Part shown: positions 1 through 64,000 of the stretch, in pieces | Position numbering within the stretch: the first letter of the stretch is position 1 | Layout: every line of letters begins with the position of its first letter | Assembly (NCBI RefSeq): GCF_003918875.1 | Contig: NW_025767021.1 | Location: 124,001-188,000, forward strand | From: Haliotis rubra | Taxonomy: Eukaryota | Length of the DNA: 64,000 nucleotides | Direction: 5' to 3' | The notes under the pieces: model-generated | The model's database searches: none | What the model was told of the DNA's origin: nothing | The model's input: only the letters and a program-made list of their open reading frames with translations | Made by a program: the position numbers and the translations under genes

Positions 1-72
1 ATGGCAATCATTCATTTCTCAAACATAAAGCTGATGGTTCCCCAAAGATTTATTTGCTCACAAGTGTCTTAC

Positions 73-3000
73 TTTGCTTCAGCCTTCTTGAGCAATGTAG
101 CTGTTTCAGTGGGACTCATGACAGAGTTGTTGTGATTGGAGTTGGAATTTCGCTTCTTGTCATTGATCTTGGCACCTGGAACATACAAACATGTAGATGA
201 TGATAGTGTGAATATCCAATGACTGTCAAAAGTATAGATATCAACACACTTTAGCATTATATTGTCAGTTATTTTACATCTGTAATTATTGTAAAATTTC
301 TATGTTAAACAAATAAATACCCATTAACACAGAGTACCCTATATGTATCACCTCCCACCCCCCTCTCCCACTCTGCTCACCATCTCTCTGCTCCTCCTTG
401 AAGGCCTCCTCCGCCCACCTCTCAGTGTAGTGTTTCCCCAGGGCGGGGATCTTGTATCCCCTCCCACCCCATCCCCAGGCCCCCACTCTGCTCACCATCT
501 CTCTGCTCCTCTTTGAGGTCCTCCTCCGCCCACTTCTCAGTGTAGTGTTTCCCCAGGGTGGTGATCTTGTATCCCTCCCACCCCATCCCCAGCCCCCACT
601 GCTCACCATCTCTCTGCTCCTCCTTGAAGGCCTCCTCCAGCCCACCTCTCAGTGTAGTGTTTCCCCAGGGTGGTGATCTTGTATCCCTCCCACCCCATCC
701 CCAGGCCCCCTCTGCTCACCATCTCTCTGCTCCTCTTTGAGGTCCTCCTCCGCCCACTTCTCAGTGTAGTGTTTCCCCAGGGTGGTGATCTTGTATCCCC
801 TCCCACCCCATCCCCAGCCCCCACTGCTCACCATCTCTCTGCTCCTCCTTGAAGGCCTCCTCCGCCCACTACTCAGTGTAGTTTTTCCCCAGAGTGGGGA
901 TCTTGTATCCCCTCCCCAGGCCCCCACTCTGCTCACCATCTCTACCCATGAAGGTCTGGGTTAGAATATTGATCTTCAGTAACCCATGCTTATCGTAAGA
1001 GGCGACTAACAGGATCGGGTGGTCAGGCTCGCTGACTTGGTTGACACATGTCATCGGTTCCAATTGCGCAGATCGATGCTCATGCTGGAATATTGCTGAG
1101 TGCGACGTAAAACTAAACTCACTCACTCATTCGGCATCTCTCTGATCCTCCTTGAGGTCCTCCTCCGCCCACTTCTCAGTGTAGTGTTTCCCCAGGGTGG
1201 GGATCTTGTATCCCCTAGCACCCAATCCCCAGGCCCCCACTCAGCTCACCATCTCTCTGCTCCTCCTTGAGGTCCTCCTCTGCCCACTTCTCAGTGTAGT
1301 GTTTCCCCAGGGCAGGGATCTTGTAGTACTCAGACTCGTCCTCATGTGACTTTAGTATTTCCTCCAGTAATTTCAAATCCTCATTTGAGATCTCCCCACA
1401 ATAAGGCTCAACTGACACCCAGAAGCGGTTCACAGCATCGTTCTTTGGCAATTTGGGCAAATCCACTGGAGAGTCCACAAAATCAAATTCCTGATTCTTG
1501 GACTGAAACAGCATCAAAGGTACATTGAATCACACTGACATTATATTCTTGCAATAATACAATGACAGCACATTTAATAGGAGTTCATGCTTAACCACAT
1601 CTAAAAACACACAATCTTTTCATCAACAGATTTCTTGAATTTTGAAATTTGTTGTTTTGAGAAGTATAACTGCTATTGTCTGAAACAAACTACGCAATAT
1701 TTCAAATAAACCAATGCCATAACCATAATGATCTCCATTAAAGATTTAAATAATGCTTATACTTTGATATAAGTGCAGTACACCACAATACACTGGTGTC
1801 TTTTAGCATAACTCTTTACACTGCTAGTCAGTACAACCATGTATCGAGGCATACAATATCACATGTATAACAAAATGAGAGTTAAAAAGCACAAACTTTA
1901 TCACTCGAATTAAATGACAGCACTGAGTGGTGATATCGCATGCAAAATACATACAAAAAAATTATTACTATCAGTATGCCTAACTACAATCATAATGAAA
2001 CACTTCTAACCAGTTTGCTGCCTCCCACCTGTGTGACTTTACTCTTAGGTCTGCTCGGTGGGGGTGGGGTAACACTAGAACTCTTCCCATTACTGTCTTT
2101 GAACTTCTTGCTGGGCTTGTCCTCGCCTCCTCCCTTCCCTCTCTTGCCGGATGTGGGGGGTCTCTGGTTGCTGGAGGGAGAGGATATACATCTACTTTGG
2201 AACCAGTCACCATTGTCAGTCATTGTTATCATTTTAAAGCATGTGCTATTATATATACAAATATGATTGCAACACTTGTAGAAAGACATCTTTATGTGCT
2301 TTTACTTGAAGAAAGGGATCTTTATATGTTATGGTTGGGAGTAATCAATTGAGATGAAATTCCCTTATAGCACACAACACCGGTTTTGAAACATCTACAC
2401 TGCATTGAATGTAACTTGAATATGAACCCACATATGTTGCGATTTATTACACAAAGGCTACAGCCAAAGAGATCATACTGAACCAGTTCATGACTAGAGC
2501 GATAATCTAAGCCTCATTTGGGGATACAGCAAAGTTTGGTACGAGCTGTACTGAGAGAATAATGTGCCCACAAAACAAATCGCATCTTCCAAAGGTAACA
2601 AACATTTTGAAAATTGTAACAAGTGCCACATATTTGTCATTCTTATAAGCACCAGTCTCTTGAGAACAATATCAAAGTTGCTTGGTCCCAACACATTTAC
2701 AATCTATAAACATTTGATTCAGGTTACAGCGATTTACTGTACAGGTCTGTGAATTTTATGGAGAAACATCATCTGAATTACAAAAACGGTACGACAGTGT
2801 TGGTGTTATAATGACATAAATCCCAAGATTTTGCCTGTGACAGAAACTTTCACCATTACCTGTTTGCCTGGCGTTGGCTTCTTGTCTTTCTTATCCTGCC
2901 AATTGACCAGGATCTGAATCTCACTCTCCAACAACTTCAGCCTCTTGCCTGCAGCTGCCAGCAGCGTTTCCAGGTCAGTCTGGATACTGCTTATCTCATC

Positions 3001-3427
3001 AATATTCACCCCATCCTCCTCACTCCTTTCTAGAACTGTAAAGGGATATAAACAGTGCTTTGTGAGGTGTTCCCATACCTCCTAAAAATTGAGGGGGATT
3101 AATAGAATATTTGATGAGTATGTGCTAATACTATTGCAGGTGAGAGTTCAGTTTGGAATGTTTTCTCATGAATGTGACACTGACACACATACTCTCATCT
3201 TCCAGAAGTTGTAAAGTCCTTTGAATGACTACAGTCAATGCTTTAATGGTCCTGGTTGATTGACCACCCCTTAACACTGTTTTAATCATGCAGTTTCTCA
3301 CAATCAATACTGTACCATTAGTAAGCTTTGGACAGTCTTTAGTATGGTCAACAGGCTGAAGGTCTGGGAATTGAAGAGGACAGCAATCTCCCTTTGATTC
3401 CTGCATGCCTTTTCCTTTACCTTTCAT
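73..3427 (-). CDS. TADA3: Transcriptional adapter 3 (SAGA/ATAC subunit), first five coding exons; gene continues left of the window
   Basis: Exons 3427-3316, 3035-2860, ~2163-2029, 1502-1250, 175-73 have GT-AG sites and consistent phase. The exon 3 acceptor is the least certain. Translation DCCPLQFPDLQPVDHTKDCPKLTNVLERSEEDGVNIDE...LETLL...WQDKK...PKNDAVNRFWVSVEPYC...YKIPALGKHYTEKWAEEDLKEEQRDG closely follows human TADA3 as I recall it. Confidence 0.95.
347..1249 (-). repeat. Six tandem ~112-bp copies of the 3' end of TADA3 exon 4 plus its splice donor
   Basis: ctcaccatctct recurs at 376, 491, 602, 715, 827, 932 and 1245 (the true exon end). Each unit encodes a YKIPxLGKHYTExWAEEDLKEEQRDG-like peptide followed by GTGAG. 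Confidence 0.93.
944..1134 (+). mobile_element. SINE-like repeat, family B (structured non-tRNA head), internally deleted
   Basis: Homologous to 29812-30045 and 40640-40775. It has an (actc)n tail and a 7-bp TSD catctct (937-943 / 1135-1141). Confidence 0.85.
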
Positions 3428-4299
3428 TATATGCTATTGAAACACTGAAATGTGAACACATTATCAATCAGAGCATAGCCCCTCTTTTAATAGAACACCA
3501 ATTACACTACCAGTATGCAAATTATTACAAATGCTACAGAATGCATTGTTATGGTAAGATCCCCCAGTACTACAGTTGATTGTGCACAACAAACAAACCG
3601 TTCCTTTGTTTTATAATTTATTTACATGAATCATTTACTAATAGCACTGCATATATGTATGCTCATATCATCCTTATATTATGGACTTGTTGTTTTCTCT
3701 CAGAACACATGAACAGCATTTCGTTAACTTATCCTTGATAAAATATGTATATCTTCAAAAACAAACCATCATCCAAGTATTTACAATATTTGTGTAACGC
3801 AATATACCTCAATACAGATCGGGCAACAACTGCTGTCCAAACACAAATAGTTTGATGATATATAGTTTATTGTCTTCACATGTATTTTCTCCTTATCATG
3901 GCTTATGTCGAGTTTAGTCACTGTCACTATAATATTGTGCTTGCAAGCCACAACATTAACAAACTTGTCGTGTTAATAACTAACTCTGTGAGTATCATAT
4001 GCCTACTGTATAAGGGTTTAATGAAATCAAAGGTGTAATTCCGTGTTAAAAGCGATAGGCAGCTGTCCACTTCTTATCACTGTATTAGTGCTCATCATTT
4101 GGCTCAGCGACATCACTTACCGGAGTGTCACTGTTGACTTTACAGTTTCTCCATTGCGTATAGGATGTATGTACCATGCAAATATACTGATTTGTTTATG
4201 AATAGGAGTATATCTATAGCGTCGGTTTCTGCTTAAGGAGCAGCATCATTAGGTATAATAGCTGCAGACATTCTCATGTACAGTTGCATATCACGAACA

Positions 4300-4408
4300 A
4301 AGCTGCAGGTGGACTGGCGGCCATTTTGAGCACACAACAACCAATGACAGTAAAGCTTCTATAGTTATTCCACCAATCAGCGTTGTGGACGCAAAGAAAA
4401 CACCAACA
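4300..4408. promoter_or_regulatory. Probable bidirectional promoter TADA3/PIGV
   Basis: The genes diverge here. CCAAT boxes at 4341 and 4373; YY1-type AAAATGGCCGCC on the minus strand at ~4316-4327; minus-strand donor GTAAGT at ~4120 consistent with a TADA3 5'UTR exon. Confidence 0.6.
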
Positions 4409-7400
4409 ATGGGTTATTTTGTGAAGTTGGAGCAAAAAGTAGAAACTTTTGCATTTCAAACACGCCTGATCACCTTATTTTTTCAGGTAAGTAAATTTTT
4501 ATCATCCGTATACGCTTGTCAAAAAGATTTGATCCATATTTGCTTGCGTTATGATGGAGAACAGGTGCTTGTTTTGACCGGCGACAGAGCCCAAATCCGA
4601 ATCGGCCTTGCCATGCTTGCACAACGCAGGCCGTTATCATTTGAAAGAATGGTTAAACCACCACTTGTTGCACTTCCACACTTCTTAAATGTCAAAACAG
4701 TACTACAACAACTATAGTTACTATAACGCGGGTGTCTAATAACACGGGGGGTCATCCATGGACCCAAGACCCGCGTTATGGATGACTGTACTACGGTATA
4801 TCAATTACAAACATGTATGTCATAGGCGCCCGGCTCTGATATATTTATAAGTATGACCTATATATATAAGATCTTATATCTTATATATATAGGTCATAAT
4901 TATTATATATATATATAGGTCATACTTATAAATATATCAGAGCCGGGCGCCTATGATGTATGTGTCAATTAATCAGTAAGTGTATTAATCAAAGTGTATG
5001 ATGATGATTTTATAATCCATGTTTGGGGTTCAATCACAAGAAAGATGACAAAAAAAATTTATGGACATACAACTTCTTTTATTCTGTAAAGAGCGACTGT
5101 GAAGTTAGTATCCATAAAAAATTGTCATCATTCTTCATCAACTCAACTTCTAATATGCCCATCAAAGAAGATACAATCACAAAATTGCAGCCTATACTTT
5201 GCAGGAATGTATTCTATCTTCCAGGTGATCTTCAATGCTGTTATTCCCGACCATGATGCTGACGTTTTCAACCCTCCAGCATCCCCAACCCACAACCAGA
5301 CAGCAGTGGACAGCATCATGGACATCGGGGTGGGTGGATTGAGAAGATGGGATGCAGTGTACTTCATCCATGTTGCAGAACATGGTTACATCTATGAGAA
5401 CGCTGTAGCTTTCTTCCCCCTGTACCCAGTCATTGTGGGGAAAATTGCCGATGTTTGTTACTGCTTCTCATTTGCAGGTCAAATCATGTCCAAATTAAAC
5501 CTCTGCTTAATCATCGGAGTGGCACTGAATGTCTACCTCTTCACCAAGGCAGCCTCTACACTGTTCCACTTGGGAGTCCAGGTTCTCAAAGATGAGAAAT
5601 TAGCATACAAGGCAGCCCTGTTGTTCTGCATCACCCCAGCCAGCATCTTCATGACAGCTCCCTACTCAGAATGTGTTTTTAGCTACCTCTTCTTCTCCGG
5701 GCTGCTGGCTTTTGCCAGTGGTGACACAATGAAGGCAGCATTTTGGTTTGGACTAAGTACATGTACAAGATCAAATGGCCTATTAGCAATTGGGTTCATC
5801 TTGTTCAGGAGAGTTAAGGGATTTATGTCCAGTATGCAACAAGTGACAAAAGCTAGATTTGAGACTGTGACTGAAAAGGGGATGATGATGGTGTCAATGA
5901 CAAATCTATACCTGGCTCCAGTCATTGTTGCGATTGTGCTGTGTGCTGGCCCATTCTGTTTGTATCAATATTACATTTACAGAATATTCTGTTTGTCAAA
6001 TGATGCAGATTTACCACAGCACCTAATTCGCTATGGTCGCTCCCAGAAGTACCATTTAGTTGGTGATGCTCCATCACCATGGTGTTCACAGTTACTTCCC
6101 TTGTCCTACAACTACATCCAGAAGCAGCACTGGGGTGTGGGTTTTCTCCAGTACTACGAGCTGAAGCAGGCCCCCAACTTCTTGCTGGCCACCCCCATGC
6201 TGGTGCTGAGTGTGTGTGCCTGCATATACTACTACAGACTCAACACATCCTGCTGCCACAGACTCGGCATGGTGCAGGAGGGGCAGACAGACAAGAAGAC
6301 GGATCTACAGAAAGGAAACTTTGGCTTCAAGAACACCAGACTTTTCATCTATGTAGGGCACCTGCTATTCACCACTGTCTTTGGGATTTTCTTTGTGCAC
6401 ATTCAGGTAAGAATCTGTTAGTTAATGATTCTGGTATAGTATAGATAGACAGTTCTTTGCATCAAGAAATATTATCATCCTCATCGAAATACAGCATGAA
6501 ACAGTGTCCATGGATTATTATCTATGTGAAACTATTGATATATGTTCGTTACCATGGTTACATCTACAAGTTGCTGTTAGCATGAAGCATAAACATATCA
6601 CCACTTCAAGGAATGATATAGGATTTCAAAGTAGCAGCCAAAAACAGCAAATTGGGAAAATGTTTGTTTTTAACCCAACTGGGAATTTTTTATCAGCTTC
6701 ATGTTCTGTTATTGGAATTTTCTGACATTACATAAATTGCAATAATACAGGGTGAGTAGTAACAGTTCTGACTGATGAGGACCTTTCACAACACCAGGAG
6801 AGAACCTTAAATCAGTGGGATGCATGCACTCCATCATTGCCGGCAGAAGTGTGTGGACCATGGAGGGGCTCATGTTGAAAAACAGTTAGAAACCATCTCT
6901 GTCATAGCAGCTAGGGCTCTAATGATGCATTGAACTATCGATGGATTGCAATTATTGAGTCTCTGATACCAATTAATCAATGGTAGAAACGAAAAACTAT
7001 CGATGCATCGATAGTAGGTGTGATTTATTACTGTCACAACAATTCGTCATGTTCTCTCATGAACACTTCCGTTGATAAATGTGCAGCGCAAAAGTACCAG
7101 ATTCGCTCACTTTGATTTAGAGTTATCTGCCCCTGCTTAATTGAGTTATGTTTTAAGTGTTTACTCGAATTTGGTTTCAAGTTTCTTGTCAGTTTTTTAA
7201 AGAGACTGAAACTACTTCAACTGTTTTTTTATTTCATGTAAACTATACATTCATTTGAGAAATGACTTCAAATGAGACGATTCAAGGAGAAGAAAAAAAC
7301 CTATTGCAATAGTATTAGTTGGTATTATAGTTGGTCGCAATAGACTATCGCTATTGCAGTATTATGTTGCAATAGACTATCGCTATTGCAGTATTATGTT

Positions 7401-10046
7401 GCAATAGACTATCGCTATTGCAGTATTATGTTGCAATAGACTATCGCTATTGCAGTATTATGTTGCAATAGACTATCGCTATTGCAGTATTATGTTGCAA
7501 TAGACTATCGCTATTGCAGTATTATGTTGCAATAGACTATCGCTATTGCAGTATTATGTTGCAATAAACTATCGCTATTGCAGTATTATGTTGCAATAGA
7601 CTATCGCTATTGCAGTATTATGTTAATAGACTATCGCTATTGCAGTATTATGTTGCAATAGACTATCGCTATTGCAGTATTATGTTGCAATAGACTATCG
7701 CTATTGCAGTATTATGTTGCAATAGACTATCGCTATTGCAGTATTATGTTGCAATAGACTATCGCTATTGCAGTATTATGTTGCAATAAACTATCGGTAT
7801 TGTATTATGTTGCAATAGACTATCGCTATTGCAGTATTATGTTGCAATAGACTATCGCTATTGCAGTATTATGTTGCAATAGACTATCGCTATTGCAGTA
7901 TTATGTTGCAATAGACTATCGCTATTGCAGTATTATGTTGCAATAAACTATAAGCTATTGCAGTATTATGTTGCAATAGACTATCGCTATTGCAGTATTA
8001 TGTTGCAATAGACTATCGCTATTGCAGTATTATGTTGCAATAGACTATCGCTATCACAGTATTATGTTGCAATAGACTATGGCTATCGCAGTATTATGTT
8101 GCAATAGACTATCGCTATTGCAGTATTATGTTGCAATAGACTATCGCTATTGCAGTATTATGTTGCAATAGACTATCGCTATTGCAGTATTATGTTGCAA
8201 TAGACTATAAGCTATTGCAGTATTATGTTGCAATAGACTATCGCTATTGCAGTATATGTTGCAATAGACTATCGCTATTGCAGTATTATGTTGCAATAGA
8301 CTATCGCTATTGCAGTATTATGTTGCAATAGACTATCGCTATTGCAGTATTATGTTGCAATAGACTATCGCTATTGCAGTATTATGTTGCAATAGACTAT
8401 CGCTATTGCAGTATTATGTTGCAATAGACTATCGCTATTGCAGTATTATGTTGCAATAGACTATCGCTATTGCAGTATTATGTTGCAATAGACTATCGCT
8501 ATTGCAGTATTATGTTGCAATAAACTATCGCTATTGCAGTATTATGTCGCAATAGACTATCGCTATTGCAGTATTATGTCGCAATAGACTATCGCTATTG
8601 CAGTATTATGTTGCAATAGACTATCGCTATTGCAGTATTATGTTGCAATAGACTATCGCTATTGCAGTATTATGTTGCAATAGACTATCGCTATTGCAGT
8701 ATTATGTTGCAATAGACTATCGCTATTGCAGTATTATGTTGCAATAGACTATCGCTATTGCAGTATTATGTTGCAATAGACTATCGCTATTGCAGTATTA
8801 TGTTGCAATAGACTATCATATTATTGCAGTATTATATTGCAGTATTATGTTGCAATAGACTATCGCTATTGCAGTATTATGTTGCAATAGACTATCGCTA
8901 TTGCAGATATGTTGCAATAGACTATCGCTATTGCAGTATTATGTTGCAATAGACTATCGCTATTGCAGTATTATGTTGCAATAGACTATCGCTATTGCAG
9001 TATTATGTTGCAATAGACTATCGCTATTGCAGTATTATGTTGCAATAGACTATCGCTATTGCAGTATTATGTCGCAATAGACTATCGCTATTGCAGTATT
9101 ATGTTGCAATAGACTATCGCTATTGCAGTATTATGTTGCAATAGACTATCGCTATTGCAGTATTATGTTGCAAAAAACTATCGATATTGCAGTATTATGT
9201 TACAATAGACTATCGCTATTGCAGTATTATGTTGCAATAGACTATCGCTATTGCAGTATTATGTCGCAATAGACTATTGCTATTGCAGTATTATGTCGCA
9301 ATAGACTATCGCTATTGCAGTATTATGTTGCAATAGACTATCGCTATTGCAGTATTATGTTGCGATAGACTATCACTATTGCAGTATTATGTTGCAATAA
9401 ACTATCGCTATTGCAATAGTTGTTTCCCCTCAGTAGTCACCCCTAATGGCAGTCAATCATAGACTCAGAACTTGTATCAAACTTGATGTGCAAATTTATG
9501 TATCATACATATTAAATCTATATTTATTTATTATAAAATATATCTGACTGTCCGCATGGCAGACTAAGGCTGAATATAAGCCTCAGTGTACCACTGAGAA
9601 TGCCTAGATACATCCCTGACATTGCCCATCACTGCAAGGATATTAACAGTGGGGTCTAAGAATTTATTATTAACCTACTTTCATTTATTTGTTATTATTT
9701 TTCAGTCAATCTTTGGACATATATTTTGAGAATATTTCTATCCCAGGTAATGACCCGACTCCTTGCGTCCACCTCCCCTGTGATCTACTGGTTTGCTGCT
9801 CAGCTCATCACGGACAAGACCTACTATCAGAACTCCTCCAACAAGTACAACATTTTCTCACCACAAAGAGTCCAGCGCATTGAGACGGGGGCCAACCTGC
9901 AGCAGGCCCAGAAGGGGAACCTGCTCATTGACCAGATCTCAGACTTCTGGAAACAGAGCACCAACACCAAACTCGTGCTGGTCTACTTCATGTGTTACTT
10001 TGTAGTAGGGACAGCAGCTTTTGCCAACTTCCTCCCATGGACATAA
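4409..10046 (+). CDS. PIGV: GPI mannosyltransferase 2, 3 exons, ~519 aa
   Basis: Exons 4409-4486, 5225-6406, 9747-10046, all phase-0 GT-AG junctions. Family motifs FNAVIPDH, RWDAVYF, HGYIYE..AFFPLYP, PASIFMTAPYSE, RSNG, YIQKQHWGVGFLQYY, PNFLLA, HIQVMTRLL and C-terminal NFLPWT. Confidence 0.96.
4821..4955. mobile_element. 135-bp foldback MITE in PIGV intron 1
   Basis: ~48-bp perfect TIR cataggcgcccggctctgatatatttataagtatgacc... / ...cagagccgggcgcctatg, with a perfect 8-bp TSD atgtatgt (4813-4820 / 4956-4963). Confidence 0.88.
6912..9445. mobile_element. Probable hAT-type MITE enclosing the 32-bp satellite
   Basis: Termini TAGGG...CCCTA; flanks atagcagc / atggcagt (6/8 match, decayed 8-bp TSD); ctatcgat-type subterminal motifs at 6935-7015. 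Confidence 0.55.
7338..9418. repeat. 32-bp tandem satellite, ~65 copies, in PIGV intron 2
   Basis: Unit gcaatagactatcgctattgcagtattatgtt (period 7401 to 7433); internal palindrome TGCAATAG-N7-CTATTGCA; no unique spacers. Confidence 0.97.
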
Positions 10047-10270
10047 TTACACAGTTAATGTATTATAGAATAATACTATTACTTCACTGCCATGATAACC
10101 TGACATCACTAACAATAATCTCTACTGCTGCTACAGAGTGTTATATGTTGTCTTAGTTTGCTCTAGCTTTGGTTGTGATTTTGAGATATTGACCATATAT
10201 TGGTCAAATGTACAAGTATGCTGCAGCCCCAGGTACTAGATATAACATCTCCATACAAAAACCTCCCTAA

Positions 10271-10505
10271 GGGACCATTCATAATTTATGGCTTGGGGTG
10301 TGTGTGAGTGTTTGTGTGATAATGGGTCACCCATTTTGTTCTGGGGAGGTCGGGGCAGCAATTATTGTGTACACGTGCAGTGTGTGCAATTTTGCACATA
10401 AAAATATTAAATGTATGCTTAAAAATAAGGGGGGGGGGGTGTCATTGTACATGATATGCATAACAATCATCCCCCCAACCCTTGCCATAAATTATCAACA
10501 GTCCC
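10271..10505. mobile_element. PIF/Harbinger-like MITE downstream of the PIGV stop codon
   Basis: Imperfect TIR GGGACCATTCATAATTTATGGC / GCCATAAATTATCAACAGTCCC with TAA on both sides. Confidence 0.75.
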
Positions 10506-12063
10506 TAACGGAAATACTGGTAGTTTTCACAATTCTGATTCAGTATCATCATAGGTTATTTAAGGACCTGTTCCAAGTTGTAAGGATGAAATGGTCAGAT
10601 GGGGACAGAAGCCAGATGAGTAATTTCTCCAGTTGTAATGTGAAAGTCAAAGAATCGATGTTAAGAATTTTGAAATGGTGCTTTTTAATATCAAGAGTAT
10701 ATTTTGTACTGTGAGGCACCACTTGCTGAAACTCTGCACATAAATTGGGTGTTCATTGCAGGTATGGATGTAATGCCTACATTTTACCAGTAATACCTGG
10801 TGATATTCAGTGTTCTGGCATTTTGACATTTGTTTATGACTTACATGACCATTATTCTAAAGGCAGCTAATATCATGATTGTTTCATTTATAGATGTTCA
10901 TTGTGTCATGTTCCTCATGTGTCCATGTGTTAAGTATGTCTTGCTGATGTGATCAGGGAATCAGTTTGCTGTTTTGACAAGGCAACATCTTGGAATGTTT
11001 GGCCAAAGTTCAGAATTTTAAAAAATATTAATGTTTTTTCATGTCTTATGTTGGCAAGCAGGTAATAATACTTCAAGGTAGTCATTGTCCAAAGAATATG
11101 TAAGGGATAAGTGATACACATATCCTCTCACATTGAGGGTCAAGATATTAGAAAGACTATGTGTAATATTCATGCATAAATAATATTTTTAGGACTATGT
11201 TTTCAATGAACAGGGGTATTATATTTATTCAGCTGTGAACATGACATTTTCTCACTGGTGAATATACATGCATGACAAGCTGTGTAACAATGAATAAAAG
11301 CACTGTTCTGTAAGTGTGTGATCACGGTATTTGAGACAGAGTATCACCCACACACTACCTCACTATGTCTCACGCTGGCAATTGTGATTGTCAGACAAGT
11401 TGTACTGTGGAGAGATTTCCTGAAGAAATAAGATTTCAGACAAAATGTTGGCTGAAAGAAATTAAAATACTAGAATGTTTCATGTATTTTAATTTTGAGA
11501 TTTATTTTTCTTAATTTTGTGTATTTTTCATGTTTGTGTATCTGCTACACTTTAGCTGTTAATGGTCACATTAGTAATCAGTTACTAGATGGGTAGTTGT
11601 GTAATACTGCTTATGTTTGTTATCAGGTCATGTAGCCATTTTATATCACTATCTTAAACATCAGTTAGGGCTGATATGCAGTCTTTTTAAAATGCTATGA
11701 ATCATTAGCTGGTACCATCAATATTATTTATACAATACAAATAAATAGTTCCATGAATATATAGTTGATGGGTTTGTTCTCATTAAAGCAGAGATTTCAT
11801 AAGTTGACGCTGTGTTGACAGAAGTCTTTACTGGCAAACAAGGATAAGTTGAGCACCGACCTGACAATTAGCATGTATGAGTGCAGCCCTCTGGCGCTTG
11901 CCATTGCGAGCAAAGGGGCCCTAGGTTGTCCACGATCAAGTGTAGTGGTACACTGACCACGTGAGAGTCGTATGAGCAAGGCGTGTGCAGCTACACGGGG
12001 AATCAATTTCATCGTCATGCACTGCATTTGCACTAGCCTACATCTGCTCTACCTTTCACAAAC

Positions 12064-12113
12064 CCCGCCATATAGCTGGAATATTGCTGAGTGCGGCGGT
12101 AAAACTCACTCAC
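12064..12113 (+). mobile_element. SINE 3' tail fragment
   Basis: ccgccatatagctggaatattgctgagtgcggcggtaaaactcactcact matches the tail of the copies at 1083-1130 and 29988-30045. Confidence 0.7.
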
Positions 12114-15100
12114 TTTCACAAACCAAATGGGTTTGCTCATTCCCGTGCATCGCCTACTTCTCATAAACACGTTCTCTGCACCGGTCCAACTTATCCTTGT
12201 TTGCCAGTAGGTTATGTCAGTTGTGATTCGATATGGGGAATTGGACTCTTCTGTCTTCCACACAAGCGAACAGTTTAGCCCTTAGACTGCCTACACCAGC
12301 ATTCATATCACAAGTTTGATACAGAAGGATTATACTAAGCTGGCTTTGGTAATAGACGTTTACTAGTTAGTGAAATCCCCAAGCATGGATATGGTCTTGA
12401 CAAATCAAGGATCCTGCTCGTTTCAGCTAACAGACATCTCTCTGCTCAACACATTGCCCACTATTCAATTTTGCAGTTCAGATCTCACACCCCTTGCCTC
12501 TCAAAAGCTTCTAAACATGTTTGGAGACCTTCATGGTCTCAATTTTCTAGCTGATTGGACGTTGCCCATCTTGAGTTGAGGTGAAATGGGGTTGCACACC
12601 GTGCCCCCTATAGCCTTGTGCATGTATGTGGCTGTATGTACTTGTCCAGACTTATGGTTTCATAGTGCCAGCTGACTGTTATACTATTCAGAAGTTTAAC
12701 CAGATTTTTCTTCTTAGACACAATTCAGGAAGCTCCAAATGAATGGCTGCATTTGTCAGTGTTATTGGGAGACTGTGGCAGAGGTACCAAACAACTTTAA
12801 AGGCCGGGGCGCAAACCTCTAAAACTCGGATAAGTGTACAACCCTAGCCCTGCACAGTATGGTGTCAGGGGAGTGGGTGAGGGGGACATTTTCCCAGCCT
12901 GCCTGAAATATGAAACCCTGAATGAAACATTTCCCCACTCCAAGGCTTGTTTCTATGGAAACGCACCTGACTGACACAGTGGGAAATTCAAATCTGGATT
13001 TAGAAATGAGAAATATATTTTCAAAATGTATGTTTTGTAGACTCTCTGCATCCATACTTTTTGTCTTAACAACATACTTCTTTATACTATGACATAATGT
13101 CAGCCTGAACCGATGAGTCAGTTTTGTGATATTTCATGGAATGTACTTGAATACTATACTACATTGCTTTGCATCAAAGGACAGCTTTGACAAGGCAAGG
13201 AGGCCACACCCCATCTGTGTATTGGTTTGAACCCCAACCTTTAATGGTTGCATATTGCTCTACAACAAGAAGGAGAGGTATCAAACATGTTTCTCATCTT
13301 AATGGATCTGTACAACAGAAAGAGGTCGAAGACTGCTAGTGTCGGCTTGACGTCCAGCAGTTTGTCCACCATGACACGCTCTTCCGCTGTACAGCGGAGT
13401 TTGAATCAGTGCCAGTGATTTGTCCTCAGACAACAGCAGATATCCAATTTCTCCCAGCTTGATTGGTGCCACAATTGCTTGGGCCAAAAAAGGAAAAATG
13501 TGGTTCCGATTACCCAACTGGCCTTATCTTTTTGAAGCGGTATGATTAAAATAAGCTTTCAGATACCATTGGTTTCCATTGTAAATATATCCCTCTCTCC
13601 GACTTGTTAAGTTATAATACACTTTTAAGTCACGCAAGATTATGGCCTGATTAAGAGGTTCATCATATTAGCAGTTTAATGATGAAACCCATGTCATGCT
13701 GACACTATCTTATTCTCATATATTTCTATAATCTTTTGCTTAGTTTCTACATTGAAATTTCGGTCTAATGAATTATCTTGTTGGCTAATAACTTTCAGGC
13801 ATAGCTAGCCCGACTGGGTAGAAACATTTGTAAACTATTTCACACAGTGGAAACAATCCCAATACACAAGGTCTTTTGGGGCTCTAGAACTGGGATCTCA
13901 CACCTCAATAGTACTATAATGTCCATATCACTGAAAGTGAGGCTCGAAATAATCTCCATACCAGAGTTGCAGACCATGAACAGAAGCCCAGCTTTCATGA
14001 CAATTACATCTTTTTAACTGGATGGGTTAAACACTACCATTCATTTATAGTCAATTGTAGAGTCACCTGGGAAAACAGAATTCCAATATTCACATGCTTT
14101 TGGGTGAGGTGTTGGTCTGATGTTTTCAAAACCAAATTGCCCTCCCCATTCTTAATCTTCCCAGAAACCAGATTGAATTTCATCTGCTTTTTTGCCAATA
14201 CCAGCCCTTCTGAAAACTATGACAAGTATTATTACACCATGAGCAGAAGCAAACAACAGTTCAAAATTGATAGTTGAGAACCAATAAATTGATCACAATA
14301 TTAACATGTTTGAAACAACAACAAAAGTTGAACATTATAACAGATTTATTCTGGACATGGGGTCATGTGCAATGATTTAGTTTCTTCAGGAATAGCACAA
14401 CCACACACTGTAACACCACAGTGATGAAAATCTGAACTATGTTACAATCCAATACAAGTTTTCCTGACATGAAGTGAAAATTCATTTTACAATTAACATG
14501 TTCTCAAAGACCATCCCCATGGCTACCACAGGCGCTGGCTGAATCCTGAGAACACATGACAGTCAAAGAACACAAAACACTTCACCAATGAGGCAATTTA
14601 CTTGATAAGTTATCATGATGATAAATGGTTTGTACAGACTGGTGACACAAGGCAGCTAGATATCACTCGCACAGGTGTCTGGAAGATTATTTACAAAAGA
14701 TTACCAAAAGTGGCATGTTGAGAAGTGGTTGATTGATTGAGTAGGGCATCACAAATCCTATTGGCTTATCACAGTCCCATGCAATAAAGAAGACAAAAAG
14801 ACATGTTAGAGATGCCTCTGCACTTACATGGCTAAAAGGTCTACCCAGATGTGTTCTATAAACCTGGACTGCAAGGGGCCAATGTATGTCATGTTTGTAT
14901 GCAATTGAATGGATGCATGGCACAGAATATGTAATATTTGGACACAAATATTGACTGGGTCATACTAAGAAAAAATACCCTTTGTTCATGGAAGACAATG
15001 TGCAAATGTATAGACCAGTTACTCTCTTACATACAAATCTGTGAAAGAAACAGGTTCCTATTAGAAAGTACAAAGTATAACACAAAACCTATGTAAAAGA

Positions 15101-15476
15101 ACACATACCAAAACAAAAAACCTCAAAAATATTTTTTCTCTTTTCTCACATGTTGATTAAGAATCTGTAAGCTGTTGTGTACAAATCACCCAATATCCCA
15201 GCACTTTCTGCATGCTCTGTTCTGCACGTGACTAAAGCACTTAAACTGACAAATGACATTACTCTGCAATAATAGCAACCCAGATCCACATTGAGACTCC
15301 TATGTGATAAGCAAGCATGGTTGATCTCCTGGTGTAGTGCAGTGTCTCCAGGTACCCAGGCAGAGCAACCAGATCAATGTGCCGACTGCTGCAGGAATGC
15401 TGCTTGGCGGGGCTGGAGAGCTTGGTCATGATAATAGCGAGTCACTCAGTCAAGGACTGAACACAGAAACTCATGT

Positions 15477-23117
<7,641 letters not shown>

Positions 23118-23463
23118 TCTGGACTTAGGGCAACAACCTTTTCGCTCTTCAATTAATTTCTACCTCTCAACAATTCGAAATACTCAATCTATCCCTTGCC
23201 ACTCTCTGGTTGTCGTCATTTCAAATTTGCCTGTTCTCAGTTGTTGTGAGTGCGTCAAAGCTGATTGGTTGATTCTTAAGAAAATGGTTTTGATTGGCTG
23301 TGATACCCGCCATTGGAAAAGACATGAGCATGCATGTATTCAACTTTGACCTCAACTTTGACCTTTGTAATTGTTACACGTGATTTGATTGGACAACAAC
23401 CAAGAAGTACACCAATCCTTTCAATCGTTACTCTGAAGGTACGGAAAACTACTTCCGTTCAAA
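23118..23463. promoter_or_regulatory. Bidirectional PLK1/PINX1 promoter with G2/M-type elements
   Basis: 346 bp separate the two ATGs. CHR-like TTTGAA (minus, 23220-23225); CCAAT boxes (ATTGG at 23264, 23293, 23312, 23388; CCAAT at 23412); ETS ACTTCCG at 23451; YY1-like AAAATGGCG at 23461. Confidence 0.75.
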
Positions 23464-26400
23464 ATGGCGATGTTGGCTGAACCTCGACGTAAACAAAAAA
23501 TATCGATAAATCCTCAAGGGACAAATTGGAGTAATGGTGTGTAATTTTGATCAAATACTCTGTTTGAGGAGTTTTGCTTTTTTCATGAATGATGCGACAA
23601 CCAGTAAACACTGGTCGAGAAAACTACCACAGGCATATGACCACGTGGTCAAACATGGGCAATGGTTTAATATTGCTGAAGGTGGGGGGTCGTTGTCGGC
23701 ACAGGTACTACAGATACGTACCCCAGGTACGTTTCTGTATACAGATATGAACCCTAAACAAAGTCAAAATACAGAAACGTACCCGGTACCCTAAAAGGCG
23801 GACGAGTCCATATTCCGCAATCCAAAACCGACACCGCATGTAGTTGTTCCCGTTCAACTGATTGCGAGTGGTATTCACTATCGCGAAATATCCGTTACTG
23901 TGTATTCTCATTACTTACATAAAGCAATCAAATGTATCTAATACAACAGCATGACAGTTCCGATCAAGAATACGACACAATGGGAATGGAATCGTCCTAG
24001 GTTACGTTTCTGTATTCTCATTATGGCCAGGGTACATATCTGTATATATGCCGACAACGACCCATTCAGCCTTAATGTTAAGCAAAGTACAAAGTGTTTT
24101 TGTTTGTTTATTGATACGTATATAAAAGGCAAGAGTTAGGTTTGCCAGGCTCATCTTACTGTTGCAATCCTTTCAGTAGCTTAGAGCAAGCAAAAATTTC
24201 TAAATATTTTTTTCAATGTATATTGCTTCCCCTGCATATTAATAATGAAAAACCAATGAATTTGTCATTTAATCTCACCTAGGTTTGTTGTAATTAAGAG
24301 ACAAAGTAGTTGATTTTATGTATGCAAATGAGGCCAATTTTCTTATTTCTCAAAAAGTGACCCCAGCTCCTGTAAGGTTACTGTTGAGATTTTCCATCAA
24401 AACCCTTCACCATAAATATGTTCCAAACTTCAGGAACATTAGGGCAAACTATTTGAACGTTGGAAAGCACCTTCTGAATTTATATTTCATACTTTTCTGA
24501 AGAATAATGCAAATAGACGGAACCAGTGAAATGAGGAAAAGAGCTTTACCATTTTTTAAAATTTATAAATCAAGTAACATTACAAACTGGAAACAAACAA
24601 AACACATTAAATATCGAAAACATGATCTATTTAATAGTTTAAATCTAAATTCAGTTTCAGATTAATTTTCCTACACATGTTTGAATAATTTAGTCTGTTC
24701 TTTTTATCCCCCGCAACGCGTTTGACAGAACTCTAAAACCGTTCAATATTTCTTCCCCAAACTTGGCACATACATGGATCTGGTGGTGTACTGGTGCCTT
24801 TTGGTAGTTTTGGAATTCTGAATTAAATATTTTGGCATTTCCATGGCAAAAGGTCGACTTTGACTGAAATTGGTGGTAGTGCTCTTTTCGGAGCAGAACT
24901 CTAAAACCGTTCACTATTTCATCACCAAACTTGGCACATAGATAGATCTGGTGGTGTACTGGTGCCTTTTGGTAGTTTTGGAATTCTGAATAAAATATTT
25001 TTGGCGTTTCCATGGCAACGAGTTCGACTTTGACTGAAATTCTTTCAGGAGAAGAACTCTAAAACCGTTTAATATTTCTTCACCAAACTTGGCACATAGA
25101 TAGATCTGGTGGTGTACTGGTGCCTTTTGGTTGTTTTGGAATTCTGAATAAAATATTTTAGCGTTTCCATGGCAACAAGTTTCACTTAGCCTGAAATTGT
25201 GGTAGTGCTTTGAACTTTCAAAACCTTTCAATACTCTCCTTCCACTTTTCTATATATACACACCTTTCTATATATGTCACCATTTGACATAATCATAACT
25301 CGTGAGACATAATCATGAAGAGTATTTTGCCATTGGGGATAAATTTATCACTTGGATATGGTTTCTCATCTATGGCATGAAAGCATCAAGGGAAAAATAT
25401 TTTAACTTTAAAAATGTTCAGAATTCAATATACATTGTATTAATATACATTGGGTTACCATCAGATATATATCAAGACAATAGTCCCAATGTGGCCATAA
25501 GCATGTCAAACTTGTCCTCTGTAATTACACAGATAATATAAAATAAATTAAAATAAATAGTCCAATAGTTGTTATAAATATTTAAACAGTGTCATCTTGG
25601 ATAGTATCATAAACAAAAGAAATAGTCCGATAACAGTGTCATCTTGAAGAAGTAATAGTTCTAAAGAGTTTAGGCTTAGTGTCAGTTTTCTGTGAGCAGA
25701 TGAAATGTCAATCAAGTTACCTCCCTTTGCTTCTTCTATGCTCCAGTTATTTGTTGCTATTAACTTTATATGTACATCTCAAAACAAAAGATTGTAGCTT
25801 ATATTTTGCTGTTACAACCTAAATATGGTCAAAGAATGATGAAAACAGTGACAAACACTAATTTTGTTTGTTTTCATTTAACCGAAGTTGTGCTCGTAAA
25901 GCTAGGGTGTGAAACTACGAGTACTTCCAGTAAAGAGTTCGGGCGGTGGGGTAGTCTAGTGGTTAAAGCGTTGGCTCGTCACGCCGAAGACCCGGGTTCG
26001 AGTCCCCACATGGGTACAATGAGTGAAGCCCATTTCTGGTGTCCCCCGCCGTGATATTGCTGGAATATTGCTAAAAGCGATGAATAAATCACACAATGTA
26101 TCAGTGAAGAATTGATTTTTAATGTATTCTAGGATCAATAGACTTTCAAAATATCTGAGGGAAACATGTGATCACGGACGTTTAAAGAAAGAAATTCACT
26201 TTCCAGGTTTTAAAATTTCCTAATCAGATAGTGCCTTGCTGTGAAAAAACTGCATCTGTCAGCATCTGTTCAATGTGCAGTTTGTGTGTAACTTATAAAC
26301 AGTAAAATGTCGCCTGCACATGAGAGTGAAATGTAACTAAAGCAATATTACAAACTATTTCCTCTTATCTGAATAAATAGGCTGTTTGGGTCATATTTCG

Positions 26401-26988
26401 ATTTGAGTTGACAGTGTAAAACATAATCTATTGTTCATATTACCTGTACAATACAAGATGAAAACGATAGTTATTTCAAGTTAAAGGGACACTACATAGA
26501 TGGTTCGGTTTGCTTTATATCATTCATGAATTATTTTGGAGTGCGACATCACACTTTCAGTTAATGCCAGATTAAATTCTCCAACTAAATACATGTACAA
26601 CTCTGCAAAATGAAGCCGACACTGCAGAGGCAGAGTGAAGTAAAAACCTATTTCTTGCAGACAAGTTCTAAAATACTTATTGTATGCTTTATTATGTTAG
26701 TGGCAAGTGTTTAGCAAACCCAAGTTTACAATGTAAGTATGCCTTGGTGATATGAAGCCAAAAATCCTGGACAGAGTTTGATATGGCCAGTCTATAATCC
26801 CTGTCACATCGTCACATCTTATGCAGTCCATTCATATGTTTTATATCTACTAGTATTTCATTTCGGACAAGTCCACACATTTAGATTAATTATATGTTGT
26901 GATATGTTTATCTTTCATTGAGAAAATATCCAAAGATATTTTGTTTTGTTTGTGTATTTTCCCTCACATGCAGTCATCAAAGCCCACA

Positions 26989-27040
<52 letters not shown>

Positions 27041-30000
27041 AACTGAAATAATTATGGAGACTTAAAATACCATTCACTTAACGCTTGACCTTACCTTGCC
27101 TAACACAAAGTGTCCTTGTGTCTTCTCTGATGATTCCTCCGGCTGTGTCCATTGACTGGAAGCAGCATGGATCAAAGTTGACAGATTGAAACTTTTCCTA
27201 CCACTGTCCATTACTTTCATGCTTTCTACTGACCATTCAGCTCCAAAAGATAATTTGGTGCTCTTGAATGTTTTGAGTTTCCTTTCAGCATATGGCTGAA
27301 GTTGTATAAAAGGTGTGACAGCTCTTGTTTGCTGTGTTGTTGGGTTTAGCAGCTGTTCAATCCAGGGTGTGAAGGGAACAAGGCCTTCGATAACTTTGAA
27401 AGTGGCTTCATCCAGATGATATAAAGTTTGAGCTTCTAGTATTGCTTGAATGTCAGTCATCAACACACCAGCTTTCTTCTGCAGCAGTTGAGGACATGGC
27501 ATGACTTTTGAATGTTTTGTATGTGAATATTTGATCTGAATACAGTTGGTGAATCTACCCCCAGTAAGTGATAATGAAGTACATGGATCACATATACCAG
27601 GCATTATGGCAGCAAGGGATTGATATGGGTGAGTTGATGGTTGAGTGTATGGAGACGCTGCTCCTGGGGGTGTGAGGACCTGTTGGCCTGGGGCCCAGTT
27701 TGGACAGGGAGGCCCAGCTTTGAGCATGGCCTGTGTGCTGTGGGACAGTTGCATAATGGTAGTCGAGTCTGGTAGGTGTTGAGGCAGAACCAAGACTTTT
27801 CCTTCGTGTTTGGCAATGGTGTGCTGGAAGTGACCATCAAGGCAAACAGTATGCTGGCTTTGCTTGGAACATGCTGTGGAGCAACAACATTTGATCCCAG
27901 TATTACATCTCAGTAGAACCTGTGGACTATTGGTACTTTCTGTTGGAGATGCACTTTGTTGGACCTCGGTTTCGAAGGAGCTTGTAGTTTTGTGAGAGAT
28001 CTGGATGCATGGTCTGGTTTCATTTATTGGTACTATTTGTGGAGCTTGGTCAGTGTTGCTGCTGGTGTATTGCTTGGCCCTACATGGCATTTGAGTGTCA
28101 TCACTAGAACCATTCAAGGTTCCTTGAAAGTGAACATCATCATCCTTAGCCCAGAGGGAATGTGAAGTGGATGTCTGAATCTCAGAACTGGGCAAAGGCT
28201 GAACACAGGTTGTAAAGTGTTCTCCAGTTGACGAGCAGTGTGTATCAACTTCAGGGAGTGGTGAGATGTCAGTGATGTTATTGATGGGATATTCTAGAGG
28301 GTCACTGTAGGTCTCGACAACATCATCAGTAGATGGCCTTGTGTATGATGGAGACTTTCCATGTCTCTCCAGTGGCTGCGTGTATGTCATAACACTCTGA
28401 CATGGTTTTCCCGAGTAGCTGCAAAGAATGTCCTCTGTGATGAGGGTCTGGCTGCAGGCTTGGTCCTCCTTAGACACAGGGAGTGTGAAGGTGATAGGAG
28501 TTTCTTCAGCACTGGCTAAGGGCTGGGAGAAGGTGATGAGGGGTGTGATGGACTGCCACCAGGAGGACACTGCACTGCCCACAGCTTTCATGGACACACT
28601 GCTCAGTGACTGCCATAAGGACCCAACCTGTCAACACAAATAGTACAGTTAGCGTACGTCTGATGTTGAAGAAACCATAGGGTATCTGCTAGATTAATGT
28701 CATACTAGGACAAACATAAAGTATGATCTTTATGCATGAAGCAGCATATTTAATATTTATTTTCTTTTGCAGATGACAGCAAATTTGGCCAGAAAATGTT
28801 GGAGAGAATGGGTTGGTCTAAGGGCAAAGGCCTGGGAGCTAAAGAAAATGGCCAAGTTGAACATGTGAAAATAAGCTTTAAAAATGACCAGAAGGGTATG
28901 TGAAAGTAATGGCGATAAGTGACTGAAAGATATGAGAAAGTAATTATAATCATGAAGAATTGTTTTCATAAAATGGGTGTGAATCCTTTTTTGGTGTTCC
29001 CCATTCCAGTCAACAAGATATGCTGGAACATTTCTGAAAACAGCGTAAAACTGAATGTCGACATTGCATTAGCAGTTATTAGTCAGATTTTTAATTAAAA
29101 TATAGTAGACATTTTTAATACACCTTTGATTCACGCATGTATTTCCGGTGATATAGTCAAAAGCTACCATACATTTGTGTGTACATACCCTGTTTGTTTT
29201 AAATTTCCTGAAACAACATACTCATTATAACTTGTCTGACTTGGTATTGATTCAGTGATTGGTGAATTTCTGCAAATAACTGGACTGCATCTGTCAGGTT
29301 GTCTCTGTGTGCGTGTTGTAGGAGTTGGGGCTAACGTGTTGGAATACATCCTAAAATGTCACAGTGTTTGTGTTGCAGGAGTTGGGTCTAACAAGAACCA
29401 AGCAGACAACTGGATAGCTCACCAGGATGACTTCAACAGCTTGCTAGAGACACTGAATGAGGGTCATGGAGGAGGGGAGGTGGATTCCCCTGTCGCTCAC
29501 CAGGTGGCCAGTCTCGAGAAGAAGTCCCAGTCATCGCGAAGCAGAGTACAGTATGTAATCTGAGTAACTGCGGCAGTCTTCATAGATGTATGTATTCAGG
29601 TGTTTCTTTAGGGGAATACTGAGATGCTGCCTAGCAGTGTTGTACTTCAGACTCACTCCCAACTTATGTGAAGGAATGTCTCATGGATTGAATTAATTTC
29701 ATCAAAGTTCATACAACCATAAAATTCCCAACAACAAAAATGGTGTTTTTCTAAGCTTATTTCTCTCCCTTTTTTTTTCTTGTATGAACATTCCCTCTCT
29801 CCTCCTCTTCCGACCCCTGAAGATCCGGTTTAGAATTGGTCTTCAGCAACCCTTGTCGTAAGAGGCGACTAACGGGGTCGGGTGGTCAGACTCAGACTTG
29901 GTTAACATATGTCATATCCCAATTGTGTAGATTGATACTCATGCTGTTGATCACTGGACTGTCTGGTCCAGATTTGATTATTTACAGACCGCCACCATAT

Positions 30001-32943
30001 AGCTAGAATATTTCTGAGTGTGGCGTTAAACAACAAAGCAACCAACCTTCTCTTCCCTTGAATATTTTCTTTATTTTAAAAGGGTAACAAAGTAAGTGGT
30101 GTTACTCATGATTGTGATGTTAGGTGTGGGGTTGCAGTGGGCTATTCATTTACAAAGGTCATAAATTTACTTTGCAGTTACAGCAAGTTCACGAAGGGCA
30201 AAGATCTGTCATCAAGATCACATGAAGATCTCAAATGTATATTTGGTAAACGTGCAGCCAAACCTACCTCTGGAAAGAACTCTCCAGCACTTGAATCAAG
30301 TGTGAGTTACTACCAGTGAAAGGGACACATTTCACATTTTACATGTAGTATGCAAACACACTCTGTAAGCCATTTTACAGGCTAGTGTTTTGAGTATTAC
30401 TGAAAAATCCAACATTTCCTCTGGAATCTTTGTGAATGTATTAATGTGAAGTGACACCTTTTAGAGCTTGGGATGTTTCACATTTTCATTTACATTATTG
30501 AACTTAGATTTGATAAGATTTACTATATTTCCATAGAAACAAATCAGAAGAAATTGTAAGAGGATAATGTGTAAGATTTTTCTGAAGAATATTTTGTACG
30601 AAGCAGTAATGTCTCATTAACATTGAGATGAATGCATAAAATATTTCATAAAGTCACAAGTTAAGCATGGACTTCTCAGTGACTTTAATTTGTGAAGTCA
30701 TTTACTCTCAGTTTTATTTGGGAATGCATTTATAAATGAACATGACAAAGACTCTTACAGTAAGCGTATATTATTTATTTTTTGTAGGAATCCTCAGGGT
30801 CTGAAGAATCGAAGGCTGACATGTCACATGGGTTCAATACCATAAACAGCACCTCTACAATGCAAGAATATTTTGCCAAAAAGATGGCTGCCATGAAGGG
30901 TCAGACGTCATCACCATCAAGGGAAGATAAATGTGGACTAGAATCAGATACTATAGAACAGCCAGCAGAGTCAGCAGCTGACTCTCACTGTCGGAAGAAA
31001 AATAAGAAGTCCAAACGAAAAACTAAGGACTTAGATATAGAAGAAACTGAGAATAATAATTCAGATATGCATATAGAACATAGTAATTTAGGCAGTTGTG
31101 ATGTTGAGCCTAAGAAAAAGAAAAGCAAAAAGTGTAGAAGGAAGCACTCCGAGACAGCCGACTCACCTGGTGATGTGGATGATGTAGTGGACAAGACAGT
31201 AGGTGAGGAGGAGGAGCAAACGGAGAAGAAGAAGGACAAGAAGAGGAAGAGGGAGGAAAAAGAGACTGAGAAGGAAATACAGGAAAAGGCTACAGAGAAA
31301 ACCAAGAAGAAGAAGAAGAAAAAAAAGAAGTCAGCAGCTAGGCAAGTTGAAGGTGAAATTTGTAACTAGTGGTATTGCATTGGCAACAGTGAATCAAACA
31401 TGTCGCTTGTGTTTAGTCCCCTGCCATCCAGTGTTCAGTGTCCGCCATCTAGTGTTCAGTCCCCCCATCATCTAGTGTTCAGTCCCCCCATCATCTAGTG
31501 TTCAGTCCCCCATCATCTAGTGTTCAGTCCCCCATCATCTAGTGTTCAGTCCCCCATCATCTAGTGTTCAGTCCCCCATCATCTAGTGTTTAGCCCTATC
31601 ATCTAGTGTTCAGTCCCCCCATCATCTAGTGTTCAGTCCCCATCATCTAGTGTTCAGTCCCCCATCATCTAGTGTTCAGTCCCCCATCATCTAGTGTTCA
31701 GTCCCCATCATCTAGTGTTCAGTCCCCCATCATCTAGTGTTTAGTCCCCCATCATCTAGTGTTCAGTCCCCATCTAGTGTTCAGTCCCCAATCATCTAGT
31801 GTTTAGTCCCCCATCATCTAGTGTTCAGTCCCCCATCATCTAGTGTTCAGTCCCCCCATCATCTAGTGTTTAGTCCCCCATCATCTAGTGTTCAGTCCCC
31901 CATCTAGTGTTCAGTCCCCCATCATCTAGTGTTCAGTCCCCCATCATCTAGTGTTCAGTCCCCCATCATCTAGTGTTTAGTCCCCATCATCTAGTGTTCA
32001 GTCCCCATCATCTAGTGTTCAGTCCCCATCATCTAGTGTTCTGTCCCCCATCATCTAGTGTTCAGTCCCCCCATCATCTAGTGTTCAGTCCCCCTCATCT
32101 AGTGTTCAGTCCCCCCCATCATCTAGTGTTCAGTCCCCATCATCTAGTGTTTAGTCCCCCATCATCTAGTGTTCAGTCCCCCATCATCTAGTGTTCAGTC
32201 CCATCCCTCTTTCCCCCCTCTTCTCCTCTTTCTCCCTCCCTCTCTCTCTCTTTCCCCCAAAAAAATCTAGTGTTCAGTACCCCCATCATCTAGGCATCAG
32301 TCAAAGCCCATTCCCCCATTGTTAGTTGCACAAGTGACTTAACAGGTTCAGGTGGTCAAACTGTTGCTTGACAGATTGTGTGACGTAATGTCATGCAGGA
32401 CATTGCTGATTCTTTCAGTGACTGACTTTATCTAGAGGTAATTGTGATATAGCAGAAGTAAAACTGCAGTGTAAAAAAAAAAAGCAAACATCATAAAGAG
32501 CAGGGGAAAATCAGCTTTGTCACATTGAGACTATCACCCTGCAGTCTCTAATTTTAACACACCGACAAGCTTTCATAATGCCTATAATCACATGTTATTT
32601 GGCCAATATTGTTCATTCCAAAATGGAACTGAGTGAAATGTTATTTGTCTGCAGTGTAGAGAGCAGTGAGCTTGGAGAAAACGGGGGGAAGAATGGAAGC
32701 AAGGCATCAAAACCAAGAAGAGCTGGGCTGCGGCCACAGAAGCTTCCTCCCCTCATCCAGAGTACTTGTGACTCCTTCAAAGGTGCCAATGTGGCCTCTA
32801 TTGATGGATATAATAAATCATCACTCCCAGCTTCAGAGTTGATGAAGAGAATTGAAAGTAAACATAACATGGTATTGTGGCAGTTGAAGGCAAAGAAACA
32901 AGATAAACAACTTCGAATGCAGCATGGCCTTGACCAATGTTAG
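23464..32943 (+). CDS. PINX1: PIN2/TERF1-interacting telomerase inhibitor 1 (G-patch protein), 6 exons, ~444 aa
   Basis: Exons 23464-23536, 28773-28895, 29379-29550, 30178-30301, 30788-~31341, ~32655-32943. MAMLAEPRRKQK...WSNDDSKFGQKMLERMGWSKGKGLG (G-patch), DNWIAHQDDFN, RVHYSKFTKGKDLSSRS..DLKCIFGKR and a Lys-rich tail match PINX1. The last junction is uncertain; without splicing the ORF stops at 31369. Confidence 0.92.
24700..25235 (+). mobile_element. Non-autonomous Helentron/HINE-like element with three ~160-170-bp internal tandem units
   Basis: Begins tttttatcccccgc. Units gaactctaaaaccgttc...caccaaacttggcaca...tttccatggcaa at ~24728, ~24896, ~25054. Related single-unit copy at 33926-34190. 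Confidence 0.6.
25941..26080 (+). mobile_element. tRNA-derived SINE family A
   Basis: Pol III A box TAGTCTAGTGG and B box GGTTCGAGTCC in a tRNA-Asp-like head, followed by a non-tRNA body shared with other copies. Confidence 0.88.
26985..27040. repeat. (CA)n microsatellite
   Basis: Roughly 25 CA units. Confidence 0.95.
27095..28627 (-). CDS. Large antisense coding exon nested in PINX1 intron 1; probable alternative 5' coding exon of PLK1
   Basis: 511 open codons lie between acceptor TTGACAG and donor AAG|GTAAGG, phase 0/0. First ATG at 28591. The exon ends HFVLGK, matching the PLK1 exon 1 end RFLGK. Confidence 0.75.
29812..30045 (+). mobile_element. SINE-like repeat family B, full-length copy
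   Basis: Homologous to 944-1134; (caac)n tail; near-perfect TSD cctcctcttcc / ccttctcttcc. Confidence 0.85.
31410..32292. repeat. ~22-bp minisatellite in the last PINX1 intron
   Basis: Unit cccccatcatctagtgttcagt with variable C-run, about 36 copies. Confidence 0.96.
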
Positions 32944-33925
32944 CGCTGCAAAACAGGGGCATTAAAGACACGTTCCATAATGCCATGACAGGAGACGGGG
33001 TTGTTGGTGGTATTACTGATGGACCATTAGTGTTTGGCAGAACATACTGAAGTGCTGTCAAGGAAACTGTGCAATAAGGGTGTGATGAACTATTGAGGCC
33101 ACAATCTGAAAACGACAGCATCTCCACGAGAAGACAAAATTGTTTCTCTCTGATACTGTATTTGTAAATATTGTAACAGACAATGTATTGAAAATGAATA
33201 CCATTTTTGTTAGTGTGTGATTATTATAATGACTTAAAGATTAGATATATTGCAGAAAAGTTTTGCAGGTATCCATCTTTACACTAATTTAATATGTTAA
33301 TGTCATCAGCAAATATTGAAGTTATTAGAAATAATGCTATGTATATTTACTATGCAGATGTAAAACGTTCCGCACCTTCCTCATTGTACATCTCATCTGT
33401 GGTTATTTGCTGTACATCAACCAAGGGAAAGCCTGTAACCATTGTTGTAATTATGGGCCTATGGCCGACATTACAGCAAGAAATAAAGACTGGATACTGT
33501 AGGTAAAATAGAAATAACTATTAAAACAAAATATGTGTCAGAAAGACTTCACTGTTGATGGATTGTTGATTAAAATGAATTTACATGAAAGTCCTGTATC
33601 TCTGTTGTCCATGGAATACATCCTGAACATGAAGTGGTGGCACCAGCATGCAAGTGAAATCTCATGATTGTGCTCCTGAAATTTAAACACTCTCTTCAAT
33701 CATTTTGTGGATATTCATCCCTGAACTAATACTTTCAATTGTTTATGAAGGGTGCATCTCTGATTAATTTAGCTATCAGTGGCATCTGTATTAGACTCTA
33801 CACTCTTGGTGTATTGTGCCTGGTTAAGCCAATGCCTACCACTACATGATGATTAAGGACTGAGGAGGCCTATGGTTAAGAGTGGTGTGGTCCTGATTAC
33901 CTGACTTAAGTAGTGAGCCATAGCC

Positions 33926-34190
33926 TTTTTTATCCCCCGGCATGTAATCCGGGGGCATATAGTCGACGCCTCGTCCGTCCGTGATCATTTTGTTTCCGGA
34001 GCATAATTCAAGAACCGTTCAATAGTTTTCAACAGAACTTGGTAGATATATCAAACAGAACCTTAAGTCAAGCCTCTTGCTATTTGCAGATTTTTGGCAT
34101 ATTTATTTTCCCAGGTTTCCATGGAAACGATTCGGACTTAGTCTCAAAGGGGAATGGTGGGGAGATTTGACTCTTGTTTGTCTTTGTGAA
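33926..34190 (+). mobile_element. HINE/DINE-1-like non-autonomous element
   Basis: tttttatcccccgg...ccggggg hairpin, gtcc microsatellite, and aaccgttcaata...aacttgg...tttccatggaaac core shared with 24700-25235. Confidence 0.55.
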
Positions 34191-35702
34191 CAAAGAACGC
34201 ACATGTCTACCAGCCACAGTATCTTGTTGTAGGGACCATCTTGACCTAGTGGAAGGTTGGTGGTTCGAGTCCCTGGTCATATCATATTATAAAACAAAGA
34301 GGACACTTGGTGAGCCGTGTGCCAAGTGTCATCCATTATAAACTACAGCATGATGTCAGAAAACAAGTCTGCATCATCATCAGTTTGCTGGTACTGTAAA
34401 ACCGGGGCACTGAACATGCATATTGGGCACCTGATGTGAAGTCAAGGTAGTCCAGGATACTCTTTTCTGATGGGAAGAAATGGGGCATTCAGAAATGGTG
34501 GGGGATGAGGACTTGTGTTTTGGAATGCAATACAAACACCATTCTAGTTACAATCTACAGCTTGATATTCGCGATGTAGAGTCACAATGTCACTGTATGG
34601 GAGTTATGTTCACCTGCTCTGGGTCATATTTTGTCATTTAGTGACTTTCTCCATATTTCTGTGTTTGGTTATGTTATAAATTGGTTGGTTTTTTTTAGAA
34701 GATATTTTGGAAATACACTTCAGTTCACATGGTAGTATCTCAAGCCAAGCTTTCTCTTTCTTTCAGAAGTGAAAGATGACAGGAAGGCATTATTTTGACT
34801 GAAACCTCCTGTGTTTAGAGAAGTGTCACAGGTTCTAACCATGATTAACAAAAGTAACATCAAAGAATTAGATGGTTCTCAACCTTGAGTGGCATACTGT
34901 ATATTACCGTAGATAAGTCGATCTCAGAGATAGGCTAACCCCGTAACTTTACCCTTAAAATCAGTATCAAAATGGTATGTTTCGTACTTAAGGCGATCCC
35001 TGTGATGGGGTCCTAATCATGACAGACCACAAGACAACTGGCAGTTACAGATAATTATAACTTCGATCCACATTTTTCACAGAAATCATATTACATCTAC
35101 TCACGCCTCGAAATGATGTAGTTGACAGAAAATGGATACGTATATATAATTTGTTTCACTAAATGTCATATTTATTGTAGCTGGGCGATCACATGTCAAC
35201 AAAATGGAATGCTTATTTCCCCTCTTTCCATGCATTTACTAATGTGAAGCCTTCAGTGACAGATGAATGAAGCCAGGTGAATGTTTGACTTGGTTTATTA
35301 TGTGGCTACCATGTGCTTCCTAGAAGGCTATGTACATCAACACAGTCAACAAACAACAATACTGTCAGGAGGCATGGAATGTTTTCTCCACAGAACATGA
35401 AAGACTAGATAATGCCAACAAAACCACAGATGTTGGCTTCTCCACACCAACAAACACCAAGGTTTTCATACCCTCGGCCGCAGCCAAATTCATAACCCTA
35501 GAAGCACTCATTTTCCATCATTATTCAACATGAAACCAAAAGGACGCCATCAGTTTCTTGCATGTCAAGAGAACCAGTTGTATATCGGCCTGTATGGTAG
35601 AACTGTGGTATATACTACATGCCTGTGATGTCCCACTTGCTTGTCAAGTAGTTTCCAGGTGTGCTTGCTCCAATACTCTCAGTGATAGTTCTAAAACTAC
35701 TG

Positions 35703-35944
35703 CAGGGGTGGAAATAACCCATTGCCCGATGCCCCAGTCCAGTGGGTTTTTTCTGTCGGGCTAGCAAATTTGTATGTCACACTGTACCGGTGTCCAGTTG
35801 ACTTTCCAATGTTAATTATGTTGTTTATTTAAAAAATCAACAAGAAAATCAGCCGGTATAGTGGAAGAATTATCAGGGCAAGTGATTTTACATGTGCCAC
35901 TGTACCTGAGTACACTAGCAATTTTAAAGTTATTTCCACCCCTG
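35703..35944. mobile_element. MITE with 16-bp TIR
   Basis: caggggtggaaataac / gttatttccacccctg, perfect; flanks tactg / aactg. Confidence 0.8.
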
Positions 35945-37718
35945 AACTGGTAAAATGTCAACAGGCCAGTGTAACTATTACACACCAATCAAGATGGCTG
36001 CTACACTAAACGGACAACATGTTGCTCTAAATCAACATCGACAGATGCTAAATTGTGGCATCAATTACATGTGTTGTGTGTTTGGGAATAACACACATGT
36101 TTGAATAGGTCTGTGTGAAAACTTACATAAGCATATTAGAGTGGGAATACTTCGGTCAGAAAATCAAGAAAGTAAGCGAATTACATTCATAAAAACTGTT
36201 TGGAGGGAGAGTATGCCAGTGTTATTGATCCCCACTGATTATGCTTGCAGTCGACACCTCCAGTAAAGCTTCAGATGGACAATGAAGAGTAGGGGGTGAC
36301 TATATATAGAGATCCAGTCTTGATTGGGGGCTCCACAAATCTCTAAAAAGATCCAGACTTGATAATGGGGCACAGGAGAACTCCATATGGACATCCATTC
36401 CATGATATTTTAGGTGGAGATCCAAACATGAAAAGCACCAAAGTTGATTGGGTTAGCCCCAGTTGGTCACAACACAAGGAACATTGTCATTATGAGAGTG
36501 AGTTGGAAAGGTCTGATTTGAGGGAGTGAATTGGGCTTTAACACGACTGAATACTTCATCACAGGTTCATTTCCAATGACTGAGTTATTATAAGCAAAAT
36601 TAAAGCAGGTCATATATGTTCACCACATTCAATATTGTAGGATTCTGGCATACAAAAGGGAAACAACTCTACATTAAAAAGGAACATGGTGGGAATTAAA
36701 GCTTTTTCTTTGCATCAACACTTTAATTGCTTAATTAATTCACATACCAGTACTTGTTTGAAATGAAGACTAGCTAGCCGTGTAATGGGCAAGTGGTCCA
36801 TTACTCTGTGGAATGTGAGATGGACATGGCTGTTCCTAATGCATCCAAACACAATACAACCTTCAGTATTGTGTGGATGGGGTTCTAATTACACACAGAT
36901 GAGATTCACATGGACCAAATAACTCCAGAAAACAAACAAGAATATCACAGATTGTCAACTGTGAGAAGCTGCACACAGAATAGCACTGAACACTGTAGAA
37001 CATAGTTAAATAAGCAGGCCCGTACCAGCCATGTAAATGTGTGTTCTGGTAAACTTTATCAGGAATTAATTTAGCTGTCGTCCGTAACCATGTTCGTTTA
37101 CTGTGCCATATGTGTGTCCTGGTGACAAAGCTGATAGTACTGGCAAGAGAGGAGACCGTGCATTAGCAATGAGTAGGAGCTATTAAATACTAAGCATCAC
37201 AGCACACTCAGCACAGATAATGTGATTGTATGATTTCATCTACCTGTGGACGTATCATAAGACCTTCTTTGGACAACAGAACTGACATTAGTTGAGATAG
37301 AAGCAAAACTTTAAGAAATTATTTGAAAGTAACCATGTGTGTTATGTGAATGAGAATTGGACTATAGTCTGTTTCCTGTGGACTACAGAAAATGTAACAT
37401 TTAGGCTAACATGAATTAAATGTCCTATCTCAAGGTTTCAAGGGGTGTATTTCAAATATACACATAAGCATTAATTTAGCACCACCTGATTCAAAATGCA
37501 ATTCAGAAAATTCAAAATAGGATTCCAAAACCTTTGAGATTAACCCAGCTGCTAAGTGAGAGCTAGAGGGAATTGACCTTGACAACAGGAACAGTAGATG
37601 TTGGAATGCTCAGAGAGCGCATATTATAAAAAAAAACAGTGCTTGGTGCTGAATTACTACCCTTGTATATTTGAACATCAGCAATTCTTTGACCCTGGTT
37701 GCTTTTCTCAGGTCTAGA

Positions 37719-37882
37719 GTGAGTGAGTTAGGTTTTACGCCGCTTTTAGCAATATTCCAGCAATATCAAGGTGGAGGACACCAGAAATGGGCTTCACACA
37801 TTGTACCCATGTGGGGAAGTGAACCTGGGTCTTCAGGCATGACAAGTGAACGCTTTAACCACTAGGCTACCCCACTGCCCCT
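37719..37882 (-). mobile_element. tRNA-derived SINE family A
   Basis: Full-length reverse copy; 11-bp TSD tcaggtctaga. Confidence 0.88.
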
Positions 37883-38530
37883 TCAGGTCTAGATGAAGAG
37901 GATGCAATGTCAGATACATCGGATCATCTTGGTCACAGACTTGTTCATAATTCTCTTGTTCAAATAGTTGGGGCCCATATTAGCCATACCTGATCTAGTC
38001 TCAAATTCAAGAGTTAAAAGAAGAATAACAGTTTGCTGTCAGCCACATTCATACTAATATTTGAAGCTATCCAGGGGACCAATAAGAGTCCTTACCCTAC
38101 TTTGTCCTTTGTATAACTGTTATGTCATGTTGATTTCCTCACAAGATAACTCAGACTTGCATATATGTAAAAAACAAGTACATACATTAAAATGCCACAT
38201 TAACAATATAAACCAATAATGGCTGTATAAAAAGACTGTACATAAAAATATCTACAAAGTTTCTATAATAAATCTGGCACTATCAACTTGTAACAGCTTC
38301 TATTACACATGTGGTATTATGCTGGGGGAAGGGGAATTATCACACAGGCAAGACCAGCGATGCATCTACTCAAACATCCATTTGCACTAAACAGAAAATC
38401 ATCACCATCCATTTAATGTGTTAAATAAATACCACATGCTATTTACAATGAATGGTTTTAGAACATTCTAAATTCTTACACTGTTGACTTTAGATTCACA
38501 AATACAGGTCTTATTGATGAAATAAATACC

Positions 38531-41500
38531 CTATCTTCTTATACTATACATGAGTGATCTGTGACTAGCATCTGGCATGCCAAAATCTACTTTAAGTGGG
38601 TCCTTCATGTCCAGTGTGTAGTCTGCTTGTTCACCCACCCAGCTGTCACCTACTGTCTGGGTGGGACTGGGGGTACTGTAGCTGGACGACTGGGTACAGG
38701 GGGAGGACCAGTCATAGGGGTGGGGCAACATCTGGGGGCCAGGGCGGACAGGGATAGGGGGAGGGGGAAGATTGGGTGGAGGTATAGAAGGGGGCATATT
38801 TGAGCTTTCGGACATATCTAAATCCTGGGGGGCAACATCTGGTGGAAATGAATCCAGTCTGGGTGGAGGTGGGGGTGGTTCCATAGGGCAGCTGGGTGGA
38901 GCTGGTGGGGATTCCTGGGGACAGTCTCCCTGGGGTGTTGGGGAGGAGGACTGGAAGGGTTTACTTCTCTCTGGGCCTCCAACAGGGTAAGACGGACATG
39001 TGTCGAGGGCTGGAGGAGTTGGTGGTGGACTGACGTCTGGACACGGAGGATCAGCCGTTGAGGGTCTTGTTGATGCATCTGGAGGTCGGACAGGGATAGG
39101 AGGTGGGTCATGAGTGAGAAACTTGGGTATTGCACTTGTATCAAAGGGGTCAGGCTCACTGCTGGTGTCACCTAACAAAGGAGCATCTAATATGTTATGA
39201 CTTTGCACTGGTGGACCACTGCTATGACTAGATGTTTCTTCTGACTGAGATCCAAATGTTGGTGGTGGACCATTAGGTACAGGAGGCAGTGGCCTCCCTA
39301 CTGCACTCAGTGGTCGCTGCGGTGGTTTCACTATGAAGGGATCATCTGGGTCTGAGGCTGGAGAAATGACGGCACTCTGAACATCTTTTCTGGGAGTTGG
39401 CCTGGGTCGGGCAACAGGGGCTGTAGTGACCTCACCGCCGGATTTGTCCGACAACAAGTTCTCCATACTGCGGAACCTTGGCATTGGCTTGGGAGGTGCC
39501 TGGCTGCTGGAACTACTGGAGGAGGTGTCGGTACCTGCCATGTCCTGGGCAGTCCGACTTCTAGGGATTGGGGTAGGTGCAGCCAAAGCTGAAGCGGAGG
39601 AAGACATGTCTGAAAAAGAACAAAAGTAATAGCAGCTAGAAAACCTGGTGAAACTGTACAATCAGTGTTATTCTATTTCTTGTGGATAAATACTTCCCTC
39701 ACAAATGGCTTCTGTTCTCAGCAAATAATGATTCATTGCTGTTTACTAATAACTAAACGATTTGATGTTGAAAAATGTAATTTTTATGATAAAATTGATA
39801 TTTTATACTTATCCTGACTCATGCTATATGCTTCAGATCATGAGTCAGGATAAGGAAAAATTTAGATTTTGAATAACCTAATCAAGTTGTTTTGAGCCAT
39901 GTACTTGGTGTGACAGAGAAACATTAGTATTATACATACCTCCAACAGGTGCAGGAGTGGTGCTTGGCATCATGGGCGCTGGTAAATTAGCATTCGCGTT
40001 TCCTTGGTTACCTCCCATCAGGTTACTTATCAATTTCTGTGCCTCTTCCATACTGCTGGCATGTGTGTGATGTGTTACGTTGGTGGGAAGACCAATAGAG
40101 GAGATCTACAAAAGGAGGGAGGCCATGCGAGGTTAATAGAACACACACTGGGTTATTGATCAACAGATCAAGATCAGAATTCAAATACTTTATTGCCATG
40201 CCCCAAAGTTGAGTTTCTGAAACTGTAAACACTAGTGGGGGGCTACTAAAGGTAGAAATCACACAGCTGCACTCAGGAACTGTTTTATGGTTTGGTTAAC
40301 GTCAACATCTGACTCTCTCCATGAAACTGTTTGAAATGGTTTGTTAAGATGGTGACAACATGGATGAACAGAAACATAAATCACACAGCATTCTTTGTTT
40401 CTAGCCACACAAATTGAGAAGTGCAATTCAAAATGTAGTCAGATCTAAGAAACAACAGACAGAGAAGACCAGCTTACCGCACGGGGACCTCCCTTCTTGG
40501 CCTTCAGCTTGGCTGAGGGTGGGGGGCGGAGGGGCTGGCGGATCTTGGGGGCCTCTTTCCCCACATGTCTCCCTGGGGAACCTGCCAGGAACAGACATCA
40601 ATACTCCTGTCACACTAGATTTCAAAGTGACTTTAAATAGACGAATGAAGATGCGGTTAGAATTTGTCTTCAGCAACCCATGCTTGTCATCAGAGATGAT
40701 CATACGTGTTGTCAGTGGTGACTAACAGGATGAGATGGTAAGACTCGCTGACTTGGTGGATGTATGTCATTGTATTGAAGTTTACATGCCACTTAAAATA
40801 TTTTTAAAAAAAGATTCCAGCATGCTTTCATTCATTACAACTATGTCAACACCTAGTGGAGAGCCATGTGCATGACTCGACAGCTGAAGTGTATAACTAA
40901 AGGTGAAGGAACTAAAGGTATTTCAGAAAGCATATGTCATCGAAGGTTTAAGGTCACACTGGACCAATAATCTTGTCATGTTACAAACAACATAAATAAG
41001 AAAAACTGTATTAGTAATTTTCAAGTTCAAGTGAGTTACCAAAAACTGTATGACAGCCATCCAAAGGAGGATGTGTCACAGATGTCTGATGACACTAGAC
41101 TAGAGTTTTCACATTGTGTCATCTCACCTGGAGGTGCTTGATTAGCAGGTGCCCCTTTAGGTGGCCCTCCAAGGGGGCGCTGTGGAGGTGGAGGCTTCGC
41201 AGGTGGGGCTCCGGGCCTCTGTGGAGGCTGTTTGCGAGGCATCTGTAACCAATACAAAACACATACTGAGTAAAGCATGTGTACAACAGTGGAGAAACAT
41301 CAAATCAAGTGGGCCCCAGTATAACAGTCATCATCATCATGGTTTGCATGTGCATCAGTTTGTATGCAGTTAATTCTGCAAAAGTCTCTAAGTAAACTTG
41401 TAAATTTCAAATGATATGAATGAAATAGGGTCTTTACAGCTTACCATTATAGAAATCATCAACATCATCAACAAAAACAAACTGTAAATTTGAATCCCAA

Positions 41501-44500
41501 CAACTCAAGAATAAACCAATGTTTTAAGTGAAGGACAGAACATGCCTCCATGGGCTTGGTTTTGTAAGTAAAGGGTTAAGTGAGGTTCTACAGAACAGCA
41601 CTGAAAGCTCCTTTGAAAATGACTTGGCATATCAAAAGCAGAGTTGTTACTGGTCCATCCTCAGTTATAGAAAATATAGACACATAGTAAGATGACAACC
41701 TGGAAGTTGACAATCATATGTCCATTTGAACCCAATAATTTGCTTACAAGCAGATGAAGACACTTTAGAAGGTGAACATTTGAAACATGTTCACAGTTAA
41801 ACTACCTCTGGCGATGGTGAACTCCGAAGTCTTGCCCCAGGCTCTGGAACAATGAGAGCTTCTGCCCCACCTGGCGCCGCCCCACCTGGAGCTGCCCCAC
41901 CAGCACCGGGACCAGCTGCGGGGCGGGGTGGGGGCTTGTCAGGGCGAGAGGGAGCTGTTGGGGGTCGACTCGGCGGACCTGCAGGAGGTCCACTAGGGGG
42001 TCCTCCAGGGATGTCAGTTGGTATTTCCTCCTGTACAGCGGGGCTGTTGCGGCCTGTGACAAACAATGGATGTCTGAGTGGGTGGATATTTCAGTGAGTG
42101 GCTGGGTGGGTGGATATTTCAGTGAGTGGTTTGAGTGAGTGGCTGGGTGGGTGGATATTTCAGTGAGTGGCTGGGTGGGTGGATATTTCGGTGAGTGGCT
42201 GGGTGGGTGAATATTTCAGTGAGTGGTTTGAGTGGCTGGGTGGGTGGATATTTCAGTAAGTGGCTGGGTGGGTGGATATTTCAGTGAGTGGTTTGAGTGA
42301 GTGGCTGGGTGGGTGGATATTTCAGTGAGTGGTTTAAGTGAGTGATGTTTGAATCGCTGTCAATTCGTAACCAATACAGTTCACTGACTGCAATACATGC
42401 AAGACACAATGACAGAAGTTATGATTATCAATAGCAATGGGGACATGACAACACCATGTGATAATTTTGTACAAAACAAGTGATGGAGGAAGTCAATGTA
42501 TTCAGAATGTAGAAAGCTGACGATGTAAGTACAGTGAAATCAGTAAGTTTCCCAGCATTACATAATTATGGGAGAAGGACTGGTCCCAGGGTCCATGAGA
42601 AATTATCTTGCCTCACACATAATGCAATTTTTGGATTAAAATTGATATTTTATACTTATCCTGACTCATGCTTAATTGCTTGTCTTCTTTTTCTTGCAAA
42701 TGATAGTGGAACACTTGAATCCCCTTTTGAAGCTCCCTTCAAAAAATCGGACATAAAATCACTCACCCAGTGTTACCTCCCTTAGGTATTTTGGCGGCAA
42801 AATCTGTCACATGACCAAACACACTCTTCACTCTCTCCAAATATGAGCCCGACACCCGGATTACAGGGAATCCAGAATGCCATGAGGGGAGGTTGGGAGG
42901 TCTGACCTCATGAGTCAGGATAAGTATAAAATATCAATTTCAATAAAAAAAAGTACATTTTATGCAACTCCATGTCTTGATGCTCGCATCAAGTGGAGAA
43001 GCGACCCTTCTTCATGTACGAGTAAGTCCTTTACAAGTACAGGGTCCGTCACTCATGCTGGCCTGTCCTAGACGGGCGCATGGACTCTAAAGCTCTAGCT
43101 CTTCAGAGCGTTGGCTTTTACAAGTCACGTGATAAAAGGGTGATATTCATCTCAGCGCCTTTGAGGAACCGTCAATTGTTGTGCTACAACAAGAGGCCCA
43201 AACTGGTGAATGCCGGAGACGTCCTCGGTAGCAATGTCTCTGAGGTAGTGGTTGGCAAACACCGTCTCCGACTTCCAAAAGCAGCCCTCCATTATTGTCG
43301 AGATGGAGCAGTTTCCAAACAGAGCGAGTGTCAATGCCAGCGCTCTGACTGCATGAGGGTTGGAGGCTCGTTGAGGCTCAAGTCCTGCTGCTTTGTAGGC
43401 TCTTAGGATGACAGCTCTCATCCATATCGATATTGTCGTACGTGAGACCTCTGTAGCTGTCTCCGTTGATAGAGGGATGAAAAGGCGCTTGAATTTTCGT
43501 CTCCTCGTCTTAGACCTTTTGTAGGTAGACTTTCAATGCTCTGACTGGGCATAAGGATAGGTCCAGAGTATCCTGTGGCCCAAAGACTGTCGAGAGTGCT
43601 GGGATGTGGAACTGTCTGTCTGGTTGACCGGCCAGTTGTTCTTTGCTATGAAGTCCCATCTCAATCCCAGATGTACGATGTTACGATGTGCATCAAATCG
43701 TATTCGTTCAAAGTCCAGAGCATGTATTTCCGACATCCGAGTTGCTGTTGCCAAGGCGATCAAGAACAGAGTTTTGTGTGTTGAAAAGTCATAGGATGTC
43801 CTTTCTAGTGGTTCGTAAGTGTCACTGGTGAGATGCTGCAAGACTACGTTGAGATCCCAAGCAGGCGCTTTAAATTTCTTTTGTTGGTCTTCCAACTTAA
43901 AGGAGCGTAGTAGAGCCAGTATCTCTGGTACTTTGGTCAGCTTAACACCCGTCTTCATGGTGATAACCGCGCTGAGGGCCGCTAGGTATGTAGAGAAATT
44001 TTAACCTTTTAACCGCCTCGTTTGTCTTAGATGACAAAGGTATTCCGCCACTTGAGGATGTGTTGCTCTTCATCGCCATGAAGCCCTTCTTCAATGCATA
44101 TTTCTCAAAACTCTGCCACTTGTCATCGTACAAGTTGCGGGTTGATCTACATAGAGCTAGTGTGACTGCTTTCGCTGCTCTGGCGGAATATCCTCTTTTC
44201 TTCAAGCAAGTCTTGATACGCTCCATGCGTGTAGCTGGAATACTGTTGGATTTCCGTGTACTTGCTTGGTGTGCGGATGAATTAGTAGGTTCGGCCACTC
44301 TGGGAGTTGCAGGGTTGGACTTCCGAGTTCTTGTATGAGGATGGGAAACCACACCCTCGCTGGCCAGTAGGGCACAACCAAAATCAGTTGCAGCTTCTTC
44401 GTCTTCTTGATTTTCTGCAACACCTGCGGTATTAGAGCTGGAGATGCAAACGCGTAAGCGTTCAGTCCTTCCCAGGAGATGCTTAGAGCATCTGTTGTCC

Positions 44501-47500
44501 ATGCTTGTGGATCCGTGACCAGAGAGACGAATGTTGGTAGTTGTTTGTTGAACTTTGTAGCAAACAGGTCTATCAGCGGAGATCCTATCCTCTGTATCAT
44601 GCATCTGAAGGCTTCTGGATGTAACATCGGTTCCGTCAGGGATGGTTGTGTTGGAAGAGATAGGGCGTCTGCTATCACATTCTTGGCTCCGGGAATGTGG
44701 CATGCTTTAATGTTGATGTTCAGGTTGTCTATTATGCTGAACAGATGAAAGCTGAGGTCTAGAAGATTCCTTGACCTTGTTGATCCTTGTTTGTTGATGT
44801 AGAACGCCACTGTGGAGTTGTCCATATGGATCATCAGTTGTGCGTTCCTTAGTATGCTGGACCAGTGTAATAAGGCGTTTATTACTGCTTTCATCTCGAG
44901 CATGTTGATGTGCAGACTCTGCTCCTGACTCGACCATTTCCCTGCTGCCACTTCGTTGTCGAGGTGGACTCCCCATCCTTGAAGTGATGCATCTACGTAG
45001 AGGTGAGTGTTGCACTCCGGCTCTGATAAGTAGGTTCCTCCGCAAACATTCGACTTCCGAGTCCACCATAGAAGATATGGTTTCAGTGTCTAGATGAGCG
45101 TTCACAAACACTTGTAGTGGGTGCAGTTGTACTCTTCCTCTGCGTGTCATGTCTTGTGCTGATGTGAGAAGACCAAGTAGGCTCTGGCCAACTTCATAGT
45201 GGTAACGGAGAGAGTAGTGCTTGAGATATCATGTGTTGTATCTTGACCCAACGCTCCTCTGGGACGACTATGCGATTCGCCGATGTGATGAGCCGTATTC
45301 CTAGGAATTGAAGATCCTGTGTGGGTTCTAGTTCCGACTTAAGGAGAGTTACTAGCCATCCTAGTTGAGTGAGCAGCCTGATGGGGAAGTCTAATTGCAG
45401 TCTGAGTTGACTGGGATCTTTATGAGCTTGAATCCCGTCGTCCAGGTAAACGCACTGCGTAGACCTTGATGATGTAGATATGTGATGATGGGCTTTGTCA
45501 CTCGAGTTAACAAACAGGGGGCCGATGATATTCCAAATGGTAGCACCTTCAATTGGAAATGACGTCCGTTGAAGAGGAATCGTAGGTATCTCCTAGAGTC
45601 CTGTAGATCTATGCTGGCGAGGTAGTCTAACGGACAAACGAGTTGTCGCAATTGAGGAAGGTGTATCATCCTGAATTTTGTGGGTCTGCCTAGATAATCT
45701 TGGTTGAATTTCCTCATGTTGTAGATGAGTCGGAACTTTTCCCTGGAATTTTTCTTTGGTACCAGGAAGATTGGGGAGTAAAAACCGGGCGTGACGAGCT
45801 CCTGTTTTATCTCTTCGACTGCCTCCTTCTCGAGTAGAGTTGTGATGGCATCAAGTAGGTTCTCCCTCTGGTCGGCAGCATAGTTGTGGGCCAGAGAGTT
45901 GCTTGTCAACAGTGGTACTGCTTGTAGTTGTATCTTGTATCCTCTGCATAGGATCTGGGATACGTCAGTCGTCCTGAAGAATTCCCCAATTCATCCCAGT
46001 AGTGTTGCAGACGTCCACCCACTTTTGATGAAGTTTGTATGGGAACGGCTGGAGGTGGAAGACTCCAGTCGTTCCAAACCCATCCTTCAGCGTCTAAAGT
46101 TCCTGGCACCTCTGGGTGCTCTCCTCTGGAGTTGCCGTATTTCTTTTCCCTGGCTCTCTGTATCCCCGTAAACTTCGACTTACCGGAGTAGCGTTGCCAT
46201 GTCTGACGGATAACACTGGCCAGTGTATCGATGGACTTGATCATCATTACCTCCCTTGACTCTTTCGTAACTTCTTTGGCCATGTCCTCAATTTCCCCTG
46301 CGAAGATAGATGATGCTGACCACGGAGCTCTGTACAGTGTCTTGGTGAAGCGCTCACTCCAACTGCAGGAAGACAGCAATCAGGCCCACTGATGTGGATG
46401 ACAGATGTTTGGACATAAACTGATGATCTTTCTTTGGGACAGCAATGCAGAGTAAATCATTCTATCTTCTTCAGAGGTCGAGTTCCTGAACTTCGTGATG
46501 AGGGTTTCATTGATGGCTCTTGACCTGGCTAGACCAAAGAAGGTAGGTCTGGTAGTTTTGTCTAGTTGTGCCAGCTTCTTATCCTCTATTTTATAAGTCC
46601 TTGGTCGGGAGTCGTTGATGATTTTGTAGTTCTCATCTATCTCTGGGGCCTTCATGATATGGTTCCATGTGGTGAAGTGAGGCGCTGAATGGCGGGAAGC
46701 TTTGGCTCTGGAACTTTGTTGCCTTCCTGAAGGCTGTGCTGAGGTTCTCCGGTACATCCGAGACAGGATCGATGGGTGGAAGGGTAAGTGTTTCAAAGTC
46801 GTCGTTCGACATCATATATGTGAATGCTTCATTATCCTCTTTAGAAGGTGATGCAAGTTCCAATCCATTAGCCATCCAAGATTTGATCGCTGTATCGGAG
46901 AATATGATTCCGTCATCATCTTCAGATCTAGAGGCCTCTGTTTCTGAAGATCGTCGCCGTTGTGCCTCCTTCCTGCGTGGAGATCTGCATGGAGACCTGC
47001 GTGGAAACCTGTGTGGAGACCTGGGTGAAGATGTGCCTGAAGACCTTCCTGAAGACCTTCTTGAAGACCTGCGTGCAGGTGACCGGTTCAGATAAGGATC
47101 CTCCCTGGAGTCTTATCTCTGTGCCTTCGTGAAGGTGTAGATTCTCTTCTACGGGATGCGGGGTACATGCATGCAGGCTCCTGATGGCTGTCCGTATCTG
47201 AGGTCGAGGATGATCTGCTTCTGCGATGCTCCGGTGAACATCTGGTTCTGCTCCTGCCCGAAGGCTCCTCTGGAACATCTACTGCAGATTCATCGTTGTC
47301 AGGGCTGGCAGGTTCTCGGGAAGTTGCCGTGGACAATCGTCGAGTGCATGACCCTTCACATAGGTTCCCTCCTTCACACAGGCTACCATCTTCAACAGGA
47401 TGCGATCTGCAGGCTGCTTGTCCTTCGTGCAGGCTCGACGTAGATAGGGCCTTCGCCGCAGCCTTCTCCTGCGCGAACCTCCGTTCCATCAGGTCCAACA

Positions 47501-50500
47501 TCTGCTGAGTAAGCTGCTGCATGAAGATACCCGGGTTGAAATTCTGCGACGACAGCTGCTGCTGCTGCAAAGATGACGACGCATCTGAAAGTGCTGAGGC
47601 TTCTTCCAAGGAACGCTGTGCTTGTGAAGAACTGCCGCCTCTGGTATCTGATGTCTGCGTTGATAGAACGTCTGACTGCATTGAGATGACTGCTGACGTC
47701 ACTGTAGAAGAAGATCTCGTCTTTTTCTTAACTGCTACGTCAGGAATGAGGATGGTTGGCTCGTCATATACGTCTACTTCGTCTGAAGGGATGATCTCTG
47801 CAGCGAAGGACCTCGTCTTCTGCGCTGCCCCATGGGAAGACTTCGCCGAAGTCTTATCTGCAGACAACTTCTTTTTCTGAGAAGACGATGCCCTGGTCTT
47901 CTTAGACTGCGATGAGGCTACTACTGACATTGATGACCTCTTCCTGGAGCCGGAGCTTCCATCTGCCACAGCAACATGCTCCGTAGGACAGCAATAAACG
48001 GTTATCAGCGCAATCACTCGATTTAGACATGACTTGTAAAAGCCGTCTAGACCTGTCCTTGGCACATCTAAGAATGGAATATAAATAATTATTAAATTCA
48101 ATTTCAGATAAATGCTGACAAAGTTGACAGCGTAAGCTGGAAGAACATGTAGAAGTACAATTAGGACATAATAAATGCGGATCAGCAACCGACAACCGGT
48201 ATCTGCAATGACTGCAAGTTTTCATCAAATGTAAACAAGATGAAATATCATGTCAACAACGTGGATAAACAGATAATTTAGACAAATATTTCAAACCATA
48301 TCGCTGGTATATCTTCTTAAATGCTGTATACAGCTAATTTAGTGGTAAAGGCCTAAAAATAAAAGGATATAGTGCCGTATAGGGGACCGAGGCGCTCTCA
48401 CAACCGTCCTCTAGGGCGAAGAAGGAGAGAGTGAAGAGCGTGTTTGGTCATGTGACAGATTTTGCCAACAAAATACCTAAGGGAGGTAACACTGGGTGAG
48501 TGATTTTACGTCCGCTTTTTTTAAGGGAGCTTCAAAAGGGGATTCAAGTGTTTCTCTATCATTCGCAAGAAGAAGGAGACAAGCAATTAAGTATGAGTAC
48601 GGATAAGGAAATATTATGTCGTTTTCTGATTGGCTGAGCGTTCTTCTATTATTTTCAATGTACCCTGCGTACAAGCGAGTAACATTTTCTATGTACCCCG
48701 CTGGGAATGCTGAACTCATTAGGTACTTCGTAGTAGTAAGTCTTTATCTCGAATAACATTGAATCACGTATGATGTACCTAAATTACCGATGTTTTGCAA
48801 ATGCAAATTGATGGAAGGGAGATAACTCTAAATTTGTATTTCTTGTCATCTTGTTGTCTGGTACTCAATACTATGATCCAATACCCGTGCTTCAAACAGT
48901 TCAAAATTATCATTGAGATGTTCGGTAAGATGAATATGTTGTTCACTGGTCCCTCGGGGCCCATGTGTTGATCTACCCTCAATGTTTCTCAGGGAACATA
49001 AACAAACATCAAGGGTACATCAGCCCATGTCCCCCTCAAGACCAGTGAACGCAAAATTGTCCTATGATACACGAAACTTGGCAAACCCTACAGCCTTAAC
49101 CGTTAACATATCAAATGGGTCAAATCAGCACCCAACATACAAAGTGCATAACACTGTCTGTGAGTTCTTAAATTATCTCGCTGTTGGGGGTAGAGGATGT
49201 AAAAGTTTCAACTCAGTCCAGTGATTTCAAAATGTCCTTTAATCTCAAGTTCCGAGCTTTCTTACTACACTTCTTCACAATCCAATCCACACAATGACAG
49301 AATAACAGTACCTAAACGTTAATTTAACAGTGACTAGACAATGTCTAGGCAATTAATGCACAGTGGCTGGACAGGTTGAAAAACCGTATGTCCTCTAAGC
49401 CCACAACACACAATTCTATAACACTCTCTTAGAAACTTAAAAACATGTCTTACTGCTTCAGTATCTTAAAGCTCTCTGTCCCTTTCTCACACTCTTTCAT
49501 TCCACATGTGTCGCTTAAATTCTTGGTCGGCCACTTATCGTGGTTGATCAGGTCAGAACCCATAGGACCCCAAGAAGACAATTAGTCTATAAGTCTTAGT
49601 TGCAGTGGTAAATCACAGCTGCCACCAGTCCTGTGAATGTAGCCTCGGGACATTTGCTGGCAGCAGGGGCTGGCAGATTCTTATGTCTCGACTAATATCT
49701 ATATACTAAGCACATGCAGCCTCTCACACACAAACCCTAACAAAGTTACAAATATAATATTTTGCATGTACAGCAAATGCCTAAAATTCGGCTCTAACAT
49801 TCCAGCCCCTAATTGTTACTTATATCTGAATGTAACAATTACCATGAAATTATATAGAGCGAATTTTTTACTTTAAACAATGTCATCCTAAGCTACATTA
49901 GTTGACTTAACAACTAGACGTTATAACAGTGGACATTCTCTCTGAGTTATAATCTTAGTATATTACAGTATGCAAGAACTAATCGAACATATTAGTCGAT
50001 GCTCTTCGTCTTAACTTCAGATTCGTTACAAGTTACAGTCTCAAAACACAGTTTAAGTGTCACTCTCAAGAAGCAAGCACAGCTTGCTGATTGGTCTGTC
50101 CAAAACCTTTGTCTGGGTTTTCACTTCGACACGTCTAACAACACCCTTTCTATCTGGCATAAGCTTCACAACTTTGCCCATTGCCCAGGAATTTCTAGGT
50201 GCTGTATTGTCCACTATGAGCACGATGTCACCAATCTTCAAATTTCTTCTTATCTTCACCCACTTCTGTCGTTCTTGTAGTAATGGCAGATACTCTCTTA
50301 ACCATCTCTTCCAGAACAAATCCGCCATATACTGCACTTGGCCACCGACGCCTTGGATATGAACCACCCAAGTCAGACATACCCGGCGGCAAATTCGGTT
50401 TTCTCTTCATGAGCAGCAAGTGATTTGGAGTGAGTGCTTCCAAATCATTTGGGTCACTTGATGCTTTGGATATAGGTCTATTGTTAACAATAGCCTCTAT

Positions 50501-53500
50501 CTCACACAGCACTGTTCGTAAGGTTTCATCGTCCAAAGTTTGTTCTCTTACGAGTGATCTTAATACCTTCCTCACAGTTCTGATTTGTCGCCTCCCACAC
50601 GCCACCATGGTGGGAACCTGTCGGAGGATTGAATGTCCATTCAATACTTCTTTGTAGCATCTCTTGTTGAATCTGACATTTGTTCCATTTCTCAATTTCT
50701 TCCCTTAACTCACGCTCACTTCCAAACGGTTGGTGCCATTATCTGATCTGATGACTTTCACTTGACCTCTTCTAGCGATGAAACGAGCGCAGTGCATTTA
50801 TACAAGAGTCAGTGTCTAAACTATGTGCCACTTCTATGTGCACTGCACGTGTTGTAAGGCACGTGAACAAAACTCCAAATCTTTTTTCGTGCTTTCTTCT
50901 GCATTTTACGTCGAATGGACCAAAGTAATCCACTCCAACAAAGGTGAACGGAGGTTCATCGGGAGTCACACGGTGAGCAGGCAAGTCAGCCATCTTTTGA
51001 TTACCTGCTTCAGCATGGGTACGCCAGCAAGTCACGCATCTGTGTAGTTCTTGTCTCACTGCTGCATTGGCTTTGATAATCCAATATTTCTCAAACAATT
51101 TTGAAAGTACAAAATATCTGCCTGAATGTCCACACTCATGATGGATGTGGCGAATTATCAGTTCTGACACATGAGATTTCTTTGGTAGAATCACTGGGTG
51201 CATCGCGCTCTCTGGCATGTTGGCCCTACTTAAACGTCCACCCACTCTAATATACCATCTTCTACAAATGGGTCAAGCTTGGAGATTGGACTGCCTTTGC
51301 TCAGATTAAGTCCATTGTTTGAGGTTAGTCTTTCAAGCTCACTTGAAAAGTTCTGCTGTTGAACATACCGAATAATGGCTTTCTCTGATTCTTCCAATTC
51401 TTTTACTGTCAACACGACAGGCTTCCTTTTCTGTGGTGTTAAACCTGCCTTCTTCATTTTACTCCGATCTAGGAGTACTTCCCGTATCCTGAGTACCCAT
51501 GCAATAGCCTTCTTCAGAGCAAACCAGTCCGAATAGTGACTGATAAGGCTATCTACTTCTTTGCATGGCTTTCTGTAGTCTATCTGGTTGACCTGGGCAA
51601 CCTTCCTTAGTTCCACATCTTTCGATGGAATGTCAGTTGAAATGTGTGTCTGTTGGGGCCACATTTCTTCATTTTCCCATAAGAACTCTGTTCCAGAAAT
51701 CCATCTGGTATCTTTCAGAAATGCATCTATTGACAGTCCTCGAGATGCTTTCGTCTGTGGGATTGTTTTGAGTATCCACATATTTCCATTGTGATGGGAC
51801 TGACCCTTCATGAATCACTGATAGCCTATTTGCTACAAAGGTGTGGAATCGCTTTGAATCATTGGCGATGTATCTTAAAACTGACATGCTGTCTGTCCAG
51901 AAGTAGGTTTGATCAACTGAAATCTCCAGCTCACGTTTGAGCATGCTGTCCACTCGTATTGCTAAAGTCGCAGCTGATAGCTCCATTCTTGGGATTGTGA
52001 TGGTCTTAAGTGGAGCAACTCTAGACTTGCTAATAAGAAATGAGCAATTAACTTGTCCAGTGGTACTGACTTGTCTTAAATAGGAAACAGTTCCATAACC
52101 CTTTTGACTGGCATCTGAGAAGTGGTGTATTTGGGATATTGCATTCTGATCACTATCCTTGGGTTGAATGCACCTTCTTATCTTCATTTCCTCAAGCCTT
52201 TGTAGTTCTGACAACCATTTGGTCCAGTCTTTCTGGGACGGAATAGGAATGACGTCGTCCCATCCTATCTTAAGTCTGGAAAGGTCTTGTAGAATGCCCT
52301 TTGCTTTGAGAACAAAAGGACCTGCAAATCCCAGTGGATCATATATGGAGCTGACAGTTGACAGAATACCTCTTCTCGTTACTGGTTTGTCTTTGACTGC
52401 TATCCTGAACTTAAATGTGTCTGATTCGACACACCATTGTACACCTAATGCCCTCTCCACTGGCAAGGCATCATCTATGTCTAAGTCTTTAACTTCTTTG
52501 GCTCGATCCTCTTCTGGGATTGAGTTTATTGCAGCTCTGCTGTTACTTATCCATTTTGTCAAACGGAATCCACCTTTACTGCAGATTTCTCTCAGTTTCT
52601 GTGACATCTCAATCGCTATTTCGTCAGACGCGACTGACATGAGACAGTCATCCACATAGAAACTCTTTTCAAGGGCATGGGTCACATTGTTGCTAAACAT
52701 GTCCTTGTTGTCTTTTGCTGTTTCTTTCAGTGCAAAGTTGGCACAAGTTGGTGAAGAGACAGCGCCAAACAAGTGCACTTTCATCTGATATTCCTGTAAT
52801 TCTTCATCGAGATTTCCATTGGGCCACCAAAGGAATCTTAGAACATCATAATCATCTGGTTCAACTCTGACCTGGTAAAACATGGCTTCAATGTCCGCCA
52901 TTAGAGCTATTGGTTCTTGGCGAAATCTCAGGAACACTCCAATTAAGGCATTGGTGAGATCCGGCCCCTGTAGCAGGTGGTCATTTAGTGATTTTCCTCT
53001 GTATTCTGCTGCACAGTCAAATACTACTCTTATCTTATCTGGTTTCTTTGGATGGTATACACCATGATGTGGTATGTACCACACCTTCCCATCCTGACGA
53101 TCTTTCTTACTCTCGGGAACCCTTTGGGCATAATCTTTGTCTAGGAGATCCTTCATAAAGCCTTTGTAATCTCTGTAGAAATCATCATTCTTCAGAAACT
53201 TCTTCTTAAGCGAAATGGCTCTTTCTTTGGCCTGTATTTTATTGTTTGTAATTTGATTTTGGAATCTTTGAATGGCAGAGACATCTGGTAGTGTCCTCCT
53301 GTTAATCTCTTGGATGAGTTCATTATATCCAAGAAATGCTGATCATTTCTTGACAGTTCTTCTTTATCATTGCTGAGGCCCTCGTTAAATTCTCTGTGGA
53401 AGTATCCTCTCAACTGATGATCAAGGGACTCATCTGCTAGAACATCAGTTCTGTTGACTGAGATCTTGCTGGGAGATTCAGATTCCTGGACAAGCCCATT

Positions 53501-56500
53501 TACCATCCAGCTAAGAATCGTTCTTACAGCATAGGGTCCGTTACCATGACTGTTGACTATTTCCAGGGGTTCCAATGCCATAGGTACATTGTTGCCTATT
53601 AGCAGCCCTATCTCTGCATCTATAGGTGGTAGTGTGACGTCCCATAGATGCGGCCATTGATGAATGAACTCTTCTTTGGGAATAGTGCTTGTGGAAATAG
53701 GCATTTCATCCTGTGTGAATACTGTAGGTAATTTGATCCAGTTCCTTCCATGGATGTCACCTACTTCTAGGTTTGTTAGAATGGAGGTATTCACAGACTT
53801 CTTTTGAGTCATGGTGCTGACAACTATATTTGTCATCTTCCCTGTGACATGAAGCTCGTCAGCCAACCTGCTTGTGCAGAAGGTTGCTGAACTGCCGTTG
53901 TCAAGGAAGGCATATGTCTTTACATATCTGTCCCCAGTGCCGACTTTGATTCTAACAGGAACTACAGGCATATAGCTCAAGTCTTTGAGATCTTCACTGT
54001 GACGTGTAGCCAAACTGTTGTTTGTTACAACCTTTTGGCCCGTCTGATCCTTTTCCTTCTTTAGTTTATCTTTATTGTTGTCATGGAAACACGTTGCATG
54101 TCTCATTTTGCAGATATGACAGGTCAATCTGCTGGGGCACTGGCGACTTGTGTGTCCGAACTGTAGACAGCCAAAACACAATCCCTTTGGTCTTAGAAAG
54201 TCAATTTTTTCATCCAGTGTCTTACACTGAAGTCTTATGCACATTTCCATACAGTGATCCTCGTCGCAGAACCAGCATGGCTTGGCGAATGCCCTCAAAG
54301 CTCTCTCTCGTGCTGTGAATGGCTTACTTTGTGTCTCATGAATTCGCGATTCAGATTTCGATGTATCAGTGGCAAAGCTCTTAAATCTCTTAGGTGCTTC
54401 TTTCGGGTTAGGCTTTGGTTGAGCTTGTCTGTCGTCGGCAATTGTGCCAAACAGTGGACTCGACAGTATCTGTGCTTGTCTATCCACGAAACGAGCAAGG
54501 TCTGCAAAGGTGACATTTCTTCTTTCCAAGATATCAAATGAAACTGCCCTCCATCTTTCTCTTAATTTGTATGGCAACTTTTGAATCAGTTCCCTGAGGT
54601 TTTTGGGATGTTCTAATTCTCTCATGTACTCTATATCTGCCATGGTATTTCCACAACTTGTCAGGAATATAGAAAAGCTGGTCAGTGCATCACTGTCTTC
54701 TGACTTTATAGCTGGCCATTTCAAGGCTTTGTCCATGTAAGCTGCTGCAAGCTTGTATTTGTTCCCAAATTTCTTATCCAACAATGACCTGGCTTGTTCA
54801 TAACCACTTTCCGGATTCATGTGAATACAGCTTCTTACCAAGTCATTTGGTTCACCGCTGGTGTACTGGTCCAAGTAATAGAGTCTATCCTTGGGATTAA
54901 TGGTCTTGTCTTCTATAGCATGTTCAAAAGCTCTTATGAAAGGCTTAAATTGTAATGGGTCGCCACTAAACGTAGGTATTTTCCTAAAGGGTAGACTGGC
55001 TAGCTTCTGGTGTTCTACCACAAGCTGCATTATTTCATTCTGTTGTTTACACACTTCATCGAAGTGTGTATTGCTGACTCCAGCTGGTGAGCTTGTGTTC
55101 TGGTTCAGGGTGAATTCTCTTGCAAGTGGATTCAACACTTCATTTCGGCTATTTGATGGGTTGAAGGACTTTTGGGGATGATCTTTCTTTTGCGAACCGT
55201 TAGATTCTTGGTCATATTGGTCAAAAATTGCATACTGAGCATTTGCGATTTCCACTTCTGTCTCAAGTTCTAATCTTTCTCTCCTTTGTTTTAACCTGTT
55301 CTCTTCTTCTTCCAGTTGATGCTTTTGCTCTAATCCTTTCTGTCTAGCAACAAGTTCGGCCCTTTTTGCCAAGATTTCCATTTTAGCAGAGGAGGCAGAT
55401 GATATGACTGAACCCTTACGTGTCCCGACTTGCGAAACGCTATCTTCAGGCCTTATTTCATTTTCTGTATCACAGGGTTTAATAAACGAAGCAACATTTG
55501 TCTCAAACTGTACTAAGGCACCTAACTGTGACTGGAACCAGGCTTCGTCTTCCTCTTTCGCTGATTGACTTTCAAGTTTATTGTGATAAGTTTCAGCCGA
55601 TTCTTTAAATTTCAAAAATAGCTCTTTCCATTCTTGAAACTCAATTTTTACATCATCCAGAGCGTCAGAGCTCATCAAGTATTCAATGTAGTTTACCTTT
55701 GAACACACTTGTTTATACAGGAATTTTCTTTTTTCCAATGCTGTATTCAAATTATAGCTTTGGCCCTTTTCCGTTGGTTTTCTTATTCGTGATTCTGTTA
55801 TCACAGATTTAGCATTTCTCCTAAGCTCATGAGTCAGTCCTTTATCACTGTGAACAGTATCGCTCAATGTTCTGCTTGCCATGGTGAAAAATTAGTCGAA
55901 CAGTTCGAATAATCTTGAAATAACTTACAGTTCTTGAATTCCTTAATCCTAAATGAACACACAGTTCCAATGAAATATAATCCCTCCTGTTTCTGAATAA
56001 ATACTTGAACATGTGGTCTTCTTAAATCCTGTTAGCACATCCTTGAACACATATCAGTTCCATTTGCTTGACAAGCTCAATCTTCTTTAAGAAAAACTAA
56101 ATGAATAACTTACTTCAGCTTTGAGTCCTCAATCCAGTTTGCGTTAATCCATTTTGATGATTGCACAATTCTTCCGCACAAAATTCTTTGTCCAAGTCTT
56201 AGGTTCACATCCGGGTTTTCACGGGTTTTTCAACTTTGAATGTGAGTTCTTAAATTATCTCGCTGTTGGGGGTAGAGGATGTAAAAGTTTCAACTCAGTC
56301 CAGTGATTTCAAAATGTCCTTTAATCTCAAGTTCCGAGCTTTCTTACTACACTTCTTCACAATCCAATCCACACAATGACAGAATAACAGTACCTAAACG
56401 TTAATTTAACAGTGACTAGACAATGTCTAGGCAATTAATGCACAGTGGCTGGACAATAGCTGGACAGTGGCTGGACAGGTTGAAAAACCGTATGTCCTCT

Positions 56501-59500
56501 AAGCCCACAACACACAATTCTATAACACTCTCTTAGAAACTTAAAAACATGTCTTACTGCTTCAGTATCTTAAAGCTCTCTGTCCCTTTCTCACACTCTT
56601 TCATTCCACATGTGTCGCTTAAATTCTTGGTCGGCCACTTATCGTGGTTGATCAGGTCAGAACCCATAGGACCCCAAGAAGACAATTAGTCTATAAGTCT
56701 TAGTTGCAGTGGTAAATCACAGCTGCCACCAGTCCTGTGAATGTAGCCTCGGACATTTGCTGGCAGCAGGGGCTGGCAGATTCTTATGTCTCGACTAATA
56801 TCTATATACTAAGCACATGCAGCCTCTCACACACAAACCCTAACAAAGTTACAAATATAATATTTTGCATGTACAGCAAATGCCTAAAATTCGGCTCTAA
56901 CACTGTCTATTGGAGCATGTTGTAACACAGCTGCAGAAAGACCTAAGTACTGACCTGAAGATGACGGACTGCTATTCCTGGACCGTGCGCAAGGGGAGTG
57001 GGCAAAGTGGCATCATCTCCAGTGAGCAAGTCACCCTCGTCTGGTACATGAGAAACGGAAAGTCAACTCATAGTGAAATAAACTGAAAACATATCACTTC
57101 ATAATTGATGTTTGATATACTTGGTATACTCGTCCTCAATAATCAGTCGAACTAAACATTGTCATTTCATCACATATATTTCAACAGACATACTAACAGT
57201 TAACAGTAGGAGGATAACTCCCTCTAATTGACCAATTACATCATTGTAACCTTGATTGATGACATAATATCAAAGTCACAACAAAGGGGAGATCACTCTC
57301 ATTTCACCTCATTTCTAGTACTTTCCACACAACAAATAACAGTGGCTCAATATTTCACAAGATTTGTTTGGAGCTTAATACAAAAATATTAAAACATATT
57401 TTTGAGTGCCTCCCTATCTGAAACATGTTAGAATATTATTTTCTTAGTATTTTAACTAAAATTTCACTTGTAACATGAAAATGCACAATTGCATACAAAT
57501 CATGCCATTATCCGCTGGACTACAGAAAGAATGACACACTTGATAAACTCTTCCTCAATAATCAGTCGAACTAAACATTGTCATTTCATCACATCAGTTA
57601 ACAGTAGGAGGATAACTCCCTCATACAAAGCCATGGTTGCTGCCATTAAAGGAAATGGCATCAGCTCCAGGTTCAAGCTAATCAAGCATTTCATGGACAC
57701 CCTTTCAAAGTAAGAAAGACTACAACAACATTCTTCATCCTAGAGGCTTAGACATATTTTGAATCAGCTATGAGGGTTGACTTGGTACCCACCATCATCC
57801 ATGACATAGTCCATGGCAGGCATGCTGAAATCATCTCCCAGCAGACTGTTGGAGAACTGATTGTAGAGAGCTGTCGTGTTGAGTGCACACATCTTCAGCT
57901 CCTTTTCAATGACATCACGCCAGTCCGGAGTGCACAATCTCACTCGAATGGTCTCTCCATTGACCTGGTGCTGGTCCAGAGCCTGGGCCTCAAGGGCAGC
58001 GTCCCCACTCTTGTAGATGATCCACATGTCACTGCCCACAAACCTGTGTGAATGGACACCAAATATTCCTGTTACACAACTGGTAATGAGATACATCCAT
58101 TCTGCTGACGTATTGTACATTGTAAACTTATACAAGGAAAAGTACAAAATGACACCTAACGATATGATACATTTTTTTCATTTTAGTTCATCTTAGTTCA
58201 ACATTGACCACAATCTGCTGGTGGCTGGATTACTGTTCAAGAAAGAATATTGTAAACAATGTCTGCATGAGTGATGAGTCTTGTTCATGAGTGAGTGAGT
58301 GAGTCCACACTCAGCAATATTGATGTTGTTTCACAAACCCACCTGACGACTGTGACGTCTCCAATCTCAGTGAAGGTGCTGACCACTTGGTCTATAATCT
58401 CATCATCAAACTCTGCCCCCGATGCCAGAGACACGATGACAGTGCCATCTGGTGGTCCCTGTTGAGCAACAACTTCGTGCATCACCTTCTCCTTGCAAGC
58501 CTCGTCAACTGCCAGCACGTCAATGTCCAGGAGGGCCAGCACAGGCCTGAATCAGAGAGCAGAGATAGCACCTGTCTCTATGGACATTGGGTAATACTTG
58601 TGTGTAGTCCATGGATAACTCAGAAATGTCATTCAAGAAGCTAAAAATAGCACTAAAACAGCACCAGAGAGTAGTATCATCACTACGGTTTGTTTCATTT
58701 CAGCTCCTGTATATCATCCCATATATGGCAAGTTAGTTTTTTGTACCTAAAATTAAGAGGGGTTTAAAGAGGGAAGCAATATATGGTAGTTGGTGTCAAC
58801 TTTAATAAAACAAATAGACATGAAGAAAACCTTCAGCCCAGTAAGCTGTCCACATAAAGGAAACAATGATTGCTGAAGAAATGCTTAGCCTCTGAAAACA
58901 TCTCCATGTAAATTAAAAATGTGCCCTTGTGATAACCCTAAACATGAGTCAAATGTAGACTTGTTTCATTTTGGGTTTGTGCATTACAGAAAGGGCCGGT
59001 GGAAGAGAAACAAGTGTGGTTCTGGGTCTGAGACAATCAATGTGTAGCTGTTACCTGTGATCTGATGTCTTCAACTCCGCCCGATCATACAATATCAACT
59101 TCCCCTCACTCCAGCTCGGGTCATCTTCCTCCTCTGTAGCAGAAAACCATGTTATAACCTTATGGTGTTCAAATAAAATAGATTATTTGGAACCAAAATA
59201 TTAGGCTTAATAATATTGGATTGATGTAAGCAGATAGGATAATTCACCATGTGTTATTTTTTCTATTATTGTTTTCTGTAAAGCTTGTAACACTTAGTCA
59301 CATGTGCATGTCAATAATTTTAGTTTAAGCATCTACACACTCACACACCTGCAGTTTTACCATGTACACCCTCACATACCTGCAGTTTTACCATCCACAC
59401 ACACACACACACACACCTGCAATATCACCATGTGCACCCTCACACACACCTGCAGTTTTACCATGTACACCCTCACACACACCTGCAGTTTTACCATTCA

Positions 59501-62500
59501 CAAACACACCTGCAATATCACCATGTACACCCTCACACACCTGCAGCTTTATGATGTACACCCTCACACACACCTATAGTTTTACCATCCACACATGCAC
59601 ACCTGCAATATCACCATGTACACCCTCACACACACCTGCAGTTTTACCATGTGCACCCTCACACACACCTGCAGTTTTACCATGTACACCCTCACACACA
59701 CCTGCAGTTTTACCATTCACAATCACACACCTGCAATATCACCATGTACACCCTCACACACACCTGCAGCTTTACAATGTACACCCTCACACACACCTTG
59801 AGGTTTTACCATGTACAACTTCACACACACCTGCAGTTTTACCACCTACACTCTCACACACACCTGCAGTTTTACCATCTACACCCTCACACACACCTGC
59901 AGTTTTAGCATTGAGACTCTCACACACCTGCAGTTTTACCATGTACACCTTCACACACACCTCCAGTTTCAGTATCTACACCCTCACACACACCTGCAGT
60001 TTTAGCATGTAGACTCTCACACCCACCTGCAGTTTTACCATCTACACCCTCACACACACCTGCAATTTTAGCATGTAGATTCTCACACACACCTGCAGTT
60101 TTACCATGTACACCCTCACACACACCTGCAGTTTTTCCATGTACACCCTCATACACATACATGCAGTTTTACCATGTACACCTTCACACACATACATGCA
60201 GTTTTACCATGTACACCCTCACACACATACATGCAGTTTTACCAACTACACCCTCACACACCTGCAGTTCTACCATGTACACACTCACACACATACATGC
60301 AGTTTTACCATGTACAACCTCACACATACCTGCAGTTTTACCAACTACACCCTCACACACCCCTGCAGTTTCACCATGTACACCCTCACACACATACATG
60401 CAGTTTTACCATGTACACCCTCACACACACACACACCTGCAGTTTTACCATCTACACCCTCACACACATCTGCAATTTTAGCATGTATACCCTCACACAC
60501 ACCTGCAGTTTTACCATGTACACCCTCACACACACACACCTGCAGTTTTACCATGTACACCCTCACACACACCTGCAGTTTTACCACGTACACCCTCACA
60601 CACCCCTGCAGTTTTACCATCCACACAGTGACATCTCCAGCTATATGTCTACTCTCTTAGATGGCTGAACATCTACACTAAGACATCTGAAGCTGTACAT
60701 CTTCACTAAGACATCTGAAGCTGTACATCTACACTAAGACATCTGAAGCTGTACATCTACGCTAAGACATCTGAAGCTGTACATCTACACTAAGACATCT
60801 GAAGCTGTACATCTACACTAAGACATCTGAAGCTGAATCTCTACACTAAGACATCTGAAGCTGTACATCTACACTAAGACATCTGAAGCTGTACATCTAC
60901 ACTAAGACATCTGAAGCTGTACATCTACACTAAGACATCTGAAGCTGAACATCTACACTAAGACATCTGAAGCTGTACATCTACACTAAGACATCTGAAG
61001 CTGTACATCTACACTAAGACATCTGAAGCTACACAACTACACTGAGACATCTGAAGCTGTACATCTACACTGAGACATCTGAAGCTGTACATCTACACGA
61101 AGACATCTGAAGCTGTACATCTACACTAAGACATCTGAAGCTGTACATCTACACTAAGACATCTGAAGCTGAATCTCTACACTAAGACATCTGAAGCTGT
61201 ACATCTACACTAAGACATCTGAAGCTGTACATCTACACTAAGACATCTGAAGCTGTACATCTACACTAAGACATCTGAAGCTGAACATCTACACTAAGAC
61301 ATCTGAAGCTGTACATCTACACTAAGACATCTGAAGCTGTACATCTACACTAAGACATCTGAAGCTACACAACTACACTGAGACATCTGAAGCTGTACAT
61401 CTACACTAAGACATCTGAAGCTGTACATCTACACTAAGACATCTGAAGCTGTACATCTACACGAAGACATCTGAAGCTGTACATCTACACGTAAGACATC
61501 TGAAGCTGAACATCTACACTAAGACATCTGAAGCTGTACATCTACACTAAGACATCTGAAGCTGTACATCTACACGAAGACATCTGAAGCTGTACATCTA
61601 CATTAAGACATCTGAAGCTGTACATCTACACTAAGACATCTGAAGCTGTACATCTACACTAAGACATCTGAAGCTGTACATCTACACTAAGACAACTGGA
61701 GCTGTACATCTACACTAAGACATCTGAAGCTGTACATCTACACTAAGATATCAGAAGCTGAACATCTACACTAAGATATCAGAAGCTGTACATCTACACT
61801 AAGACATCTGAAGCTGAATCTCTACACTAAGACATCTGAAGCTGTACATCTACACTAAGACATCTGAAGCTGTACATCTACACTAAGACATCTGAAGCTG
61901 TACATCTACACTAAGATATCAGAAGTTGAACATCTACACTAAGACATCTGAAGCTGTACATCTACACTAAGACATTTTAAGCTGTACATCTACACTAAGA
62001 CATCTGAAGTTGTACATCTACACGAAGACATCTGAAGCTGTACATCTACACTAAGACATCTGAAGCTGTACATCTACACTCACGCTCTCTTGGTAGGAGG
62101 TGTTTACGCCTCCAGAGCACCCGGTCTGTCCATGCTGGTGTGCGAGACTTCTCACTGGTGTCGTAGTCATCACTGAACAGATCATACTTGTAGGTAGGTG
62201 CGAAATTGGTCTTCCCCTCACTGAATCCAGCAAACCCCTACACAACAAGTACACATACAGACACATCATTCTTGACCAATCTAAACATCAGTCCTGGCAA
62301 TTCCAATGAGAGCAATTGGAATGCAAGTGTTTCCATGAAACTACAACTGACTGACTGAGTTTTGGTTTTATGCCGCTTTTAGCAATATTCCAGCAACATC
62401 ACGGAGGGGGACACCAGATATGGGCTTCACACATTGTACCCATGTGGGGATTCGAACCCGGGTCCTCGGCGTGACGAGCCAACGCTTTAACCACTAGGCT

Positions 62501-62930
62501 ACCCCACCGACCCATGAAACTACAAGCAAAAGAATTTAATTCATGATAGGTACACATTAGACTTGTTTCAAATGAATTTTCTTTCCAAGGCATGTATAAA
62601 AACCTTTTGTTGTTTGACTTTAGTGGGTTTTACACCATTTTAGCAATATTCTTATAATATCATTGCTGGGGACATCAGGAACAGGCTTCTCAAACTGTGC
62701 TCATCTTGGGGATGAGCAGACACTTTAAACACTATTCTACCATACTGCCCCTGAACTCACTGAAAACTTACCTTGCCCTCCGCCCGTTGTACATTAAGTT
62801 GGTCATAGTGCTGCAGGGCTGCCCAGTTCTCACTGCGGACGAGGTCCTTCACCTGCTCTATGTCCATGTCGATGCGGTAGTTGAAGTCTCCGCACCAGAA
62901 CACGTAGTCGTGACTAGAGATAGTCCGGCC
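38531..62930 (-). CDS. SYNJ1: Synaptojanin-1: 3' part (end of inositol 5-phosphatase domain, RRM-like domain, proline-rich tail); gene begins right of the window
   Basis: Exons 62930-62772, 62237-62084, 59133-59055, 58546-58343, 58043-57793, 57040-56955, 42053-41806, 41242-41128, 40581-40478, 40105-39940, 39609-38531. Motifs [67 protein letters not shown]. One apparent 1-nt deletion in exon 57040-56955. Confidence 0.94.
39772..39862. mobile_element. Miniature/remnant DIRS termini
   Basis: aaattgatattttatacttatcctgactcatg is identical to the DIRS left end (42639-42670). After 15 nt comes catgagtcaggataaggaaa, resembling the right end (48592-48611). Confidence 0.75.
40640..40775 (+). mobile_element. 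SINE-like family B, diverged 5' part
   Basis: tgaagatgcggttagaatttgtcttcagcaacccatgcttgtc...gactaacagga...gactcgctgacttggt. Confidence 0.75.
42074..42343. repeat. ~28-bp G-rich minisatellite next to a SYNJ1 acceptor
   Basis: Unit gagtggctgggtgggtggatatttcagt, about 8 copies. Confidence 0.92.
43152..44224 (-). pseudogene. DIRS tyrosine recombinase, frameshifted
   Basis: [43 protein letters not shown] (catalytic Arg), PHAVRALA (HxxR) and VFANHYL (catalytic Tyr), spread over several frames. Confidence 0.88.
44202..46040 (-). pseudogene. DIRS pol (RT, RNase H, adenine methyltransferase-like), frameshifted
   Basis: [28 protein letters not shown], out-of-frame VYLDD at ~45440, [57 protein letters not shown]. 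Confidence 0.9.
46100..48228 (-). pseudogene. DIRS ORF1/gag-like, frameshifted
   Basis: N-terminal Cys/His cluster CSHC...DPHLLCPNC...[10 protein letters not shown], then Ser/Arg-rich low-complexity ORF pieces upstream of pol. Confidence 0.7.
49159..49799 (-). repeat. BEL 3' LTR (641 bp)
   Basis: Direct repeat of 56241-56902. Confidence 0.96.
50053..55882 (-). pseudogene. BEL/Pao gag-pol polyprotein split by about five frameshifts
   Basis: Gag with triple Cys/His knuckles ([40 protein letters not shown]), protease [16 protein letters not shown]...RVVFDCAA...FYVDD, RNase H HHFSDAS, integrase HHCC...GVDYFGP...AVHIEV, C-terminal RPISKLCLL. Confidence 0.95.
56241..56902 (-). repeat. BEL 5' LTR (662 bp)
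   Basis: By eye it differs from the 3' LTR only by a 22-bp duplication (~56456-56477) and a 1-bp indel. Confidence 0.96.
59330..60625. repeat. ~33-bp CA-rich minisatellite in a SYNJ1 intron
   Basis: Unit cctgcagttttaccatgtacaccctcacacaca, about 39 copies. Confidence 0.95.
60666..62080. repeat. 28-bp minisatellite, ~50 copies, abutting a SYNJ1 donor
   Basis: Unit tctacactaagacatctgaagctgtaca (period 60721 to 60749). Confidence 0.97.
62347..62511 (-). mobile_element. tRNA-derived SINE family A
   Basis: Reverse copy with intact A and B boxes; 14-bp TSD ccatgaaactacaa. A more decayed copy follows at ~62620-62750. Confidence 0.9.
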
Positions 62931-63646
62931 CTGCAATACACACTAATCTTACACCATTCGCAAAACACACTAGTCTTACACCAGACATATATAGTCGAGC
63001 CCTTCCATACACAGTGATCCTGAACCTAACACACGTGTAATCTGGTCTGCAATACAGACTTGTTTCAATAAAGTAGGTATGGAAGGAGAGTGATAAGCTG
63101 TAACTATATAATAATGTTGTTGCCGTGAATGGCAGTTGTCAGAACACAGCCTCTAAATGATTCAATAACTACTGTTACTATTATCTCAAAACATTCAAGT
63201 TTTTCCATGTGGTTTAATATTTGGTACAGATTTTGGTTTTCCATCAGTAAAACATACACAGAAGGGAGCAAGAAATACACCAACTCAGGTTATCAAACTC
63301 ACCAAGCCATTAAATTTTAACCTTTTCCTGAAGTAGTTGTTAAGCTTGTTCTTGCAATGAATTCTAATATTTTACTCACATGAAGGCATCTATAGTTTGT
63401 CAAATACTGGTCACCTTCACCTCTGAGGCCTGTGTTTTCATACCCCCTAGATACAGAGTGTATGGCCAAAAGAGGTCATCTGATACATTAACAGTAAGTT
63501 TTCTATCAACTTACAACATATATACAGAAGGATGCAATATGCATTACTTCCATCATGCAACCACATCATCCAACATCTATCCACAACGTCTGTTGTGTAA
63601 CCATAATCCCCAACCTTTAGACATGGTGTCTGTCATGAAACACAAT

Positions 63647-64000
63647 GCCTGTCATGTAACCGTGATGTCTGTCTGTCGTGTAACCATACTGCCTGTCACG
63701 TAACCATGATGCCTGTCATGTAACCATGATGCCTGTCGTGTAACCATGATGTTTGTCTGTCGTGTAACCATACTGCCTGTCATGTATCTGTGATGCCTGT
63801 CATGTAACCATGATGCCTGTCGTGTAACCATGATGTCTGTCTGTCGTGTAACCATACTGCCTGTCATGTATCTGTGATGCCTGTCATGTAACCATGATGC
63901 CTGTCGTGGAACGATGATGCCTGTCGTGTAACCATGATGGCTGTCATGTAACCATATTACCTGTCATGTAACCATGCTGCCTGTCATGTAACCATGATGG
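63647..64000. repeat. ~20/24-bp minisatellite, runs off the window
   Basis: Unit ccatgatgcctgtcatgtaa with variants. Confidence 0.93.

Follow-up and report, generated by a model that had tools for sequence, protein, structure and literature searches.

Antisense within the first intron of PINX1 in the abalone Haliotis rubra lies a long frame without stop codons, 4 kb upstream of PLK1 and on the PLK1 strand. The locus raises the question of whether this frame is an exon and, if so, of which gene. The window, by which we mean the whole 64,000-nucleotide stretch of DNA analysed, is QXJH01000347.1 from 124001 to 188000; a second haplotig, QXJH01000082.1, is 98–99% identical to it and has its counterpart of PINX1 intron 1 at about 1.002-1.004 Mb. 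Four genes follow one another in the order PIGV (plus strand), PLK1 (minus), PINX1 (plus) and synaptojanin (SYNJ; minus), with PLK1 and PINX1 arranged head-to-head and their start codons ~350 nt apart. The PIGV exon at 5219-6409 is 100% identical to the H. rubra protein P0121 and has 90–94% identity to the proteins of three other abalones, and introns are barely alignable between abalone species. By exon count, full PINX1 is ~357 aa long, of which the last exon provides 193 aa; a protein search with that exon, which covered proteins up to 1.75 times its length, gave no match. A first-pass annotation had described the frame as an alternative N-terminal exon of PLK1, driven by a second promoter in or beyond PINX1; synaptojanin, upstream on the same strand, was absent from that account.

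An exon-like frame inside PINX1 intron 1

The frame, referred to below as the target, and its surroundings comprise the following features (a slash marks a splice junction).

23464..23536, plus strand: PINX1 exon 1 (coding part), head-to-head with PLK1
28773..28895, plus strand: PINX1 exon 2 (G-patch), 145 nt from the target acceptor
27095..28627, minus strand: target exon-like ORF, 1533 nt, 511 codons, phase 0/0, ending ...GHFVLGK
28628..28652, minus strand: acceptor region of the target exon, with a ctaac branch-point-like motif, a T-rich tract and cag/G
27086..27094, minus strand: intron side of the target donor (AAG/GTAAGGTCA), with an in-frame stop at 27074-27076
28522, minus strand: first exon base of an alternative in-frame acceptor (score 5.0), which gives 1428 nt and 476 codons

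The target lies wholly inside PINX1 intron 1 and antisense to it, a nesting proposed in the first-pass annotation and confirmed by the two PINX1 exons on either side. The listed ORF, 27074-28597 on the minus strand, is 507 aa long when counted from its first start codon, and the stop-free frame extends from 28627. This frame opens two codons before the acceptor and closes six codons after the donor. At 28628/28627 the acceptor reads ...ttgtgttgacag/GTT; it is preceded by an in-frame TGA at a distance of two codons and by the ctaac motif at 25 nt. The donor, after 27095, reads AAG/GTAAGG and is followed by a stop at the sixth codon. We thus recovered every element of the ORF that had been claimed for it: 507 aa on the minus strand, an acceptor at 28628, a donor at 27094, 1533 nt, phase 0/0 and the GHFVLGK end.

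Splice sites of the minus strand were scored from 21.9 to 42 kb with a PWM drawn from general knowledge. With a score of 7.26, the target donor ranks among the top 0.2% of the 1141 GT sites; the donor of PLK1 exon 1 scores lower (3.87). The target acceptor scored 4.14, in the top 2.7% of 1127 AG sites, and resembles the acceptors of synaptojanin exons A–C (3.7–4.8 with the same PWM). No other large candidate exon with good sites lies on this strand in the interval from synaptojanin exon D to the PLK1 promoter. With an acceptor, a donor and phase 0/0, it looks like an internal exon and not a self-contained gene.

The target is far beyond a chance ORF, because its 511 codons are free of stops, G+C content rises over its span and codon use favours its frame. 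G+C content is 0.42–0.52 exactly across the ORF compared with 0.32–0.36 in the flanks (window, 41%), and the codon log-likelihood peaks in the target frame at 0.205 versus −0.04 and −0.17 in the others, a score that is not above that of the transposon ORFs of the same window. It is the only minus-strand ORF of more than 110 aa between 23 and 38 kb. The encoded sequence is rich in Ser, Thr, Gln, Pro and Leu and contains 18 Cys residues. An aromatic/Cys-[STVI]-Q-P motif, a pattern picked post hoc, occurs five times in it compared with 0.1 times in shuffled sequences. AlphaFold2, run on the single sequence, predicted a mostly disordered chain with a mean pLDDT of 34.5, too low for a fold search, and low-confidence helices at residues 378-490.

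Homology searches with the target gave consistently negative results. We detected no Pfam domain at E ≤ 1, no homologue in an exhaustive search of 1.84 billion cluster representatives (50% identity clustering) and nothing similar in a word-indexed search of proteins of 281-894 aa; the protein collection searched includes the annotated proteins of four Haliotis species. A JGI metagenome scan and the ESM Atlas features were both blank, and the language-model recognition score was low. Inverted or direct repeats flanking the ORF and a second copy in the window were also sought and not found. The target therefore shows none of the hallmarks of a transposable-element ORF that were sought: it has no Pfam element domain, matches no element protein in the collections searched, is not flanked by repeats and occurs once in the 64-kb window; the first-pass annotation, too, had seen no element motif.

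The same results bear on whether the frame has any function. It might be the young intact ORF of an unclassified repeat or a dead pseudo-exon, with a resemblance to PLK1 exon 1 that is due to chance. Blank protein and metagenome searches, the missing Pfam domain, the low language-model recognition score, predicted disorder, a codon score equal to that of transposon ORFs and absence from the H. rubra annotation are all in keeping with such an origin. However, the frame is single-copy in the window and has no terminal repeats, its splice sites sit exactly at the ORF ends, and 511 codons would be unable to stay open for long without selection. An 11-mer shared with PLK1, with an expectation of 0.01, and product lengths in sister species that fit inclusion of the target (both described below) also argue against a functionless frame, which we regard as unlikely.

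The donor end of the target and PLK1

The donor end of the target can be compared with the following features of PLK1.

23010..23117, minus strand: PLK1 exon 1, 36 codons, phase 0, ending ...GRFLGK/gtatga
21815..21922, minus strand: PLK1 exon 2 (candidate splice target), phase 0, starting GGFAKCYE
27092..27102, minus strand: 11-mer TAGGCAAGGTA across the target donor; the identical 11-mer lies across the PLK1 exon 1 donor at 23007-23017

Both PLK1 exon boundaries, GRFLGK in phase 0 at the end of exon 1 and GGFAKCYE at the start of exon 2, are as the first-pass annotation gave them; the frame above the exon 1 ATG is open for only 14 codons. The donors after 27095 (target) and after 23010 (PLK1 exon 1) are both phase 0. 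The last codons of the target are GGA CAC TTT GTG TTA GGC AAG/GTA and those of PLK1 exon 1 are GGA AGG TTT CTA GGC AAG/GTA, and the 11-mer TAGGCAAGGTA has two matches in 64 kb, both at these donors, where 0.01 would be expected. Beyond the last eight codons, global and local alignments of DNA and protein revealed no similarity between the target and PLK1 exon 1. A larger duplication of PLK1 exon 1 was ruled out, since the alignments match in the last eight codons only. The shared donor-end sequence could be either a very short copy or the outcome of convergence on the needs of the kinase.

The sequence L-G-K-G-G-F-A is the Gly-rich loop of the kinase together with the end of strand β1. Since the kinase needs LGK before GGFA, an exon replacing PLK1 exon 1 would require exactly the ending that the target has, and the predicted join of 27095 to 21922 would place L-G-K directly before G-G-F-A-K-C. 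Judged from the sequence, the exon-1-like end is the strongest intrinsic evidence that the target joins PLK1 exon 2, and the target probably serves PLK1 as a genuine coding exon, either bridging or alternative 5′. For the proposal of an alternative N-terminal exon, the sequence supports the exon-like form, the compatible phase and the recreated Gly-loop end, but not the start at ATG 28591.

Translation from that ATG belongs to a model in which a promoter in or beyond PINX1 makes the target the first coding exon of a ~1046-aa PLK1, independently of synaptojanin. Its arithmetic is sound: ATG 28591 to the end of the target exon gives 499 aa, to which the 583-aa PLK1 minus the 36 aa of exon 1 adds 547 aa, for the ~1046 aa originally claimed. 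The evidence from the donor, the phase and the LGK end applies to it equally, and the long gene models of sister species considered below could be mergers of a SYNJ transcript that ends in the target with a PLK1 transcript that starts there. However, an acceptor at the 5′ end of the target requires at least one upstream exon. Within the target exon, an out-of-frame ATG at 28616 precedes ATG 28591, whose own context is weak (T at −3), and no ~1046-aa protein with this N-terminus was found among the 1.84 billion cluster representatives. The second promoter is unsupported given the acceptor, the upstream ATG 28616 and an in-frame feeder in SYNJ exon C, and we consider an independent first exon improbable.

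Possible entry from synaptojanin and the sister-species gene models

The SYNJ exons identified in the window, all on the minus strand, are listed here from 5′ to 3′.

62.9 and 62.2 kb, minus strand: 5-phosphatase exons, confirmed against PDB 7A17
59133-59055, 58546-58343 and 58043-57793, minus strand: further SYNJ exons, the last being the RRM exon
41806..42053, minus strand: proline-rich exon A, phase 1 in, phase 0 out
41128..41242, minus strand: proline-rich exon B, phase 0 in, phase 1 out; in frame with exon D when exon C is skipped
40478..40581, minus strand: exon C, 104 nt, phase 1 in, phase 0 out, donor GCG/GTAAGC
38531..39609, minus strand: terminal proline-rich exon D, phase-1 acceptor, stop at 38531-38533, ATTAAA at 38417

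The SYNJ introns also hold a DIRS-like element and a BEL/Pao element with an 896-aa ORF, for which an exact look-up returned no record. The normal in-frame path of SYNJ runs from exon B to exon D, both in phase 1, and exon D carries DPF and PxxP motifs. Exon C, which is predicted from sequence alone, turns phase 1 into phase 0. A join to exon D would change the frame and run into a stop. Because its outgoing phase clashes with that of exon D, exon C fits a phase-0 acceptor such as that of the target. The path from exon B through exon C and the target to PLK1 exon 2 is open throughout, and the phases agree at all three of its junctions.

On these grounds our leading explanation, held tentatively and at a little short of an even chance, is that the target is a true coding exon, fed from SYNJ exon C and spliced to PLK1 exon 2 in a conjoined SYNJ–PLK1 transcript. 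The ORF itself, the quality of its splice sites, the three junction phases and the mimicry of the end of exon 1 are direct observations. In the proposed mechanism, the target would be a genuine, lineage-restricted coding exon on the strand shared by synaptojanin and PLK1, with its donor at 27095/27094 spliced to the PLK1 exon 2 acceptor at 21922. The 36-aa exon 1 would be replaced, and the GHFVLGK end of the target would provide strand β1 and the first residues of the Gly loop. Entry at the 5′ end would most likely be in frame from SYNJ exon C (40478), with the stop-bearing exon D skipped. Such a transcript would run antisense over PINX1 and across the PLK1/PINX1 promoter. We infer that these junctions are used, that the target exon lies within the long gene models of sister species and that protein is produced.

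The target may instead be coding but not joined to PLK1. It could serve as an alternative terminal exon of SYNJ, with the donor unused and the protein ending in ...GKVRSSVK, or it could be a nested antisense orphan gene. The junction with SYNJ exon C is in frame for a terminal exon as well, the stop lies six codons past the donor, and an AATAAA follows at 26693, ~380 nt downstream. In vertebrates, the long isoform of SYNJ1 arises by alternative splicing at the 3′ end: its 170-kDa tail is a C-terminal extension past the 145-kDa stop and carries endocytic adaptor motifs. The motifs of that tail (NPF, DP[FW], FxDxF and WxxF) were sought in the target and none occurs, which argues against an equivalent terminal exon. 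For either form of an unjoined target, moreover, the G-x-F-x-L-G-K/GTA end and a donor in the top 0.2% would become coincidences, and the models of sister species extend into the PLK1 domains. A target that codes without reaching PLK1 thus seems to us quite unlikely.

Gene models of other abalones bear on the favoured SYNJ–PLK1 junctions. In the H. rubra annotation, the longest product of the PLK1 gene is 583 aa, with Pkinase and POLO_box only, and the target exon is absent. For three sister species, the NCBI gene calls give a much longer product to the gene that follows PIGV.

H. cracherodii (GCA_022045235.1, JAJLRC010000019.1), longest product of the PLK1 gene: 2239 aa; Syja_N, 5-phosphatase (Exo_endo_phos), DUF1866, Pkinase, POLO_box
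H. asinina (GCA_037392515.2, CM074539.1), longest product of the PLK1 gene: 2242 aa; Syja_N, 5-phosphatase (Exo_endo_phos), DUF1866, Pkinase, POLO_box
H. rufescens (GCA_023055435.1, JALGQA010000006.1), longest product of the PLK1 gene: 2251 aa; no Pfam matches on record

We compared these lengths with those predicted for three splice paths. The abalone F in GFAGFSEGK was aligned to residue 770 of human SYNJ1 through the 7A17 chain, which spans SYNJ1 residues 528-873 (PMC7781601). On this human anchor, exon C ends at about residue 1153, the abalone N-terminal length being assumed from human. The predicted product is 2211 aa for exon C to the target exon to PLK1 exon 2, 1700 aa for exon C to PLK1 exon 2 directly, and 1989 aa for a phase-0 donor near the end of exon D joined to PLK1 exon 2. 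Among the three paths, only the one through the target fits 2239-2251 aa, leaving a gap of 28-40 aa that is plausible as a difference at the N-terminus. The fit suggests, but does not prove, that the long sister models include an orthologue of the target exon.

This length fit of 2239-2251 aa stands beside zero protein matches to the target ORF among the cluster representatives. If the long models contained the target exon, a match would be expected in the exhaustive protein search, and none came. Clustering at 50% identity may have filed the chimeras under a non-chimeric representative, which is one explanation of the missing match; the other is that the extra ~540 aa of the long models may come from another source. 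The three long models may also not be independent, since annotation pipelines reuse the proteins of related species and models may propagate between annotations.

Taken further, the conjoined-transcript reading would have abalones make a conserved ~2240-aa fusion in which the Sac1 and 5-phosphatase domains of SYNJ are followed by the 511-aa disordered exon and by the kinase and polo-box of PLK1. In such a fusion, the 511-aa linker exon would have acquired the final residues of PLK1 exon 1 by evolution or by copying, and transcription would cross PINX1 in antisense and circumvent the cell-cycle promoter in front of PLK1. We regard this extended form as possible but doubtful.

Implications and comparison with known systems

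As a mitotic kinase, PLK1 is under tight cell-cycle regulation. Swapping of its short N-terminus is not known, and to our knowledge no PLK1 isoform in which the N-terminus is replaced has been described. A literature search combining synaptojanin, PLK1 and read-through found nothing. The PLK1 promoter is of the CCAAT/CHR type and would be bypassed by a transcript containing the target. If the target does join PLK1 exon 2, the kinase would gain a new N-terminus of 500 aa and, with it, altered transcriptional control and targeting; joining PLK1 to a phosphoinositide phosphatase would alter control and targeting still more. The locus would then also illustrate how read-through from one gene into the next can become a coding fusion by means of a bridging exon. 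The analysis flags a likely gap in the H. rubra annotation and raises the question of whether the long models of the three sister species are real or an artefact spread between annotations.

Among known systems, conjoined (read-through) genes resemble the proposed arrangement in several ways. Both partners are neighbours encoded on one strand; splicing would leave out exon D with its stop and resume at PLK1 exon 2, bypassing PLK1 exon 1 and its ATG; and three sister annotations contain chimeric models. Unlike in conjoined genes, a dedicated 1.5-kb bridging exon would here keep the frame and recreate the last residues of the bypassed exon 1, and the read-through would cross a third gene, PINX1, in antisense together with a bidirectional promoter. 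Alternative 5′ exons of kinases offer a second parallel, in that the donor phase of the target is that of exon 1, exon 2 would be shared and the catalytic core would be unchanged; they differ in that the target opens with an acceptor and lacks a convincing start codon.

With the vertebrate SYNJ1 170-kDa isoform, the candidate transcript would share the avoidance of the stop in a proline-rich terminal exon and the addition of hundreds of disordered residues. The target nevertheless lacks both sequence similarity to that tail and its endocytic motifs, and it has a strong donor from which it would continue towards a kinase. Nested antisense intronic genes match the target in position, since PINX1 intron 1 contains the whole of it in antisense, but in its structure the target resembles an internal exon.

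Two copies of the region in the H. rubra assembly

The region is present twice in the H. rubra assembly, on QXJH01000082.1 and QXJH01000347.1, the two copies being 98-99% identical. They are probably uncollapsed haplotigs, in which case their comparison would open the stop-free frame antisense in PINX1 intron 1 (27095-28627) to an allelic test of constraint.

Features of the gene-bearing sequence

Three features lie between or within the genes:
23117-23464, head-to-head spacer of PLK1 and PINX1, about 350 nt from start codon to start codon
32578-32943 (+), ATG-initiated 121-aa ORF immediately downstream of PINX1
40478-40581 (-), synaptojanin exon C, 104 nt, Pro/Lys-rich

Upstream of PLK1, and on its strand, the spacer contains two CCAAT boxes and one TTTGAA (CHR-like) element. 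The 121-aa ORF, which has a modest coding score of 0.15, may be an exon of an additional gene. Synaptojanin exon C is entered in phase 1 and left in phase 0, and its splicing to exon D, the stop-bearing terminal exon, would shift the frame of the latter. From its sequence, exon C looks like a cassette that would be sensible only with a downstream exon other than D.

Repeats and retroelements in introns

Intronic repetitive sequence comprises the following:
7334-9424, long tandem array in a PIGV intron, self-identity 95% at a 64-nt offset
24727-25202, tandem repeat in PINX1 intron 1, about 158-168 nt per unit, present in three copies with 85-92% identity
59300-60700 and 63650-64000, coding-looking minisatellites in synaptojanin introns
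49453-56685 (-), BEL/Pao retrotransposon within a synaptojanin intron
43150-48200 (-), second element in that same intron, with RT/RNase H ORFs

The PIGV array yields repeated ORFs of the QYYVAIDYRYCSI type, the PINX1 repeat gives rise to spurious minus-strand ORFs of 105 aa, and the synaptojanin minisatellites carry His/Thr/Pro-rich repeat ORFs on both strands. ORFs of the BEL/Pao element correspond to Peptidase_A17, RT and a DUF1759 gag-like product, and its LTRs probably lie where two open stretches of 43 codons, at 49453-49581 and 56557-56685, share the same sequence. The second element contains a tyrosine-recombinase-like ORF at 43.1-44.0 kb and a 366-aa Ser-rich ORF; Pfam returned a weak RT_RNaseH match and nothing else. 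The element looks DIRS/Ngaro-like.

Follow-up and report, generated by a model that had tools for sequence, protein, structure and literature searches.

How does a retrotransposon begin reverse transcription when the place beside its 5' LTR offers no site for a host tRNA? This question is raised by a young BEL/Pao element on the minus strand of a stretch of Haliotis rubra DNA that we call the window (the whole stretch that was analysed, 64 kb), in which the element occupies positions 49159-56902. Alignment of its two LTRs together with their flanks gave the ends TGT...ACA, placed the end of the 5' LTR at 56241 and revealed a target-site duplication (TSD), GACAG, with one copy at 56903-56907 (upstream in the orientation of the element) and the other at 49154-49158 (downstream). 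The 5' LTR (56241-56902, 662 nt, TGTTAG...CTCACA) and the 3' LTR (49159-49799) are near-identical, the differences being a 1-nt indel and a 22-nt indel in a TGTCCAGCCAC tandem. Between them, all on the minus strand, lie a gag-like ORF of 896 aa with a DUF1759 domain (53192-55882; ORF list and Pfam), an ORF of 495 aa that holds the reverse transcriptase and the Pao peptidase A17 (51669-53156; Pfam) and an ORF fragment with an integrase zinc-binding domain (H2C2; 50772-51245; Pfam), the remaining pol of this copy being fragmented into several short ORFs. Directly before the 3' LTR stands a polypurine-tract region, AATTAGGGGCTGGAA (49800-49814), a motif that is common to the related families.

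The assignment to BEL/Pao, made in a preliminary description of this DNA, is borne out by the Pao peptidase A17 domain: Pfam detects Peptidase_A17 (Pao) at 1.6e-49 along with the DUF1759 gag and Integrase_H2C2, and the nearest proteins are Pao-type. The element thus combines the A17 peptidase, reverse transcriptase, integrase and DUF1759-type gag between LTRs with TG..CA ends and a TSD within 4-6 bp, as BEL/Pao elements do. The Gypsy-type pol with retropepsin and chromodomain integrase that marks membership of the Tf1/sushi clade (Ty3/Gypsy) was not found by Pfam on the element.

According to the ICTV profile, Belpaoviridae carry an 18-nt primer-binding site (PBS) complementary to host tRNA-Arg or tRNA-Gly and replicate by host-tRNA priming (PMC8742986). 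In its gene content, LTRs, TSD and polypurine tract the window element resembles canonical BEL/Pao, but neither it nor its lineage has such a tRNA site, whereas four other BEL families of H. rubra do. No TGG stands directly past the 5' LTR, the nearest one occurring about 45 nt downstream, and the window element has no 18-nt PBS of the ICTV type. Searched with up to 3 mismatches, the 21-nt post-LTR segment matched no multicopy tRNA-like locus; its hits were all element copies, a 178-bp satellite or isolated, scattered sites. Without a TGG past the LTR and without a tRNA-like match to the 21-mer, the absence of a tRNA PBS claimed beforehand holds good. ARAGORN found no tRNA gene within the 64-kb window.

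The segment at the PBS position base-pairs with a short T-rich stretch of the element's own LTR. Past the 5' LTR the minus strand reads ...AACTCACA, then the 6-nt spacer TTCAAA (56235-56240), then GTTGAAAAACC (56234-56224, starting 6 nt past the LTR) and CGTG; the whole PBS position, GTTGAAAAACC(C)GT, spans 56221-56234 and contains no TGG. GTTGAAAAACC is the exact complement of the 11-mer GGTTTTTCAAC, which is found inside both LTRs (3' copy at 49375-49385, minus strand). The exact complementarity pointed out in the preliminary description is therefore confirmed, and with ACGGTTTTTCAACC of the 5' LTR (56491-56478) it extends to 13 of 14 positions with one bulge, CCC on the PBS side facing GG in the LTR. 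The LTR partner, ACGGTTTTTCAAC (56479-56491, minus strand), which is our candidate self-primer and the presumed start of R, is better conserved than any other block of the LTR and persists even where the overall identity of LTR copies has fallen to 75%. In the 64-kb window we count three occurrences of the 11-mer, one per LTR plus its reverse complement at the PBS position, against 0.03 expected by chance, and when the 30 nt past the LTR were shuffled, only 2 of 500 versions matched the LTR equally well. We regard the 11-mer as lying at the place of the primer because minus-strand synthesis must begin beside the LTR end, where no other notable feature is present.

The same arrangement recurs among relatives, which come from H. 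rubra, where we compared them by means of 1.7-2.1 kb end pieces, and also from Haliotis cracherodii, Ostrea edulis, Amphiura filiformis, one further assembly and two Logan contigs. In these BEL families, a segment of 9-18 nt located 2-12 nt past the LTR pairs with an internal site of the family's own LTR, and the sequences involved differ and co-vary among the families, which number about two dozen and range from molluscs to a brittle star. The comparison shows that the pairing exists, that it sits where the primer must lie, and that it is conserved and co-varies in many families of several phyla. In the sister family C446 (62% amino-acid identity) the pair is GTTGAAAACC / GGTTTTCAAC; its helix has one A:T pair fewer, and this holds for both sides and for both LTRs. 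The C1101 PBS agrees exactly with the T5 copy of its 3' LTR, and the H. cracherodii element forms 13 bp behind a TTAAAA spacer. Distinct families carry the pairs GTTCAGAAAA/TTTTCTGAAC, GTTCAGAGAAA/TTTCTCTGAAC, ATTGACATTAATAT/ATATTAATGTCAAT, GTCAAAAAACTG/CAGTTTTTTGAC, GTCAACAAAAAG/CTTTTTGTTGAC and GTCTAAAAACAAT/ATTGTTTTTAGAC, Amphiura has GTACAAAAAACT/AGTTTTTTGTAC, Ostrea has CAATTCAGAAG/CTTCTGAATTG, and CATTGTTAGAC/GTCTAA[AA]CAATG is a further pair among others; single positions of the helix show three to four pair types. A lack of PBS-LTR complementarity in related BEL families had been named beforehand as the finding that would speak against self-priming; the relatives do pair, and with compensatory changes.

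Every post-LTR segment is a better match for the LTR of its own element than for the others, since 0 of 20,000 and 0 of 100,000 permutations reached the observed score, and this result holds with close relatives removed. The layout seen in Logan contig L099, compared with L098 and L103, is the standard one (LTR end CCACA, spacer TTTA, paired segment). The gag ATG of several relatives comes within 17-46 nt, which leaves no space for another PBS. As controls, four more distant BEL families of H. rubra, one of them only 38% identical in RT/peptidase, carry the classic TGGTAGCAGAGCGTGG directly past the LTR, and none of the four has LTR complementarity. Against self-priming counts that pairing is weak or absent in C846, C209, C1097, Mytilus L101 and Carassius L094; for the last two, where none was seen, the LTR boundaries are doubtful. 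No LTR pair was found within 8 kb for Ptychodera L096 and Oncorhynchus L097, and no LTR in the end pieces examined for C2374, while the 5' piece of C2195 stops inside the LTR.

If the paired LTR site were the start of the transcript, promoter and poly(A) signals should be arranged around it. A TATA-like TATAGAA, from which the preliminary description had argued for a start at this place, does lie 35 nt upstream of the first paired G of the site (56518-56524, minus strand), but other copies of the family mostly read TATAGG, TGTAGG, TGTAAG or TGTATG at this position and the H. cracherodii copy reads GTAAGAAGA. C2592 also has a TATA-like motif about 36 nt upstream of its site; from most related LTRs a TATA at the expected distance is absent. 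Because it is so poorly conserved among copies, we consider TATAGAA weak evidence for the transcript start, so that of the earlier argument the motif stands and its weight does not. A search of sequencing runs brought up no RNA run that contains the stretch, and three presumed-RNA runs gave only a few 200-nt contigs at a depth of 3-4, which are probably DNA because they cover the flank outside the element too. As to the poly(A) signals, the only canonical one of the LTR, ATTAAA (56320-56325, minus strand), lies 164 nt downstream of the site, and every AATAAA or ATTAAA in the 12 LTRs surveyed is located downstream, none upstream, at a distance of 15-73 nt in five families. This fits the paired site being the start of R. 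In computed folds, the helix between site and PBS closes the minimum free energy structure of 12 out of 12 elements with a pairing probability of 0.80-0.99; the whole R-U5 fold is no more stable than its shuffles (z = -0.79), and RNAduplex scans that allow large loops were too noisy for ranking sites.

We propose that Tf1-like self-priming is probably the best explanation for the pairing in this BEL/Pao lineage. The genomic RNA would start at or shortly before ACGGUUUUUCAAC, and its 5' end would fold back across R-U5 (about 250 nt) and pair with GUUGAAAAACC(C)GU. Cleavage of the RNA behind ...CAAC, where the duplex has its 3' end, would then free a 3'-OH that could prime minus-strand DNA, the spacer being copied first and then U5 and R. 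From the pairing and its position we infer that the LTR site may be the 5' end of the RNA, may be cut there and may act as the primer.

Self-priming is established for Tf1 and has been deduced for Tj1 and the sushi group (PMC4600332); Tf1 and Tf2 of S. pombe, Tj1 of S. japonicus and vertebrate sushi are self-primed chromoviruses of the Ty3/Gypsy type. The window element shares with them the absence of a tRNA PBS and the presence, beside the 5' LTR, of a segment of about 11 nt complementary to an LTR-internal segment, which in the Tf1 group is the 5' end of the mRNA and whose pairing closes the R-U5 loop (PMC4600332). Unlike the Tf1 group, it belongs to the BEL/Pao superfamily with its Pao A17 peptidase, and in some BEL/Pao families the helix is bulged or has a splice-donor motif where it ends. 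Moreover, the segment is directly adjacent to the LTR in the Tf1 group, whereas a spacer of 2-12 nt intervenes in the BEL/Pao lineage, where transcript start and cleavage are predicted. Self-priming has also been predicted from sequence in plants, for the Ty1/copia TAR lineage (Houba, Osr-1) and for Tcn1 chromoviruses, by the criterion of at least 10 bp complementary to the 5' LTR and starting 0-5 nt past it (PMC6317226). The evidence is purely computational there as it is here, but the superfamilies and hosts are different, and covariation across families and phyla is added by the present comparison. Measured by the plant criterion, the window element has a complementary segment of at least 10 nt beside its 5' LTR; its spacer of 6 nt, one above the 0-5 nt rule, and those of 2-12 nt in its relatives count against self-priming (PMC6317226). 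So does the fragmented pol of this copy.

In the searchable literature, to which older paywalled work on Suzu and similar BEL-like elements does not belong, we found nothing that links BEL/Pao with self-priming. To our knowledge, the Tf1 group of Ty3/Gypsy is the only one for which self-priming has been demonstrated, and a prediction exists for one copia lineage. BEL/Pao is the third superfamily of LTR retrotransposons and is described as tRNA-primed; if our proposal is true, self-priming arose or was kept in all three. It would also explain why annotation tools that look for a tRNA PBS miss or misjudge such elements, would make the transcript start of many LTRs predictable from sequence alone, and would mean that these elements are freed from dependence on host tRNAs and from silencing based on tRNA fragments.

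Other explanations of the pairing have to be weighed against this proposal. A chance match in A/T-rich sequence might be suspected from the T5 run in the 11-mer, given that low-complexity matches are commoner than the uniform expectation suggests; against it stand the 0.03 expected occurrences and the recurrence of the pairing with different sequences in other families, and the permutation tests refute it, so that we give it practically no weight. It is very improbable that a host tRNA fragment or small RNA primes, as a half-tRNA does in copia, and that the match to the LTR is secondary. The comparison with RF00005, which yielded 321,282 candidates genome-wide, covered only the 63 that were scored, with top matches that were partial, and thus leaves room for short tRNA fragments; the first 8 nt past the LTR presumably resemble the complement of the tRNA-Gln(UUG) anticodon loop. 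Yet the A/T-rich segments differ between families while each matches its own LTR, which a single host RNA cannot explain, the 21-mer search brought up no multicopy tRNA-like match, and the tRNA-using BEL families of H. rubra show a plain TGG... site. Alternatively, the same duplex may prime, with the primer being the 3' R copy of the site or the site of a co-packaged second RNA. The site is present in both LTRs, cis and trans are inseparable by sequence, and in C1101 the PBS is an exact match to the T5 copy in the element's own 3' LTR. We nevertheless hold this improbable, as Tf1 primes with the 5' end of its mRNA (PMC4600332), and with a 3' copy the rest of R and the poly(A) tail would trail and the same cleavage would be required.

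The alternative that deserves most attention, although we consider it unlikely, is a conserved long-range stem between LTR and leader RNA that has a role other than priming, the true primer being something else. Such a stem could possibly control a 5'-UTR intron or the LTR poly(A) signal, or act in packaging/dimerisation or gag translation. Conserved long-range pairing around the start of reverse transcription, beside the PBS, is known in retroviruses (U5-leader and U5-IR stems) and in Ty1 (CYC5-CYC3); these stems flank a tRNA-bound PBS, whereas here the paired segment itself takes the PBS position. Splice-site-like motifs speak for a non-priming role. In six families (C1713, C2612, C2312/C890, C403, C258 and Ostrea L095) GT[AG]AG, the 5' splice-site consensus, adjoins the end of the LTR site without a gap, and an acceptor-like YnAG coincides with the LTR end, closely precedes the paired segment or falls within it. 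In C1713, C2612 and C2312, the surveyed donor-motif families that carry a canonical poly(A) signal, this signal falls within the putative intron, 33-52 nt short of the LTR end. As DNA, the spliced junctions predicted for C2612 and C2312 do not occur in the genome, which says little either way. On the other hand, no donor motif follows the site in the window element, C446, C1101, the H. cracherodii element, C2592, C291, Amphiura, L103, L098 or L099, a set that includes the closest relatives, and elements without a donor still require a primer, for which nothing else adjoins the LTR.

While Tf1-like self-priming remains our preferred reading, the motifs suggest that the pairing may serve another or an additional role in some families, and their place beside the primer site raises a separate question, namely how the poly(A) signal of the 5' LTR is handled. 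A far-reaching version, which we regard as quite improbable, would be that a BEL/Pao lineage of molluscs, echinoderms and other marine animals gave up tRNA priming for self-priming, and that in its donor-motif sub-lineage the primer 3'-OH stems from 5' splice-site cleavage, or is coupled to splicing out the LTR poly(A) signal, and not from RNase H. Like the GT[AG]AG motif, the 2-nt AA bulge that is kept in three families is not predicted by simple Tf1-like priming.

The window harbors, on its minus strand, a complete LTR retrotransposon with a 5' LTR at 56902-56241 and a 3' LTR at 49799-49159, the latter directly preceded by AATTAGGGGCTGGAA. Both LTRs start with TGTTAG and end with CTCACA, and the 5-bp target-site duplication GACAG flanks the element. 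Aligned with each other, the two LTRs are identical apart from two indels, one of 1 nt and one of 22 nt within a short tandem; the insertion is thus young, and pol of this copy is broken into several ORFs. The Pfam domains (DUF1759 gag-like, RVT_1, Peptidase_A17, i.e. the Pao peptidase, at 1.6e-49, and integrase zinc-binding) identify the element as BEL/Pao; its best protein match is from Haliotis cracherodii (88%). The 22 nt by which the 5' LTR is longer fall in a TGTCCAGCCAC tandem (window 56441-56477 versus the 49370 region) directly 3' of the candidate primer segment, where H. cracherodii carries a similar tandem (CTACTGTCCGAG).

According to the preliminary description, this element bears a self-complementary segment instead of a tRNA primer-binding site (PBS). 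Indeed, no TGG follows the LTR, which continues with TTCAAA GTTGAAAAACC CGTG, and the 11-mer GTTGAAAAACC (56234-56224) is complementary at every position to GGTTTTTCAAC within the LTR (56489-56479), the pairing reaching 13/14 if one bulge is allowed. In the 64 kb there are three instances of the 11-mer, one per LTR and one, as reverse complement, at the PBS position, versus 0.03 expected by chance; when the 30 nt after the LTR were shuffled 500 times, only 2 shuffles matched the window LTR equally well.

The H. rubra genome (1.38 Gb) contains at least 760 Pao-peptidase matches belonging to many families. We sampled 25 genomic places, representing ~21 distinct families (C-numbers; L-numbers denote fetched loci), took the 5' and the 3' end of each and aligned the two to delimit its LTRs. 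Related BEL families do show PBS-LTR complementarity, as predicted, with sequences that differ from family to family. Those nearer to the window element (~50-62% identity) have a polypurine-tract motif in common with it and no TGG site; in them a segment starting 2-12 nt past the LTR pairs with an internal site of the same LTR, 112-475 nt upstream of the LTR end. The pairs, PBS-position segment first, are GTTGAAAACC with GGTTTTCAAC in C446 (one pair shorter than in the window element, on both sides and in both LTRs), GTTCAGAAAA with TTTTCTGAAC in C291, of which C1590 and C913 have variants, GTTCAGAGAAA with TTTCTCTGAAC in C1213, and ATTGACATTAATAT with ATATTAATGTCAAT in C2592 (0/500 shuffles). 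C1101 has GTTGAAAAACC itself, which its 3' LTR complements exactly, and in C2349 17/18 positions match. With a bulge in brackets, CATTATTTTGGGTA pairs with TACCCAAAA[AA]TAATG in C1713, CATTGTTAGAC with GTCTAA[AA]CAATG in C2612 and CATTACTAGAC with GTCTA[AA]GTAATG in C2312. On the same comparison with their own LTRs, pairing was weak or absent in C846, C209 and C1097. Four further BEL/Pao families, C210 (L069), C496 (L073), C2730 (L071 and L092) and C370 (L067 and L091), have a classic PBS, TGGTAGCAGAGCGTGG, 0-3 nt past the LTR end, and their post-LTR segments showed no complementarity to their own LTRs; one of the four shares only 38% identity with the window element in RT/peptidase. This PBS presumably matches initiator tRNA-Met at its 3' end, rather than the tRNA-Arg or tRNA-Gly named by ICTV.

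The layout extends to other animals. H. cracherodii has the same family as the window element with the same layout (13 bp), and pairs were found in Ostrea edulis (CAATTCAGAAG with CTTCTGAATTG), in the brittle star Amphiura filiformis (GTACAAAAAACT with AGTTTTTTGTAC plus three more pairs; 0/300 shuffles), in an element from another assembly, L103 (GTCAAAAAACTG with CAGTTTTTTGAC), and in two circular Logan contigs (12 and 13 bp). One Mytilus and one Carassius element, both with doubtful LTR boundaries, did not show it.

When all post-LTR segments were scored against all LTRs, they fitted their own LTR far better than others, with 0 of 20,000 permutations reaching the observed sum for 15 elements and 0 of 100,000 for 21 elements, also after close relatives were dropped. 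We further aligned 12 gapless helices at the end corresponding to the primer's putative 3' end. Since these were picked for pairing, the paired fraction is uninformative, but the diversity of pair types is informative: at single positions, three or four different kinds of Watson-Crick pair occur. The LTR sites invariably end in AC or AT, and the PBS-position segments invariably start with GT or AT. The observation made on the window element is thus confirmed and broadened to a lineage.

What might this pairing be for? The LTR end is defined by where the minus-strand primer anneals, so this primer must sit beside it, and the segment in that place pairs with RNA from the element's own LTR. Tf1 obtains its primer from its own mRNA, whose 5' end anneals to the PBS and is then cut (PMC4600332); self-priming is established for this element, and for Tj1, the sushi group, the plant Tcn1 clade and the copia TAR lineage it is proposed (PMC4600332, PMC6317226). 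Given the position, the pairing and this precedent, we take Tf1-like self-priming, in which the 5' end of the element's mRNA would anneal to the PBS and then be cut, as the best explanation, and a fairly probable one; the cut, its enzyme and action in cis or in trans we infer. Alternatively, a host tRNA or other host RNA might prime at the post-LTR segment. In the ICTV profile, Belpaoviridae are described as host-tRNA-primed, with an 18-nt PBS for tRNA-Arg or tRNA-Gly (PMC8742986), whereas the window element and the nearer families have a self-complementary segment and no TGG site. At up to 3 mismatches, the 21-nt post-LTR segment matched only element copies, a 178-bp satellite and single sites. 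Stronger than this search, the segments vary between families while each matches its own LTR, so that no single host RNA can account for them. The satellite (178-bp spacing; contigs C1305, C2332 and C823 of the genome) contains TTCAAACTTGAAAAACCCATG, two positions off the 21-mer, probably by coincidence. A tRNA model run over the whole genome gave ~321,000 first-look candidates, the best being partial matches (model positions 7-64), which suggests a very large population of tRNA-derived SINEs.

Self-priming of this kind would place the start of R at the LTR site, for which the evidence is indirect and mixed. A search of sequencing runs turned up none of RNA that contains the stretch, and the contigs aligned there are probably DNA. 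In favor, AATAAA or ATTAAA always lies downstream of the site in 12 LTRs surveyed, and the 140-540 nt upstream contain none; the signal follows the site by 15-73 nt in C446, C1101, C291, C2592 and Amphiura, as in an ordinary short R. Likewise in favor, the window copy and C2592 have a TATA-like motif ~36 nt upstream of the site. Against it, most surveyed LTRs have no such motif, and within the family it is not conserved: the TATAGAA of the preliminary description is present in the window copy at the stated place, but other copies read TATAGG, TGTAGG, TGTAAG or TGTATG there, and H. cracherodii GTAAGAAGA. The block GATTGTGTGTTGTGGGCTTAGAGGACATACGGTTTTTCAACC, by comparison, hardly varies among the copies, even where LTRs are only 75% identical overall. 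In folds from site to PBS, the closing helix is in the MFE structure of 12/12 elements (P 0.80-0.99), an outcome favored by the chosen 5' end, and the overall fold is no stabler than shuffles (z = -0.79). Altogether, the self-priming interpretation is partly supported: the pairing holds across a lineage, while the TATA-like motif is not conserved. The BEL/Pao surveys in the accessible literature do not treat PBSs at all, and the searchable literature, outside which older subscription papers fall, offered no link between BEL/Pao and self-priming; an earlier description is possible.

In part of the lineage, the pairing may have a further role in splicing or poly(A) control, as several motifs suggest. 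A 5' splice-site consensus (GTAAG, GTAGG or GTGAG) lies directly 3' of the LTR site in six families, C1713 (L063), C2612 (L081), C2312/C890 (L083, L118), C403 (L110), C258 (L112) and that of Ostrea edulis (L095:4645-4665), with junctions such as ..AATG/GTAAGCC, ..TTG/GTGAGT and ..TTT/GTAAGT (slash, end of the LTR site); an acceptor-like YnAG is found either where the LTR ends or at the paired segment. The putative intron between them would contain the LTR poly(A) signal in C1713, C2612 and C2312; in these three families the helix has its 2-nt AA bulge on the LTR side, the same in both LTR copies, hence no assembly error. A pyrimidine tract with TAG or CAG, for example TTTTGTTTCTCCTTTATAG followed by TTTCTCTGAAC, directly precedes the site in C291 (L089), C913 (L104), C1213 (L106), C1590 (L114) and C2312b (L120), and resembles a 3' splice site or may belong to a conserved core-promoter block. 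None of the donor-like, AA-bulge or pyrimidine-tract motifs occurs in the window element or its closest relatives. In C403, the first 22 nt after the LTR form a small hairpin, GTTCAA-GAAAAT-TTGAAC.

Four LTR copies ~75-78% identical to the window LTR (L024, L026, L028 and L030) all run on into one shared sequence (AATGAATTTCATGTATTTTTAG...); possible readings are segmental duplication, insertion into another repeat, or a non-autonomous relative that has a different leader. Beside the window element, contigs from sequencing runs X1 and X2 follow the flank as far as 56954 and have other sequence beyond (56954-57000), and the deep DNA run X5 yielded no contig over 56936-57000, which may reflect variation between individuals. 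The last 4.7 kb of the window (59333-64000) consist of long short-tandem-repeat arrays with periods of ~33, 28 and 20 nt.
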